Virus record (IMG/VR): IMGVR_UViG_3300025083_000021
Location: 1 to 61,873 of that record
Strand: one strand, 5' to 3'
Origin: a virus
Taxonomy: Duplodnaviria; Caudoviricetes
Length of the DNA: 61,873 bases
Below, piece by piece: positions 1 through 61,873 of the stretch. The translations under genes were made by a program, and so were the position numbers. The notes below the pieces were generated by a model. The model saw nothing but the letters and a program-made list of their open reading frames with translations, ran no database searches and was not told the origin of the DNA. Position 1 is the first letter of the stretch. Every line of letters starts with the position of its first letter.

Positions 1-1
1 T

Positions 2-142
2 CTATCAACATATCTTGAAAGGGCTGGAATGAAATTATTAAAAGATGAAAAGTTAAGTAATTACTTTGACTATAGTCTTGGAAGACAAATACTTCAGTGT
101 ATTGAAGAAGAAGGAGAATGTAATTTCTCGGCAGAATTATAA
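2..142 (+). CDS. 3' end of a hypothetical protein, truncated by the window edge
   Basis: Open frame LSTYLERAG...EEEGECNFSAEL with TAA at 140-142, followed by the A-rich leader of the next gene. Confidence 0.6.
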   Translation, partial: LSTYLERAGMKLLKDEKLSNYFDYSLGRQILQCIEEEGECNFSAEL

Positions 143-169
143 TAAACTAAATAAAAAAAAAGAAAAATA

Positions 170-1441
170 ATGGCACAAGTAAATTTAAACGCAAAAGAAC
201 TAAAGGGATTTTTAAATCATATTATTAATAATAATAGATCTCTTCAGGAAAAAGGTAAGCTTCCAGTAGCAGTTGAAGTAGTAGGTGAATCAGGTATTGG
301 TAAAACATCTAATATATTAGAAATTGCTAATGATAATAATTTAAACTTTGTTAAGTTAAACTTAGCTCAGATTGAGGAGCTAGGTGACTTAGTTGGTTTC
401 CCTGTACGTCAGTTTCAGATGTATAAAGAAAAGATTGTCTCAAAGACAACAGGAGATCAGTTAAATTATACTGCGGCGCAAAGAGCAGCTGCATCTAAAG
501 ATCTAGCAGATATGACTCAAAAGACAACTAAGAAAGTTGGAATGTGGGTTGATGAGCTTGCTGTACAAGAGTATCTAAAGAACGGATACAAGATGACGGG
601 TAAAAACAGAATGTCTTACTGTGCTCCAGAGTGGATTGCAGATAAGAAAGAAGGTGGTATCTTGTTACTTGATGATTGGAATCGTGCAGATATGCGCTTT
701 ATTCAAGCATGTATGGAATTGATTGATAGACAAAGTTATATCTCATGGACGCTTCCAAAGGACTGGCATATTGTTCTAACAGCTAATCCTGATAATGGAG
801 ATTATTTAGTAAACAGTATTGACTCTGCTCAGAAGACCAGGTATATTACTGCAAGTCTAAAATTTGATGTTAATGTATGGGCTGAGTGGGCTGAGGATGC
901 AGGTATTGATTCAAGATGTATTAACTTCTTGTTATTACATCCAGAACTTGTTACTCAAGAAACTAATGCAAGATCTATCACAACATTCTTTAACGCAATA
1001 TCAAGCTTTGATTCTTTTGAAAGCAACTTAGCAATGGTACAGATGATTGGTGAAGGTAGTGTAGGAGATGCATTTGCTTCTATGTTTACAACTTTCATTA
1101 ATAATAAGCTAGATAAGTTAGTAACACCACATGATCTATTAACTCATGATAATGAGCAATACATTTTAAATGAGCTTAGATCTTGTATTGGTAAAGATGA
1201 TAACTATCGTGCAGATATTGCATCTACATTAGCTACAAGATTATCTAATTACTCTTTGGTATATGCTAAAGAAAATAAGATAACTCAAAAGGTGACAGAT
1301 AGATTAATTGCATTATGTACAAAAGATTATTTTACAAATGATCTAAAGTATATGATTGTAAGAACCATCTTTAACGGAAACAAACAGAAGTTTAATAAGA
1401 TGATGATGAATCCAGAAATCATCAAAATGACAATTAAATAA
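170..1441 (+). CDS. MoxR-like AAA+ ATPase
   Basis: Walker A GESGIGKT, Walker B ILLLDDWNRA, sensor VLTANP and arginine-finger region SAQKTR. Confidence 0.85.
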   Translation: MAQVNLNAKELKGFLNHIINNNRSLQEKGKLPVAVEVVGESGIGKTSNILEIANDNNLNFVKLNLAQIEELGDLVGFPVRQFQMYKEKIVSKTTGDQLNYTAAQRAAASKDLADMTQKTTKKVGMWVDELAVQEYLKNGYKMTGKNRMSYCAPEWIADKKEGGILLLDDWNRADMRFIQACMELIDRQSYISWTLPKDWHIVLTANPDNGDYLVNSIDSAQKTRYITASLKFDVNVWAEWAEDAGIDSRCINFLLLHPELVTQETNARSITTFFNAISSFDSFESNLAMVQMIGEGSVGDAFASMFTTFINNKLDKLVTPHDLLTHDNEQYILNELRSCIGKDDNYRADIASTLATRLSNYSLVYAKENKITQKVTDRLIALCTKDYFTNDLKYMIVRTIFNGNKQKFNKMMMNPEIIKMTIK

Positions 1442-1442
1442 T

Positions 1443-2477
1443 ATGGCAAGTAAATCAGTATATCAAGAATATGATGCTGATGCACTAAAACATTTTGGTT
1501 TGGCAAGTGATCCTGTATATGGGATCCTTGCTGGATCAAATATAGAAAGTGTATTAGTCACTCAAGATAATACAACATATGGTAAAATAGAAGATATATT
1601 AAAATCTAGCAAAGAAACAGATACTAGCTTTAGAAATAAAAAGAAAGCATTTGTTATGCCTGGTGCTGATATATCGTTAGATAAAATAAAAGCTGCTTTA
1701 AAAGAGCATAAGATAACTATAACAAATGATTATACAAAAGCAGATCTAATTATAACAAATGATAATATAGCAAGAAGATGTAAGCATGGAGAAAATATTC
1801 CAACAAGTAAAATGCTTATAAAGTTGGTAAATTATGAATTAGTTAAAGATGGTGCTTCACCACACAGATCTTTTGTTGATGGTTTAATAGATGAATATAA
1901 AGGAAATGTAATTCTAACTGAAAAGATTACAGAACATACTAAATATTATTATCATACAGCAGTTGATAGTCTTTATGATAATTGGATTATAACAGGTCTT
2001 GCACTTAATATAGCACATCTTATAGATACAGGAGTATCTGGCACCGTAGATTGTGAAACTATACTACATGCTTCTTCTTCACAAATGGATCTTACAGAAG
2101 AACTATTATCTCAATTAACCGCTATGCTTCATGGTGGTAAAGAAGAGAAAGAGATGGCAGCAAGTATTATACCAAATTTAAATCCTTTTAAAAATTATCA
2201 CTTACTATGGCAGTTTTCTCAAAAGAATACTAGTTTAACTTATGAATTTAGCAGGAATAAAAATATACAATATTGGTTAGGTCAAGTAAATTTTAGTGAT
2301 ATAATGTATAGATCAGCTGAACAAATGATCCTCTGGTTAGAGGAAAATGAATTACTTGATGGAATATCTTTTAAGTATCTTGAACCTATAGTACGTAAAG
2401 AAATCAGTATTCATAATAGAAACTTGTATGTATTCAAAGTATCAGTAAAAAAAGAGTATCAAAAATATTTAAAATAA
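1443..2477 (+). CDS. Hypothetical protein with a BRCT-like segment; distant paralog of 2482..3501
   Basis: 344-aa ORF. Segment KAFVMPGADISLDKIKAALKEHKITITNDYTKADLII aligns by eye with the next ORF. Confidence 0.6.
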   Translation: MASKSVYQEYDADALKHFGLASDPVYGILAGSNIESVLVTQDNTTYGKIEDILKSSKETDTSFRNKKKAFVMPGADISLDKIKAALKEHKITITNDYTKADLIITNDNIARRCKHGENIPTSKMLIKLVNYELVKDGASPHRSFVDGLIDEYKGNVILTEKITEHTKYYYHTAVDSLYDNWIITGLALNIAHLIDTGVSGTVDCETILHASSSQMDLTEELLSQLTAMLHGGKEEKEMAASIIPNLNPFKNYHLLWQFSQKNTSLTYEFSRNKNIQYWLGQVNFSDIMYRSAEQMILWLEENELLDGISFKYLEPIVRKEISIHNRNLYVFKVSVKKEYQKYLK

Positions 2478-2481
2478 AAAA

Positions 2482-3501
2482 ATGAGACACATAAAAGAAT
2501 ATTTAGTAGAATTTGTAAACGGTAAATGGGAATCTGATTTTGAAACATATATGATAAATTTAGATCAAATAACAATAGATCTAGACGTAAATAATTTAGA
2601 TGGAAAATCATTTTATAGATATCCTAAATTAAACTTACCAAGAACAAAAGTAGATAGTTTAAAGTCAAAGTATAATATAAATATAACTAGAAGTGAAGAT
2701 AACGCTGATTATAGAATTATATCAGAAAAGTTTTTAGAATTAAGTGGTAGAGGTTATTATTGGAGTACATATAATATTTATGATGTATTAGAAAAAACAA
2801 AACAATTAAAAAATTCTGATGATTATAAAGGTTTTATAGATGTACTTGAAGAAATAGATAATAAACATTGTTTAAGATTTAAATATTATAATTTACCTGA
2901 TGATTTAAGAGAGATATGTAGAGATGTTGAGACAGCTGCTTATTTTCAAAATGGTTATATTAGAATTAGTTCTGAAACTTTTAACTTTTTATCTAAGAAA
3001 AATAATTTAGTATTGGATAGTAATTTAATAAAACTGGCTAATTCAGAATCAACTGTACTTGATAAAGAGCAATATTATAGTCTTGTGGAAATGATAAGAA
3101 GTAAAGATAATGATAATATAACAGTTGCTTTAGAAGTTATGGCTAATTGTAATATAGAAGAATCATTAGATTATATTTCATTAGTTTATTATTTTTATTA
3201 TGATAGACTTAGATATTCAAATAATTGGAATAGTGTAAATGTAAAAGCACTAAGAAACAGATTAAAAAGTTTTGATAATCATTCGTCAGGATCTTCATCC
3301 AGAGGTTGGTATTATAATAGATATATTAAAATACTTGCTAGAGAAAATTATCTAACAAAATTTGCATTTTTAGTGGTTCAGAAATATGTTTATCATAATG
3401 TTGTTTTACGCGCATTAGATATAAGTGAATCTGAAGGTACTTTTAAAATAGATCATAAATCTATTCAACTATCTGATGAATTTGAATCACAAATAATTTA
3501 A
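2482..3501 (+). CDS. Hypothetical protein with a BRCT-like segment; distant paralog of 1443..2477
   Basis: 339-aa ORF containing KSFYRYPKLNLPRTKVDSLKSKYNINITRSEDNADYRII. Confidence 0.6.
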   Translation: MRHIKEYLVEFVNGKWESDFETYMINLDQITIDLDVNNLDGKSFYRYPKLNLPRTKVDSLKSKYNINITRSEDNADYRIISEKFLELSGRGYYWSTYNIYDVLEKTKQLKNSDDYKGFIDVLEEIDNKHCLRFKYYNLPDDLREICRDVETAAYFQNGYIRISSETFNFLSKKNNLVLDSNLIKLANSESTVLDKEQYYSLVEMIRSKDNDNITVALEVMANCNIEESLDYISLVYYFYYDRLRYSNNWNSVNVKALRNRLKSFDNHSSGSSSRGWYYNRYIKILARENYLTKFAFLVVQKYVYHNVVLRALDISESEGTFKIDHKSIQLSDEFESQII

Positions 3502-3506
3502 ATTAT

Positions 3507-3542
3507 AGAGGTGGTATATTAAATTACACCACCTCTTATTTA
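3507..3542 (+). terminator. Stem-loop, probable intrinsic terminator or processing site
   Basis: Perfect 9-bp inverted repeat AGAGGTGGT...ACCACCTCT (3507-3536) just after a stop codon, followed by TATTTA. Confidence 0.6.
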
Positions 3543-3568
3543 AATAAATCTTAAAAAACTTAAACAAA

Positions 3569-4555
3569 ATGAGAATAGACAAACAAAAAGAAGATGATTT
3601 TTATAAGAAAGAATTTAATTTTAGTTATTCATCACTAAATAAATTATTATTTTCTCCTTCTTTATTTTATAAAGATTATATACTAAATGAACGTGAAGTT
3701 AAAACAGATAAACATTTAGTTGAAGGTAAATTAATACACTGTTTAGTATTTGAACCTGAGAATTTAGAAAATAAATTTAATGTATTACCTGGTAAGTTAC
3801 CAAGTGATTCAGTAAAAAAGGTTCTAAAGGATATGAGTTTTCATACAGATGCTGAGAAGCTAGCTGATGTAGAAGACTTTGTTATATTGGATTCATTAAA
3901 GCAGATGAACTTATATCAGTCTCTCAAAAAAGATGAGGCAAGAATAGATAAGATCAAAGTGGATAGTTATCAAACATATTGGGAGTATTTATCCAATACA
4001 GATAAGGACCCAATTGATCAGGATACACTGATTAAATGTAAAGATCAAGCAGAAATGATAAAAAATAACAAATATGTTATGTCTTTATTTAATGAAGTAT
4101 CTACTGACTTTGATTTAGATCCTATAGAAACACATGCAGAAAAATATCTTTCATCTAAAATAGAAGGTCAACCTTTTGGGTTACACGGTTATATAGATTA
4201 TTATAAAATCAACCATGATACAAAAGAAGTATTAATATATGATCTTAAAACAACAGGTAAAGCAGTTACAGACTTTAAAGAAACTGTAGACTTTTATAAC
4301 TACTGGCTTCAAGCATCTATATATTGTAAATTAGTTTATGATTCATTAGGTGATAAAGCAGATGAATATGATATTAAGTTTAATTTTATTGTAATAGATA
4401 AGTATAATCAGATATACACGTTCCCTGTTAGTGATACATCATTAAGTAAATGGGCTGAAGGATTAGAGTATGTAATTGGTGTTGCAAAGCACCATTATAC
4501 AGAAAATAATTACTCATTGCCTTATGAATTACTTACAAATGTTGTAACTTTATAG
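3569..4555 (+). CDS. PD-(D/E)XK exonuclease (exonuclease VIII/DUF3799-like)
   Basis: FSYSSL, EGKLIHCLVFEP, HGYID...IYDLKTT and YWLQASIY motifs. Confidence 0.8.
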   Translation: MRIDKQKEDDFYKKEFNFSYSSLNKLLFSPSLFYKDYILNEREVKTDKHLVEGKLIHCLVFEPENLENKFNVLPGKLPSDSVKKVLKDMSFHTDAEKLADVEDFVILDSLKQMNLYQSLKKDEARIDKIKVDSYQTYWEYLSNTDKDPIDQDTLIKCKDQAEMIKNNKYVMSLFNEVSTDFDLDPIETHAEKYLSSKIEGQPFGLHGYIDYYKINHDTKEVLIYDLKTTGKAVTDFKETVDFYNYWLQASIYCKLVYDSLGDKADEYDIKFNFIVIDKYNQIYTFPVSDTSLSKWAEGLEYVIGVAKHHYTENNYSLPYELLTNVVTL

Positions 4556-4556
4556 T

Positions 4557-5135
4557 ATGGATAAGGTTTATAGTGATTATTTTCAGAAGAGTAAGGTGTT
4601 TTTATATCCTTTATTAGATTTTAAGAAAGGATTAGAGTTTGTACCTAAACAAACATATATAATGTGGGATAATCATTATTACATACAAGATAGAAAGTTA
4701 TTATGTTTATATAAAGAGAAAAGAACTCATGAGTTTAGATCTTTTGAACAGAATGTAATACACAAAGCAAAGCTATTTGATAGTCATATTGAATTAGATA
4801 AGAATAATCAGCTTTTTATATTTGATTTTAGCAGTCTTAAAGAAGACTATGATCATTTTATAAAAGGTGAATACTCTAGATTAAGCATTGAATCTAAATT
4901 AACCATTACTAGGTTTTTTGGAGATACTGTTAAAATTATAGAACGTGTTGACTCTTATCTTTTTCCTTATGATTTTCATGAAAAATATGCTGAATTACTT
5001 AATGTAGATATCAAGCTTATTGAAAATGTAAATGAGTTATGTGATAAATTAGATTCCAGAAAAGAAACACTATTAGATATTTATGAAAATAGTGAGATTA
5101 ATATTTTAAATAGTATATTTGAAAAAAATAAATAA
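4557..5135 (+). CDS. Hypothetical phage protein
   Basis: 192-aa ORF starting 1 nt after the nuclease stop codon. Confidence 0.7.
   Translation: MDKVYSDYFQKSKVFLYPLLDFKKGLEFVPKQTYIMWDNHYYIQDRKLLCLYKEKRTHEFRSFEQNVIHKAKLFDSHIELDKNNQLFIFDFSSLKEDYDHFIKGEYSRLSIESKLTITRFFGDTVKIIERVDSYLFPYDFHEKYAELLNVDIKLIENVNELCDKLDSRKETLLDIYENSEINILNSIFEKNK
5111..5121 (+). promoter_or_regulatory. Bacteroidota-type -7 promoter element (TAnnTTTG)
   Basis: TAGTATATTTG about 19 nt upstream of the ATG at 5140. Confidence 0.5.
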
Positions 5136-5139
5136 AATT

Positions 5140-5559
5140 ATGTCAAATACAATTGGAAAAAACATGATGATTGTAACATCAAGTTTTAGAAATGTAAAGT
5201 CATTCACCCTTATTCCAGCAACATCGGATTGTCCGTATGTTGAAGCTATGTATGATCCCTCTTCAGGTATACTAGCTGTTATTAGTAAAGTAATGAAGCA
5301 GTCTTATCACATGATTCCTAAGCTGGATGATAACGGTGAGCCTGTAAGATTAAAGGCACCTAATAAAAATACAGGTAAAACTGTAAAAGAAGAAAGAAGA
5401 TTAGTAGATACTTTTTCTGAGTTTTATATAAGTGATGCAAAGGATATAGAAACTTTCATTCATTTATTTTCTATCAATGCTGATACGTTTGATTACAAAC
5501 AATACATAGTTGATACAAAAGAACCAGTAAAAAAATCTAACATCATTACATCTGTGTAA
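5140..5559 (+). CDS. Hypothetical phage protein (start more likely ATG 5140 than TTG 5119)
   Basis: ORF MSNTIGK... preceded by an A-rich leader and a promoter-like motif. Confidence 0.7.
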   Translation: MSNTIGKNMMIVTSSFRNVKSFTLIPATSDCPYVEAMYDPSSGILAVISKVMKQSYHMIPKLDDNGEPVRLKAPNKNTGKTVKEERRLVDTFSEFYISDAKDIETFIHLFSINADTFDYKQYIVDTKEPVKKSNIITSV

Positions 5560-5582
5560 TACAGATCTATATTAAACCAACC

Positions 5583-5617
5583 AAAAAAAAGATATATTAA
5601 TTTATATCTTTTTTTTT
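5583..5617 (+). terminator. AT-rich hairpin with flanking A and T tracts; possibly bidirectional terminator
   Basis: AAAAAAAAGATATA-ttaatt-TATATCTTTTTTTTT. Confidence 0.5.
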
Positions 5618-5638
5618 CTCTAAAATTAACTAAGCATT

Positions 5639-7636
5639 ATGAACAAACAACATTGGGTACACGATTATGAAACACTAAGCAATTGTTTTACTGCTTGCTT
5701 TCAAGATTATAAAAGTCAAGAAACAAAAATATTTGTTATTCATGACTTAAGAAATGATCTTGAAGAGTTTATTAATTTTCTAGGTAGGAACGTTAAAAAT
5801 AAAGAATGGCACATATCTTATAATGGTTTAGCCTTTGATGCACAAGTAACTCATTTTATTATAGATAACTATAAGAATTGGTTAGACTTAAGCGCATGTG
5901 AAATAGCCAATACCATTTATAGATATGCTCAGAGATGTATAGAAAAATCAAACAAAAAAGATTTTCAAGATTATCCTTTATGGAAGATGAAAATAGGACA
6001 GATTGATTTATTTAAAATGCATCACTGGGATAATCCAGCAAAACGTTCTAGTCTTAAATGGATTCAGTATAGTATGGATTGGGATAACATCCTAGACATG
6101 CCTATACATCATAATACAGAAATAACTACAACTGAAGAAATAAATACAATACTTGAATATAATATTAATGATGTTGAGTCAACTAAAGAAATATTAAATA
6201 GATCTAAGGAATTAATTAATTTAAGAAAAGAGCTAACAGGTAAGTATGGTATAAATTTATTCAGTGCATCTGAACCAAGAATAAGTAAAGAGTTATTTGC
6301 TTATTATATGTCTCAAAAACTTAATATAGAAAAAAGAGATCTCAAAAAAATGAGAACTCATAGAAGCAGTATTAAGTTTAAAGATATAATATTACCATAT
6401 ATAAAGTTTGAGTCCCCGGAATTTAAACAGCTACATGATAGATTTAAATCTGTTGAGATAGATCCTGAAAGAATGAAAGGCGCTTTTAAGTATTCAGTTA
6501 CTTATAAAGATGTCAAGACAGACTTTGGTGTAGGTGGTGTTCATGGTGCAAGAACTTCAGGTATATATAAATCTGATGATGATTATGTTATTATGTCTTC
6601 GGATGTCACTAGTTTCTATCCCAATCTTGTGATTAGAAATAAGTGGTCTCCTGGACATTTTCCAGCACAAGAGTTTTGTGATCAGTATGAGTGGTTCTTT
6701 GAGGAGAGAAAGAAGATACCTAAGAGTAATCCAATGAACTATGTTTATAAGATTATTCTTAATTCTACTTTTGGTCTTAGCAATGATAAGAATAGTTTCT
6801 TTTATGATCCTGAGTTAACAATGAGAATTACTATTAATGGTCAGTTATCTCTAATAATGTTATATGAAATGATCATGGAAAGAATACCAGGAGCTGTTGC
6901 ATTAATGCAAAACACTGATGGTATTGAGACAAGAATATCTAGAGAATATGTAGATGAATACATGAAAATTTGTGAAGAGTGGGAAAAATTAACTAACTTA
7001 CAATTAGAACATGATGAATATCAAAAACTAGTTTTGGGTGATGTTAACAATTACATTGGTCTTAATAATTATAAAGAGGTTGATATAGCAACCTGGAGAA
7101 ACATTAAGAATAAAAATCCACATTACAAATTTAAAGTTGATGGAAATAAGTTCTTTTATGCAGGAGCAAAAATGAAAGGACGTTTTGACTTTTATGGATT
7201 AGCATTACATAAAAATAAATCTAAATTAGTTATACCAAAAGCAGTGTATAATTATTTTATTCATGATATATTACCAGAGGAATATTTTAAAAAAAATAGA
7301 GATATACTTGATTACTGTATTGGAGGTAAATCAAAAGGTGATTGGCAAATTACATCTAGATATGTTGATAACGGAGAATATAAAGAAGAAAAACTTCAGA
7401 AGATAAACCGTTATTATATATCAAGAAATGGTGTCAAGCTAACCAAAGTTCATAAGACAGATGGTCGTGAAATACAACTTGAAGCAGGGAAATGGTTACA
7501 AACAGTTTTTAATAAAATGGAATGTAAACCTAAGTGGGATTCTTATAACATAAATATTGGTTATTATCTAGAAGCAGTTGAACAAGAAATAAATAATATC
7601 TTAAATGTTCCAAGTAAACAAATGAAATTATTTTAA
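5639..7636 (+). CDS. polB: DNA polymerase family B with 3'-5' exonuclease domain
   Basis: Exonuclease motifs HDYET, YNGLAFD and YNINDV. Polymerase motifs SSDVTSFYP, KIILNSTFG and QNTDG. Confidence 0.92.
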   Translation: MNKQHWVHDYETLSNCFTACFQDYKSQETKIFVIHDLRNDLEEFINFLGRNVKNKEWHISYNGLAFDAQVTHFIIDNYKNWLDLSACEIANTIYRYAQRCIEKSNKKDFQDYPLWKMKIGQIDLFKMHHWDNPAKRSSLKWIQYSMDWDNILDMPIHHNTEITTTEEINTILEYNINDVESTKEILNRSKELINLRKELTGKYGINLFSASEPRISKELFAYYMSQKLNIEKRDLKKMRTHRSSIKFKDIILPYIKFESPEFKQLHDRFKSVEIDPERMKGAFKYSVTYKDVKTDFGVGGVHGARTSGIYKSDDDYVIMSSDVTSFYPNLVIRNKWSPGHFPAQEFCDQYEWFFEERKKIPKSNPMNYVYKIILNSTFGLSNDKNSFFYDPELTMRITINGQLSLIMLYEMIMERIPGAVALMQNTDGIETRISREYVDEYMKICEEWEKLTNLQLEHDEYQKLVLGDVNNYIGLNNYKEVDIATWRNIKNKNPHYKFKVDGNKFFYAGAKMKGRFDFYGLALHKNKSKLVIPKAVYNYFIHDILPEEYFKKNRDILDYCIGGKSKGDWQITSRYVDNGEYKEEKLQKINRYYISRNGVKLTKVHKTDGREIQLEAGKWLQTVFNKMECKPKWDSYNINIGYYLEAVEQEINNILNVPSKQMKLF

Positions 7637-7637
7637 T

Positions 7638-8303
7638 ATGGCAGCAAAACAGAACAAGGAAAAAGTATCTCCAAAAGGTGCAATAAGGTTTTCAATAACT
7701 TTATCAGATGAGCAAAAAGTAGCAAAAGCAGAAATGCTAAAGCATGCTTTTAATTTTATATTAGGTAATGCAGGTAGTGGTAAAACACTACTTGCAGTAC
7801 AAACAGCTCTAGATCAGTACTTTAAGAGAAACTATAATAAGATAATTATAACAAGACCAACAGTTTCTACTGAAGATAATGGTTTCTTACCTGGTTCAGA
7901 AAAAGAAAAGATGGAGCCATGGTTGGTTCCTATACGTTCTAATATGAGAAAGGTGTATAATAAACCGGCTATCTTGGATAAAATGGAAAAAGAAGAATCC
8001 ATAGAGTTAGTTTCTCTTGCTCATTTTAGAGGTAGAACATTTGATAATTCAATAATAATTGTTGATGAGTTTCAAAACTTAACTAGATCACAGTTATCAA
8101 TGGTTCTTGGAAGACTTGGTAAAAATTCCATGATGATGTTTTGTGGAGATAATCAACAAGTAGATTTAAAAGATAGAAATTATTCAGCAATACATGAAGT
8201 ATCTAAAATAGTTTCTTCTCAACATGTTTACAAAGTTGTTTTAAAAGATAATCATAGACATGAATCTTTAATAGAAGTATTAGAATTATTAGCAAATAAC
8301 TAA
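7638..8303 (+). CDS. phoH: PhoH-like ATPase
   Basis: GNAGSGKT, IITRP, GFLPG, FRGRTF, IVDEFQN, GRLG and GDNQQVD. Confidence 0.92.
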   Translation: MAAKQNKEKVSPKGAIRFSITLSDEQKVAKAEMLKHAFNFILGNAGSGKTLLAVQTALDQYFKRNYNKIIITRPTVSTEDNGFLPGSEKEKMEPWLVPIRSNMRKVYNKPAILDKMEKEESIELVSLAHFRGRTFDNSIIIVDEFQNLTRSQLSMVLGRLGKNSMMMFCGDNQQVDLKDRNYSAIHEVSKIVSSQHVYKVVLKDNHRHESLIEVLELLANN

Positions 8304-8312
8304 ATAAAACAA

Positions 8313-8597
8313 ATGAACGCAAAAGAAAGAAAGAAAAGACCAGTATTCACTGGCGTTATTAAATATTTTCCTGATGCTTTACTAGAAGTATCTCGTGTAT
8401 CACTAAAAGGAAATGATCAACATCATCCTGATAAACCTTTACATTGGGATCGTAATAAATCATCTGATGATTATGACGCATTAGCTAGACATTTAATTGA
8501 TGCAGGTACAATTGATGATGATGGTATTCGTCATACAGCAAAAGTAGCATGGAGAGCATTAGCATGTTTACAGAAAGAATTGGAAGCTGATAAATAA
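8313..8597 (+). CDS. DUF5664-like protein (dATP/dGTP diphosphohydrolase N-terminal domain)
   Basis: Pattern FPDALLEVSRVSLKG...W...DALARH...D.DGIRHTAKVAWRAL. Confidence 0.7.
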   Translation: MNAKERKKRPVFTGVIKYFPDALLEVSRVSLKGNDQHHPDKPLHWDRNKSSDDYDALARHLIDAGTIDDDGIRHTAKVAWRALACLQKELEADK

Positions 8598-8998
8598 TGG
8601 AGTTAATAACAACACATCCAATAAAAAAATCAGATCTAGGATTTCATGCTAATCTATTTGGAGGAAAGCTTTTAGCTTGGTTAGATGCCGCTGGTGCAGC
8701 ATATGCTATGGAAGTATGTGATACACCCCGGATGGTAACAGTAATGATAGATAAATGTATCTTTAAAAAACCTGCTAAAGAAGGTCAGCTTATAAAAATA
8801 TATGGTAAGGTTGTGAATGTAGGTAATACATCTATAACCTTTTACCTAGAAGCTAGAGCTCATAATGTCTATTCTGGTATACAATCTGTTGTGTTATCAA
8901 CAAATATAAGATTTGTAAGGATAGATGAAAATAATGATGCTATACCTATAGCTGAAAAAGTAAGAATAAAATATAGTGATAAAAGTACAAGAGACTAA
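8597..8998 (+). CDS. Hotdog-fold acyl-CoA thioesterase (YciA-like)
   Basis: DLGFHANLFGGKLLAWLD, MVTV, FKKP, VGNTSI and FVRIDE. Confidence 0.85.
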   Translation: MELITTHPIKKSDLGFHANLFGGKLLAWLDAAGAAYAMEVCDTPRMVTVMIDKCIFKKPAKEGQLIKIYGKVVNVGNTSITFYLEARAHNVYSGIQSVVLSTNIRFVRIDENNDAIPIAEKVRIKYSDKSTRD

Positions 8999-9809
8999 AA
9001 CTCTTGTTACAAAAGACAACAATAATAGCGCTAACTGTATAGCTCCCAATATTATCTACGGATGTTTTGGAGGCTGTGTAGATACTTATTGTTATATGTC
9101 CAGGTATAATGGACATAGAGTTTTTGTTAACAAGAATGTTGATGAAATATTTCATTCTGTTGTTAAATGGGAAAAAGGATTTACTAAAGTACCTGATCAA
9201 CAGGACCCTATATATACTATGGTAGATGTTGCATGTAATTCAGATTTAGTTCTGATGCAAAAACATATGCCAGAACCGTTGATTGATTATCTTAAAAGAT
9301 ATGATGATCACCCACGGTTGAATAGTACAATGGCTACTAAGTATCCAAGTTTGTTGAACATTAATGTAAAAAAGTTCAACAAGAAACCAAGGGTAAGAGT
9401 AAGCTTGATGCCTCAGAAGTATTCAGATATATTAGAACCTAAGATGCAAAAGATTTCTTCTAGAATAGAAGATATAAATAGATTAAAAGATCTAGGATGG
9501 GAAGTACATTGTAATTATAGCCCTTTAGTGTTCTACCCCGGTTGGAAGGAGGAGTATTATAATCTCTTTAATGGAGTGAAGCAGGTAGCAGGAACGAACA
9601 AGTGTGAAGTTATAGCATTAACCAATCATGTAAATCAGATGGCTAAGGCAGAAGAACCAGCAAAAGAGTTAATGAAATATTCAAGAGAAGTAAAAAATAA
9701 ATCTGGAGTTATGAGGTATCCTCTCGTACATAAAACAAGATTGTTAAATGAGTTTAAAGAAATATATAAACAATTCTTTCCATTAAATACAATCCGTTAT
9801 ATATTTTAA
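8976..9809 (+). CDS. Spore photoproduct lyase-like radical SAM protein
   Basis: Cluster motif GCFGGCVDTYCYM, plus VACNSD, ATKY and RVSLMP segments resembling SplB. Confidence 0.75.
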   Translation: MIKVQETKTLVTKDNNNSANCIAPNIIYGCFGGCVDTYCYMSRYNGHRVFVNKNVDEIFHSVVKWEKGFTKVPDQQDPIYTMVDVACNSDLVLMQKHMPEPLIDYLKRYDDHPRLNSTMATKYPSLLNINVKKFNKKPRVRVSLMPQKYSDILEPKMQKISSRIEDINRLKDLGWEVHCNYSPLVFYPGWKEEYYNLFNGVKQVAGTNKCEVIALTNHVNQMAKAEEPAKELMKYSREVKNKSGVMRYPLVHKTRLLNEFKEIYKQFFPLNTIRYIF

Positions 9810-9881
9810 AAAAATAAATATATATATAGTTACTGACTCAAATTAATTCAGTATATTTACACCAAATAAGTTTAAAAAATT

Positions 9882-10715
9882 ATGGGATATAAAAAACCAA
9901 TTACAGTATCAGAAAAATATCTGACACATGCACCGTTACCTACTCATGGTGACACTTATACAGTGGTAGAACACAAAGAAGTTATTGACAGAACAAAGCA
10001 AATGTTATATGCTTCTGGTTTTAAGATTGAAAAAGAAGAGTATAAAGCAAATCTAGATGCAAAAGTTGCACAAGGTGTGTATCATATAAAACCATTATCA
10101 TCAACTGATGAAATGATCAGAGATGAAGAAGAACTAGGTATGATGTTCGCATGGACAAACTCATATGATAAAAGCACAACATTTAAATGTGCAATTGGCG
10201 CATATGTATTCGTATGTTCTAATGGAGTTGTTTCTGGAGATATGATGAATTTTAAAAGAAAACATTCAGGATCAGCTAATTTTGATATAGGAATGCAAAT
10301 AGCAGCTCAGATTAAAAATGCTGAAGCTCATTATAAGAAAATAATAAAAGATAGAAACGCTCTTAAAAGCGTGGATCTAGATCATAAACAGCAATGTGAA
10401 TTATTAGGAAGATTATATGCATCTGAAGAAATACTTGATACAACTCAATTGTCTACAGTTAAAGCAGAAATGAAGAAACCTTCTTATGATTATACATTTG
10501 ATAGTGATAATGCTTGGAGTTTTTATAATCATGTTACACATGCATTAAAGAAATCTCATCCAAGAAAGTGGTTATCAAGTCAACAGAACTTTCATGATTT
10601 TATGGTGGCTGATTTATTAAGCCAAAATAAAATTGTAACAAGTGAGATGCAAGAAGGTAATGTTAATAACATAATAGAAATGCCTGATAACCAAATGGTT
10701 ATGGTTTTTGAGTAG
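9882..10715 (+). CDS. DUF932/DUF945-family protein
   Basis: Signature WTNSYDKSTTF...GAYVFVCSNG and C-terminal AWSFYNHVTH. Confidence 0.75.
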   Translation: MGYKKPITVSEKYLTHAPLPTHGDTYTVVEHKEVIDRTKQMLYASGFKIEKEEYKANLDAKVAQGVYHIKPLSSTDEMIRDEEELGMMFAWTNSYDKSTTFKCAIGAYVFVCSNGVVSGDMMNFKRKHSGSANFDIGMQIAAQIKNAEAHYKKIIKDRNALKSVDLDHKQQCELLGRLYASEEILDTTQLSTVKAEMKKPSYDYTFDSDNAWSFYNHVTHALKKSHPRKWLSSQQNFHDFMVADLLSQNKIVTSEMQEGNVNNIIEMPDNQMVMVFE

Positions 10716-10826
10716 ATAAGTTTTTATAATATAAATTAATTATATATATTAGCAACCGTTTTATTTGTGTTTACAGGGGATCTCTTTCCCCTTGTTAATG
10801 TGAATGTTTATTTAGTTTTGTGTAAT

Positions 10827-10864
10827 AGGGTGTGGGATTGTATTCTACACCCTTTATACTTTTA
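10827..10864 (+). terminator. Intrinsic terminator
   Basis: Hairpin AGGGTGTGGGAT-tgt-ATTCTACACCCT followed by TTATACTTTTT. Confidence 0.65.
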
Positions 10865-10877
10865 ACACCAAAGAGAG

Positions 10878-11315
10878 ATGAAAAAAATAATAAAAAAAGT
10901 AATAACATTTATACTATGTGTACTATTTGCACATGTATCATTAGCTCAAATAACTTACTCTACTGATTATTTAGGTAACACAATTGCTAAAGATCAATAT
11001 GGCAATATTATAGCAATAGGATCTGAAGATTATCTAGGTGATTTTGTATGGAAGGATCAATATGGAAACATTATACAACAAGAGTCTGAAGACTATCAAG
11101 GAAATACCATTACAAGGGATGAATATGGTAATACTAAAAGTACAAGATCTAAGGATTACTTAGGTAATATAGTAGAAAGAGATCAATATGGAAATATAAT
11201 ATATACTTTGGAAGAAGATTATTCAGGTGATATTATAAAGAGAGATAGATATGGTAATATTATGGGAATATACCAACTTGATTATCTAGGTAATTGGATT
11301 TATTATCCAAATTAA
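10878..11315 (+). CDS. Secreted protein with 21-aa DY(L)G(N)...DxYGN repeats
   Basis: Signal peptide MKKIIKK...AHVSLA|Q followed by about 5.5 tandem repeats. Confidence 0.75.
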   Translation: MKKIIKKVITFILCVLFAHVSLAQITYSTDYLGNTIAKDQYGNIIAIGSEDYLGDFVWKDQYGNIIQQESEDYQGNTITRDEYGNTKSTRSKDYLGNIVERDQYGNIIYTLEEDYSGDIIKRDRYGNIMGIYQLDYLGNWIYYPN

Positions 11316-11333
11316 AATTAGTATATTTATATT

Positions 11334-11525
11334 ATGAACAAAGAAATATTTATTGCAGTAATAGCTGTTCTTATTGTACAATCTATAATAATATGTGATT
11401 TATTAACAAAAAGAAGTATATTGTTAAATAATAAATATCAAATTATTACACAACCTATATTAAAAGATATAGACGGTACGTATAGTGATATTGATACTAC
11501 TCTGAATATAGAGCTACAAGAATGA
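11334..11525 (+). CDS. Small membrane protein
   Basis: N-terminal hydrophobic helix; GTATATTTA motif just upstream. Overlaps the convergent gene by 29 nt. Confidence 0.5.
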   Translation: MNKEIFIAVIAVLIVQSIIICDLLTKRSILLNNKYQIITQPILKDIDGTYSDIDTTLNIELQE

Positions 11526-11844
11526 CACCTACAGCATCAGAATAATTTAGGGTTATCTTCCCATAAGGATCATTAAAAGCGTAAGTTTCAAATGGTCCTA
11601 GGTAACCTTCTTCATTAGGTGCTAGTTCTAAACTTGCTATTTCTTTAGCTAAAGTTCCTAATAATGGATCAATAACTGTTGTTACTACAGGAGTAACTGA
11701 AGCAGTAATAGTAGAAACACCTGTATTCTTTATATAAAAGAATTCAACACCTTTATTAACTAATATATCACCAGCAGCATCTGCATCAACAAATGTAGGT
11801 TTTAAACCTTCTTGTGTTATTTCGTAAGCAGTTAAATTAGCCAT
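11497..11844 (-). CDS. Hypothetical beta-rich protein, possibly virion structural or decoration
   Basis: 115 aa, Thr/Val/Gly-rich; last gene of the - strand cluster. Confidence 0.55.
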   Translation of the reverse strand: MANLTAYEITQEGLKPTFVDADAAGDILVNKGVEFFYIKNTGVSTITASVTPVVTTVIDPLLGTLAKEIASLELAPNEEGYLGPFETYAFNDPYGKITLNYSDAVGVILVALYSE

Positions 11845-11847
11845 ATC

Positions 11848-12027
11848 TTATTTACCACTTTTGAATTTAGCAGACTGAATAGGTTCAGGTGCTTTTGTAG
11901 ATACTTGAGGTATAGAGATACCATTCTTAGCTAAACGTAATCTTTTCTTTACGTCTTTTCTATTCTTATTTGCTTTAATAGCAGCAGGAATAGTAGCAGG
12001 ACTGTAACAGTAGTTATTCTTTTTCAT
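11848..12027 (-). CDS. 59-aa basic protein (not in ORF track)
   Basis: MKKNNYCYSPATIPAAIKANKNRKDVKKRLRLAKNGISIPQVSTKAPEPIQSAKFKSGK*; fills the gap with 5-nt and 3-nt spacers. Confidence 0.65.
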   Translation of the reverse strand: MKKNNYCYSPATIPAAIKANKNRKDVKKRLRLAKNGISIPQVSTKAPEPIQSAKFKSGK

Positions 12028-12032
12028 AATAA

Positions 12033-12491
12033 TTATTTTTTAGTTTTTGGACTACCACCATAGTAGTAGGCAAATATATTTCCAATAACAACACCCTCTA
12101 CCATACCCATTAAGTGAACAAATAAATCATTGTCACTAACGGTTGGTATGTAGACTATTGCATATATGATAAATATGAAAGCTAATAAACCGGTTGCACC
12201 AGTTGCAAGCATCATATAATCTTGTCTTTGTGTTTTAGCAATTTCAACTTCACGCTCTCTTGCAGAGTCACGGTCTTCAATTTCTAAAGCAAACATGTTT
12301 TTTATATGTTCGTTGGCAGCTTTCTTATCTTCAGGAGACATGTTAACATCAGTGTCTATCATATTTTTTACAATACCTAGAACACCGGAGTTTGGTAATA
12401 AATTTCCAGCTACATCTAAAACATGTGGAGCAGCCTTTTTTAGAAACTGTCCTAGTTTAGTGTCTTTTAATTTCTTACGCTCTTTGCTCAT
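12033..12491 (-). CDS. Holin-like protein (3TM/GTA-holin-like)
   Basis: DRDSARERE, two C-terminal TM helices and an AYYYGGS end motif. Confidence 0.65.
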   Translation of the reverse strand: MSKERKKLKDTKLGQFLKKAAPHVLDVAGNLLPNSGVLGIVKNMIDTDVNMSPEDKKAANEHIKNMFALEIEDRDSAREREVEIAKTQRQDYMMLATGATGLLAFIFIIYAIVYIPTVSDNDLFVHLMGMVEGVVIGNIFAYYYGGSPKTKK

Positions 12492-12736
12492 TATTTACCT
12501 GAGTAAGTTCTTGATCCATTAGTTCTACCACCCATGTTCATTTTCTTTACGGGTCCACCGTAACCTTTCTTTTTCATAGGTCCACCATATGCCATTTTAC
12601 CACCTTTGCTTTTCATTGGTGGAACCATAGGTTGTGTCATATCAATTTGACCACCCACCATTAACATTTTTGCTTTTGTGTCGCAGCTACCCATTGGTAG
12701 AACACCACCGCCTTTTTTATATTTTTTATAATTCAT
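12491..12736 (-). CDS. 81-aa K/M/G-rich protein built from xxxxGG motif repeats
   Basis: KKYKKGG, MLMVGG, MKSKGG, KMAYGG, KKGYGG and KMNMGG. Confidence 0.7.
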   Translation of the reverse strand: MNYKKYKKGGGVLPMGSCDTKAKMLMVGGQIDMTQPMVPPMKSKGGKMAYGGPMKKKGYGGPVKKMNMGGRTNGSRTYSGK

Positions 12737-12884
12737 TGTTTCCTGTATCTAATGTTATTGTTAATATTAATAAATACAATTTAATTGTATAATATGAAAA
12801 TTCTTCGTCAGGTCTCATGATCTCCCAACCTAAAGCAAGTCTATCATGCGGCCAGTGTAAAGCAAATGTAAGTATCCAATTCAT
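12726..12884 (-). CDS. 52-aa hydrophobic beta-strand-rich protein (not in ORF track)
   Basis: MNWILTFALHWPHDRLALGWEIMRPDEEFSYYTIKLYLLILTITLDTGNNEL*; ATGA overlap with the upstream micro-ORF. Confidence 0.6.
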   Translation of the reverse strand: MNWILTFALHWPHDRLALGWEIMRPDEEFSYYTIKLYLLILTITLDTGNNEL

Positions 12885-12955
12885 ACTTTACAATATCCAA
12901 AGCATACTTTACCAAAAGTGATTTTACTAATTAATATACAAATTAATTTTTTCAT
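12881..12955 (-). CDS. 24-aa Cys-containing peptide (not in ORF track)
   Basis: MKKLICILISKITFGKVCFGYCKV*; ATGA overlaps at both ends. Confidence 0.5.
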   Translation of the reverse strand: MKKLICILISKITFGKVCFGYCKV

Positions 12956-13089
12956 CTACCTTGTCCTCTATAGGGTTTAATGTAGTTAGTAGCATTCTTA
13001 GAACGTGATGTTTTTGTCTTAGCATGAACACCGGGTCGTTTAACTTTAGCCTTTTTTATGGGCCCTAGAGATTGTATTAGTTTAGCCAT
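12952..13089 (-). CDS. 45-aa basic peptide ending in YRGQGR (not in ORF track)
   Basis: MAKLIQSLGPIKKAKVKRPGVHAKTKTSRSKNATNYIKPYRGQGR*; TAATG overlap with the upstream gene. Confidence 0.7.
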   Translation of the reverse strand: MAKLIQSLGPIKKAKVKRPGVHAKTKTSRSKNATNYIKPYRGQGR

Positions 13090-13322
13090 TATTTTTTCTT
13101 TGGTCTTCCTCTACGTTTCTCTCCTTTAGCAGCAGATCCAACATCTTTGATTTGCTCTTTGACTTCGGATAAAGCTTCTGATACATCTTCAGCTTCTTCC
13201 TTAACTCTCTTAACTCTAAACACTACAGCATCTCTAAACGCCTTAACAGCTTTAGTGATTGCATTTACTACATCCTCTATACTGGAGGTATAAATAGCTT
13301 TTAATATTTTACTGAATATCAT
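13089..13322 (-). CDS. Small coiled-coil protein with a basic C-terminus
   Basis: 77 aa ending KRRGRPKKK; GTATATT motif upstream. Confidence 0.6.
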   Translation of the reverse strand: MIFSKILKAIYTSSIEDVVNAITKAVKAFRDAVVFRVKRVKEEAEDVSEALSEVKEQIKDVGSAAKGEKRRGRPKKK

Positions 13323-13361
13323 ATATTATTAATATACTAAATTATACTTGAATTATGAAAT

Positions 13362-13673
13362 TTATCTGATCGCCTTAAGTCTCTCGTTTTCCTTCTCAAG
13401 GAACTCAACCTTAACTGTTAGGCTACTCACCTCTTTCGTAAGTGTGAGTATTTGTTTTCTCATCTTGTCTTTCTCTTCTGCACTGTCAGTAAGCAATTGC
13501 TCAAGTCGTTTAACTCTATCTCTTAAATCGTCTCTATACATATTTTGGTCTGTTCTTTGATCGTCTTTATATTTTATAGTTGTGCTTATTTTCTTCTCGT
13601 AGAATCTCCAGGCACCTGCTGAAAATAAAACAGTAATAAGAGTTATAACTATTGTAACTAATCCTTCGCTCAT
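13362..13673 (-). CDS. N-terminal TM plus coiled-coil protein (lysis-cluster membrane protein)
   Basis: TM helix LVTIVITLITVLFSAGAW followed by a long heptad coiled coil. Confidence 0.65.
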   Translation of the reverse strand: MSEGLVTIVITLITVLFSAGAWRFYEKKISTTIKYKDDQRTDQNMYRDDLRDRVKRLEQLLTDSAEEKDKMRKQILTLTKEVSSLTVKVEFLEKENERLKAIR

Positions 13674-14086
13674 GACAATGATTTATGTAAATTTTCTTTT
13701 TTTAATTTAAATGAAATCCATACCCACATGAACGTATACCAACATGTTATAATTATATTTTTTGCATCAATTGTACTGAAAGATTTACCAGCACCAAAAT
13801 AAATACTTATTAAATATCTTATTGTAGAAAACAAAAACAATATTAAATAGTATGATACAAATTTACATAACAGTTTTCTGTTATTAGTAGATATACAATA
13901 GAGCATGCCTATACTACCTATTAGGTAGGCAAAATATAACCAGTACGTATAAGCTTGTCCAGCATCTTGCCAATAGGATAGGGAAGTCCATAATACTTGG
14001 TTATTTAATATATCACTTGTAACCCAAAAGAACAATAAGGGTTGAAAGTCAAAATATAATAAAATATTGATAATTCTAGATATCAT
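13670..14086 (-). CDS. Multi-pass membrane protein
   Basis: 138 aa with about four hydrophobic helices; ATGA overlap with the downstream gene. Confidence 0.65.
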   Translation of the reverse strand: MISRIINILLYFDFQPLLFFWVTSDILNNQVLWTSLSYWQDAGQAYTYWLYFAYLIGSIGMLYCISTNNRKLLCKFVSYYLILFLFSTIRYLISIYFGAGKSFSTIDAKNIIITCWYTFMWVWISFKLKKENLHKSLS

Positions 14087-14100
14087 TAAAATATAAATAT

Positions 14101-14160
14101 ATATATATTTGTTGTTGACTGTGTTAGCTTAACAACTTATAAGTATAATATACAAAAAAC
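14101..14160. promoter_or_regulatory. Divergent promoter region with a central hairpin
   Basis: TATATTTG on + (14104-14111) and TTGTATATTATA on - (14144-14155). Inverted repeat GTTGTTGA/TTAACAAC at 14111-14136. Confidence 0.5.
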
Positions 14161-14183
14161 TAATTTTTAAAACAAACATAATT

Positions 14184-14372
14184 ATGTCACAAACAAGAAA
14201 AGCACCGGTAATTGCTAACGTAGAATTATTACCAAAACAGTCATTATTAGGTATACATATTATTAATTGTAATATGTCAATGGAGGTAGACGGGGAAAGA
14301 CAAGTTTACCAAGCCGCTGGTATTGAGGTAGGTATAATTTTTATAAAATTTATATTCATCTATACTTGGTAA
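14184..14372 (+). CDS. 62-aa protein with a hydrophobic C-terminus ending in Trp
   Basis: ORF with an A-rich leader; ends GIEVGIIFIKFIFIYTW. Confidence 0.55.
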   Translation: MSQTRKAPVIANVELLPKQSLLGIHIINCNMSMEVDGERQVYQAAGIEVGIIFIKFIFIYTW

Positions 14373-14450
14373 TTCATCTCAATTAAACTAAATTATATAT
14401 TACCGTTATATCAAAAACATGGTATAACATTTAATCACAAAAACACACTT

Positions 14451-15431
14451 ATGAAGAAGAACATTTTTTTATCTAGGGAAAATATTTTGCCCTATGAGTA
14501 CCCATCTTTACTTGAATATAAAGATGCAATTAGACACTCTTATTGGATTGATACTGAGTATAACTTTACAACTGACATAGATGACTTTAAAGTTAAAGTT
14601 ACTGATGAAGAACGTGAAGTTATAAAAAAGACAATGCTTGCAATAGCTCAAATAGAAGTTAATGTAAAAACTTTTTGGGCAGATTTGTATAAAAGAATGC
14701 CTATTACAGAAATTGGTGATGTGGGTATGACCTTTGCTGAATCTGAAGTTAGACACAAAGATGCATATGCAAGACTACTTAGAATACTTGGACTTGAAGA
14801 AGAGTTTAAAACTGTTGTTGAGATACCAGCTATTAAAGGTAGAATTAAATATCTTAAAAAATACTTAGATGGTTCACGTAGTAGAGATAATAAAATGTAT
14901 ACTAAATCTGTATTATTATTTTCTTTATTTATTGAGCATGTAAGTTTATTTAGTCAGTTTCTAATAATGATGTCTTTTAACAAAGAGAAAAACCTATTTA
15001 AAGGTATTTCTAACGTTGTAGAAGCAACAAGTAAAGAAGAAGATATCCATGGTAACTTTGGCGTAGAGATAATTAATATAATCAAGTCTGAGAACCCTGA
15101 ATGGTTTGATGATGAGTTTGAAGAATTAATTTATTCTGCATCTAGAAAAGCCTATGAAGCTGAGTGCGGTATTCTTGATTGGATATTTGAACAAGGTGAG
15201 TTATCTTTTTTACCTAAAGAAACCATAAAACATTTTATAATGAATAGGTTTAACAACTCATTAAAGAAAATAGGTATGAAACCTATATTTGAAATTGATA
15301 ATAACTTATTACAGTCAACAAAATGGTTTGAGGTGGAGATTACTGCAACTAAAGAAGGAGACTTCTTTTATAAAAAACAAATAGATTATAATAAAAAGTC
15401 AAAGGCTATAACAGCTGATGACTTATTTTAA
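14451..15431 (+). CDS. nrdB: Ribonucleotide reductase class I beta subunit
   Basis: Metal-ligand motifs ESEVRH and EEDIH; radical-Tyr region HKDAY; EHVSLFSQF; C-terminal DFF...Y. Confidence 0.92.
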   Translation: MKKNIFLSRENILPYEYPSLLEYKDAIRHSYWIDTEYNFTTDIDDFKVKVTDEEREVIKKTMLAIAQIEVNVKTFWADLYKRMPITEIGDVGMTFAESEVRHKDAYARLLRILGLEEEFKTVVEIPAIKGRIKYLKKYLDGSRSRDNKMYTKSVLLFSLFIEHVSLFSQFLIMMSFNKEKNLFKGISNVVEATSKEEDIHGNFGVEIINIIKSENPEWFDDEFEELIYSASRKAYEAECGILDWIFEQGELSFLPKETIKHFIMNRFNNSLKKIGMKPIFEIDNNLLQSTKWFEVEITATKEGDFFYKKQIDYNKKSKAITADDLF

Positions 15432-15437
15432 AAAAAT

Positions 15438-17063
15438 ATGGAAAGAAAAAAGTATTATTGGCTTAATGAAGAAAGCCGTACATTTTTATCAAGGGGTTAT
15501 ATAAATGAAACTCCTGAACAACGTATACATGATATTGCAGTTATAGCAGAAAAATACTTAAAGATTAATGGCTTTGCTGAAAAGTTTGAGGATTATATGG
15601 CAAGGGGTTTTTACTCCTTGTCCACTCCTGTTTGGATTAACTTTGGTAAGCATAAAGGTTTACCTATAAGTTGTTATGGATCTAATGTAGATGATAACTT
15701 AGATAGCATCTTGAATGCAGGACGTGAGATTGGTATGATGTCTAAGTATGGAGGAGGTACTAGTGTTTACTTAGGTAATATTAGACCTAGAGGCTCAAAT
15801 ATATCAACCGGAGGCACTGCAGATGGACCAGTACATTATGCAAGAATCTATGACACTGTTGTAGATGTTTGCAAACAATCTGAAGCAAGAAGAGGAGCGT
15901 GTGCTGCATGGCTACCTGTTGAACATCCTGATGTATTGGAATTTTTAGAGATAGGAGGAGAAGGTAACCCAATACAAAATCTACAGTTTGGTATTAGTGT
16001 AACAGATAAGTGGATAGATGATATGAAGAGTGGAGATCCTGATAAGCGTAAAGTATGGGCCAAGATAATTCAGAAAAGAAATGAGTTCGGTTATCCATAT
16101 ATAATGTTTAAAGATAACTCAAATAACAACTCTCCTTATAAAGAGCTAGGTATGGATATTACTGCATCTAATCTTTGTTCTGAAATACAGTTACCAACAG
16201 ATAGTTTTAATTCATTTGTTTGCTGTTTAGGTTCTTTGAACTTATTACACTGGGATGAAATTGTTGAGACGGATGCAATAGAAACTTACACATTATTTTT
16301 AAATGCTGTGATAGATGAATTTATTACTAAGTCTAAAACAATGCCTGGAATGGGTAGAGCATATAAATTTGCAAGTGATCATAGAGCTATAGGTTTAGGT
16401 GTATTAGGATGGCATTCTTATTTACAATCTAAACTTATTGAGTTTGAATCAACAGAAGCTAAGATGATAAATAGTAGAATATTTTCTATAATAAAGACAA
16501 GATCAGAAATAGCTTCAATGGATCTCTGTGAAACAAAGGGTGTTAAATCAATTAGAGAAGGTTATGCAAATACTACATTAGTGGCTATTGCACCAACTAA
16601 ATCTAGTTCATTCATTCATGGTCAAGTGAGTATGGGTATTGAACCTATCAAGTCCAATTATTTTGTAAAGGATTTAGCTAAGTCTAAAACTATATATAAG
16701 AATCCTTTCTTAAAAGAAGAGTTAGCAAAATATAATCTTGATACAGAAGAAGTGTGGGAAGATATCCTTAAAAAAGATGGTTCCGTTCAACACTTAGACT
16801 TCCCAACAAAAGGTGTGTTTAAATCATTTATTGAGATATCTCCTAAAGAGATTATCATTCAAGCTGCAGCAAGACAAAAATTTATTGATCAAGCTCAGTC
16901 TTTAAATTTAATGATTGACCCGTCAGTTCCAGCTAAAGATATTAATCAACTATATCTTTTTGCTCATGAACAAGGAGTAAAGACACTATACTATCAGTTT
17001 AGTGTAAGTTCTGCACAAGCATTCTCTAGAAATATTCTTGAGTGTGCAAGTTGTGAAGCATAA
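15438..17063 (+). CDS. nrdA: Ribonucleotide reductase class I alpha subunit (no ATP cone)
   Basis: PISC, SNLCSEI, AIGLG, IAPT, QAQSLN, KTLYY and C-terminal CASC. Confidence 0.93.
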   Translation: MERKKYYWLNEESRTFLSRGYINETPEQRIHDIAVIAEKYLKINGFAEKFEDYMARGFYSLSTPVWINFGKHKGLPISCYGSNVDDNLDSILNAGREIGMMSKYGGGTSVYLGNIRPRGSNISTGGTADGPVHYARIYDTVVDVCKQSEARRGACAAWLPVEHPDVLEFLEIGGEGNPIQNLQFGISVTDKWIDDMKSGDPDKRKVWAKIIQKRNEFGYPYIMFKDNSNNNSPYKELGMDITASNLCSEIQLPTDSFNSFVCCLGSLNLLHWDEIVETDAIETYTLFLNAVIDEFITKSKTMPGMGRAYKFASDHRAIGLGVLGWHSYLQSKLIEFESTEAKMINSRIFSIIKTRSEIASMDLCETKGVKSIREGYANTTLVAIAPTKSSSFIHGQVSMGIEPIKSNYFVKDLAKSKTIYKNPFLKEELAKYNLDTEEVWEDILKKDGSVQHLDFPTKGVFKSFIEISPKEIIIQAAARQKFIDQAQSLNLMIDPSVPAKDINQLYLFAHEQGVKTLYYQFSVSSAQAFSRNILECASCEA

Positions 17064-17092
17064 TTAAACTATATATTTTATGTAAAATTAGT

Positions 17093-17128
17093 AGAGTCAA
17101 CCCTAATAAGGTTGGCTCTTCTTGTTTT
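17093..17128 (+). terminator. Intrinsic terminator after nrdA
   Basis: AGAGTCAACC-ctaataa-GGTTGGCTCT followed by TCTTGTTTT. Confidence 0.7.
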
Positions 17129-17172
17129 AAGATTATATATGTTGTATATTTATTATATAACTATTGACTACT

Positions 17173-17505
17173 ATGAAATCATTATCAGAAAAATCAGAAG
17201 TAAAACTTGATATAAAAACCTTAATTGGTTTAATAGCTGGCATAATAACTATTGCAGGTATTTGGTTTAGTTTAACAGCAGAAATCTCACAATTAAAAGT
17301 TGAAGTACTTAGAATGCAAGATGATGTTATACTAAATGATGAGTTTAGAATTAAGTGGCCTAGAGGTGAAATGGGTTCTTTACCTGCTGACTCTAAACAA
17401 GATTTACAACTTAATTATCTTAAGGAGAATGTAAATGATCTAATGGATAGAGTACATGATATGGAAATAACCATCACAAAACTAGAAAGCAGCAAAAAGA
17501 AATAG
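17173..17505 (+). CDS. TM-anchored coiled-coil protein (start ATG 17173 or TTG 17164)
   Basis: TM helix LIGLIAGIITIAGIWF and a coiled coil; own TTGTATATTTA motif at 17142-17152. Confidence 0.7.
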   Translation: MKSLSEKSEVKLDIKTLIGLIAGIITIAGIWFSLTAEISQLKVEVLRMQDDVILNDEFRIKWPRGEMGSLPADSKQDLQLNYLKENVNDLMDRVHDMEITITKLESSKKK

Positions 17506-17506
17506 A

Positions 17507-20500
17507 CTAGAATCCTATCTCAAAATCTTGTTTCTTAATAGCATCTATATATTTACTGTATGTTCTTATAGCTGGTAATGATCTCTGCCATTGTTTATTT
17601 ACTTTTAACATGCCTTTATATGGCTTGTTTTGGTAAACATAATCTGAATCTCTATAAAAAGCATCTTCGCCTTTAGTAATATAGGCAACTGGTGTTGTAA
17701 GACTTAATTGTAAAGCTTTTGATGTATTTCTTAATAGTTTTAGTGATGCTATAGGATTAGAGAACATTTGATAATTTTGTTCAATGCCTGCAGGTACTGG
17801 GATAAATGTTAACATTTCATCTTTAGTTCTATCTGCTTGTAATCTTGCAAGATTTTTTAATCTCTTCATTGTATCTGAGTCATCATCACCTGATAATAAT
17901 CCATCCATGAGAGAGTTTAATACAAAAACTGATGATAGAATTGCAATTTCACCTACAGTTCTATAAAATCCTTGTAATTTATTTAATGCTCTTTTATCTA
18001 GATTACCACCTTCACCGGTATATCCATATTGTTCAAGAAAACCTGCTTTTAAAGCTTTAATATCTCTAGTACCTTTAATAAATTCTTTAGTTGCATAGTT
18101 TGTAAACTTCCACCATGATAGGTATCTTCCTTCCATCCATCCTAAATTTTGATCAAAATATTCTCTTTGATATCTAGCTCTTAATGCTGGTGCAACCCAC
18201 TTTTTAAATTGTGTTATTAAGTTACCAAGAGCATAACTCTGAAGAACCATTCTGTCTTCTTTAGCATAATTACCATGAATTTGTTTATTAACTTCCCTTA
18301 TTTGATTTCTTAAATCATATCTAAAATTGTCGTTATAATCAGCAATCTTATTTCCTTTTTTATCTACAACAATATCATAATCTTCTAATAAAGAAACGGT
18401 ATTAGTTTTAGCATCAAAATGTAATGCATCATATAGGGATAATGTTTCTCCTGTTTTACTGTTCTTTATAATAGTATCCATTAACATTGCAACACCTACT
18501 TTAGATTGTACATTATATTCAGCAGCATCCTGCATTACATAACCCCATTCCTTAAATCTTGACCATAAAGATGAATCATCATACTTAGAACTATTCTCAC
18601 GTATATCTGTATCAGGATCCATCATTCTAAAATATTGAGTTACAGCTTCATATTTATTATTTGCTTTATCGGCATCATAATCAGATTTTTTTAAACCTAG
18701 TTTACCTAGTGTAGCAATATCTACTAAATCAGTTGCACCACTTCCTATTCTTTCAAACATTCCAGGAATAGCATTTGTATTAAATTCTTTAGTTGCTCTT
18801 AAATATGCTTTTTTACTAAAAAATCTTTGACCTAGCATTTCAATATTATTATTTATTCTGCCTAGAGCATAGTTATTAAAGTTACCCATAGGGTTAAATG
18901 CTACCCATGTTAATGATGTTGCACCAGTTATTTCTTTTGCAATTTTATCAAACATGCCTTTATTTGCTAGTTCATTATCATAAAAAACCATTGACATGAA
19001 TTTTTTAGCTCTTCTTACAGCATTAGCTTCTAAACCTTGATCTCGTGTAAAACCTACAGCTTTAAGAACGCCTTCTTTAGTTCTTGAAACAAAACTTTGA
19101 CCTGTAGCAACAGGTAAGTCATATTCTCTTCTTTCTAATACTTTAACAAAAGCATTTAATGTATCTTCTACTTCACCCATAACTTCATAGTGTGTAGCCA
19201 TAGCATTAAACTTTATTAAACTAGATCCTAAATCTCTACTTAGTTCACCTGTTGATGGTTTATTATATATTCTATTATATTCTCCTCTAAGCTCTTTAAT
19301 TTGTGCATTATACTTATCGGGTGTTATAAGACCTTTTACTCTTTGTTCTTCAACAAAAGCCATCTTCTTTTCTACTTCTTCTAATTCACCATCCATTCTT
19401 GGCCTTCCTGTATAGAATACTGGTAGTTGATTTGTAAAGTTACCTGATTCATCAAGCATGACTTTTTTCATAGTTGATGTTTCTTGAGTTAAGTTTTTTA
19501 CAGATGTTGTAATATCACTCCACATCTTAGATATTATGTTTGGTTTATCCTTTAGATCACTTAATAAGTTATCTTTAATAGTGGGGACTCTACCCATCAT
19601 TTGATCTCTTTGATATTCAGGAATCTTTTCTAGTAAATCTTCCTCATACATTTTAATAAATAAGTTATAGAACTCTCTTCTAGCTAATGTACCCGCATCA
19701 GTTTTAGTAGGATCCATAAGTTCTGCGTACTTTTTATCACGCATATCCTTACCAGACTTTGTTATTTCTCTAACTTTTCTATATTCAACTTTAGGAAATT
19801 CACTCTTAACATTTTTTACAACTACACCTGTTGGATTACCTTTAACTCTTTGTGGTTGATCATATGTAGAAGATTCAAAATACTTTGCTCTATATACAGC
19901 ATAATCTCTAGCTGAAATGCTATTTCTTTTTTTCCACTCTCCATATTTACCATTAGCACTTACCTGCCAAAACTCATGTATATCTCTAGCTTTCTTAAAC
20001 TCATCTGTATAATAATGATACTCACCATCTACAAGATTACCATCTTCATCTATTTCTTCTGCTCTAAAAAAATCTGCAAATGCTTTTTTCTTATTAGCTA
20101 AATCAATATTATATTGAATATCTTCTTGAGATGCTGTAGATAAATCTGTAACATCCCTGTATTTATAAGGTAAACCTGTATCATCAAATAGTTGAAATCT
20201 TAGATCGTCTTGTATTTTATTATATAGCTCACCTATAGGTTTTATATATCTTCCTGTAAAATTACCATCTTTATCAAATATAGACATGAAGTCATAAAGC
20301 TGATTTCTTTTTAGATTTGGATATAATTTAATTAACTTATTAGCACTATTAATTACAAGTTTATTACGCTGATCAATTAAATCAAGTACCTTTTGTTTTT
20401 GGGTTTTATATATTTTATCCATAACAGAAAGCATTGCATCAGATTGAGTAGCCATATCTTGAGTTAATAAAGCAAGTTGAGATATATCAGGTGATCTTCT

Positions 20501-23200
20501 TACAAGATCATCTAAATCTTGTTCTGTAAATACACTTTGCTTACCACCCCAGTCATTATTAGATCTTTCTCTAATTTTTTCTTTTACAAAATTAATTATA
20601 GCATCATTTACTAATCCTTCTCTAAATATTCTTTCTTCTTCAGTTTCATTTTCTTTCTTTCTTACACCTGTTCCTTTTATCTTATTTCTTAATATATCCA
20701 TCTGACGTATTAATGCTCTTTGTGTAGCATTATGATCTTGAGAATCTTGTATTAAAAATAAAGGTTCAAATGTGCTTAAAAATCTATTGAAATTTAAAGT
20801 ATAGGTTATGTATTCATCTTTACCAAAATTTGCAGGATCTTGAACATAATTAGCAAATTTTTTCATTTGGCGTAAAGCACCTTGAAGAAGATATGTATAT
20901 GTAGCAGATCTAGATGCTGGTCCATTATCAATATTTGCAGAAATATATGCTAGTGTACTAGCAATTTCGTCACGTAGTTCCTCTTTGGACATGTCTCTAA
21001 ATACCGATCGTTCAATTACTTTTAAAGCCTTTTGTTGATCTACTAGAGCAATTCTATAATCTTCTAGTATACCCATTATAGAATTATACTCAGGATATAC
21101 TAAAGGATCTATTTCTTCAGCTAGTTTTTCTTGATCTTCTTCATACTTAGAACCATCAAATATTCCATCATCAGAATTATCAATTATATCATCTAATTGG
21201 TCTTTAGAATATTGATCAACATTTTGTGGTATTAACATATCCACATATGTCATATTCTTAGTGTCGTTTATAAACTCAACTCCACCATCTACCTCAATCT
21301 TATCACCATCAGCTTTAACATGAAATGTCTGAGCTCCTGTTAAAGTTCTATTAGTGTTGTATCCCATGTTATCAAGCATTCTTTTTAACATGTTTACTTC
21401 AATGCTATTTTGAGAAGAGTTAGTCATTTTTAATATACCGTGTTTCTCTTTTAAAGCACTACCATTTTTTAATGGATGTAATTCTTCAGAATATGCTTTC
21501 TTTCCTTGTTCACCATATATAGAGTCTTTACTTACTTTTAAATCAACAATATTAACAACACCTGTCTTATCAATAACTAATAGATCTACAGTTCCTGCAG
21601 TTTTAGTATTTGGATCAAACACAACAACATTAGATAATGCAACAGCACCATCAGGAATAATAGGATTATTATTTCCTAAAAGTTGTTCTTGTAAAGAATC
21701 AACCACTTCTTTTGCAGCTTCTTCACTCAAAGTTGTTAACCTTGAAGAAGCATCTTCAAAACTTTCATTACCAACAACAGCATCAAATAAAGTTTTTATA
21801 TCATCATTTACTTCTAGATTAAGAGCATCATTCTCATTATTACTAAGACCTATATAATCAGATGTAGAAGAATAAACCTCACCTGTTGATATATTCATGT
21901 ATGAATTATCTTTTTTATTATAAGCAACTATATCTCCATTATAATCAGAGTTTTTATTACTTGCTGATAGGTCCCCAATAATATCTTCTGATGATCTAGC
22001 AGTATGAAATAAACGTTTTATAAATTCTTTTTGAATATCATTAGACTCTTTTAAAACTTTTCTTACAACTTTATCTTTTTCAGGAGATAATGAATATCTA
22101 ACTCTACTATCTACTTTACTATCTAATTTAAATTCTATATCAGATGTATTTAAAAGTTTTGCTATATCTGTTAAAGAAGATGTAGCAGTTATAGATTTTG
22201 CTGTAAAAGGTTTACCTGTTAAGTACTCACTAAGATTACCTATAACATCTAAGAACCAATCTAATACTTCTTTAATTTTAGTTAAGAAACTTCTTGTTGG
22301 AGTTTTTTCATACTCATTATTAAAGTGTCTAGAAAGAGCTTGAGTAACCATCTCTAAATTTCTATCTAGAGGTGTAAATCCTTTACTGTCAGAATATGCA
22401 GCATTTATTGCTTGATTCATTTCAGGAAAGTTTTTCTTAGCTTCTTTTAATAAGCCTTCAAATAACTCAGGATTATCTGCTTTAATTGCATCAACAAATG
22501 GATGTAGTATTTCTTCTATTGCAGTTTCATCTGTTACTCTACCCTTTATTAATACAGCCAGACCTTCATAGAAAAATGAATTAACCTGATCAAAACTTAC
22601 ATCTGTTTTTGCCCACTTAGGAACTTTATTTTCATCATTCCAAATAGCTTCTGCTTCAGCTTCAGTCATAAGCTTTACACCAACCTGTGGAAACAATCTT
22701 CTTAAATGTGATACAACAGCTCTAGCACGTGGTGTATCCCAAGATCTAGACTTTTCTAATAAATCTTTAGGTGTAAATACATTATTTATAACTTGCACCT
22801 TATAGCTTTTAGGTGTTCTTGTAATTGTTACAGAGTTTAAAGGGATATTATTAATTTCTAAATACCTTGTAAGTCTTTTTAAATTAGCTTGTAAGAATTC
22901 TTCATCGTATTTAAACGTAGCAGGATTAGAATTATTAACTAAATAAAAACCCTGGTAACTATGTAGTATTCTTTTTTCTACAAGATTTGCTAATAAGTTT
23001 TCAGAGAACTCTTTTTGCTTTAATGAAAATGCTGCTTTGTTATTTTTAACAAACTCTTTTGCTTGTACAACAGATGGAAATACATCTGTGTTATTTAAAT
23101 CTTGCCACTTATTGATTATATTATCAGTTTGTATTTCTGATTTATATACTTCCTGTAGAGATTTATACTCTGCTGTATTTCTATTTGGACACTTAGCCAT
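17507..23200 (-). CDS. Giant virion cargo/ejection protein with degenerate zincin-like and PD-(D/E)XK-like domains
   Basis: 1897 aa, adjacent to the vRNAP. Contains IEEILHPFV...EMVTQ, AGTVDLLVID...IVDLK and a C-terminal QIHGNY...QFKKW with a hydrophobic helix. Confidence 0.75.
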   Translation of the reverse strand: MAKCPNRNTAEYKSLQEVYKSEIQTDNIINKWQDLNNTDVFPSVVQAKEFVKNNKAAFSLKQKEFSENLLANLVEKRILHSYQGFYLVNNSNPATFKYDEEFLQANLKRLTRYLEINNIPLNSVTITRTPKSYKVQVINNVFTPKDLLEKSRSWDTPRARAVVSHLRRLFPQVGVKLMTEAEAEAIWNDENKVPKWAKTDVSFDQVNSFFYEGLAVLIKGRVTDETAIEEILHPFVDAIKADNPELFEGLLKEAKKNFPEMNQAINAAYSDSKGFTPLDRNLEMVTQALSRHFNNEYEKTPTRSFLTKIKEVLDWFLDVIGNLSEYLTGKPFTAKSITATSSLTDIAKLLNTSDIEFKLDSKVDSRVRYSLSPEKDKVVRKVLKESNDIQKEFIKRLFHTARSSEDIIGDLSASNKNSDYNGDIVAYNKKDNSYMNISTGEVYSSTSDYIGLSNNENDALNLEVNDDIKTLFDAVVGNESFEDASSRLTTLSEEAAKEVVDSLQEQLLGNNNPIIPDGAVALSNVVVFDPNTKTAGTVDLLVIDKTGVVNIVDLKVSKDSIYGEQGKKAYSEELHPLKNGSALKEKHGILKMTNSSQNSIEVNMLKRMLDNMGYNTNRTLTGAQTFHVKADGDKIEVDGGVEFINDTKNMTYVDMLIPQNVDQYSKDQLDDIIDNSDDGIFDGSKYEEDQEKLAEEIDPLVYPEYNSIMGILEDYRIALVDQQKALKVIERSVFRDMSKEELRDEIASTLAYISANIDNGPASRSATYTYLLQGALRQMKKFANYVQDPANFGKDEYITYTLNFNRFLSTFEPLFLIQDSQDHNATQRALIRQMDILRNKIKGTGVRKKENETEEERIFREGLVNDAIINFVKEKIRERSNNDWGGKQSVFTEQDLDDLVRRSPDISQLALLTQDMATQSDAMLSVMDKIYKTQKQKVLDLIDQRNKLVINSANKLIKLYPNLKRNQLYDFMSIFDKDGNFTGRYIKPIGELYNKIQDDLRFQLFDDTGLPYKYRDVTDLSTASQEDIQYNIDLANKKKAFADFFRAEEIDEDGNLVDGEYHYYTDEFKKARDIHEFWQVSANGKYGEWKKRNSISARDYAVYRAKYFESSTYDQPQRVKGNPTGVVVKNVKSEFPKVEYRKVREITKSGKDMRDKKYAELMDPTKTDAGTLARREFYNLFIKMYEEDLLEKIPEYQRDQMMGRVPTIKDNLLSDLKDKPNIISKMWSDITTSVKNLTQETSTMKKVMLDESGNFTNQLPVFYTGRPRMDGELEEVEKKMAFVEEQRVKGLITPDKYNAQIKELRGEYNRIYNKPSTGELSRDLGSSLIKFNAMATHYEVMGEVEDTLNAFVKVLERREYDLPVATGQSFVSRTKEGVLKAVGFTRDQGLEANAVRRAKKFMSMVFYDNELANKGMFDKIAKEITGATSLTWVAFNPMGNFNNYALGRINNNIEMLGQRFFSKKAYLRATKEFNTNAIPGMFERIGSGATDLVDIATLGKLGLKKSDYDADKANNKYEAVTQYFRMMDPDTDIRENSSKYDDSSLWSRFKEWGYVMQDAAEYNVQSKVGVAMLMDTIIKNSKTGETLSLYDALHFDAKTNTVSLLEDYDIVVDKKGNKIADYNDNFRYDLRNQIREVNKQIHGNYAKEDRMVLQSYALGNLITQFKKWVAPALRARYQREYFDQNLGWMEGRYLSWWKFTNYATKEFIKGTRDIKALKAGFLEQYGYTGEGGNLDKRALNKLQGFYRTVGEIAILSSVFVLNSLMDGLLSGDDDSDTMKRLKNLARLQADRTKDEMLTFIPVPAGIEQNYQMFSNPIASLKLLRNTSKALQLSLTTPVAYITKGEDAFYRDSDYVYQNKPYKGMLKVNKQWQRSLPAIRTYSKYIDAIKKQDFEIGF

Positions 23201-23206
23201 AGTTTA

Positions 23207-26200
23207 TTATAAGTTACATTTTTTAATCTGTTCTACAAACTCCTCTTGATCTTTATAAATACCGTCTTCATATTCTTTAATCAAGTCTTCCAAAGATAAT
23301 ATATTATTGTTTTCTCTCAGAGAATTTTTAATCTCTTTGTTAAATTGTATATTACTATCCCAAAAGTTTTCAATGATTGTATAATTATCATTTATTTCTT
23401 CATTGAATTTTTGAAGTTCATTAAATAGATCCGATGTTAGTTGTTGAGCATCTTCATTAATATTATCAAGTTCATCAATAAGATCTGGATCAATATCCGT
23501 ATATTCTTCTACCTTTTCAACCTTAAGATTTTTTTCAGTTGGTGTAATATCAGCAATATTTTTATCATTGATTTTAACAATACCATCACTAGTAACTTCA
23601 ATATTAGCGCCTGGTGCTTGTGCAGCTCGCTGCTTTACTTGATCTATTCTATCTAGTTGTTGTTCTTCCTCAACTGTATCTTCTTTCTTCTCTCTACTTT
23701 TTACATACTCTCTTACTTGATTATATGTAGGTCTATCACCAAACATAAATCCTATAGGATTCTGTTGATTAGAACCTGTAGTTTCTACTTCGGTATATGT
23801 AGCAACATCTTTATCCGCACCTGTAAGCCTATATGTTTTATAAGTTACTTTTGTAAAATCTCTACCTTCAAATGTATCGGTAACACGAACAAAAAGAGGA
23901 TTTACATCTTCAGATTTAGCAGTTAATGTATCATCTACTATATTTACATCTTCAGGTTTTATAAGATCACCCGTTAATGTAGTAGTAAAATTATAATTGT
24001 TCAATAAAGTATTACTTCTATTAGATAGCAAATAACCTTCTATAAATTCAGATTTGAGATCTTCAAAGTTTAATCCAAATGTAGATGTAATAAGTTCATT
24101 GTTATTACTTCTCAATGCATTAGATGCTGTATCAACATGATTTAAATATTGTTCCATCATAAATGGTGAGATAGCTTGTATTAAAGACGCATAGCCTATT
24201 TGTAATCCATCTTTAACCATCATATAATTTACTATATCTATAGCATCTTGTTTATATTTAACAGAGCCATATAATCTAGCAAATGATGTTTGCAAATCAA
24301 TCATTTGAGCTTGATTTAAATTTCTAAAAGTATTTGCTTCAAGTAATTCTAAACCTGTTGTATTAGATTGATCATCAGCAGGATTGCTTATTGCAAAATT
24401 CTGAACAAAGAAATTATCTTTTAAATCCTCCTGTTCTCTTAATGTATTTATAGTATCAGTGATAGTTTTATACTGTCCACCTTCTACAGTAGGATATATA
24501 TAAGAATTATTCAATGTTGCTACAGATTGTGAATTAGTATCTAATTTGTTTTTCTGATAAGCTTTAATTGTCAAATAAGATAATAAATCTCTAGATATCT
24601 TAGATTCAACTTCTTCAGTAAAATCTAGTGTATTTGTTTTTATACTCTTATATAAATCATTCAATATAGATCTAAAGTTTTCTGTACCTGATACAAAGGC
24701 AGCAGGTGCTATATCATTATAAAATTGTTCAAATATTTTTAGATAACCAGACTGCCAAGTAGAACCTCTAAAAACTTTATTTAAATCTATAAGTGCTCCT
24801 TTTGCAAAAAGATCAGATATATCATTTACTCTTTTATTTATATCTGCTATATTTTTACCTAATCCATTAGATAATGTAGTAACAGCAGACATCTTAGATG
24901 TAAAGTCTTTAATGTCAAGTAGTTTTTGGAACTCTAAAAGAATACCTAATTTTATATCTTCAGCTCTTCCATCAGGTTTATCTTCTTTAACAACTTCCTC
25001 TACCGGTGCTTCCTCGGTTATAACTTCTTCAGTTTTTTCTACAGGAAACTCTTCATTATAGTAGTTTATTAATATATCATCACTTATTGATGCAGGTTTT
25101 ATTTTCCTTACTTCAGTTAGATTATCAATCTGTTGTTTAAGAATATTCTTAACACCCGGATCTGTTTTTTCTTTTTTATTAAAGGCTTGATCATATATAG
25201 ATGTTATCAATGGATTGTTGACAAGTAACAAACTAGTTTTAAGCGGTATACCTAATGCTGTAGCATTTGCAACAATACTAAGAGAATGTCTGTTTAAACC
25301 TAGTTTTGCTGCTAAACGTTCTTTGGCATTGTCTGTCATTGCAGTAATTAAAGAAGATATTATATCTTGCTTTCTATCACCTTTAGTACCATCACTAAGT
25401 ATTTCATTTAATACTCCAAAATCATTATAAGCTCTATCGTTAAATACAGGAGCCGGTCCTTTTAGTTTTGATTTATACTCAGTTAATAAACTTAGATATG
25501 TATTAGGTAATACAATTGCTCCAATTGCAGCACCTTTATTTGCCATCCATGCTTTAATCTTACCAAGTATGTTATCCACATCTACATTATCCTCTCTATT
25601 TTTTTCTTTCAACCCTGGTAAAAGTTCTTCTAATACTTCCAGTATTCCAGTTTGAGTTTCTTTATCTGTTAATATTTCCAAACCTGCAGGAGTATATGAT
25701 ATAGGTGTTCCTTCTTTTGCTTCTGTTACACCTCTATTACCCATCAGTGCATACTTATAATCTAGTATTTCATTATTGTATGCTGCTTCATACGGTTCTC
25801 CATACTTAGATTTATAATCTTCATATTGTTTTTTACTTACAGGAAGACCTAATGCTGTTAAAGCTTTTATAGACTTATCGGTAAATCCTAAATCATTTAA
25901 AGCTAGCATTTCAGCATCTGTATATGAATCTTCTATATTTAAACCTTGGGTCTCATATAGTCTATATCCTTTAGCATATGGAGTATTCTCATTTACTTTT
26001 TCATTTACATACTTTATGTAGTCTTTATACTCTCTTCCTTCTGTTGCTCCATACTCATAAAATTTATTATCCTCTACATAGAATTCTTTTATCTGAGTAA
26101 ATACCTTGTCAATATCAAAGTCAGATCCAGCTATCTCAACCAATTCTTGTGGGAACATTGCACTAGAACCATTTACAGTAGGTAAGAAATCTACAAGCTT

Positions 26201-29200
26201 TACATTCATTGTAGAGTGATTATCTTGAGAAGGTATACGTACAGCAAACATTTTTGATATAACTTCAGGAATATTAGCAGCTGTATTTTCAATAAGATTT
26301 CTAACAGATGCATGGTGCGCTGGAACAAGACCTTCACTATATCGTTGACCTGTAGCTGTTTTAGGATCTTTAGGATTAGTGTATTCCATCAAACCTGTTC
26401 TTAATCTATCTAATACTACTATGCCTTCTGCAGGTATTTGATCATTAGTTAAATTACTTAAAGTAAATACTTCTGGTTTATCTTCAAGTTTTTCCCATTG
26501 CTTTTCTCTAATTACTTCTGATCTAACTGGATTACCATCAGCATCTACTTCATATACTCTTCTGTATACTTTCATACCAAAATCAGAAACTAAAGATAAA
26601 GTCTCTCCAGGAATTTTTTCTGATAATACACCTTTACTAAAGAAGCTTAAAAATAATTCTTCAAACTTATTTACAGTAATAGGATTATTTAAATTATACT
26701 TTTGTTCACCGTTTTGTTTAGAAAAGAACTCTAAAAGATTACTACTAGACTTACTAGCTTTAAGTGACTCAGTAGCATAATCTAAAAATATAGATAAGTT
26801 AGGTGTTATCTTACCTGTAATTTTAAACTCAGCAACTTCTTTCATTGCCTTATCAAAAGTAAAAATAAGATTTCTGTTATTCTTATATTTTAAAACAAGC
26901 CTTCTATTGGTAGCCTTATTATATTCTTCTCTTATTTTACCTACAGTCATATTAAGACCTTCAACTTCTACAGAGTCATCTTGTTCAGAAGTAACAAGAG
27001 CTTTAATTTGAGTAGGATCTGTTGTTTCTAATTTATTAGATGGGTTTAATACTTGTAATCCAAAGTATTTTGTTTCTAATGTAGAATAACCATTTTCAAA
27101 CTCTTCTGTATTATCAAGCGTAGTTAATGAATTTACTTTTTGCTTCATCATTTTAGAAGCACTTAAAGGAGAAGCCATGGCTATTGTATTTGTTTCTTTT
27201 TCAATAGCTTCAAGTTTAATTCTTAAGTTGTGTAATGCTTCTCTGGAAGGTTTAGCTGTACCATCAGGGTTAGAAGTTAACTCAGGAGTTAGTACAAATG
27301 CTGACATCTTTAAATATGTTTTACCATCAAAGTAAACCATCTTCTTACTGTTTAGCATTTCTTTATTTGAAGCATAACCTCCAGGTTCAAATATTGAGTA
27401 AGAAGGAATATACTCTCCTCTTTCAACTCTATCTAATAATTCTGCTTGAGCAGCTGTAAGTTTACCAATACCAAATCTTGTATATCTAAATGCTTTGGTT
27501 GTCATATAAAGTTGACCATCAGCTCTATCAATACTCTTACCACCAATTGATGATACTCCAATCGGTTCTTCTAAAGCAACATAACTAATCTCTTTATTAG
27601 GATGATTTATACCATACTCAGGTGCTGTAAAATTACTTTCTGAACTATAGAAAGCACCATTTTGACCTTTACCTCTTTTAGTTTTATCAACTGCATCTTT
27701 TAATGATACAGCTTGATCTCCAAGTAACACTTCATTTATTGCTGTAGTATTGATCCAATCATTAAAGAATATTTGTTTAAGATTATATTCTTTATCATTA
27801 ATTAAATTTAATTCTGGAGCAGAAGATAAACCTTTATTAATTGCATTACTTGTTAAATCTTTTGCACCTAACTCTACTAATAACTGATCAAACTTTTCAA
27901 ACTCATCATTTAATTTCTTCTCTAGATCTTTTTTAAATTGACCTTCAGTTTTATTTAATGATGATAATGCTTCTTTAAGTGATATATCAAAATTAGTTTT
28001 TGCTTTTTCTTCTAAACCTTCTTTGATGTTTTGATCTAATAATAGTCCTGTATTATAAAATTTAAATGCTCTTCCAGTATCAGTATCATTATAACCTAAT
28101 CTTTCTTCAGATTTAGTTTCAGAATTTGACTCACGTTGTATTCTTTTAAACTCATTATCTATTTGTTCTAAATAAATATTAAGTGCTTTTTCAGTTAATT
28201 TAGTTTTTCCTTTTACTAACTCTACAGTTTTTATAACAGGAAGTGATAATAAGTCTCCAGTATTTGAAGCCTCCATTACTCTTATTAGAACTGGAGCTAG
28301 TGCCGCAGTCATAGTTTGATCTGTTAAATTATCCTCATATTCAACTGTTTCAACTTTACCACTCTTTGTATTATAATTAGAAGTGTAAAAATTTAAAAGT
28401 GATAATACAAGTTCTCTAGGAGTAAAGTCTCCATATGCACTTCTGTCTGATATACCTGTTAGTCTTGCATTTATTTCCTCTTCGGTCTCATTTAATTTTC
28501 CTACTAAACTACCTGCAATTCTAGTTACTCTTAATTTACTCTTATCAGAAAGTTTTATGAAAGCCGGATCATTTAATAAATAATTATTTTCTAAGTATCC
28601 ATCTCTAAGATCATTTAGTTCTTCAGTATTATTTAATGCTTCAACTTGTTTTAAGTGGAATGTTGGAAGCTGATGAGCATATACCAAATCTCCATTTGGA
28701 TTTTTAAATACTGGTGCACCAACTGTTTCATCAAACTCAGCATTGTTTTCACTCATTTTATTTAAACGTGAAGACATACCTTCTATTCCAGGATCAAATA
28801 TATCACCATTACTTTCTATAGATCTTTGCAATTGTTCTATATCTGCTGAATCTATAGGTAAAACATATTGATTAGCATTATAATTAGTTTCTTGTTTTGG
28901 AGTTCTTGATTCTCTATTATACGCTATACTAAAAGCAATATATTTTTTGCTTAATCTTATACCAGTATAGTTAAACAAATCTTGTGATGTCTCTTTAGAT
29001 ATTCTATCTAATTGTAAATCATCAATTAACTGTGTACCTTCAAGATAAACTCTAAACTTATTAATTGCTTCTATTGCTCCATCTTTAAAAGTTTTATCAG
29101 ATTTAATTTTCTTAGATGCTTGTACCCATGCTTGTGACCATCTTGAAAGTTGTGAGTTAACATCATCTCTATTTGCTGCTGAATATATTAAAGAACCACC

Positions 29201-32200
29201 TGTATCATCACGTTGCATGAATAAATAGTTTACTCTAAAGTTTTCAAAACCTTTTAATATACTTTGAAGTAATAATGGATTTTTAATTTTTTCTGGTAAT
29301 GGATTATCAGACTCTATAACTTCAATGCCATTATCACCAATAGTATCTAATAGCATTCTATTTACAACAGCTCCTGTATTTGGATTATCCTGACCAAAGT
29401 AATACATGTTCCTTAATATCTCTTTTGAATCACTTAAGTTCTTTACAGCTTTTAACATTCCGTTATAAGCATCCATAAATTCAACAGGAACAATCAATGG
29501 TCTACCTTCGCTTAGTTCTTTGTTACCAAAGTAATCTACATCCTCTAATGTAGTAGTTGCTATATAAGCTCTTATACCTTCAGCAAGACTAGCAAATCCA
29601 CCAATCATTGATGCATCTTTATTAAACTGCTCAACAGTTCTTAATCCAGCTTCACTTTCAAAAAATTCATTATCAAATTCTTGATCTGCGCTTTGTTTAG
29701 TTATTATACTAAGTAATGAATTTACATCTTTTTTAATCTCGGATCTGTATAGTTCAAATGATTTACTAACATTTTCAAGTTGTTCTTTTTGAATATCAGA
29801 TTTATCATCATTAATCTCATTATCTAAACTATAAAGCCACTCAAACTCATCAAGAATATTATTTAAAATTTCCTCTGGAGTAATGTCTTCAACTTCTTCA
29901 ACTTCTTTAAACTTTGATTCAAGTTCTCTTAATTTTTTTGCTTGTGTTTGTGATGAAACATCTGTTAAAAATGTAGCTGCTATTGATCTAATCATCGGCT
30001 CTGCAATAGCACTATCCAAATATAAATATCCTATATTACGGTCTCCATCTTTGTTTGTTTCACTAACAAAATCATATGGAATTAATGCATTAGCTTCAAC
30101 AGATACACCCTCAATTAGATTTGTAGTAAAGTTATTATTTTTTACAGAAGCTGTTCTAAATTTACCAGAATCTATATTTTCAAAAAGAGTTAATAGTTCA
30201 TTCTTAGTATATGAATTAAATAATGCTTTTATCCATTCTAATATTCTATTGAATAATGATTTAATACTAGAATCTGTTTTAGTAGATCTTGGATTTTGTT
30301 TAAATAATTCAAACTCATCAGCCATGTATTCTTCAAGATATTCTTTTTCTAATCTTGAATCACTCATATCAGAATATGTATCTGCAGAGTTTTTAAATCT
30401 TTCTAGTTCTTTTCTATAGCTCTTACCTTCTTTTCTTAACTTAGCTCTAACTTCTCTTCTAGCAATAGATAAATATTTTGCTTGTTGTTCGTCTGTTAAA
30501 AGTAATCTATATACAGCATGGAATCCTTCATGATATTTAAATGGATTTGTAGCTCCTGTATATATAGTACCGTTGATAGTTAGACCACCACCTAAATTAT
30601 ATAATCCTAATGCAAAAGCACCAACACGAACACCGCCAGCTTTCATGTTATTACCTAATGTATTTATATCATCAATAGTAATAAAATCAGGTAAATTTGA
30701 TTTAGCCCAAGATTTAAATTCTTCAATATCAGCATTAGCTTGTTCAGTTGTATTTGCAGGTAATATTTTATTTGCAGCATTTAATTCATCTTCTGCTTTT
30801 CTTATTTTTTCTTTTAACTTAATTACCCGTTCATCTGTCCTCATAGCTTTAGCTATAGCAGGACCGGTTAAATCTTTAGTAACTTCAGCTTTAAGTACAT
30901 TAAGTTGTTCTTTTAAGTTTTCTAATCTTTGATCAGGTGTAAATTCTTCAGCAACTTCAGGTGCAGCTTCAACAACTCTTTCTACTTGTTGTGGTTCAGG
31001 TTTATCAATAGCTGCTTGAGCAGATTCAACTGGAACTTTTACACTTTCGCTATTAGTAGATATTGAAGCATCTATAATAGCCTGTTGTCTTGCAGAATCA
31101 GCGTTTATAAATAATCTTGGTCTAGCAATAACATCATACTGAACATTAGTTGTTGTTTTATCAAGAATCTCTTGAACACCGGCATCTATTGGAAAAGATT
31201 TTCTAAAGTTATTAAATGATATTTTTTGATCTTCTGTAACTTGATTATTAAACTTTTCTAATAGTATATCCATTTTATCTTTAGCAGATGAGTCTGCCAT
31301 TAAATCAGATATTCCTAAGTATGCAGTTTGTATAGTCTTGTATTTATTTTGACCAACACTTTGTCTTAATTGTAAATTTATTTTACCCCATGGACTAACT
31401 TGTAGTTCATATCTATACCCTTTAAGAGATGATGAAATAAATAATGAATCTTTAATTTCAGAATTAAATTCTTTATTATAAGCAATATTTTTTTCTTTAG
31501 CTTTTTCTAATTGCTTTACTGTTGTATCATCAGTAACTTCAACATCTAAATTTTCTTGTGTTGTGAGCATTGCTCTATCAACTACACCAATAAATAATTC
31601 ATTTAATTCATCACTATTAAACTGTTCAGTTTTTAATGGAACAAGTTTATATGTTCCACTAGGTAATAATACAGCTAATGCATACTTCTCAGTAATATTA
31701 GGGTTAGTAAAATTATTATTCTCATCTATTTCACCAGCTTTTTCTAAACCTTTATTAACTTTATTTATAAGTTCAACTGCTGCAGCATCTTGAAGATTTG
31801 TACGTTCAATTCTTGTTTTATTCTTTCCTTCTCCTTGGATCTGAATTATAACTTTATTACCAAATTCATCTGAAGCATTGTATTTTAACTCATCTGCTTT
31901 TTGCGGATTAGCAGCATCAAAAATTAAACCATCAATTGATTGATCTAAAGTAAAACTTTCTGATAATCCAGATAAAGGAATAAAACCATTATAGTCAGAA
32001 GCTAATGATTCGGTTGATGTGCTAAGTAATTTATTCTTTGCAAAAGATTTAATAATAATATCTAGTTTTTGTTCATCAGAAATATTCTTACCTTCTTGTA
32101 TTTTGCTAAAGTCAATTACATTTTTAGCTTGATCAATAGTAAAGTTTATAGGATCTGATACACCTTCAAACTCATAATTATCATTTTTAAAATAGGCAAA

Positions 32201-35200
32201 TATTCCTTCTGGTGAATCTGATGGCTCTAAGTTATTATCAATAAGTTTACCATTAATTCTACTAAGTGTATTACTATTACCAAAAGCTAACCCTATTATA
32301 GATTTAGCTTGAATATTTTCTACTAAAGGATTAGAAGGTTGATCTCCAATAGTTAATTTACCTTTAGCTGTTCCTCCTTCAGGATCCTTTCTATATACTA
32401 TTACTAATTGATCCTTTTCTTCTTCTGTTAAATTAGAAATTATAAACTCATATCGCTCTCTTGCCTTTGCATTTGTCTCACCAGTTTCTCTATTAACATG
32501 TGGATATGGTTGTATTATATCTCTAATATCTAGCTTAGATACATTATCTGGTAAATCAACAATCTCTAATTTTTGTAAAGTATAAAAGTTTTCAAACTCT
32601 CCAGGTTTTAATTCTTTAATAAAATCTAATCTGTTAGGATCAGAATTTTTATCTGAAGGAATTATCTCTAATATATTTCCTTTAGCCTCAATATCTTTTG
32701 GACTGGTTAATACTATAAACTCATTACCATTTCTATCATAAACAAAATTACCTACTTTTAATACGGTATTATCAAATACATATTTTGTTGTATCTGGAAC
32801 TGCAGCTTCAATTTTTGTAAATGCATTTAGAGCTTGTTCAGATGTTGTAAATAAAGCATCTTCTGCAATATTTAATGAAGTTAATATTTCTGGTGAAATA
32901 TCTTTTCCAAAGTTATCTTTTATTTTATATGATAAAACTTCATTGCCATCTGAATCTAATGTTTTAATTTCAACAATTGATACGTTAGGTCCTTTTCTAA
33001 CTACACGTTTGTTAGTATCTCCTCTAACTGTACTTCCTTCTTCAGGTAATAATTCTTTTTGACCTATTAATTCATCAATTGTTAGATTAACAGAATTCAA
33101 TACTTCTAATACTCCCGGATCATTTCTACCTTCTTCACTTCTCAACCAATCAACTAAACCAGCATCTGCTTTTATTTGCTCTTCTGTTAATGAGTTATCA
33201 GCATTAATTAATAAGTCATTTGCTACCCATAATTGTTTAATTGTAAAAAATGCTTCTTTATGATTTTTTCCTGCTTCACTATTTAACCATTCATTATATT
33301 TTAATGGTTTTTGATTTAATGATGCTGCCCTAGAAGAATATTCTTCATATGCAAGTTTCAGTGAGTTAGATAATAAAGGAGTAATTGTTTTTGAAACTTG
33401 TACTCCTACACCTTCTGAAATATCTTGTAAGTCTTTATTTTCTAATTCTACTTCTTCTTCCTGAATTTCTTCTTCTACTTTATCAGGTCTAGTTGCATTA
33501 TATATTCCAATCTTTTCATTTATATCTTTTAACTTTTCTGGATTATTAATTGCTGTTACCTCACCACTATCATTATAAAAATTACGTAGCTGACTAGAAT
33601 CTCCTGTAAGTAAAAATGATTCTACTTGATCTGGATCTGGTATAATATCTAATTTATCTAATTGATTTAATAGTATATTTCTTTCCTGAATACCAACATA
33701 TTCTTCTATTTGTTTTTTAAATATATTTCTTGCATTTTTAAATGTATTTTTAAAAGTATCATATGATGATTTAAATACTCTATCAAATTTTTCTGGTATT
33801 AAGAAAGACTCTAAAGATTCACTATAAACTTTAGCACTACCCTTTAAAGAATTATAATCAATAATATCTCTTAATGCATCCTCTATAACTGCATCATTAA
33901 CAAAACTATCTTCTGAAGCAGCTAAGAATTTAACATATTCACTAAATGCAGATTTTATTTTATTTGCATTTTTTCTAGCAAATGAACCTTTTTTAGTTAA
34001 ATTTTTTGGATCTGTAACAATATCTTTAAACTTACTTAACTTTTTAATTTTTTCAGTTTTAAACTTTAAAGTATCTTTATCTTCTTTAAGATCTGATTCT
34101 TTTAATAGCTCTGCTTCTGTTGTTAATAAAGCTATTTCTTTATTAATAGATTCAGGACTCATTAACACAGTAATGTCAGATGCAGCCATGTTTTTAAATA
34201 AAGGTTCAGTCTCAAGTCTTTCAAAAATTCTAGTACTTCTTTCTAATGCTTTATCAAAACTATCTTGTGTAAACATATACAAGAATCTAGTATGATCATC
34301 TGCTAGTTTCTTAAATGACTCTTCTTGATATTCTCTTGATCCTTTTTTAAATGCTGATGGATCAAATCTAGGAGGAATTAGATCATATGCTTTTTCATAT
34401 CTTTCTTCCATAGTATCTATTTCACCTATCATGGAAGTAAGTTTTTGTCTAATATCTCCTGCCTTTTTATCTTTTTTATTTGTAGAAAATGCATCTGTTA
34501 GATCTTGATCAGATAGTTTTAGATAATCTTCTAGCTGCTCTCTAAATAAATCTTGACCTCCTGTACTATATATGTGATATAAAGCTGTAAATTTAGAACG
34601 GTCTTGTTCATTCTCAAATTCAAATTTATCAGCATCAAAATTTGCAGACTCTAAGTTTTTTGAAATTTGTTTTTGATTTAAAAAATTAAATTTACTTCTG
34701 TCAAAAAATGCACCTGGATCCTCTTCATTAGCTTTCCATGCAGTATTATATGAATCTACTACATCATTTATATATTTTGTTCTTGCTTCTTTTTGTTCTT
34801 GATATGCTACTGGATCTTTAATTCTATTATATACAGCAGGTAATCCTTGGAAAAATAGTTTTTGTGGACCTTGTACTATACCACCCATTAAGAAACCGGA
34901 CATAAAAGTTTCAAAACCTTTTGCTGAGAATTGTTCGTTTATTGCAGAGCCAACTGCTGAATCAAATAATCCTATACCACCAGCTAATGGATCTTCTAAT
35001 AAACCTGTATAATAAGCTTTAGTACCTGCAGATATAGCTTCTTGACTTACTTCTTGGATACCCTCTCCAAAGTTAGCAGCAAAAAATCTTAACCCATTAC
35101 CAGCAATCTTTTGAACATTACCTTTTACACCAGCTTTACCAATTGACTTCATCAAACCTTTAAAGCCATCACCAACATATTCAAATGGAACATCTTTATT

Positions 35201-36595
35201 TCCAGTCTTAATTAATTTAGAAGGTAGACCTTTTAGATTTTGTTTAGTTAATCTATTAAATGATTTTTGAAATCCACCTAAAGAATTACCTAATACTAAA
35301 TCATTTGTTAAAAGAAGTATTGGAGTGTTAACAAGAGAAGTATAAAAAGCAGATTCATTAGCTCTGTTTTCTATTTCTGTCATTTGTTCAGCTGTTACAG
35401 GATCACCAAAATTTTCAACAGACTTTAAACCCATCCCTGTTTCAATCATATCATTATATGCAAAACCTCCTTCAAGTTTTGCTTCAGCAAGAGTATAGTT
35501 TAAACGTCTTACATCTCTATAAAAAGCACCTGCAGTTTGAGAAGCCTTGGCAAGATTAGTAAGATTCTGAGCTGTATTAGCTGTAGTTTTCCAATTTCTT
35601 ATAGTAGCAGCTGTTTGTGGAGCAATTATATCAGCTCCAAAATTTAAACCTGATTTTACAGCTCTTCTAAAATCAAATGCTCTATCAACATTATTAAGAC
35701 CTTTTGCAAAATTTCTTGATGCATTCAAAGCTGTACCTATACTAGTAGTTAATGCACCAAGTCTTCCTATATTTTGACCAGTTCTAAAAGCAGCAAATGG
35801 AGATGTAGCACCTCCGGTTCCTGCAACTGCTAATGCTAATGCAGCTTCTTCTACAGCTATAGAACTAATTGTACCAAATGTATATGCACTATTTAATAAA
35901 AGATTATTGGTAAATCCAAAAACACCACCTCTGCTTGAACTACCAATCATCATTGCTTCTTCAAACTCTTCAGCTGTTGTTGTATCCGGTCCTGTAAAAT
36001 ATGAATCAGAATCAAATAAATCACCATAACTTCTGTAAGCACTTTTAAATGCGCTACCTACTAAACTAGTAAATTGTCCGCCCATTCTACTTAAATCATC
36101 CCACATTGTAGAATTAGCATTGTAGTATTCTTCATTATTTGCATATGGAGAAAATCCTAGTTTATTAAATTTTGGATGATTATAATATCTTAAAAATTGA
36201 GTTTGTTTTGCCGATGCATATTGTGGTGCAACAATTCCAGGTAAATCAGATTTATCAATAGGTGCATTAGCTATACTTTGCAAATACTCTTTATCAGAAG
36301 GTGTAATTGGATTTTGTTGTTTAACTGGATCATACGTATTTGATGAGTATGAAGGATTTATATCAGCATAATTACCAACAGTTTGAACATTAGAAGTACT
36401 AATTATATCACCCATTGCTTTTATAGCATCTACTCTTTCCTGATCCAATAAAGCAATTTGATTATCAATTATCTCTGTATCAAATAATGATTCTATTGGT
36501 GTAAACTCATAACCAACATTTGGAATACCATTATCTGTTCTTTCATTGCTTTTAATCTCAGTACTTAAACTACTATTGTCCAATTGATTTATCAT
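23207..36595 (-). CDS. Virion-packaged RNA polymerase polyprotein (crAss-like) with an internal zincin protease domain
   Basis: 4462 aa. RIPSQ...GSDFDIDK catalytic motif (nt 26108-26122); HEGFH...EEYMADEF (nt 30518-30532); Gly/Ala-rich hydrophobic N-terminal segments. Confidence 0.9.
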   Translation of the reverse strand: MINQLDNSSLSTEIKSNERTDNGIPNVGYEFTPIESLFDTEIIDNQIALLDQERVDAIKAMGDIISTSNVQTVGNYADINPSYSSNTYDPVKQQNPITPSDKEYLQSIANAPIDKSDLPGIVAPQYASAKQTQFLRYYNHPKFNKLGFSPYANNEEYYNANSTMWDDLSRMGGQFTSLVGSAFKSAYRSYGDLFDSDSYFTGPDTTTAEEFEEAMMIGSSSRGGVFGFTNNLLLNSAYTFGTISSIAVEEAALALAVAGTGGATSPFAAFRTGQNIGRLGALTTSIGTALNASRNFAKGLNNVDRAFDFRRAVKSGLNFGADIIAPQTAATIRNWKTTANTAQNLTNLAKASQTAGAFYRDVRRLNYTLAEAKLEGGFAYNDMIETGMGLKSVENFGDPVTAEQMTEIENRANESAFYTSLVNTPILLLTNDLVLGNSLGGFQKSFNRLTKQNLKGLPSKLIKTGNKDVPFEYVGDGFKGLMKSIGKAGVKGNVQKIAGNGLRFFAANFGEGIQEVSQEAISAGTKAYYTGLLEDPLAGGIGLFDSAVGSAINEQFSAKGFETFMSGFLMGGIVQGPQKLFFQGLPAVYNRIKDPVAYQEQKEARTKYINDVVDSYNTAWKANEEDPGAFFDRSKFNFLNQKQISKNLESANFDADKFEFENEQDRSKFTALYHIYSTGGQDLFREQLEDYLKLSDQDLTDAFSTNKKDKKAGDIRQKLTSMIGEIDTMEERYEKAYDLIPPRFDPSAFKKGSREYQEESFKKLADDHTRFLYMFTQDSFDKALERSTRIFERLETEPLFKNMAASDITVLMSPESINKEIALLTTEAELLKESDLKEDKDTLKFKTEKIKKLSKFKDIVTDPKNLTKKGSFARKNANKIKSAFSEYVKFLAASEDSFVNDAVIEDALRDIIDYNSLKGSAKVYSESLESFLIPEKFDRVFKSSYDTFKNTFKNARNIFKKQIEEYVGIQERNILLNQLDKLDIIPDPDQVESFLLTGDSSQLRNFYNDSGEVTAINNPEKLKDINEKIGIYNATRPDKVEEEIQEEEVELENKDLQDISEGVGVQVSKTITPLLSNSLKLAYEEYSSRAASLNQKPLKYNEWLNSEAGKNHKEAFFTIKQLWVANDLLINADNSLTEEQIKADAGLVDWLRSEEGRNDPGVLEVLNSVNLTIDELIGQKELLPEEGSTVRGDTNKRVVRKGPNVSIVEIKTLDSDGNEVLSYKIKDNFGKDISPEILTSLNIAEDALFTTSEQALNAFTKIEAAVPDTTKYVFDNTVLKVGNFVYDRNGNEFIVLTSPKDIEAKGNILEIIPSDKNSDPNRLDFIKELKPGEFENFYTLQKLEIVDLPDNVSKLDIRDIIQPYPHVNRETGETNAKARERYEFIISNLTEEEKDQLVIVYRKDPEGGTAKGKLTIGDQPSNPLVENIQAKSIIGLAFGNSNTLSRINGKLIDNNLEPSDSPEGIFAYFKNDNYEFEGVSDPINFTIDQAKNVIDFSKIQEGKNISDEQKLDIIIKSFAKNKLLSTSTESLASDYNGFIPLSGLSESFTLDQSIDGLIFDAANPQKADELKYNASDEFGNKVIIQIQGEGKNKTRIERTNLQDAAAVELINKVNKGLEKAGEIDENNNFTNPNITEKYALAVLLPSGTYKLVPLKTEQFNSDELNELFIGVVDRAMLTTQENLDVEVTDDTTVKQLEKAKEKNIAYNKEFNSEIKDSLFISSSLKGYRYELQVSPWGKINLQLRQSVGQNKYKTIQTAYLGISDLMADSSAKDKMDILLEKFNNQVTEDQKISFNNFRKSFPIDAGVQEILDKTTTNVQYDVIARPRLFINADSARQQAIIDASISTNSESVKVPVESAQAAIDKPEPQQVERVVEAAPEVAEEFTPDQRLENLKEQLNVLKAEVTKDLTGPAIAKAMRTDERVIKLKEKIRKAEDELNAANKILPANTTEQANADIEEFKSWAKSNLPDFITIDDINTLGNNMKAGGVRVGAFALGLYNLGGGLTINGTIYTGATNPFKYHEGFHAVYRLLLTDEQQAKYLSIARREVRAKLRKEGKSYRKELERFKNSADTYSDMSDSRLEKEYLEEYMADEFELFKQNPRSTKTDSSIKSLFNRILEWIKALFNSYTKNELLTLFENIDSGKFRTASVKNNNFTTNLIEGVSVEANALIPYDFVSETNKDGDRNIGYLYLDSAIAEPMIRSIAATFLTDVSSQTQAKKLRELESKFKEVEEVEDITPEEILNNILDEFEWLYSLDNEINDDKSDIQKEQLENVSKSFELYRSEIKKDVNSLLSIITKQSADQEFDNEFFESEAGLRTVEQFNKDASMIGGFASLAEGIRAYIATTTLEDVDYFGNKELSEGRPLIVPVEFMDAYNGMLKAVKNLSDSKEILRNMYYFGQDNPNTGAVVNRMLLDTIGDNGIEVIESDNPLPEKIKNPLLLQSILKGFENFRVNYLFMQRDDTGGSLIYSAANRDDVNSQLSRWSQAWVQASKKIKSDKTFKDGAIEAINKFRVYLEGTQLIDDLQLDRISKETSQDLFNYTGIRLSKKYIAFSIAYNRESRTPKQETNYNANQYVLPIDSADIEQLQRSIESNGDIFDPGIEGMSSRLNKMSENNAEFDETVGAPVFKNPNGDLVYAHQLPTFHLKQVEALNNTEELNDLRDGYLENNYLLNDPAFIKLSDKSKLRVTRIAGSLVGKLNETEEEINARLTGISDRSAYGDFTPRELVLSLLNFYTSNYNTKSGKVETVEYEDNLTDQTMTAALAPVLIRVMEASNTGDLLSLPVIKTVELVKGKTKLTEKALNIYLEQIDNEFKRIQRESNSETKSEERLGYNDTDTGRAFKFYNTGLLLDQNIKEGLEEKAKTNFDISLKEALSSLNKTEGQFKKDLEKKLNDEFEKFDQLLVELGAKDLTSNAINKGLSSAPELNLINDKEYNLKQIFFNDWINTTAINEVLLGDQAVSLKDAVDKTKRGKGQNGAFYSSESNFTAPEYGINHPNKEISYVALEEPIGVSSIGGKSIDRADGQLYMTTKAFRYTRFGIGKLTAAQAELLDRVERGEYIPSYSIFEPGGYASNKEMLNSKKMVYFDGKTYLKMSAFVLTPELTSNPDGTAKPSREALHNLRIKLEAIEKETNTIAMASPLSASKMMKQKVNSLTTLDNTEEFENGYSTLETKYFGLQVLNPSNKLETTDPTQIKALVTSEQDDSVEVEGLNMTVGKIREEYNKATNRRLVLKYKNNRNLIFTFDKAMKEVAEFKITGKITPNLSIFLDYATESLKASKSSSNLLEFFSKQNGEQKYNLNNPITVNKFEELFLSFFSKGVLSEKIPGETLSLVSDFGMKVYRRVYEVDADGNPVRSEVIREKQWEKLEDKPEVFTLSNLTNDQIPAEGIVVLDRLRTGLMEYTNPKDPKTATGQRYSEGLVPAHHASVRNLIENTAANIPEVISKMFAVRIPSQDNHSTMNVKLVDFLPTVNGSSAMFPQELVEIAGSDFDIDKVFTQIKEFYVEDNKFYEYGATEGREYKDYIKYVNEKVNENTPYAKGYRLYETQGLNIEDSYTDAEMLALNDLGFTDKSIKALTALGLPVSKKQYEDYKSKYGEPYEAAYNNEILDYKYALMGNRGVTEAKEGTPISYTPAGLEILTDKETQTGILEVLEELLPGLKEKNREDNVDVDNILGKIKAWMANKGAAIGAIVLPNTYLSLLTEYKSKLKGPAPVFNDRAYNDFGVLNEILSDGTKGDRKQDIISSLITAMTDNAKERLAAKLGLNRHSLSIVANATALGIPLKTSLLLVNNPLITSIYDQAFNKKEKTDPGVKNILKQQIDNLTEVRKIKPASISDDILINYYNEEFPVEKTEEVITEEAPVEEVVKEDKPDGRAEDIKLGILLEFQKLLDIKDFTSKMSAVTTLSNGLGKNIADINKRVNDISDLFAKGALIDLNKVFRGSTWQSGYLKIFEQFYNDIAPAAFVSGTENFRSILNDLYKSIKTNTLDFTEEVESKISRDLLSYLTIKAYQKNKLDTNSQSVATLNNSYIYPTVEGGQYKTITDTINTLREQEDLKDNFFVQNFAISNPADDQSNTTGLELLEANTFRNLNQAQMIDLQTSFARLYGSVKYKQDAIDIVNYMMVKDGLQIGYASLIQAISPFMMEQYLNHVDTASNALRSNNNELITSTFGLNFEDLKSEFIEGYLLSNRSNTLLNNYNFTTTLTGDLIKPEDVNIVDDTLTAKSEDVNPLFVRVTDTFEGRDFTKVTYKTYRLTGADKDVATYTEVETTGSNQQNPIGFMFGDRPTYNQVREYVKSREKKEDTVEEEQQLDRIDQVKQRAAQAPGANIEVTSDGIVKINDKNIADITPTEKNLKVEKVEEYTDIDPDLIDELDNINEDAQQLTSDLFNELQKFNEEINDNYTIIENFWDSNIQFNKEIKNSLRENNNILSLEDLIKEYEDGIYKDQEEFVEQIKKCNL

Positions 36596-36631
36596 TTATT
36601 TTAATATAAATTATGTTGTAAATATAAACTA

Positions 36632-39600
36632 TTATTTACTACCGTTCATCTTAACGTCTCTTGCTTTTTTCTGATCATTCATGTTTTTATTTACTTCAAA
36701 TGCAGTAAATATTGTTTCATTCATAATTTTATCAAATTGCAAACCTTTATCTGACTGACCACGTAAATCTATAATTCTAGACATTTCTTCCGTAGGTGTA
36801 TATTGCCCGCCATCCTGATACATATTAAATTTATAAGTAACATAATAATAATCATCAGCTGGTTTGGTTATTGAATAATCACCTGTAGGCATACTATCAA
36901 TACCCGGATATTTTTTATCTACAAAGTTATTTGTACTAAGTTCTACTTCACTCATTAATGGCGAATAATATTCTTGTGATCTTGCTTTAGGATTAACATC
37001 TTCTTGTTGATCAAAAATTATAGTAATACCATCCTGAAGAGCTTCTATCTGATCACTTGTAAATACACCTGTTTCAAAACTTTCTCCACCTTTTTGAAAA
37101 GAATTTAACCATTGTGCATTTGGTTTTATTGTAATACTAGCTTTTGATTTTGTAAGATCATCAGTTGAACCAAATACAGGACTATATTCTAATTGAAATT
37201 GTGGTACATTCTTAATACTGGTTTTAGTTGCTTTATCTGTTGTCAAATAAAAATTAACATTATCAGCAAGAACATCAAATAATTTATTAGCTAAATCACT
37301 TTGCTTTAAATAATCTTCTTTACTTTCAACTTGATCTCCTACTACAATTCCATATTTAGAACCTCTTGATTCAAGACTATTCTTTTGCATTAAAAGCCTA
37401 ATAAAGTCTTCTTTGGCATCATCAGACATTGAAGCAGGATTTACATCTGTTGCATATATTGGATATGGTTCTAAATCATCATCTTGTCCAGATCTTCCCC
37501 TTCTAGCATCTAGTAGTGAAGGAAGACCAGCATAATTTTTACTATTTTTTAATTTATTATTTAATATTTTATATGCTCTCCTAGCATCATTTTCAATAGT
37601 AACTTTATCTAAAGTAGTAGAAGGTCTAGCACCTGATCCTAAGTCTCTTATATCAGTACTTTTATTACCTTCATTATCTACATATACTTGTAAAGGTGCT
37701 GCACCGCCAAGAATCTTAGAACCAGTTCTCATTACCCCAGAAGTTTCTCGAATTATATAATCAGAACTTGATGTACCTTTATCTATACCGTATAAATCTA
37801 CATTTGTTAACTTACCTTTTTCTGCTAATTGTAAAGCTTTAGCAATATATTCTTCTTCTGATACTTTACCATTTTTATCTATAATATCTGGAAAACCAGA
37901 CTCTAATAATAAACGTGAATTATCTTTACCTTTACCGGCTAAAGTTTCTTTTTTAACATTTTGATATAATTTTAAAACTTCATCATTAGCAGAGGTAAAA
38001 TTTTTATATAAAGCATCTTCTTGATTAGATATGCTATTCATACCATGAAGTTTATTATAAAAATTTGTATACTTTGAGTCTGCAATTAATGAAGGATGTT
38101 GTTTACTTGCCATACTTGCACCTTCTTGTTGATCTGTAAAGCTGGTAAAGTTATCTATTTCTTTTTCTATAGCATCAATGTTTATATAGTTACCAAATTC
38201 ATCTTTTGCTTCTAATGCTTTTCTTATTTTTTGTAGTGATCCGCTTACAGTTTCTCCATTATCTAATGTAATCGTATAGGAGCCGGTACCTCCATCTCCT
38301 TTTGGATTAAACATAAGCTTACCATCTATTATGGTTTCTATCTTTTGCTGAAGAAATTTATTAGAATCTTCACTATATATTTGTGCATTTTCTAATTGTT
38401 TATCGCGTATTATTTTACCTTCATCATCTACAGCAGCTAATATTTGTGATGGACCTCCTGCTTTAGCTTTTCTTTGTCCTAACAAATCAACAAGCATTTT
38501 TTGCCTAGGATCTAATATTTCACCTTTTTCCATAGCTAATTTTCTTTTATTAGCTAAATCTAAGTCTGATCTATATTTTATTAATTCTTTTGCACGTCGA
38601 TGCCTAACTTTATCTCTTTTAAGTTCATTAACTTTATAATCTAAATTATAATCACGCATACTAAAATCACGTGCAGCTTTAGTTAAATCACTACCAATAC
38701 TATTCATCAAAATTAATTGATAAGCTTTTTGTAATGTACCATTATAATCTTTAACAGGAGTTTTTGAAACATCTTTAATATTCTGCATAGATGCTAATGC
38801 TGCTTTTGTAGCCTCATATGAATTATACTGTTCTCTCATTATTTTTTCATCTTGAGAACCAGGTATAATACCATTATTTTTTGCATATGTCTCCCAATTA
38901 GTTACACCATTAGCTTCTCTCTGTAAAGCTTTGGTTGTCTTTTGCATTAAGAAATCATTTTGTTTTCCAATAAGATCAATAGTTTGTTGGGCCCATGCTT
39001 GTTGTCCTTCTTGAATAGATGAAAACTCTCCTGTTCTAACTCCTTCATCAGCAAAGTCTCTTCCTTTAACAAATGCTTGAGTATAATAAGCTCTCTGAAC
39101 TGCAGGATCATCAATAAATCTATTCTTAATCATTTCTAAAGCTGGTCCTGTAACTAACTCACCATTGGTTTGTGTTATAATAAAATCAGCATCTGTATTA
39201 AAACGTCTATTTTTACCTTCGCCTACAAATAAATTCATAGGTGCGGTTATCTTTAATGGAGGATCTAGTTCAGATAAATATTTTTCTGCCATCTGATATA
39301 GATTAACATCATCAACATACCTTGGCATTCCCATAGCAAGAGCAGCATCACCAGATGCATTTTGAAAATCTTGCATCTTATATTGTAAATCTTTTATACC
39401 AGTTTCCCACCATTTACCTCTTTGTTCTTCATCAGGAGAATCAAGCAATCTATTTGCATATGCCATTTCATTCTGATAATTAGTGGTATATAACATGTCC
39501 TTTACAAGAAGATCATCTTCATAAAAAGGTGCAAATACAGCTTTTGCAGAATCAACATTTTGTTGTATAGATAAATCTAAACCTGATATTTTTTCAATAG

Positions 39601-39820
39601 AAGGTTTAATCTGTTCTATATATTGTTCTCTCTTATCTAAATTATCTTCTCTAGATAAAGGCGCATAAACAATTTTACTATATAAGTCGTTTGTTGCTTG
39701 CCAGTTTCTATTGTATTTATCTTGTCTAGATTGTAATACACTAGATAAAAATTTATAATCTGGAGTAAACGGTTTAATGTCTGGTAAATATGTTTCTACT
39801 CCTGGTACGTATGTTGACAT
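36632..39820 (-). CDS. Virion cargo/ejection protein
   Basis: 1062 aa, largely helical, immediately upstream of the vRNAP as in crAss-like gene order. Confidence 0.65.
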   Translation of the reverse strand: MSTYVPGVETYLPDIKPFTPDYKFLSSVLQSRQDKYNRNWQATNDLYSKIVYAPLSREDNLDKREQYIEQIKPSIEKISGLDLSIQQNVDSAKAVFAPFYEDDLLVKDMLYTTNYQNEMAYANRLLDSPDEEQRGKWWETGIKDLQYKMQDFQNASGDAALAMGMPRYVDDVNLYQMAEKYLSELDPPLKITAPMNLFVGEGKNRRFNTDADFIITQTNGELVTGPALEMIKNRFIDDPAVQRAYYTQAFVKGRDFADEGVRTGEFSSIQEGQQAWAQQTIDLIGKQNDFLMQKTTKALQREANGVTNWETYAKNNGIIPGSQDEKIMREQYNSYEATKAALASMQNIKDVSKTPVKDYNGTLQKAYQLILMNSIGSDLTKAARDFSMRDYNLDYKVNELKRDKVRHRRAKELIKYRSDLDLANKRKLAMEKGEILDPRQKMLVDLLGQRKAKAGGPSQILAAVDDEGKIIRDKQLENAQIYSEDSNKFLQQKIETIIDGKLMFNPKGDGGTGSYTITLDNGETVSGSLQKIRKALEAKDEFGNYINIDAIEKEIDNFTSFTDQQEGASMASKQHPSLIADSKYTNFYNKLHGMNSISNQEDALYKNFTSANDEVLKLYQNVKKETLAGKGKDNSRLLLESGFPDIIDKNGKVSEEEYIAKALQLAEKGKLTNVDLYGIDKGTSSSDYIIRETSGVMRTGSKILGGAAPLQVYVDNEGNKSTDIRDLGSGARPSTTLDKVTIENDARRAYKILNNKLKNSKNYAGLPSLLDARRGRSGQDDDLEPYPIYATDVNPASMSDDAKEDFIRLLMQKNSLESRGSKYGIVVGDQVESKEDYLKQSDLANKLFDVLADNVNFYLTTDKATKTSIKNVPQFQLEYSPVFGSTDDLTKSKASITIKPNAQWLNSFQKGGESFETGVFTSDQIEALQDGITIIFDQQEDVNPKARSQEYYSPLMSEVELSTNNFVDKKYPGIDSMPTGDYSITKPADDYYYVTYKFNMYQDGGQYTPTEEMSRIIDLRGQSDKGLQFDKIMNETIFTAFEVNKNMNDQKKARDVKMNGSK

Positions 39821-39879
39821 AATATAAAATTAATCAAATTTTTTAAGTTTAACAAAATAAATCATAACACTTTTAAAGT

Positions 39880-42432
39880 TTACAATTCTACTCCCATCTT
39901 ACCTGAGTAAAATGGAACTGCCATTTTTTTGGTTTCTAATCCATTCTTTGCACGTCTGTTTAATAATCCAGATGCCAATGCTTGAGCTAATTCTTGCTGT
40001 CCCATTGTTGAAAAGTTATTCGCTGCTGAGTTACCTTGACCTGTAAATTTTAAATAATCTTGAAACGTTGGCGCTTTAGTTTGTCCTGTTGATCTTTGAA
40101 ATTTAGAATAAGCGTCAAAAAATTGTTGTTGTCTTTTATTCTGATCAACTACTGGAGCAGGTTGAAATGCTTTAGGACTTGTAAAATCTATAATCCCACC
40201 TGTAAGAGGGTTAATATTAAATTGATCAAACAAAGGATTTATGTTTGCTGTATATGCTCTATTAGTAATAGCTGCATTCTGCAACTCTGCATTTTTAGCA
40301 ATCTTCCAATTCTTAAAGTTATCAGCAGCTTGTAGCGCTTTATTTGTATCATCATAAACACCTATAGTGTTTCTTTGATTTATTAAATCTACTTGCATAT
40401 CCATTGCAGCTTGTCTACCTGCAACTGAATTCATAGTTCTAACATTATTCTGATTTACTGTATTAATAGTTCTAGCAATATCTTTTAATGTATTCCCCTG
40501 TATGTTTGAATTAGCAATAGCTGCTGCTCCACCTGCTGTTCCTAATGCATTAGCTATTGTATTTTGAGCACCTAATGCTGCATTAACACCATTCCTAAAA
40601 TCATCTAATACATAATCTATTTTAACAGGAGCCATATCAGGTCTCCACGGTAAATATAAATTATCATCAGTTAAGTTAAGTGCTTGAAGATTATTTACAT
40701 CTTGAATCCACCAATCTGTTTGTGGATTAGGAGCTTTATTTACATTTGGTATTTTATAATCTACCTTTTCTTTAATAGGAGGATCTGAATCTAATATAAC
40801 TGTTTCACTATCTGGTTCAGTTACATCTAAGAATTGATTTAAAGTATTATTACCATAAAAGCCATCTGCTCTTGAAATAGTATTATTTTCAAACCAGTTT
40901 GTTTTTTGAGAAGGTCCTTCTGCTCTATAAGATAAAAATGGATTTTTACTTTCTTTATCTTCTATTGCAAGTGTTTGGAAAAATATTTGATTTAATTTAG
41001 TATCTTCCTCATTAATATTATATCCAGAATACTTATTAAAAAGATCTTGTGAATTTTTATTTTTAGCACCTTTATCAAGTTCTTTTGCTAATCTTTCATC
41101 TTTACTAGCAGCATCTGAAATAATATAATTATTTTTTTGATAGTCCAAAAACTTTCTAACCATATCTTCTTTAGATGGAACATTTTCAATACCTCTTGAT
41201 TTTGCTGATGCAACAAAACCTGTATATGCTCTATCAACAGTATTCATCCATTGCGGATCATTGGATGTAAATAACCTTTCTAATTTATTATATTTATCTA
41301 CACCTTTTAGATCTTTATTAGCCGCTTGTTTTTCAACTAATTTAATAATAGTTTGACCTTGTGCATTTTTAGTTTTAACAACATCATATCGTCCTGTATT
41401 AAGTTTGTTTTGAAACTCTTGACGTTTAGGATGTGTAACTGGTAATGGGTTAGCAGGTATATCTGCGGTCTCTTCTGTTGTCTCTTCTTCAGTACCTACA
41501 ACTTCAGCACCTTCTGTATCTTCAGGAAAAAGCATAGAACCATATTGAAAAGCATCTTCTTCAGATAATTGTTCTCCTCCTTCTTGAGCCATTGGTATTT
41601 CTGTACCGTATCTAGCCATGCCTTCTTCCATAACAACCGCTTCATCATCATTATCAACTTGACTCATCAGTTGCTGAAGCATCATTACCTGTGCTTGTCT
41701 TTCAGGTGGCAATGCAGCCATTGCATCCATTTGTGCTTGTTGCTGAGTTATCTTTTCTACATTAGCTGTAAACTCAATAGGGTTTTCACCTAAAGATACT
41801 ATATAAGGATGAGAAGCTAATGGAACACCATCCTGAAATTTTTTCTTTTCTTCTTGTTTAAAAGCAAGTTTAGATAAACCCATACTGTATTTATTCTTCA
41901 TAAGGTCTACACTTCTTTTTGTTATATCATCTGAATGCTCATCATTTATAGCATCATATAACTTATTTAGTGGATAGTTTTTTGAAATCTTAGCTGGAGT
42001 TTTTTTCTTCTTACTGCTTATTCCAAACTCTGCCATTTCTTTTTTGTCAAACTTCATTTTATCTGTATCAGAAAAAACAAATGATCCTTCAGGTAAAAAC
42101 ATTGGAACACCACCTTTAGAATGTCTTGGTCCCTTTATATCATATAAACCAAACTCACCATCATTATTAAGATCTGTTAATACAGTTTCTCCACCCTCTG
42201 CTTCTATATTGGCTTCATCTCTAGGTACACCAGATAAACTATATCTCACATCTGCTTGACCTTCTTCATTAAAAGCTACACCAGTATAATAATCTTGTGG
42301 TACAGTTATTAAACCGTAATCATCTTGATCACCTGTAACCATCCCGCCATTTTTCATAGTATTTTTTTGAACTACAGTATTACCTTTTAATTCAAAACCT
42401 TCTGGTAATTTATTTATTTTTATTTTAGCCAT
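39880..42432 (-). CDS. Putative internal virion protein with xxxGG motifs
   Basis: 850 aa with an NIEAEGGETV...GPRHSKGGVP domain, MKNGG, MARYG and MAQEGG motifs, and an Ala/Asn/Gln-rich helical C-terminus. Confidence 0.65.
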   Translation of the reverse strand: MAKIKINKLPEGFELKGNTVVQKNTMKNGGMVTGDQDDYGLITVPQDYYTGVAFNEEGQADVRYSLSGVPRDEANIEAEGGETVLTDLNNDGEFGLYDIKGPRHSKGGVPMFLPEGSFVFSDTDKMKFDKKEMAEFGISSKKKKTPAKISKNYPLNKLYDAINDEHSDDITKRSVDLMKNKYSMGLSKLAFKQEEKKKFQDGVPLASHPYIVSLGENPIEFTANVEKITQQQAQMDAMAALPPERQAQVMMLQQLMSQVDNDDEAVVMEEGMARYGTEIPMAQEGGEQLSEEDAFQYGSMLFPEDTEGAEVVGTEEETTEETADIPANPLPVTHPKRQEFQNKLNTGRYDVVKTKNAQGQTIIKLVEKQAANKDLKGVDKYNKLERLFTSNDPQWMNTVDRAYTGFVASAKSRGIENVPSKEDMVRKFLDYQKNNYIISDAASKDERLAKELDKGAKNKNSQDLFNKYSGYNINEEDTKLNQIFFQTLAIEDKESKNPFLSYRAEGPSQKTNWFENNTISRADGFYGNNTLNQFLDVTEPDSETVILDSDPPIKEKVDYKIPNVNKAPNPQTDWWIQDVNNLQALNLTDDNLYLPWRPDMAPVKIDYVLDDFRNGVNAALGAQNTIANALGTAGGAAAIANSNIQGNTLKDIARTINTVNQNNVRTMNSVAGRQAAMDMQVDLINQRNTIGVYDDTNKALQAADNFKNWKIAKNAELQNAAITNRAYTANINPLFDQFNINPLTGGIIDFTSPKAFQPAPVVDQNKRQQQFFDAYSKFQRSTGQTKAPTFQDYLKFTGQGNSAANNFSTMGQQELAQALASGLLNRRAKNGLETKKMAVPFYSGKMGVEL

Positions 42433-42434
42433 AA

Positions 42435-44396
42435 TTATAAAAAACTTATATCTGCACCTGCTGCAATTAATTTAGCAAGCATATCTGAATCTACTTCAAT
42501 TTCTCCACCTTCTTTATAAAACTCTTCTTGTTCTACTTCTCTTAACTTTTGCATAAACGCATTTATATCCATTCCTGTTTGTGCTTTAGGTAATTCATGA
42601 ACATATCCCATCTTATCCATTCTAACATGATCTTCATATTTATCAGCTTTATAACCTTTACCTGTTTCAGGATCATACATTATATGAGGTTTAAACTCAC
42701 CACCCTTTTTCATATTAGCTTTAATATTCTCTTGAACTTCTGGAGGTAAAGCTCTAAAACCTGGATTATCTATACCACCACCATATTTGGTTACACCTGA
42801 TGTATTTCCCATATAAAGTCCTGTAACATAATCTGCTTCAGGTGCATCATAGTATGGGCCTCTAAATCCTCTTTTATTAAATGGATCTGCTGCAGTTGCA
42901 TAACTTTGATCAGCTATCAAATTAAAATCTCTTTGTTTTTCTGCTTCTCTATATCTTATATCTCTATTAAGTTTATTAAACTGATTAAAAACATTAAATG
43001 CAAGATCACCCATTTCTCCGTAACCTTCAACAAATCTACTATCCATAATTCTATTAGCAAGACCTTGAAGTTTATTTGTTCTTTCTACTTCAGGAGGTAC
43101 AAAACCCGTTGGTCCAGAAACATTTGGATTTCCAAATCCAGTATTAATAAATGAATTTGTATTAAGATTTTGAAAAAACTGTGAACCCATACCAGAACCA
43201 GTACCCATTTGAGCTTTAGGTATATCACCACCATAAGCCATTTCTAAAAAGTTTTTAGTTGCATTTGGAATATTCACACCTAAATTAAATCCTGAAGTCA
43301 TTGACTCTTCTATTTTCTTTTGTTTTTCAAGTTCTTCTTCATAATCTGGAGCTTTGGCAATCGGTCTACCATATTCATCATATCCAAATGTAGTTCCTGT
43401 TTGAATACCTTCATCTGTAAAAGATTTCAATGCTTCACCTTTTGATGCATCAAATAATCTTTGTGGTGTTATTTGATATTCATTAGGATCATTAGGATCT
43501 AGTTTAATATTATAATCATAATAATTTGGTATTCTTTCTTTTTGATTAGCTCTTTTTGATTTTATATCTCTAAAGAATCCATCTTTTAAACCATCCTCAT
43601 CTTTATCTTTACCACCAAATAAACTTGAATAAGCATCAGCTGCTACATAAGCTGCTTCTGCTAAACTAAAATTGTCATTTGATCCTCTTAATAAAATTGG
43701 ATCAATATATCTTGGAGAAGATATCCAATTCATATTTCTACGTATTCTAGGATCATTTGTACCACCTCTCTGATACATTTCCATACCATCTTCAGCTTTA
43801 CCCATTGCTTCTTTAATAGCTCTATCTCTATTTTCTAAGTATGCCGCCTCACCTTTTTCACCACCGTATTCAGCTTTATTCCAGCCAGCTGCATTCTTTG
43901 CAAAGTTAGCCATTTTTACTATAGATGGTGGGTATTCATCTGTATTAGCCATAACTTTATTGTATGCTTGTTTAACAGTCATACCACGTTGTTTAGCCCA
44001 TTTAGTAAACTTACCTTTATTTTCTGGTTTTATTTCTATACCGGATTTTGCTAAAAGAGTTTCTTCTGCTAAATCTACGTCACCTTCTTCTTCTTGCATG
44101 CTTTGCATTCTTGCAAGTTGTTCTGGGTTTTGTGTAACCTCTTCTCCTGTAGGTTCTTCTTGTTCAATGTAATCTTCTGCTCTTTGTAATAATGGAACTA
44201 TTTCTTCCATTGGCATTTCCATTAAAGTTAATGCTTGTGTAATAGTTGCTGCATCAACTTTATCTTTTCTAAGTTTGATTACAACTTCAATAGGTTGCAT
44301 TCCCTCTTCCATTGAAGAGTTTATCATTGATGCTAATTGTTGAAGTTCTGGTTCTATTTGTTGACCGCCTTCTTGTTTCTTTGATAAATAGTTCAC
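42435..44396 (-). CDS. Putative internal virion polyprotein of motif-delimited mini-modules
   Basis: 653 aa with a GTG start and about 11 xxxG(G) motifs. Confidence 0.65.
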   Translation of the reverse strand: MNYLSKKQEGGQQIEPELQQLASMINSSMEEGMQPIEVVIKLRKDKVDAATITQALTLMEMPMEEIVPLLQRAEDYIEQEEPTGEEVTQNPEQLARMQSMQEEEGDVDLAEETLLAKSGIEIKPENKGKFTKWAKQRGMTVKQAYNKVMANTDEYPPSIVKMANFAKNAAGWNKAEYGGEKGEAAYLENRDRAIKEAMGKAEDGMEMYQRGGTNDPRIRRNMNWISSPRYIDPILLRGSNDNFSLAEAAYVAADAYSSLFGGKDKDEDGLKDGFFRDIKSKRANQKERIPNYYDYNIKLDPNDPNEYQITPQRLFDASKGEALKSFTDEGIQTGTTFGYDEYGRPIAKAPDYEEELEKQKKIEESMTSGFNLGVNIPNATKNFLEMAYGGDIPKAQMGTGSGMGSQFFQNLNTNSFINTGFGNPNVSGPTGFVPPEVERTNKLQGLANRIMDSRFVEGYGEMGDLAFNVFNQFNKLNRDIRYREAEKQRDFNLIADQSYATAADPFNKRGFRGPYYDAPEADYVTGLYMGNTSGVTKYGGGIDNPGFRALPPEVQENIKANMKKGGEFKPHIMYDPETGKGYKADKYEDHVRMDKMGYVHELPKAQTGMDINAFMQKLREVEQEEFYKEGGEIEVDSDMLAKLIAAGADISFL

Positions 44397-44455
44397 TTTG
44401 ATAATAGTTAGATTACACTATTAATATACAAATAAATAAAGTAAATTACTAATTT

Positions 44456-47044
44456 TTAACCGTTTGGATTCTTCAAAAGATAAGTCATTATATAGTTAGG
44501 AGCAGACATGCCAAACTGTTTTGCATTTTTATAATGTATTCTGTTAAGTTTATCGTAAACTTTTTGAGCTTCTATTTGATCAGCTTTATTATCAAAATCT
44601 GAATTTATATAACTTTTATATAATTCTAATTCTTCTACTTCCCCACCCTGTCTTTTAATATTAGGTATCTCCATTAAAGTTTTTTGAAAATCTTTAACCC
44701 TAACAGGAGTTTGTTTATACCAATTGCTATCAGCAGCTTCTTTAGCTGCTTCATTATACTTTCCTTCTTTAAGTAATTTCCAAGTATTTTTATGTTCTTT
44801 ATACCAATTTTTTCCTAACTGAAAATTTACAGATGCTAATGCATTAATTAATCTTTCATCAGTATTACCTATTTCTTCAGCTTGTTCTATTGCTGCATTA
44901 TAAAACTTTTTTGTATCTTGTTCAAACCATCTATTTACTTGTTCTTGAGGAATAGATGTTCCTTTAGGATATTTTCTTTTTTCAGCTTCTGTAAGTAAAT
45001 GACCAATACCTCCTGTTAATTTACCCTCACTATCAATATAAGATCTCTTACCTTTCTTCTCTGTAAATCCTTCTCTTTGTTTTATAAGCTCTGTAGCAGG
45101 TTTAAACATTTCATAACTAAATGTATCATAAAAAGGTTTGCCTGGTGCAAAAAGATTTTCCATAGCAAGCTTTCCTGCAAAAGTTTTATACTCTTTTGGT
45201 TCAGAAATAGGAACATTAAGAGTTTGATTTATTTGTAATGTTCTACCTCTTATACCTGGATTGGCTTTTATAAACTGATCTTTACTTACACCTAAACTGC
45301 TAGCCAATTTATTAGCAATACCATCAAATGTATCTCCTGATTTAACTGTATATTCACCACCCGTTTGAAGTTTAGCTATTAACCCTTTTGTTTGAGATTC
45401 TAAATCTTTTGGTATATTAGCATCTATCCATCCTTGAGGTAAATTTTTTCTTCTTGCTATATCAATAAATTCTTCTGCAGTATCAAATCCATAATTATTA
45501 CCATGTATGTTTACATATCTAGAAAATTCTTTAGGTTCTTCAATATCTGAATATTTATAAGCTTCTTTTGGTACTGGTCCTTGACTTTTAGGATATACTT
45601 TTACTGGGTCATATACTGGAAATACTGAAGCATCATTATCGGCATTACTTCTATAAAATTTCCATTTATCTGGTTTTATATTTCTATGTAATAATACTGG
45701 AGGAGCATCTTCACGATAAATAGTATTTACACCATGTGTGCCAAAAAGATCTCCTACTTGTATTAAATCTTTATTAATAACTTTATTTCTATCATCTAAT
45801 GATCCCATTTTAATAGGACCATCATTATCTGGAAAAGTATTATACAAATTTCTAGCGCGTCTGTTTGCATAATCTGGATTAAAATTTTTAAAAACTTCTT
45901 CTATATTTTCATTGTCAATAAATCCTGACTGGACAAGTCTATCGGAATAATACGGTTTATAGTCAAATTCACCATCCCCAACATTTTGCTCATAAAACTT
46001 TGCCTTTAAAATAGCATTATTATATAAAGCTAAACTGTCCTGAGTTGTAGCTCCACCAAATTGTGCTGTAGGTAAAGCTTGACCTTGTTCATCCATAGCA
46101 ATAATATTCATTAGATTTATAAGATCTTTTTCTGATTTTGTATTACGTAGTAAATCTTGAAAGTGTTTGTTTAATTCTATTCTTGTGTTTTCTTTTGCTT
46201 TCTGTAAGTGTTTTTCTGTAAAGTCTTCAGTTCTTGCATCATATATACCTTCCTCTTGTAATAAATATCTAAGAGGTTGTAACCTATTAATATATTCAGT
46301 GGGTTGTGTATAGTAATATTCTTCTTTAGGTATACCTAAATCATTGTCTTTTAATGTAGACATTAATAAATCTTTTGTGGGTTGTGGTATTCTCTTTCCA
46401 CCTTCATCAGCTGCATGACCCATTTCATGTAAAGGTATTGTATTATAACTCCATGGTCCTTGTCTACCTTTTGAATATTCAGGTCTTAACATAATCATAC
46501 CCGGATACTCATCAGCATCATATACACCTTGTACATCACCTGGTGTAGGAGATATATCACTTGATTCAGGAAGAAATCTTACAGGTGTATTTCTTAAGTT
46601 CATCAAACGTGCTCTTCTTTCATTTGCTACTTTATTAGCATCATACGCACCTGGCATAAAGCCGGTCATTTCTTTACCAAGTCTCTCTAAATACTTATCA
46701 GATCTTATGTAAGAATCAAACCAGTTTCTTTGCTTTTGTCCCTCTTCATTCATTTGACCTCCACGCTGAGCCATTGGTACTTCAAATACCATGTCACCAG
46801 GAAACTTATAATCTTTACCTGGTTTCATTAGTTTTGTATTACCTAAGTTATCTGTTCCTATAACAGGGAAGTCTACACCCTTCATTGTAATATTACCAGA
46901 AGGTATAACATTAAAAGGGTTATTTACATCAGGACTATCAGCTTTATAACCATCTACGGAAAACATTCCAGTTACATAAGTAAACTGTTCGTTTGGCCCA
47001 CCTGGTAACCCTCTACTTTCTTTATGCTCAAATTTTCCTTTCAT
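44456..47044 (-). CDS. Multidomain virion protein: zincin metallopeptidase, LysM and GH24/T4-type lysozyme
   Basis: Zincin PLHEMGH...PTEY; LysM YTVKSGDTFDGIA...ANP...INQTLNVP; lysozyme REG...YIDSEGKLTGGIGHLL...EAADSNWYKQTPVR. Confidence 0.8.
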   Translation of the reverse strand: MKGKFEHKESRGLPGGPNEQFTYVTGMFSVDGYKADSPDVNNPFNVIPSGNITMKGVDFPVIGTDNLGNTKLMKPGKDYKFPGDMVFEVPMAQRGGQMNEEGQKQRNWFDSYIRSDKYLERLGKEMTGFMPGAYDANKVANERRARLMNLRNTPVRFLPESSDISPTPGDVQGVYDADEYPGMIMLRPEYSKGRQGPWSYNTIPLHEMGHAADEGGKRIPQPTKDLLMSTLKDNDLGIPKEEYYYTQPTEYINRLQPLRYLLQEEGIYDARTEDFTEKHLQKAKENTRIELNKHFQDLLRNTKSEKDLINLMNIIAMDEQGQALPTAQFGGATTQDSLALYNNAILKAKFYEQNVGDGEFDYKPYYSDRLVQSGFIDNENIEEVFKNFNPDYANRRARNLYNTFPDNDGPIKMGSLDDRNKVINKDLIQVGDLFGTHGVNTIYREDAPPVLLHRNIKPDKWKFYRSNADNDASVFPVYDPVKVYPKSQGPVPKEAYKYSDIEEPKEFSRYVNIHGNNYGFDTAEEFIDIARRKNLPQGWIDANIPKDLESQTKGLIAKLQTGGEYTVKSGDTFDGIANKLASSLGVSKDQFIKANPGIRGRTLQINQTLNVPISEPKEYKTFAGKLAMENLFAPGKPFYDTFSYEMFKPATELIKQREGFTEKKGKRSYIDSEGKLTGGIGHLLTEAEKRKYPKGTSIPQEQVNRWFEQDTKKFYNAAIEQAEEIGNTDERLINALASVNFQLGKNWYKEHKNTWKLLKEGKYNEAAKEAADSNWYKQTPVRVKDFQKTLMEIPNIKRQGGEVEELELYKSYINSDFDNKADQIEAQKVYDKLNRIHYKNAKQFGMSAPNYIMTYLLKNPNG

Positions 47045-50000
47045 TATCTTCTAGATAGTAATAGTTTAGTATTATGTAATCTGAGTAACATCTTTCTATC
47101 TAAAGAATTTGTTCTTCTTAATAATACATGGTTATAGTAATGTCTAAACTTCTTATGTTGCAACTGTGCTTTATTATAATTAAGATTTGTAGGATTTAAG
47201 TTTCTTATATATCCATTGCACTCTGTATCAAATATAGCTTGTTGTGCATTTGTAAATTCACCTCTATCATTTGTAATATCATAGAATTGATTGAATCTAT
47301 ATTTCTGTTCTACTTTAGAACATAGTATCTCAAAACTATTAGTGTTAATAATAGGATAGCTTAGTTCTAAAATAGGATTATTAAATGGTGTAGGAATTAA
47401 CTTTAACAAACCAGATACTTGCTCATTATTATAAATGATTGACTCGTCAAAGTTAAAGTTTAGATCTTCCCATCTATCATCACCACATGCATAATGTAAG
47501 TCTCCTTTATATACATATGTTTCTAATTGATATTCAATACTTCTAACCGTATTTACATTTTGACCTGAGTTCTCAATTAAATCAATTTCCCATGGATATG
47601 CAACATCATAGTAATTAGCAAAGCTATCACATCTTGCATTATGTCTCCATAAAGTACCAATCTCAAAACTTGGTTTTGTTGTAAATGCTTCAGAATAATA
47701 ACAAAGTTGCGGATCTAAGTTTACGTAATCAGGATCACCTACTTCATAAATATCATCACATGTTCCAGTTATATAAGTTGGAAGACTTGGATCAAGTGAT
47801 GGTGGGCATTCACATATGACCTTTCTACATATAGGATAGTAATCTAATGATAATGGTCTTTGAGGAACAGGAGAAGTAAAATAACCTGTTGTTATATCTG
47901 GATAAACTAAAGTATAACCTGGATTAAAACATTGAGCAGTCCATAGTGTACTACATAACATATCTGCTAAATAACCAACTGTACTCAATATAGTATATGC
48001 ATCAGGAATTTCAGGACTAGTATTTTTTAATGGAACTAAAAATTGTTTATCGTCAGTTGCATATGGTCCAGTTGTACAAGTTAATGCATTTATCATATCC
48101 TGGAAATTTGCAGGTACAGCTGATGAATTTTCATAAACACCTACACCATAAACTTCTTGATTAGGAATTGTATTTTGCATTTGACATGCAAGTGGTGTTG
48201 AAAGAACAGTTGCCAGTCTACTTAAATGTATTATCTTTTGTTCAAAACCTGTAGTAGCAGATCTATCTCCTAACTGACTACCAAGATTAGGTGGATTAAT
48301 AGCTTTTATATCAATTAAATCTTGAGCTCCCTGAAGTGTTGCTGGCATATTTTGGGTAGTTACCGCACCTGCTCCTTGTGCATCTAAAATAGAATGCCAA
48401 ACAGGATTACCATAAAAAGGATCACCAGGAGTTTCATTTTGTAACCAACCCATTAATATAAGTATTTTACTTACACTATCAAGTTCTCTAGACATTGAAT
48501 ACTTATTAACACCTGTTATTAATTCAAAATCAAAAAATGTTGTAGCAGCATGATCAGATGTTGTTTCTGATGTTAATAAAATTCCAACCTGAAGATGATT
48601 ATTAGACATCAACCATCTAGTTTCAGAATCTTGCAACCATTGTGATAAAATACTTAATTGAGCATATGCACTTGATGCAGTATCATTTGGATTACCTGCT
48701 GCAGTTGATGCATCTAAAGTAAATACAACATCAATCGGACAACCTGTACGTTGTAAATCAACGTCTTCTTCAAGTACTGTTACAATAGACGGAGTACTTT
48801 CACCTTCTATCTTTTCACATAACTCTGTAGATGGATTATAATTATATCCTGGAGGACATTGTGCTATATCTGTAGGTTTAGTTTTTGTTGTAAAGAAATG
48901 ATTTATACTTGGTAAAGAAAGTTCTGGACACCAATCATGGAATGATATCCAAGCTTTTGCTTTGGGATCATAACTAACTGTCCAACAACAATCATCAAAA
49001 TATGCAGGATCACCTATTTCAACAGGAAAACTATATCTACCACTATCTGAATCAATTGATATTATAAACCCTGTTTCTTCTGTATAAGATACTCTGTTTA
49101 AATACTCTTCCTTTATTTTAAAGTCTTTCTTCATAAAGTATACTATATCATCATTGATATCATATACTGATTGGCATCCTATACCTACAACAGGATTATC
49201 TGCTAGTTTAGAAAACTCTAACTCTGGAAATTGTTTTATTAAATTAGATGGTAAATATTTATTAAACCACCATTTCATACCTTGATTAGAAATTGGATCT
49301 AACCCCTTACCTGAATACTGAAATATTTTACCTTGTGCTTGAGATATATAAAATAATCCTGAAGGAGTACTAATAACACTTCTCATGCTTTCGTTAGATC
49401 CATACTCATTTGCTATTTCAGAGTTTGCAACATTTTGCATTGCTCCTTTAAATAAACCTCCATCTCCAATAGTAACTTTATTACCTAGCCCAGTTTGCAA
49501 TTGATCAACACCAGGAAGTATTCTTGGTGATTGATATGGAAAAAACATAATAGCACCAGTTCTATTCATTGGTTTTATTACACTTATCTTATCTTTAAAA
49601 TCTACATAATTTAAAGGTAAGAATACTCTCCAGTAATCTTTTCTAGCCTCTTGCATAGATCTTAAAGAATATATCAATCTCTTAGGACGATATACATAAC
49701 ATTCTTCAGCTGTATAAGGATCATAGTATAAAGGTTGTATTTCACCAAAGCCTGATAATTGTGTTGGAAATTTTGTTGCACTTAATGATTCATCATACTT
49801 ATAAAAATTATCTATCTTTTGTATCTCTGCATGGAATAAAGCAGTAAGATCATTATAAGTATATGTATCATATATTCTTGCAGCTGGTCTATCTTCCCAA
49901 TCTCTATAAGCTAAATTATATTCTGATTCAACAAAGAAATCTAATACACCATTTACGTGAGTATACATATATGCATAAACCATTGCAAATGCAGGATTAG

Positions 50001-53000
50001 GATCGCCACCTCTATTAAAAATATCAAGCGGATTATTTACACATGTATTTGATCCTCTATCTAAATAAAATTTATCATTTGGTAAATTAAGAATTGATCC
50101 TCCAAAAAATAAATTACCAACATCTATTAATTTACTAATATCATATTTTGTAGAATCTAACCAAAATCTTGGATAAGGGATATTAACATGCTTTGAATAA
50201 TCATATGAAAACTCATCAGGTTGACCTAATAAATACTGAGCAAAAATTGGCATTATTACTTTTTCAGTATATCTACCTATATAAATATCACCACTAAACA
50301 TAAACTCACTAGTAAGTTTAAGTTCTTCTGGTTTTGTAAAATCAATATATTGTATACAATCTCTCATTGGTATTTGTTTAATACCACTAAGCTGTCCATA
50401 CTGATTATCTATATTAAACTTTAATGCACCATAATGTGCAGAAATAGGTCTCTTTTGTTGAGTGTTTATAAATTCTCTATAAGTAGGATCATAACCAACA
50501 ACTTGACCATTTTTGTCAACAGAACCACTAATTTGAAATCTTGATGTGTCTTCTATACTAGGATCATCTATTTCTCTATCTAAAGAAACAGCTACAGTAG
50601 TTGGTCTAAATAAGTTATTTATTTTATACTTACCTTCATCAAATAATTGAAATGATTGACCTATATAGTTTGAATCATTATTTTTAGATCTAAATGTATT
50701 TGAATAATCTATAGGTTTAAATTCAGTAAAAAACCCGTGTGAATTATATTTTAATGCAAAATCTCTTAATGATAATTGATTATATATAAATTCTATTAAT
50801 TCATCTGCACCTATTGATATATATGTAGATGACATTGCTAAACCAACAACACCTTTAAGCACAGGATCTAAATTTGAAAAATCACTATCTTTTGTTGTAC
50901 TTACTCTATAAAGAGTTGGTTGTACACCCGCACCAGCAACAGAAACACTTGCAGCAAGTTGAGTACCAAACCAAGTAGTATTGGCTGCACTAGTTCCAGC
51001 ACCTCCTGAAAATAAATCAGCTAGATTTGTAATTGCACTTCCAGTTCCATCAGTTTGTAGTATATATACTGCTGTACCTGGTTCTGCAGCTGCGTTAACA
51101 ACACCAGCAGCACCAGCAACAAAATCACCACCGCCAGCTTTTGATGCACTTTGCTGTTCTATTTTACGTGTACCATTTATTTTCTTTAATGCATATCCAA
51201 AACCAGCAATAAGACCAACAACTACTGCTACATTTCTAAGTAACTTAAATTGCGGATGGTTTTCTGATGCTTTAAAACTACCAGATGAATTACCATGCAT
51301 CTCACCATATATCTTTGTTTCATAAGCATTTAAAAATGGTTTAAAGAACATGAGGTCAGGAGAAGCAAAAGTAAATACATCATTAGTGTACCCTGATAAA
51401 GGAGGATACTCTTGTATACTTTCAGCATAATTATGACAATCTTCAGTTACAACATCATCATCATTACCTCTATCAAAAAAGTATGGATCAGGTCTTAAAT
51501 CATTATAAGGATAGTTAGGATATAATCCTTGTACATTTCCACCAATTAAATTATCTGCATTAGGTATTCTATACTTACGCATATTTCTAAACAACCCTTT
51601 TGCAAGAATTGACTTAGCACCTAGTCTAGAACCTCTAAGTATTTCATAACCTACTACATTTGGTATATATGTACCATCATTATACTTTGGTCTACCTATA
51701 TTAGTAAACTCTACCCCAAGTATATTTATAAAGTCACCATTATCTGAAGTTATATATAAAGGAGAGTTTGGACCAGTACCTTTTTCTTCACTTGGAAACT
51801 TATGATGTCTAATTGGTTTACCACATAAATCAAAATCTGGATTTGTAGTTTCACCAATATTTATACCTGTAGCTGGGTCAACATATGTTGAATCCCAAAC
51901 TTCTGGTTTATCAGCAGAATATCTTTCGGTAGATTCCCAATATGCCATTTCACCTCTAGCTGTAATGGTTGATCCATCTAATTGAGGAATATTTAATGAT
52001 TGAGTTATTGTTCCTGTATTATATATTTTATAAACCTCTTCTCCGCTTGTATTAATAAGATTATCTCCTACTACATCTGGTCCTAATATAACATCTGTTT
52101 CTTTCTTTACATCTCCATTAGGTAATGTAAAATCTTTTGCAGGTCTACCAGGTATATGATATGAGCTTGATCTTTCTCCTGTATTATAAATCCAACGGAT
52201 AAAGAATGCATACTGCTCATCACGCATAAAACCTAACTTATTACCAGCTAAATTATAATACTTAGCAGGTAACCTGTTTGTTACCCAATTTACTTTTATC
52301 TGATTTGCTATAGGTTGATAATTAAAATCAAATTGTTCTGTTGGCCCTTGTCTTATTAAATAATCATTAACAACATACATTGCTTCTGATTTCTCATATG
52401 CTGGACTTCTTTGAGGTAATAATGTTTGATCTATTGATTCAAGTTGATCACTAATAAAATCAATATTTATTTCTTTTGTTTGAGTGCTGTAAAGACCTAT
52501 CTTTTTTGTAAACGCTTGTCCTTGATTTCTTTGATATATAACTAATTCAAAAAATTCATAATCAGTATCTAAGTTACTTATCTTAATATTCAATGAAGAA
52601 CTAGAACCTTCGTGGCTCCAAACTGATTGTAAATTAGATATACCAATATAATCTGTTACTCTTGCTTCATTTTCAACATAAGCAATAAAAGCTTGATAGG
52701 TTCCGTTTCTTATTAAACCTCCATCTTCAGCTTTAGATAATGAAACACAAGGTGTGTTTAGTAATGGAGCCAATCTAATTTCCTCACAATCTAATCTATC
52801 TGTATCAGTACATGTTACACAATCATCTATTGTTTCACAATCTTGAATCCAAGGTACATTATCAATGTTTAATGTACGTGATGGATTATTAGAATCATCC
52901 CAATATACTTGCCATGTACAATCAAAGTTTTCTTTAGCTGCACCTGATATAAGAAACTTTTTATTAAAATTAAGACATGGATCATTTACAAGCGTTGTAT

Positions 53001-53304
53001 ACTTACATTCACTATCATCAAATATACCTATCTCAGAATTAATATTATCTGTAGAATATATAACCCATTTATCACTATATAACTTTATAGCTCCAATTAT
53101 TGTATATGGTATTTCTCCACATGAAAAGTTTGAAGGTTCATTTCCTATAACACCTAGATCTCCATCAGTAGAATTATTAGCTGCATTACGTGCATGCCAC
53201 CAACTCTGATTAGGCTCCATAGATTGAGTAATATCCTTATTCATACCTTTTATAAAGGTATTAGTATTCACACTAGATGATGATGCTGATGTTTTCTTAG
53301 CCAT
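47044..53304 (-). CDS. Tail stabilisation/nozzle (muzzle-like) protein with an inserted VWA-like domain
   Basis: 2086 aa. N-terminal NTFIKGMNKD...HARNA...GNEPSN, GFMRDEQY, KPIRHHKFP and WISFHDW; position downstream of the ring proteins. Confidence 0.7.
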   Translation of the reverse strand: MAKKTSASSSSVNTNTFIKGMNKDITQSMEPNQSWWHARNAANNSTDGDLGVIGNEPSNFSCGEIPYTIIGAIKLYSDKWVIYSTDNINSEIGIFDDSECKYTTLVNDPCLNFNKKFLISGAAKENFDCTWQVYWDDSNNPSRTLNIDNVPWIQDCETIDDCVTCTDTDRLDCEEIRLAPLLNTPCVSLSKAEDGGLIRNGTYQAFIAYVENEARVTDYIGISNLQSVWSHEGSSSSLNIKISNLDTDYEFFELVIYQRNQGQAFTKKIGLYSTQTKEINIDFISDQLESIDQTLLPQRSPAYEKSEAMYVVNDYLIRQGPTEQFDFNYQPIANQIKVNWVTNRLPAKYYNLAGNKLGFMRDEQYAFFIRWIYNTGERSSSYHIPGRPAKDFTLPNGDVKKETDVILGPDVVGDNLINTSGEEVYKIYNTGTITQSLNIPQLDGSTITARGEMAYWESTERYSADKPEVWDSTYVDPATGINIGETTNPDFDLCGKPIRHHKFPSEEKGTGPNSPLYITSDNGDFINILGVEFTNIGRPKYNDGTYIPNVVGYEILRGSRLGAKSILAKGLFRNMRKYRIPNADNLIGGNVQGLYPNYPYNDLRPDPYFFDRGNDDDVVTEDCHNYAESIQEYPPLSGYTNDVFTFASPDLMFFKPFLNAYETKIYGEMHGNSSGSFKASENHPQFKLLRNVAVVVGLIAGFGYALKKINGTRKIEQQSASKAGGGDFVAGAAGVVNAAAEPGTAVYILQTDGTGSAITNLADLFSGGAGTSAANTTWFGTQLAASVSVAGAGVQPTLYRVSTTKDSDFSNLDPVLKGVVGLAMSSTYISIGADELIEFIYNQLSLRDFALKYNSHGFFTEFKPIDYSNTFRSKNNDSNYIGQSFQLFDEGKYKINNLFRPTTVAVSLDREIDDPSIEDTSRFQISGSVDKNGQVVGYDPTYREFINTQQKRPISAHYGALKFNIDNQYGQLSGIKQIPMRDCIQYIDFTKPEELKLTSEFMFSGDIYIGRYTEKVIMPIFAQYLLGQPDEFSYDYSKHVNIPYPRFWLDSTKYDISKLIDVGNLFFGGSILNLPNDKFYLDRGSNTCVNNPLDIFNRGGDPNPAFAMVYAYMYTHVNGVLDFFVESEYNLAYRDWEDRPAARIYDTYTYNDLTALFHAEIQKIDNFYKYDESLSATKFPTQLSGFGEIQPLYYDPYTAEECYVYRPKRLIYSLRSMQEARKDYWRVFLPLNYVDFKDKISVIKPMNRTGAIMFFPYQSPRILPGVDQLQTGLGNKVTIGDGGLFKGAMQNVANSEIANEYGSNESMRSVISTPSGLFYISQAQGKIFQYSGKGLDPISNQGMKWWFNKYLPSNLIKQFPELEFSKLADNPVVGIGCQSVYDINDDIVYFMKKDFKIKEEYLNRVSYTEETGFIISIDSDSGRYSFPVEIGDPAYFDDCCWTVSYDPKAKAWISFHDWCPELSLPSINHFFTTKTKPTDIAQCPPGYNYNPSTELCEKIEGESTPSIVTVLEEDVDLQRTGCPIDVVFTLDASTAAGNPNDTASSAYAQLSILSQWLQDSETRWLMSNNHLQVGILLTSETTSDHAATTFFDFELITGVNKYSMSRELDSVSKILILMGWLQNETPGDPFYGNPVWHSILDAQGAGAVTTQNMPATLQGAQDLIDIKAINPPNLGSQLGDRSATTGFEQKIIHLSRLATVLSTPLACQMQNTIPNQEVYGVGVYENSSAVPANFQDMINALTCTTGPYATDDKQFLVPLKNTSPEIPDAYTILSTVGYLADMLCSTLWTAQCFNPGYTLVYPDITTGYFTSPVPQRPLSLDYYPICRKVICECPPSLDPSLPTYITGTCDDIYEVGDPDYVNLDPQLCYYSEAFTTKPSFEIGTLWRHNARCDSFANYYDVAYPWEIDLIENSGQNVNTVRSIEYQLETYVYKGDLHYACGDDRWEDLNFNFDESIIYNNEQVSGLLKLIPTPFNNPILELSYPIINTNSFEILCSKVEQKYRFNQFYDITNDRGEFTNAQQAIFDTECNGYIRNLNPTNLNYNKAQLQHKKFRHYYNHVLLRRTNSLDRKMLLRLHNTKLLLSRR

Positions 53305-53318
53305 GCTAATTTAATTCT

Positions 53319-54245
53319 TTATGAGTAAGTGTTATTAGTTTTAGTTCCTGTAACTCTTGGATTATGTGGAGCATAACTCAAAAACATATTATAATAATTA
53401 TGATATTGAGCTCTTCTATTCACGTTATGCATCTTTCTCATCTCTGCAAAGTTTGGTGTATTAACAAAACTTAAAGCATTGTTTCTTGCAGCTCTTAATC
53501 TTTGTTCTATCAAACCTAATTGCTGACTTACGTTCTCACCTTGAAAAATCATATTCTCAAGTATTCTTTGTTTCATTGCATATTCATAATACTCATTGCA
53601 ATATGGATGATCTAATACTATTAATTCACCATTTGCATTTTCCATAGCACCTTGATAACTTAAATATACTTTACCTGTTTTAAATGATGTAATTAAAAAT
53701 CCATCTTTTATTTCTGCTATATCTGATGCTTGAGCTCCTAACTCTGGACAATAACAAACTTTATCATTAACATCTTGTATTCTTAATTGAGTCCATGTAG
53801 TAAAAGTTCTATACTGTTCTGGTCCAATTCTTTGTATTAATTGATACTCATTGCTATCATCACAAGTTTTAATAACACAAACATCTTTACATGTAGCAGA
53901 TGTACCACATTCAGTTACTTCACCTGGAGCAGGAACATATGGTACTTCATTAAAAGTTTCTACATGTGTACCTGATGGCATTGTATTATTTACTTTATAT
54001 TCACCACATAAAAATCCATAATTTATATATGCAAAATCATCTGGTAATTGTCCTTTACCATGTTCTACATCTATAATAACTTCTTTAGTTCTATGTATTT
54101 TTAAACCTAAATCATAATTAACCCTTGTTGCAACTTTAATAAGTTGAGCAGGTTCAATCATTCCTTCTAAAGCATAATTAGAAAAGTCTATGGAAACGTC
54201 TTCCATTAACTGTCCAAAAGTTCTATATTTATTTGATACTCCCAT
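53319..54245 (-). CDS. Tail ring/adaptor protein
   Basis: 308 aa with GKVYLSY...LDHPYCNEYYEYA; crAss-like synteny. Confidence 0.55.
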   Translation of the reverse strand: MGVSNKYRTFGQLMEDVSIDFSNYALEGMIEPAQLIKVATRVNYDLGLKIHRTKEVIIDVEHGKGQLPDDFAYINYGFLCGEYKVNNTMPSGTHVETFNEVPYVPAPGEVTECGTSATCKDVCVIKTCDDSNEYQLIQRIGPEQYRTFTTWTQLRIQDVNDKVCYCPELGAQASDIAEIKDGFLITSFKTGKVYLSYQGAMENANGELIVLDHPYCNEYYEYAMKQRILENMIFQGENVSQQLGLIEQRLRAARNNALSFVNTPNFAEMRKMHNVNRRAQYHNYYNMFLSYAPHNPRVTGTKTNNTYS

Positions 54246-54916
54246 TACCTATGTATATTTTGTTTGTTGTCAGAATCATCAGATGGTATCTGAGCTGTGC
54301 CTATCATTGTTTGTATAACTTGTGCTTCTATTTCAGCAAATAGTGCCTCTGGAATATATATTGGTTGTTCGTATCTTGGTGTACAATCATCTTCTGTATC
54401 ACAATTCCATCTTGTAATATCAGAATTAAATACACCTTCTATCTTTAATGCATCCCATTCTATATTTGGAGAATATATGTAACCATCTAACCACCAAAAA
54501 TATTTTGCATTATTGTACTTAAAAGACGTTGTTTTTGTCATTGAGGTATATGTACCCGGTTGAGTTGCATTAAGCTCTTGAGAGCCATCTATAGAGCTTA
54601 CAGTTCTAATAAGAGGACCCCAATATCCTTCTATCATAGACGGAAGTCTTACTTTAGAACGTTTAAATGTACAACCACTTTGAATACCAGAACATTGAGC
54701 TTCAACCTTATCAACATCAATTAATTCTACATATGGTAATGTTTTCCAAACAGAATTAAATTTCATTAATTTGTTTGCATAATCTTGTCTTCTCATTAAA
54801 ATCTGAGCATACTTTTCAATTAAACTGTATACATATCTATCAGTTACAAATGAATCTTGCACCTCAGCTTTAACTTGACCTCTTATTCTTGATACGACTT
54901 CTGCTATAGTTGACAT
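54245..54916 (-). CDS. Tail ring/structural protein
   Basis: 223 aa; TAATG overlap with the next gene; crAss-like synteny. Confidence 0.55.
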   Translation of the reverse strand: MSTIAEVVSRIRGQVKAEVQDSFVTDRYVYSLIEKYAQILMRRQDYANKLMKFNSVWKTLPYVELIDVDKVEAQCSGIQSGCTFKRSKVRLPSMIEGYWGPLIRTVSSIDGSQELNATQPGTYTSMTKTTSFKYNNAKYFWWLDGYIYSPNIEWDALKIEGVFNSDITRWNCDTEDDCTPRYEQPIYIPEALFAEIEAQVIQTMIGTAQIPSDDSDNKQNIHR

Positions 54917-54921
54917 TATAT

Positions 54922-55488
54922 TTAATTTTCAAATTCATTATAAGACTCTAATTCTTTTTGAGTCTTTTCATTAATCTCAGTATAAAGTTTAGCAACCCTG
55001 AATGTGTTCTTTACATGAACATATTTAGTCCAATTAATTGGATATGTTTTAGCAACAGTTCTTTTAAATGTTCTACATGCTTCAAACTTCCAAAGATCTC
55101 TATTCTTATACCTATACTTTGCAGACCAATTAGTGTAAAATATTTTACCTATATTACCATCTGTATCCCAGTTCTTATTCTGTAAAACTTTTCCGTATTT
55201 ATTGGATAATGCATAATTGGTATTTCCGTTTTTAGAACCAGGACACGTTCCTATAAAAAAATATCCTAAAGAGTCAGGTAATTCTACCCCATCTCTATTT
55301 TCTATAACAGCATTCCATAAATTAACATTATACAATTTAATTATACTTTTAAGTTTCTTATTATCAATATTAGAATATGAAGGAAATTTTTCTTTAAATT
55401 CTGATATTGTTTCTTTATTTAGTAAACCAAATTTTCTCTCTCTATATCTTGGAGCATTTAAATCAGGTTTGTTAAATACATTACTCAT
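54922..55488 (-). CDS. HU/IHF-like DNA-binding protein
   Basis: Basic 188-aa protein; IIKLYNVNLWNAVIENRDGVELPDSLGYFFI resembles the HU helix and beta-arm start. Confidence 0.55.
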   Translation of the reverse strand: MSNVFNKPDLNAPRYRERKFGLLNKETISEFKEKFPSYSNIDNKKLKSIIKLYNVNLWNAVIENRDGVELPDSLGYFFIGTCPGSKNGNTNYALSNKYGKVLQNKNWDTDGNIGKIFYTNWSAKYRYKNRDLWKFEACRTFKRTVAKTYPINWTKYVHVKNTFRVAKLYTEINEKTQKELESYNEFEN

Positions 55489-55545
55489 ATGGTCTCATTT
55501 ATAATTTACAAAAAAAACATCACTTAATGAAATTAAAATGAGGCA

Positions 55546-56757
55546 TTATATTGCCTGATAGGTTAATTCACATATATTACCTAATAATGCATCTTGAAGT
55601 TCTAACTTACCCGATCTTCTGTTACCTACATATTTATTACTATAATGGTAATAATCTGTTTTACCTAAACTTGGTAAAGTCTTATGAACAAAACCTGTTG
55701 TCTCAGCAGTAGTCATATATTCAACTTTTCTTTCTGTATGAAAATGTCCTGTAAATAAAGTTCTATTAATAGTTGCACCCCATTGTTTAGGATATTCTGT
55801 TGCATATACCAATGGTGTATTTTTACTTGGTTTATCTCCATGTTCAAATGCATTAAAATTATTACCCCATACATGAACTTTTCTTTCTTCATATTTAATA
55901 TCCCAAGTAATTTCATCACACTCTATAGACTTTGATAATGCATGAGCTAAATGAAAAGAAGATAATCTATCATGATTACCAGGTATATATACTACAACTA
56001 ATTCTTTACAAAAACTTTTAATATAATTAATACCCCAATGTAATGCATCAAATGCTTGAACATATGCTTCGGTTGATGTCATACAATTATCTAAAGGAGT
56101 ACCGCTTGTTGTTGTACCATTAAATGTATCCATATTAATTAAATCTCCACCAACAACAAAATACATCTTTTCTATATAATGAGACGGTACAGCTCTATTT
56201 AATAAATTAATTAAAGTATCTTCAAAATCTTTATCTATAGTTTCATTACCTTCTTTACCAAAATGTATATCTTGTAAAGACATAATACCACACACTGTGT
56301 GTGCATTTTTTCCTTTGTCTAATTTAACTTTTGGTATCTTATGAGTTTTTGGTTTCCAGTTTTCTAATAATTTTTCAAAATTGCTTTCTGTAGCATCTTT
56401 TACTTTTGAAACCAATGCTGAAACTCTCCAATGATCTCCCATTTGTTTATTCCAATATTGGGAAAGCTTCCACTCTTTTGTATCAATACTTAAAAGTTTT
56501 ATAATTTCTTCTGCTGACTTTGGTTCTGTAGATAATGTAGCAGCTATAGTTTTTTCACCTTTCTCTAAATTTACTGCTTCAGTAATACCTGAGTCAGCAT
56601 CCATTTTTCCAAAAAACTTTCTTTTTTGTTTTTTGTTTTTTCTAATTTCATTTCTCAACTTAACATACTCTGATTCAGATATACCAAGTTTATCTGCACA
56701 ATATGCAACAGACTTTTTCCACTTAAATGTTTTGATAATTTCTTCCTTAATATTCAT
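55546..56757 (-). CDS. Calcineurin-like metallophosphoesterase with a putative N-terminal HTH
   Basis: DIHFG, GGDLIN, PGNHD, EHGD and TGHFH; N-terminal SVAYCADKLGIS. Confidence 0.85.
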   Translation of the reverse strand: MNIKEEIIKTFKWKKSVAYCADKLGISESEYVKLRNEIRKNKKQKRKFFGKMDADSGITEAVNLEKGEKTIAATLSTEPKSAEEIIKLLSIDTKEWKLSQYWNKQMGDHWRVSALVSKVKDATESNFEKLLENWKPKTHKIPKVKLDKGKNAHTVCGIMSLQDIHFGKEGNETIDKDFEDTLINLLNRAVPSHYIEKMYFVVGGDLINMDTFNGTTTSGTPLDNCMTSTEAYVQAFDALHWGINYIKSFCKELVVVYIPGNHDRLSSFHLAHALSKSIECDEITWDIKYEERKVHVWGNNFNAFEHGDKPSKNTPLVYATEYPKQWGATINRTLFTGHFHTERKVEYMTTAETTGFVHKTLPSLGKTDYYHYSNKYVGNRRSGKLELQDALLGNICELTYQAI

Positions 56758-56806
56758 AAAATTTTATATAAAAGTTTTGTAAAAATATATTTATTTTTTT
56801 AATAAG

Positions 56807-56837
56807 AAAAAAAAAGACTGAGTTTCCCCAGTCTTTT
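56807..56837 (-). terminator. Intrinsic terminator
   Basis: On the - strand: AAAAGACTG-gggaaact-CAGTC followed by T9. Confidence 0.75.
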
Positions 56838-56882
56838 CCAACGTTTGTGATAGAAAACCAACAAACCACCACTTGTTGTTTC

Positions 56883-57443
56883 TTATGCTGCTAATGTTGT
56901 AAATAAAATTTCTATAGATTTACAAGAAGCAGAATTATTATTATCTACAACTTTAACTTTGTAAGCTGTGCTAGCTGTTAAATTGGTTATTGTAAAGTTA
57001 TTAGTTGTAGTTACAATTGGAGTTGCATTTGCTAATATCCATCCTGATGGTGCAACTTCAGTATCATAATATATATTTATACCTGTACTAGAACTCCATA
57101 TACCATCCCAAATTATATTTGCTGTACTAGATGTAATAACACCAGCGTATACATTATATGGATCATGTTGTAAATCCTCAGAAGTACATGCACCTAATCC
57201 ATTTGATAATATCATTGCAAATTTTTGTATTATAGAATCAAGTCTTTCTCCTGTATTTATTTTTAATAATGCGGCAGCATCACCAATCTGAAAAGATGTA
57301 CCACAATAACTTACACACTCTGCGCATTGTACATCAGCACATCTTTCACTACCTACACTACAATCAGTATATGTACATGGTGTTGATAAAGCTGTATCTC
57401 CACAACCACATTTATTACTACATTTAGAACAATTACAAGCCAT
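56883..57443 (-). CDS. Cys-rich N-terminal domain plus FN3-like structural protein
   Basis: CNCSKCSNKCGC...CAECVSYCG; C-terminal FTITNLTASTAYKVKV. Confidence 0.7.
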   Translation of the reverse strand: MACNCSKCSNKCGCGDTALSTPCTYTDCSVGSERCADVQCAECVSYCGTSFQIGDAAALLKINTGERLDSIIQKFAMILSNGLGACTSEDLQHDPYNVYAGVITSSTANIIWDGIWSSSTGINIYYDTEVAPSGWILANATPIVTTTNNFTITNLTASTAYKVKVVDNNNSASCKSIEILFTTLAA

Positions 57444-57470
57444 TTTTTTTTATTTTTAATTTTATTTATT

Positions 57471-59687
57471 TTATGTACATATAGTTGTAAGAGCATTATT
57501 TAATGAAGCTGCATTTGATGTAATATCAAATGTACCGCCTGTTGCTATCGCAAAGTCAGCCCATGGAGTTGTTGTTGTTCCTCCAGCATCTGTATAAGTT
57601 CGAGCTGCTCCATTACCTAATACAATAACTTTAATACCATCTATTAAACATTGTTGTTGTAATGATGCTAATTCAGCTACAGATGTTGCATCAAATACTC
57701 CATTACCACTACTTGGTAATTCATCTGTTATAACTACAGCAACCTTTGAAGCTAATGGTCTTAAAGCACCAAATGTTAAAGAACCTGAAATAGCTACTGA
57801 TAATAATGCACCAGTAGGTTGTGTTCCAGCCACATCAGTTCCTAATGGCCAATCAACAGTATCTAATTTATTTAACTGTGTATCAAATGTTGCACCATTA
57901 TTAGTCTGGAATACTTCAACAGTAGTAAGATAAGCATATAACGATGGAGCACCTGGGAATGCACTTACACTTTTTTGACCTGCTGGTAATGCTGTATATT
58001 CTACTGATGCATTATAACTTGGTGTTATTCCTGCTCCTTGATCTGTAATGCCTAATCCAATTCTGTAATCATTTACACCAGATAAAGTAGCTATTTGTGT
58101 AGCAATTGAAGAAGCATTCGTTTTAAAATCTGCAACTATAGGTTGCATTAAGTTAGCATCACAATAATCAAATAATATTGCTACATCCATTCCTTGATTA
58201 CATGCTATAAATGCAAAGTTAGTAGTAAATGATGCAGTATTTGTACAAACTTTTGTTACTCCACCTTTTTCTACTGTAACTCTTACAGTATAAGTAGAAC
58301 CTGGAGTTAAACCTCCAAATGTATTTGTTACTGTAACACCAGGAGTATTTTGTATAAATGTATCTACAACTACACCCGCACTATCTAATATATCTATAGT
58401 ATATATTGCAGAAGTACCTATTAAATTTGTAAAATCTACCGTTGCATCTTCTGTAGTTACCCCTGTTACATTTATAATTGCAGGACATGGGACAATACCT
58501 GGTACTGTTCCTGCTGCAACATCACTACACGTATCAGATCCATTTGTAACACAAAATGCTACAGATGTTGTAAGATCTTGTGAAGTATTTAATGCTGCAG
58601 TAGAAATATTTATACCAGCAGCATTACTTTGTAATGAGCTTACATTTACGGTACTTGTTATTGCTGCACCAAGTGCATCTGTAATAGTAACAACAGTGCT
58701 TCCTGCACAATCATTAAATGCAGCAGGAATACTTGAAGATGTAAAATCAAAGTTTAATGTATCAATTTCACCAGATGTATTAATTACACCATTTGCAACA
58801 TACCCAAATGTTACAGCATCACAACCTGATGGACAACAGTTAAGTTGAATATTTTGTATTGCCGTATACATATCATCTATAACAACCCAAGCATTTTGAA
58901 AACTTTCAGATAAAGTGCTTGGAGAAGCATTCCATCCTGTAATAGATCCATATGTTACTGCATTATTAGTTAATGTAGTATTTGAACTTACAATTACTGT
59001 TTGACTTATTGCTGAGTTAATTGCTGCTGGTAAACCTACAGCATTCTCTAATGCACAAAAACGTGCTTCTATAGCAAGTACTAAAACTGAAACATCTGTT
59101 AATACACTAGGTAATATACATGTAGGAATAATTTGTTTTTCTACTACAACACCTGAACATGGTAATACACATGCTTCAAGAATAGCTATTCTATCTCCAT
59201 AAGAAGTTAATGTAGATTGAATAGATGATATTGTAGTTAATATATCACAAACCTTATTTGCTATTAATGTTGCAAATAAATCAAGTCTTAGTTGTGTTAC
59301 TGGATTTCCTCCTGCATCAGGATATTGAAGACAAAGAGGTAATGTCATTATAGGAAGGTTATCTTGTACATAATCTTCAGGAGGTAAATTACTTCCTGAA
59401 TCTGCACAAATAGAATTAACCATTTCCTGTAAAACAGGAACTAATGTAGTTGGAGTTGTACCTGGAATATTTAAACATGTTAGGTCTAACCCATCAAGAT
59501 TAGGATTTGCAGTTACACCACTTGTAATTAAATCACATACCTCAGTAGCTAATTTATATGTTACTTCGCTTATAGTATCTCCATTACAAAGATCTATACA
59601 ACTAATATCTGGACCTTGCCATATAACACAATTAGATGAAATACTATCACATCCATTTGTCATATTACTTGAATTACTTGGAATCAT
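57471..59687 (-). CDS. Fibre/collar-like protein: Cys-rich repeats, FN3 and C-terminal VWA-like domain
   Basis: CDSISSNCVIWQG, FGGLTPGSTYTVRV, and MDVAILFD...YRIGL...KVAVVITDELP...IKVIVLG. Confidence 0.7.
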   Translation of the reverse strand: MIPSNSSNMTNGCDSISSNCVIWQGPDISCIDLCNGDTISEVTYKLATEVCDLITSGVTANPNLDGLDLTCLNIPGTTPTTLVPVLQEMVNSICADSGSNLPPEDYVQDNLPIMTLPLCLQYPDAGGNPVTQLRLDLFATLIANKVCDILTTISSIQSTLTSYGDRIAILEACVLPCSGVVVEKQIIPTCILPSVLTDVSVLVLAIEARFCALENAVGLPAAINSAISQTVIVSSNTTLTNNAVTYGSITGWNASPSTLSESFQNAWVVIDDMYTAIQNIQLNCCPSGCDAVTFGYVANGVINTSGEIDTLNFDFTSSSIPAAFNDCAGSTVVTITDALGAAITSTVNVSSLQSNAAGINISTAALNTSQDLTTSVAFCVTNGSDTCSDVAAGTVPGIVPCPAIINVTGVTTEDATVDFTNLIGTSAIYTIDILDSAGVVVDTFIQNTPGVTVTNTFGGLTPGSTYTVRVTVEKGGVTKVCTNTASFTTNFAFIACNQGMDVAILFDYCDANLMQPIVADFKTNASSIATQIATLSGVNDYRIGLGITDQGAGITPSYNASVEYTALPAGQKSVSAFPGAPSLYAYLTTVEVFQTNNGATFDTQLNKLDTVDWPLGTDVAGTQPTGALLSVAISGSLTFGALRPLASKVAVVITDELPSSGNGVFDATSVAELASLQQQCLIDGIKVIVLGNGAARTYTDAGGTTTTPWADFAIATGGTFDITSNAASLNNALTTICT

Positions 59688-59795
59688 AAATATATATTAA
59701 TATGATGTATTACATTGTTGTAACACATATAGTTATAATATACAAGATTTTTTTAAATCAAACAAGTATCATTTATTATAAATACTTTTTTAAAT

Positions 59796-59836
59796 AAAAA
59801 AGCCTCTCAAGTACTTATTAAAAGTCTTAAGAGGCT
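59796..59836 (-). terminator. Intrinsic terminator
   Basis: AGCCTCT...AGAGGCT stem (59801-59836) with a T-run on the - strand. Confidence 0.65.
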
Positions 59837-59857
59837 GTGAAAAAGATATAAACCTAA

Positions 59858-60109
59858 TTATTTTTTTACTTCCTCTATTGGAGATATTTCACCTGTTTCT
59901 AAATTTACATTAACACTACCATATTTAGATTCAAGTTTTTTAGTATTATCATCCCAATCTTCTTTAAGAGATGCGTATAAATTAGATAAAGCTTGTTTAT
60001 TAACTTCTATATTACCAATTTCCATTACAACTTTATCTAAAGATGTTTTTTTAGATATAACATCCTCTAATTCTTTTTTTGTAAGTTTGGTTTTTTTACT
60101 TTTACTCAT
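59858..60109 (-). CDS. Small coiled-coil protein of the fibre region
   Basis: 83 aa ending LESKYGSVNVNLETGEI. Confidence 0.65.
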   Translation of the reverse strand: MSKSKKTKLTKKELEDVISKKTSLDKVVMEIGNIEVNKQALSNLYASLKEDWDDNTKKLESKYGSVNVNLETGEISPIEEVKK

Positions 60110-60245
60110 CTTCTTTTTCTTTTACATCTGCTGGAAATACTTCTTTTAAAGCTGTAATAATAACCGCTGTATCATTTAAATTATAACAACCTTTTTGAAC
60201 TGCTATATCTATAGCATCTACAATTATTTTTATTTTATCTTGCAT
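60102..60245 (-). CDS. 47-aa protein (not in ORF track)
   Basis: MQDKIKIIVDAIDIAVQKGCYNLNDTAVIITALKEVFPADVKEKEDE*; overlaps the next start by 8 nt; TATATTTG upstream. Confidence 0.6.
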   Translation of the reverse strand: MQDKIKIIVDAIDIAVQKGCYNLNDTAVIITALKEVFPADVKEKEDE

Positions 60246-60280
60246 AGAACAAATATAATAATTTTTTTTTAATTAAAAAA

Positions 60281-60619
60281 TTACCAAGGTAAAGGTTTAA
60301 CAGTAGGAACTACAGGAGGATTGATTTTAGCGTCAATTTGCCCACCTACCGCTGCTTCATAATCAGCAACACCTTGAGGTCCCAACATTTCTTTTATCCA
60401 ACTAACTATAATTTCATTAGTTAAATCTTCAAAAGGAATAAAATCACTACCTTCAGAAACTTTAAATGATGCGTTGTTAGTTCTTAAGGTATATGAGTAT
60501 TCTGTACCATTTACCTCTTCTGTACCCGATACATCAAATAATGCATCAACTACATAATCTTTCATGTTGTCTATATCCTTTACTAAAAGATTTTCTACTG
60601 TCCAAGTATAATTTTTCAT
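60281..60619 (-). CDS. Tail-fibre-associated protein; paralog of 61510..61848
   Basis: NYTW...KD...DYVV...DFIPFEDLTNEIIVSW...IDAKINP. Confidence 0.65.
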   Translation of the reverse strand: MKNYTWTVENLLVKDIDNMKDYVVDALFDVSGTEEVNGTEYSYTLRTNNASFKVSEGSDFIPFEDLTNEIIVSWIKEMLGPQGVADYEAAVGGQIDAKINPPVVPTVKPLPW

Positions 60620-60646
60620 ATTTTTTATTTTTTAAACTAGTTATTA

Positions 60647-61489
60647 TTAAGGTGCTAACATTATCTTTTTAGTAACTCCATTAATTCTCACTTCCCAAGT
60701 TTCTGCTGCCGCACCTGTATAAGCAGTAATTGTTCCTAAAGGAGTTCCCGATGAGCCTATAGAAAACTGATTATCTGCATTAGCTTCAGCTCCTTTTCCT
60801 ATTACAACACAATTGTCTCTATTTTTATGATTTGCGTGTATACCTAAAACAGTATTATTATTTCCTGTGCTTGAACCACTAAAAGATGGACCTTCTCCTG
60901 TATATGGACCTACAAATGTATTACCATCACCGCTAGTTAAAGAAACACCTGCTCTATATCCAAATGAAACATTTTCTGAACCAACTGCATTTACGTAGTT
61001 TGCTCCCTGACCCATTGATGTGTTGTTATTTCCTGTAACATTAGAATAACCCGCAACAACACCAACAGCATTATTTTGATTACCTATGGTATTATTATTT
61101 AATGCAACAACACCAAAACCTGAGTTATCACTTCCTGTAGTATTGTTTATTAATGCATCTCTGCCGACTCCTGTATTGTAGTTACCTGATAAATTTGCTT
61201 CAAGTGCTTTACTACCTACTGCAGTATTACCTACTCCACTTACATTATTTATAAAAGCATCTTTTCCAAAAAAAGTATTGTCTCCGGATGTTCCAACAAT
61301 AGGAGCAATATAGTTTGTAACAAAATCTTTTGCTGTGATAAGTGTTACATCTTCTGACGGGCTTGGTCCTGATAAACCAAGAGATCCTGATTTCTTACCT
61401 CCTAACGGGATTAAATCTGTGTCTTTTGCATCTACAACAACCTTTTTTCTTTTTAAAAGGCCTAGTAAGTCTGTTAATATTTGATTCAT
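60647..61489 (-). CDS. Tail fibre/spike with 14-aa N-T-A-V-G beta-solenoid repeats
   Basis: Repeats NTFFG, NTAVG, NTGVG, NSGFG, NNAVG, NTSMG, NVSFG, NTFVG and NTVLG. Confidence 0.7.
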   Translation of the reverse strand: MNQILTDLLGLLKRKKVVVDAKDTDLIPLGGKKSGSLGLSGPSPSEDVTLITAKDFVTNYIAPIVGTSGDNTFFGKDAFINNVSGVGNTAVGSKALEANLSGNYNTGVGRDALINNTTGSDNSGFGVVALNNNTIGNQNNAVGVVAGYSNVTGNNNTSMGQGANYVNAVGSENVSFGYRAGVSLTSGDGNTFVGPYTGEGPSFSGSSTGNNNTVLGIHANHKNRDNCVVIGKGAEANADNQFSIGSSGTPLGTITAYTGAAAETWEVRINGVTKKIMLAP

Positions 61490-61509
61490 AATTTTACTAT
61501 ATTAAAAAA

Positions 61510-61848
61510 TTACTCAGACTCTCCTATGGTCAAAGTAACACTTGTGGGGTTAATTAAATTATCTATTTCAGACTGAATACCAGCCTCAATACCATCTACC
61601 TGTTCCTCGCCCATTGTTGATTTAGTCCAACTTACTACCTGTTCGTTAGTCAATTCATCAAAAGGAATAAAATCCGTTATCTCACTAGTATCCAATATTT
61701 GCGTACCAATACTAGTAGCTGAATAAGTAACACCTTCAGAGTCTGAAGTTCCTGTTACAATCCAATGTACATTGTACACTACATCTGTGTAATCTCCATC
61801 TTTTGGATAAGCGTCTACTGTTTTACAGTTCCAATTATAATTTGTCAT
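61510..61848 (-). CDS. Tail-fibre-associated protein; paralog of 60281..60619
   Basis: NYNW...KD...DVVY...DFIPFDELTNEQVVSW...IDNLINP. Confidence 0.65.
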   Translation of the reverse strand: MTNYNWNCKTVDAYPKDGDYTDVVYNVHWIVTGTSDSEGVTYSATSIGTQILDTSEITDFIPFDELTNEQVVSWTKSTMGEEQVDGIEAGIQSEIDNLINPTSVTLTIGESE

Positions 61849-61873
61849 AATTTTTTTTTTATTTTTTTAAATC

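Follow-up and report, generated by a model that had tools for sequence, protein, structure and literature searches.

Iyer, Burroughs, Anand, de Souza and Aravind (2017; PMC5512222), in their passages on polyvalent proteins, describe large, multidomain products that are delivered with the DNA and that combine a zincin-like metallopeptidase with a lysozyme or transglycosylase, ART and other effectors in many architectures. The ORF at 44456..47044 (minus strand) leads a group of four cargo (ejection) genes. Its 862-aa product, here called cargo 1, has the architecture of these already known phage proteins. It was found in a portion of the genome of a marine crAss-like phage; the window, by which we mean the whole stretch of 61,873 nucleotides analysed, covers 54% of that genome. 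Cargo 1 unites unrelated effectors, a zincin, a LysM and a lysozyme, in a single chain, and its homologues carry the Pfam domain ART-PolyVal. There are also differences. The passages in PMC5512222 name no seam or cleavage motif, whereas cargo 1 has a defined GG seam and constant ends, and its zincin (residues 97-331) matches no Pfam family at E<=0.1, the PolyVal-type metallopeptidase models included. The seam motif appears to be new, as we found no description of GG or double-glycine seams in phage cargo proteins in the literature.

Another described system is cargo protein 1 (gp45) of ΦcrAss001 (PDB 7qog and others). According to the passages of Bayfield et al. (2023; PMC10172136) that deal with it, gp45 is packed in the virion, some of it inside the tail barrel and some on the portal; its gene, like that of cargo 1, immediately follows the muzzle gene. 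However, the best blastp match between the two proteins has an E-value of 4.9, and because this is not a significant similarity we do not take cargo 1 to be the gp45 orthologue; gp45 also has no HExxH. Compared by eye, the N- and C-terminal peptides of gp45 are more like those of the 850-aa gene of the window (cargo gene 3), and residues 89-179 of cargo gene 2 are homologous to gp45 358-428 (blastp E 1e-5). Sites of the form [FY]GG are more frequent in gp45 than expected (4 observed vs. 0.89 expected, P = 0.0065) and flank the resolved segments 214-245 and 425-552 given in the same passages.

Podovirus internal virion proteins (PDB 28sd/9sfd/9sfn, 898 aa) are likewise ejected and bring a T4-type lysozyme for local wall digestion. 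Residues 664-790 of cargo 1 match the PDB 'Internal virion protein' with an E-value of 1.2e-12, but the match is limited to the lysozyme and includes no LysM, zincin or GG-seam layout. Two Cellulophaga phages also have related proteins. In phi14:2, g070 comes right behind the gene in the muzzle position and encodes two HExxH motifs, one of them homologous to cargo 1 (E 7e-8), and g069 finishes with AQGG and a 20-aa tail. In phi4:1, YAQAGG lies between the two zincins of gp041, and gp040 combines a start like the N-terminal domain of cargo 1 with five xQxGG sites. All of these are annotated as virion proteins (MS/MS, per their records), and g070, gp040 and gp041 have modules homologous to cargo 1. 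The module sets are different, however; phi14:2 has a less strict form of the motif, and phi4:1 belongs to Lightbulbvirus rather than to the crassviruses.

Within the tail module, the cargo 1 gene lies immediately downstream of that for the muzzle protein and ahead of the virion RNA polymerase genes (Table 1). The muzzle stop codon and the ATG of cargo 1 overlap (TAATG), and cargo 1 is probably co-translated with the muzzle protein; the genes for ring protein 1 and ring protein 2 lie further upstream, beyond the muzzle gene. From this gene position we infer a Crassvirales cargo or ejection protein, and the position, together with the homologous modules of virion proteins, suggests that it is present in the virion.

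Table 1. Features of cargo 1 and of the neighboring genes in the window.
Feature	Position (nt)	Strand	Residues or length	Remarks
Muzzle protein gene	47044..53304	-	2086 aa	Pfam crAss_MUZ E 1.7e-28; directly upstream of cargo 1
N-terminal domain	46775..47044	-	1-90	beta-rich; GLPGGPNE ... FEVP; conserved
Seam motif 1	46757..46774	-	91-96	MAQRGG
Gluzincin-type metallopeptidase cassette	46085..46756	-	97-320	PHROG 24249
HEMGH	46415-46429	-	206-210	
Seam motif 2	46052..46072	-	325-331	PTAQFGG
Cassette without assigned fold or function	45374..46051	-	332-557	pLDDT 25-66
Seam motif 3	45356..45373	-	558-563	KLQTGG; one residue ahead of the LysM core
LysM peptidoglycan-binding domain	45209..45352	-	565-612	Pfam PF01476 E 4.2e-10
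T4-type (GH24) lysozyme	44660..45100	-	about 649-795	
Seam motif 4	44642..44659	-	796-801	IKRQGG; then 61 residues
C-terminal tail	44459..44641	-	802-862	...YDKLNR...PNYIMT...; conserved; second constant module
Cargo gene 2	42435..44396	-	653 aa	rich in motif
Cargo gene 3	39880..42432	-	850 aa	IPMAQEGG at 280-287
Cargo gene 4	36632..39820	-	1062 aa	two Q.GG close to the C-terminus
Giant RNA-polymerase protein	23207-36595	-	4462 aa	RNA-polymerase motif DFDID at residue 3492
HEGFH of second zincin-like domain	30518..30532	-	2022-2026	of the 4462-aa giant protein

The two ends of cargo 1 are constant modules. The N-terminal domain is present in 170 of 226 collected proteins and matches PHROG 36695 ('virion structural protein'). 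In the predicted model it has strands at 45-90 with a pLDDT of 72-87, and a fold search with VIA-align returned weak matches to small beta proteins alone (Z<=4.8). The C-terminal tail is helical in the AlphaFold2 model (helices 801-856), and a blastp match to it occurs at 58 of the 80 related loci that we collected with an N-domain alignment.

The first cassette is probably a gluzincin-type peptidase, in which H206, E207, H210 and E250 are invariant across 30 aligned sequences. E250 lies within PTEY and would be the third zinc ligand, judging from the pattern of HExxH followed by a downstream Glu. When the model of residues 1-331 was searched with VIA-align, the top 15 rows were all zinc metallopeptidases, but at a middling Z<8 (PepO 7.1, neprilysin 6.9, Zmp1 6.9, PPEP-2 6.3, lethal factor 6.0, and ECE-1 within 7.1-6.0). 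Against PDB sequences, an 8-sequence profile retrieved nothing above chance level (E>=0.088). The second cassette (332-557) has no match in Pfam or PHROGs and no usable feature match in the ESM Atlas, where the structure rows were all at TM<=0.34; it is found again in homologues, P0009, P0021, P0022, P0024 and P0065 among them.

The remaining effector domains are more readily classified. The LysM scores 39.9 bits against a gathering cut-off of 20.9. The lysozyme matches Pfam PF00959 (Phage_lysozyme) at 666-777 (E 3.1e-8), PHROG 7 and PHROG 2083 (the latter, 'internal virion lysozyme motif', with E 3.7e-13) and T4 lysozyme itself (phmmer E 1.7e-8). Foldseek places its fold with T4 lysozyme (prob 1.0, TMt about 0.6), and the full-length model retrieved T4-lysozyme entries and lysozyme fusions only. 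E658, D671 and T677 fit the catalytic pattern EG...D.....T(G/I)GIGH; the phmmer offset puts D671 opposite T4L 20 and T677 opposite T4L 26, and E658 is presumably the equivalent of the catalytic Glu in the T4L pattern. A reading of the letters alone (the sequence-only reading) had proposed a peptidoglycan hydrolase and a protease delivered at infection, and gene position, domain matches and folds support a virion-delivered peptidoglycan hydrolase and zincin.

The same reading had placed four GG motifs at the domain boundaries. All four were found at exactly the positions that it gave, as were HEMGH and the start of YTVKSGDT at residue 565, and each is at a module border by Pfam limits, dips in AlphaFold2 confidence and ends of homology. 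Confidence is below 50 at 92-95, 318-379 and 796-801, at or around motifs 1, 2 and 4, and motif 3 sits between a modeled helix (546-560) and the first LysM strand (563-566). In the models the seams are short and disordered. Three additional GGs (residues 15, 215 and 678) are inside domain cores. Among the homologues, a GG is found within 6 residues upstream of 20 of 46 LysM-like starts.

Whether these motifs are more than chance depends on their definition. As a bare dipeptide, GG is no more frequent in cargo 1 than chance would give (7 observed vs. 5.2 expected); what departs from chance is the longer motif. Q.GG occurs 3 times vs. 0.25 expected (P = 0.003, 300 shuffles), and site 4 (RQGG) departs from it with Q at -1 rather than -2. 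In the window as a whole there are 8 Q.GG, all within the four ORFs at 36632-47044, and none in the other 31 window ORFs of at least 100 aa. The core of the motif is Gly-Gly, usually with Q or K at -2, often preceded by a hydrophobic residue, P, x and A and often followed by E. The flank preferences are position-specific (P at -5, A/M at -3, Q at -2, E at +1).

The motif is also specific to certain genes. Among the unique ORFs of the 80 related loci, Q.GG is 4-fold enriched downstream, in the cargo genes (275 observed vs. 72.6 expected), and depleted upstream, in the tail genes (1 vs. 7.0); for [QK].GG the upstream tail proteins have 5 vs. 20.2 expected. These statistics take the 80 loci as independent and ignore their shared ancestry. 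Cargo 3 and cargo 4 show no enrichment overall (ratios 1.11 and 0.74). At the junctions with terminal peptides the GG is nearly invariant: it precedes the cargo-1 C-tail in 54/54 ORFs of the loci and in 120/125 proteins, the exceptions being GA, and it is present at the cargo-2 C-terminus junction in 46/50 and at the cargo-3 N-terminus junction in 42/42. In the window, the conserved N-terminal peptide of cargo gene 3 terminates in GG (residues 29-30). At the N-domain seam of cargo 1, however, the second G is kept in only 81 of 157 proteins, with I in 32, K in 14 and other residues in the remainder.

We also compared homologues of cargo 1; the search gave 3281 hits at E<=1e-3, of which 1068 reach E<=1e-10, and by whole protein the close IMG/VR relatives amount to one partial locus (L001). 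The N-domain and the C-tail are constant, and the middle is swapped, across more than 1000 homologue clusters. YkuD, SLT, ART-PolyVal, SET or zinc-ribbon modules replace the middle of cargo 1, in sets such as LysM with YkuD, LysM with SLT (with or without PG_binding_1), ART-PolyVal, or SET, and the zincin is one swappable cassette among several. The smallest member (P0218, 198 aa) consists of N-domain, zinc ribbon and C-tail alone. In P0088-P0100, a module that in this window is placed in the next gene directly follows the N-domain. Homology ends on the right at q95-109 in 121 of 201 cases and restarts on the left at q795-799 in 40 of 131, and local-homology breakpoints near Q.GG are 3.3 times as frequent as at random positions (control dipeptides, 0.8-1.4 times). 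A cassette-style architecture with motif borders, as the sequence-only reading had it, is strongly supported by this comparison: homology breaks at the motifs, and cassettes are exchanged there.

We favor, with a probability of roughly 55%, the reading that cargo 1 is a virion-packaged, ejected polyvalent cargo protein in which constant modules frame swappable cassettes and the GG seams are primarily selected joints. The two constant modules, a beta domain at the N-terminus (1-90) and a helical tail at the C-terminus (802-862), would direct the protein to the tail or capsid site where it belongs. Once ejected, it would attach to murein through LysM, and its lysozyme would cleave the glycan strands, opening the wall for DNA entry. 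The zincin would most likely target the host envelope (peptide stems or proteins) rather than its carrier. As a joint, each seam would let the modules fold, unfold and traverse the tail channel independently, like beads on a string, and modules would be swapped at the seams between cargo genes and between phages; cutting of the seams would be dispensable. If the seams stay uncut, the motif is a conserved joint for multi-domain proteins threading through a phage tail. In practical terms, it shows where modules meet in thousands of cargo proteins and gives a rule for splitting giants that otherwise cannot be annotated, which helps to catalogue effectors such as lysozyme, SLT, YkuD, ART, SET and zincins.

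Some features are awkward for a mere hinge. The near-invariant GG, the position-specific flanks and the upstream depletion of [QK].GG fit a protease site better, and we give somewhat less than an even chance to the seams being protease sites in addition. Cleavage of this kind would have parallels. Maturation cleavage occurs in adenovirus, in ASFV and in the heads of T4 and phiKZ, and in processing by the adenovirus protease, by ASFV pS273R and in ubiquitin-like and SUMO-like systems a motif ending in GG stands at the borders of units. Q-x-G-G resembles the C-termini of SUMO.

The foremost alternative, possible but clearly less probable than a joint, is a maturation polyprotein: a phage protease acting in trans would cut the GG seams of cargo 1 and cargo 2, inside the particle or after ejection, into effectors and would remove the terminal address peptides. 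Besides the features just named, the spacing of the motifs from the termini resembles that of propeptides (in 55 of 197 proteins the N-terminus and the first motif are 10-30 aa apart, and in 93 of 197 the distance between the last motif and the C-terminus is 20-30 or 50-70 aa), and modules as tiny as the zinc ribbons of ~40 aa lie between motifs in homologues. Of the gp45 peptides, those named in the relevant passages of PMC10172136 (79-101, 181-190, 275-300, 307-320) span no [FY]GG site. On the other hand, in the part of the ΦcrAss001 structure described there, the second gp45 segment passes through AFGG (425-428) without a break, the model continuing from A425 via GG427-428 and GG434-435, which makes it less likely that the chain must be cut directly behind GG. 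Large cargo that is uncut would also fit the ΦcrAss001 virion gel bands of about 150, 270 and over 300 kDa reported in the passages of PMC6235969 on the virion. The loss of the second G at nearly half of the N-domain seams, the lack of overall enrichment in cargo 3 and cargo 4, the kinship of the loci behind the depletion statistic and the absence of Q.GG from giant proteins expected by the literature to be cut are further points against cleavage.

The identity of a possible protease bears on the same question. The GG-cutting maturation enzymes mentioned above (adenovirus protease, ASFV pS273R, SUMO-like) are cysteine proteases, and Pfam scans of the 35 window ORFs (54% of the genome) found neither a cysteine protease of the adenovirus/ASFV kind nor any further protease. 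The best-fitting candidate is a second zincin-like domain in the giant RNA-polymerase protein, whose YHExFH...EEYMADEF pattern is conserved in the window and in 5/5 relatives checked; by this pattern it would be a better processing candidate than the zincin of cargo 1, if the seams are cut at all. The phi14:2 preprint (10.1101/2020.03.07.982082), in its passages on the fused RNAP, suggests cleavage of a polyprotein and a role for a zincin. Taken at its most specific, the idea is that this zincin, packed with the RNA polymerase, would cut cargo polyproteins at x-[QK]-x-G-G seams, in a so far undescribed virion maturation of crAss-like and other Bacteroidota phages (such as Cellulophaga phi4:1), taking off the address peptides at both ends and freeing an effector cocktail; we regard this version as less likely than not. 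If it were true, wall-degrading and host-modifying effectors would be released as a phage-specific cocktail, and the tail-barrel and portal-bound pieces of C1 in ΦcrAss001 would be separate fragments rather than one chain threaded through the portal. Cutting of the seams would establish proteolytic maturation of cargo in Crassvirales and change the published model of ejection.

The sequence-only reading had named the zincin of cargo 1 as one candidate processing enzyme, and we consider it very unlikely that this HEMGH zincin cuts the four motifs, in cis or between molecules. It does have an intact HExxH with an invariant downstream Glu and a zincin-like fold match, motifs 1 and 2 directly flank it, and zincin-carrying relatives often finish ...QPGGWLDKY straight after the domain. 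In their passages on such MPTase domains, Iyer et al. (2017) predict autoprocessing of polyvalent proteins, but the same passages note that N4 packages its vRNAP, which has an MPTase domain, in unprocessed form. The zincin family of cargo 1 is present at only 12 of the 80 related loci (within 10 kb) and in 0/5 near-complete relatives (82-100% complete), and the density of Q.GG is equal with and without it (1.02 per 1000 aa at zincin-positive and 1.39 at zincin-negative loci), which makes it a poor general candidate; that homologues treat it as one swappable cassette among several also speaks against it. The least probable reading, that short conserved border DNA promotes shuffling while the encoded peptide is without function, would account for the exchange of modules at the motif between genes and between phages, but a DNA-level repeat or recombination signal at these sites is contradicted by the varied codons of the 24 motif-like window matches listed (for example GGA GGT, GGT GGA, GGT GGT, GGC GGT, GGC GGG) and by their lack of extended nucleotide identity, and conservation is instead at the amino-acid level, with the motif fixed beside constant terminal peptides, where exchange is unneeded.

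The target (cargo 1) is encoded in the window by one 862-aa ORF at 44456-47044 (-). Its ATG shares bases with the stop codon (TAATG) of the upstream 2086-aa ORF, a crassvirus muzzle protein (Pfam crAss_MUZ, E 1.7e-28). Genes for crAss ring proteins 1 and 2 lie farther upstream, and ORFs of 653 (cargo 2), 850 (cargo 3), 1062 (cargo 4), 4462, and 1897 aa follow 3' on the same strand. The 4462-aa ORF contains the DFDID motif of crAss-like virion RNA polymerases and aligns weakly with gp66 of phi14:2. The window (GC ~30%) is the whole record for this genome, which is estimated to be 54% complete. According to PMC10172136, gp45 of ΦcrAss001, at the equivalent gene position, is cargo protein 1 (C1), with portions in the tail barrel and others on the portal; ejection from N to C is proposed. 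The N-terminal peptide (MAKIKINKLP...GG) and basic C-terminus of the 850-aa cargo gene (39880-42432, -) resemble those of gp45. This gene may be the true C1 counterpart, in which case the target would be an extra, clade-specific cargo protein.

The nucleotide positions that the sequence-only reading gave for the four seam peptides, the GG-ending motifs at module borders, were exact on re-check. The bare GG dipeptide is near chance level in the target (7 vs 5.2 expected, no enrichment), with GGs at residues 15, 215, and 678 inside conserved domain cores. Chance does not account for the longer motif, Q.GG, of which the target has three copies (0.25 expected; P = 0.003 from 300 shuffles). All eight Q.GG in the window fall in the four cargo ORFs, and none was found in the other 31 window ORFs of at least 100 aa, including the 4462-, 2086-, and 1897-aa proteins. 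Five sites, spread over three cargo ORFs, show an extended form (hydrophobic, P, x, A, Q, x, G).

Seam peptides and zincin-like motifs in the window
Feature	Location	Strand	Basis
Seam motif 1, MAQRGG	res 91-96 of target	-	sequence
Zincin motif HEMGH	res 206-210 of target	-	sequence
Seam motif 2, PTAQFGG	res 325-331 of target	-	sequence
Seam motif 3, KLQTGG	res 558-563 of target; YTVKSGDT from 565	-	sequence
Seam motif 4, IKRQGG	res 796-801 of target, then 61 residues	-	sequence
Zincin-like YHEGFH...EEYMADEF and DFDID in one frame	23207-36595; res 2022-2026 = nt 30518-30532; DFDID res 3492	-	motif

Between the seams, the LysM (residues 565-612, E 4.2e-10) and Phage_lysozyme (666-777, E 3.1e-8) domains were identified by Pfam. 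PHROG matches include "endolysin" and "internal virion lysozyme motif"; among PDB sequences, an 898-aa "Internal virion protein" ranks first (its 756-877 on target 664-790, E 1.2e-12), and the full target model matches T4 lysozyme in Foldseek (prob 1.0, TMt ~0.6). E658, D671, and T677 fit the lysozyme catalytic pattern, E658 presumably being the catalytic Glu by analogy with the T4L motif. Residues 97-331 have no Pfam family, and the zincin gave no PDB match by sequence profile. All 30 aligned sequences share H206, E207, H210, and E250, and the AlphaFold2 (AF2) model of residues 1-331 has a mean pLDDT of 79.6 (>90 across most of 205-310). In a fold search with this model, the top 15 rows were zinc metallopeptidases covering residues ~95-317, with middling scores (Z <8: PepO 7.1, neprilysin 6.9, Zmp1 6.9, ECE-1 6.8, PPEP-2 6.3, lethal factor 6.0). 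With moderate confidence, this region is a putative gluzincin. The N-domain (residues 1-90) is beta-rich in AF2 models and matched only PHROG 36695, "virion structural protein". Pfam, PHROG, the AF2 model, and the ESM Atlas gave no identification for the cassette at 332-557.

That the four motifs mark boundaries was borne out by low-confidence seams and, more strongly, by homologues. In AF2 models, pLDDT falls below 50 at residues 92-95, 318-379, and 796-801, and motif 3 lies between helix 546-560 and the first LysM strand. A word-indexed homologue search returned 212 proteins at E<=1e-3 (the best 120 of 212 listed), and an exhaustive search with residues 1-563 returned 3281 at E<=1e-3 and 1068 at E<=1e-10. 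In BLAST against 226 collected proteins, right-hand homology ends at q95-109 in 121/201 cases and left-hand homology at q795-799 in 40/131; therefore, most relatives have just the N-domain and C-tail in common, with a differing middle. Alternative cassettes comprise two LysM plus YkuD (P0046), LysM plus SLT (P0053, P0074), LysM plus SLT and PG_binding_1 (P0080), ART-PolyVal (P0069), and SET (P0043). The smallest member, P0218 (198 aa), has the N-domain, a zinc ribbon, the C-tail, and nothing else. This ribbon, a mini-module of ~40 aa (CxxC...CxxC) with a seam motif on each side, sits right behind the N-domain in many relatives (also P0024, P0044, P0080, P0084, and P0086). Modules move between genes as well: the one directly after the N-domain in P0088-P0100 is found in the window's next gene, after ...LLAKSG. 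The suggested comparison of homologues for swaps at the motifs showed an exchanged middle and, among unique breakpoints with the N-domain seam excluded (events not independent), enrichment within 5 residues of Q.GG (7.3% vs 2.2% of random positions) and of [QK].G[GIK] (14.5% vs 5.9%). Ratios for the control dipeptides EE, KK, PG, and [DN]G were 0.8-1.4. By a loose regex, 20 of 46 LysM-like starts have GG at most 6 residues upstream.

Across the clade, we sampled 80 IMG/VR loci via an N-domain alignment, with 10 kb per side where the contig permitted. Counting all ORFs, the 81,064 aa encoded upstream of the N-domain gene contain a single Q.GG, and the 227,819 aa encoded by that gene and those after it contain 302. 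With duplicates removed and against shuffles, which ignore the shared ancestry of the loci, the upstream counts are 1 vs 7.0 expected (Q.GG) and 5 vs 20.2 ([QK].GG), and the downstream counts 275 vs 72.6 and 526 vs 173.5; plain GG has observed/expected ratios of 0.73 and 1.23. The motif is enriched in cargo 1 (3.06x) and cargo 2 (4.32x), with no enrichment in cargo 3 (1.11x) or cargo 4 (0.74x) of these loci. Favoured flanks, counted from the first Gly, are P at -5, A or M at -3, and Q at -2, and E directly follows GG at 87 of 301 Q.GG sites. GG precedes the cargo-1 C-tail in 54/54 ORFs of the loci and 120/125 proteins (four of the five exceptions are GA), precedes the 22-aa cargo-2 C-terminus in 46/50, and follows the cargo-3 N-terminal peptide in 42/42; the motif lies near the cargo-2 N-terminus in 30/50. 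At the N-domain seam, where 157/170 proteins fit the junction pattern, only the first Gly is general (next residue G in 81, I in 32, K in 14, others in the rest). The cargo-2 C-terminal peptide (EIEVD..LAKLIAAGADI..L; gene 42435-44396, -), kept in 46-50 related loci, has the look of an amphipathic helix for addressing or docking.

Earlier publications cover crassvirus cargo proteins, internal virion lysozymes, and the "polyvalent" proteins of phages, which combine several domains, zincin and lysozyme among them (PMC5512222). Searches of the main text of openly accessible papers found no account of a GG seam motif in cargo or ejection proteins of phages.

Cultured phages carry similar seams. 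In Cellulophaga phage phi14:2 (Crassvirales), g070 follows the muzzle-position gene directly, as the target follows the muzzle gene, and one of its two HExxH motifs is homologous to the target (E 7e-8); in g069, a tail of 20 aa comes after AQGG and closes the protein. Cellulophaga phage phi4:1, a podovirus but not a crassvirus, has YAQAGG between two zincins in gp041 and an N-domain-like start with five xQxGG in gp040; the seam system is therefore not limited to Crassvirales. These adjacent proteins (L003, 6749-11655), which together carry zincin, N-domain-like module, and seams, are annotated in the record as virion proteins on MS/MS evidence. Nine GGs, with looser flanks, occur in the 628 aa of Flavobacterium phage Fpv1 gp31. 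ΦcrAss001 gp45 (L086, 16988-19516) has four [FY]GG (209, 332, 427, 562) against 0.89 expected (P = 0.0065). The segments resolved by cryo-EM (PMC10172136) are 214-245 and 425-552, and thus the sites flank structured pieces. Residues 358-428 of gp45 align with 89-179 of the window's 653-aa ORF (E 1e-5), placing AFGG on AEYGG, and the seam is therefore homologous. The gp45 element AFGGWLNTQGG resembles GGWLDKFQEGG elements of marine homologues, e.g., P0010. None of the gp45 MS peptides named in the text of PMC10172136 spans a [FY]GG site.

We favour an uncut, selected joint as the role of the seam (probability roughly 0.55). Its rival, trans-proteolytic maturation in which a protease cuts the seams, is a tentative reading that draws on the near-invariant GG at terminal junctions where GA is tolerated in its place, the positional preferences of the flanks, the propeptide-like placement of the motifs, their confinement to cargo 1 and 2, and their depletion in neighbouring tail proteins (80 loci, shared ancestry ignored). 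Against cleavage, the second resolved gp45 segment runs unbroken from A425 through G427-G428 and G434-G435, i.e., through the homologous seam; ΦcrAss001 virion bands (~150, 270, and >300 kDa; PMC6235969) would fit uncut large cargo proteins. The looser requirement for a second Gly at the N-domain seam, the reported packaging of N4 vRNAP unprocessed (PMC5512222), and the "beads-on-a-string" picture (PMC13434306) point the same way. Weighing both sides, we therefore rank the uncut joint slightly first.

If the seams are cut, the candidate protease would be the zincin-like element of the 4462-aa protein (YHExFH, then EEYMADEF), which is kept in 5/5 relatives examined. A phi14:2 preprint (10.1101/2020.03.07.982082) likewise mentions a zincin in the protein associated with the RNAP, and its authors suggest that fused polyproteins are cleaved. 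In one relative (G003), two separate ORFs, of 2491 and 1935 aa, cover the region that matches the giant ORF. The target's own zincin, previously put forward as a processing enzyme, fares poorly: its family is present in 12 of 80 loci (HMM), and in five relatives, 82-100% complete, the profile of alignment A3 matched through its N-domain part alone and nowhere through its zincin part. Loci with this zincin have 1.02 Q.GG per 1000 aa, and loci without it 1.39. The target's zincin is thus just another of the many cassettes, and an effector role is the likelier one.

Elsewhere in the window, a DNA repair exonuclease-like gene (55546-56757, -; PHROG 704, E 1.9e-44) lies within the tail/structural block. 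Auxiliary genes at 7638-10715 and 14451-17063 (+) encode a PhoH-like ATPase, a 4HBT thioesterase, a spore-photoproduct-lyase-like protein, DUF932, and the small and large subunits of ribonucleotide reductase. DUF7936 paralogues (60281-60619 and 61510-61848, -) lie on either side of a 280-aa ORF (60647-61489, -) that is 15% glycine, yet has a single GG against 6.3 expected.
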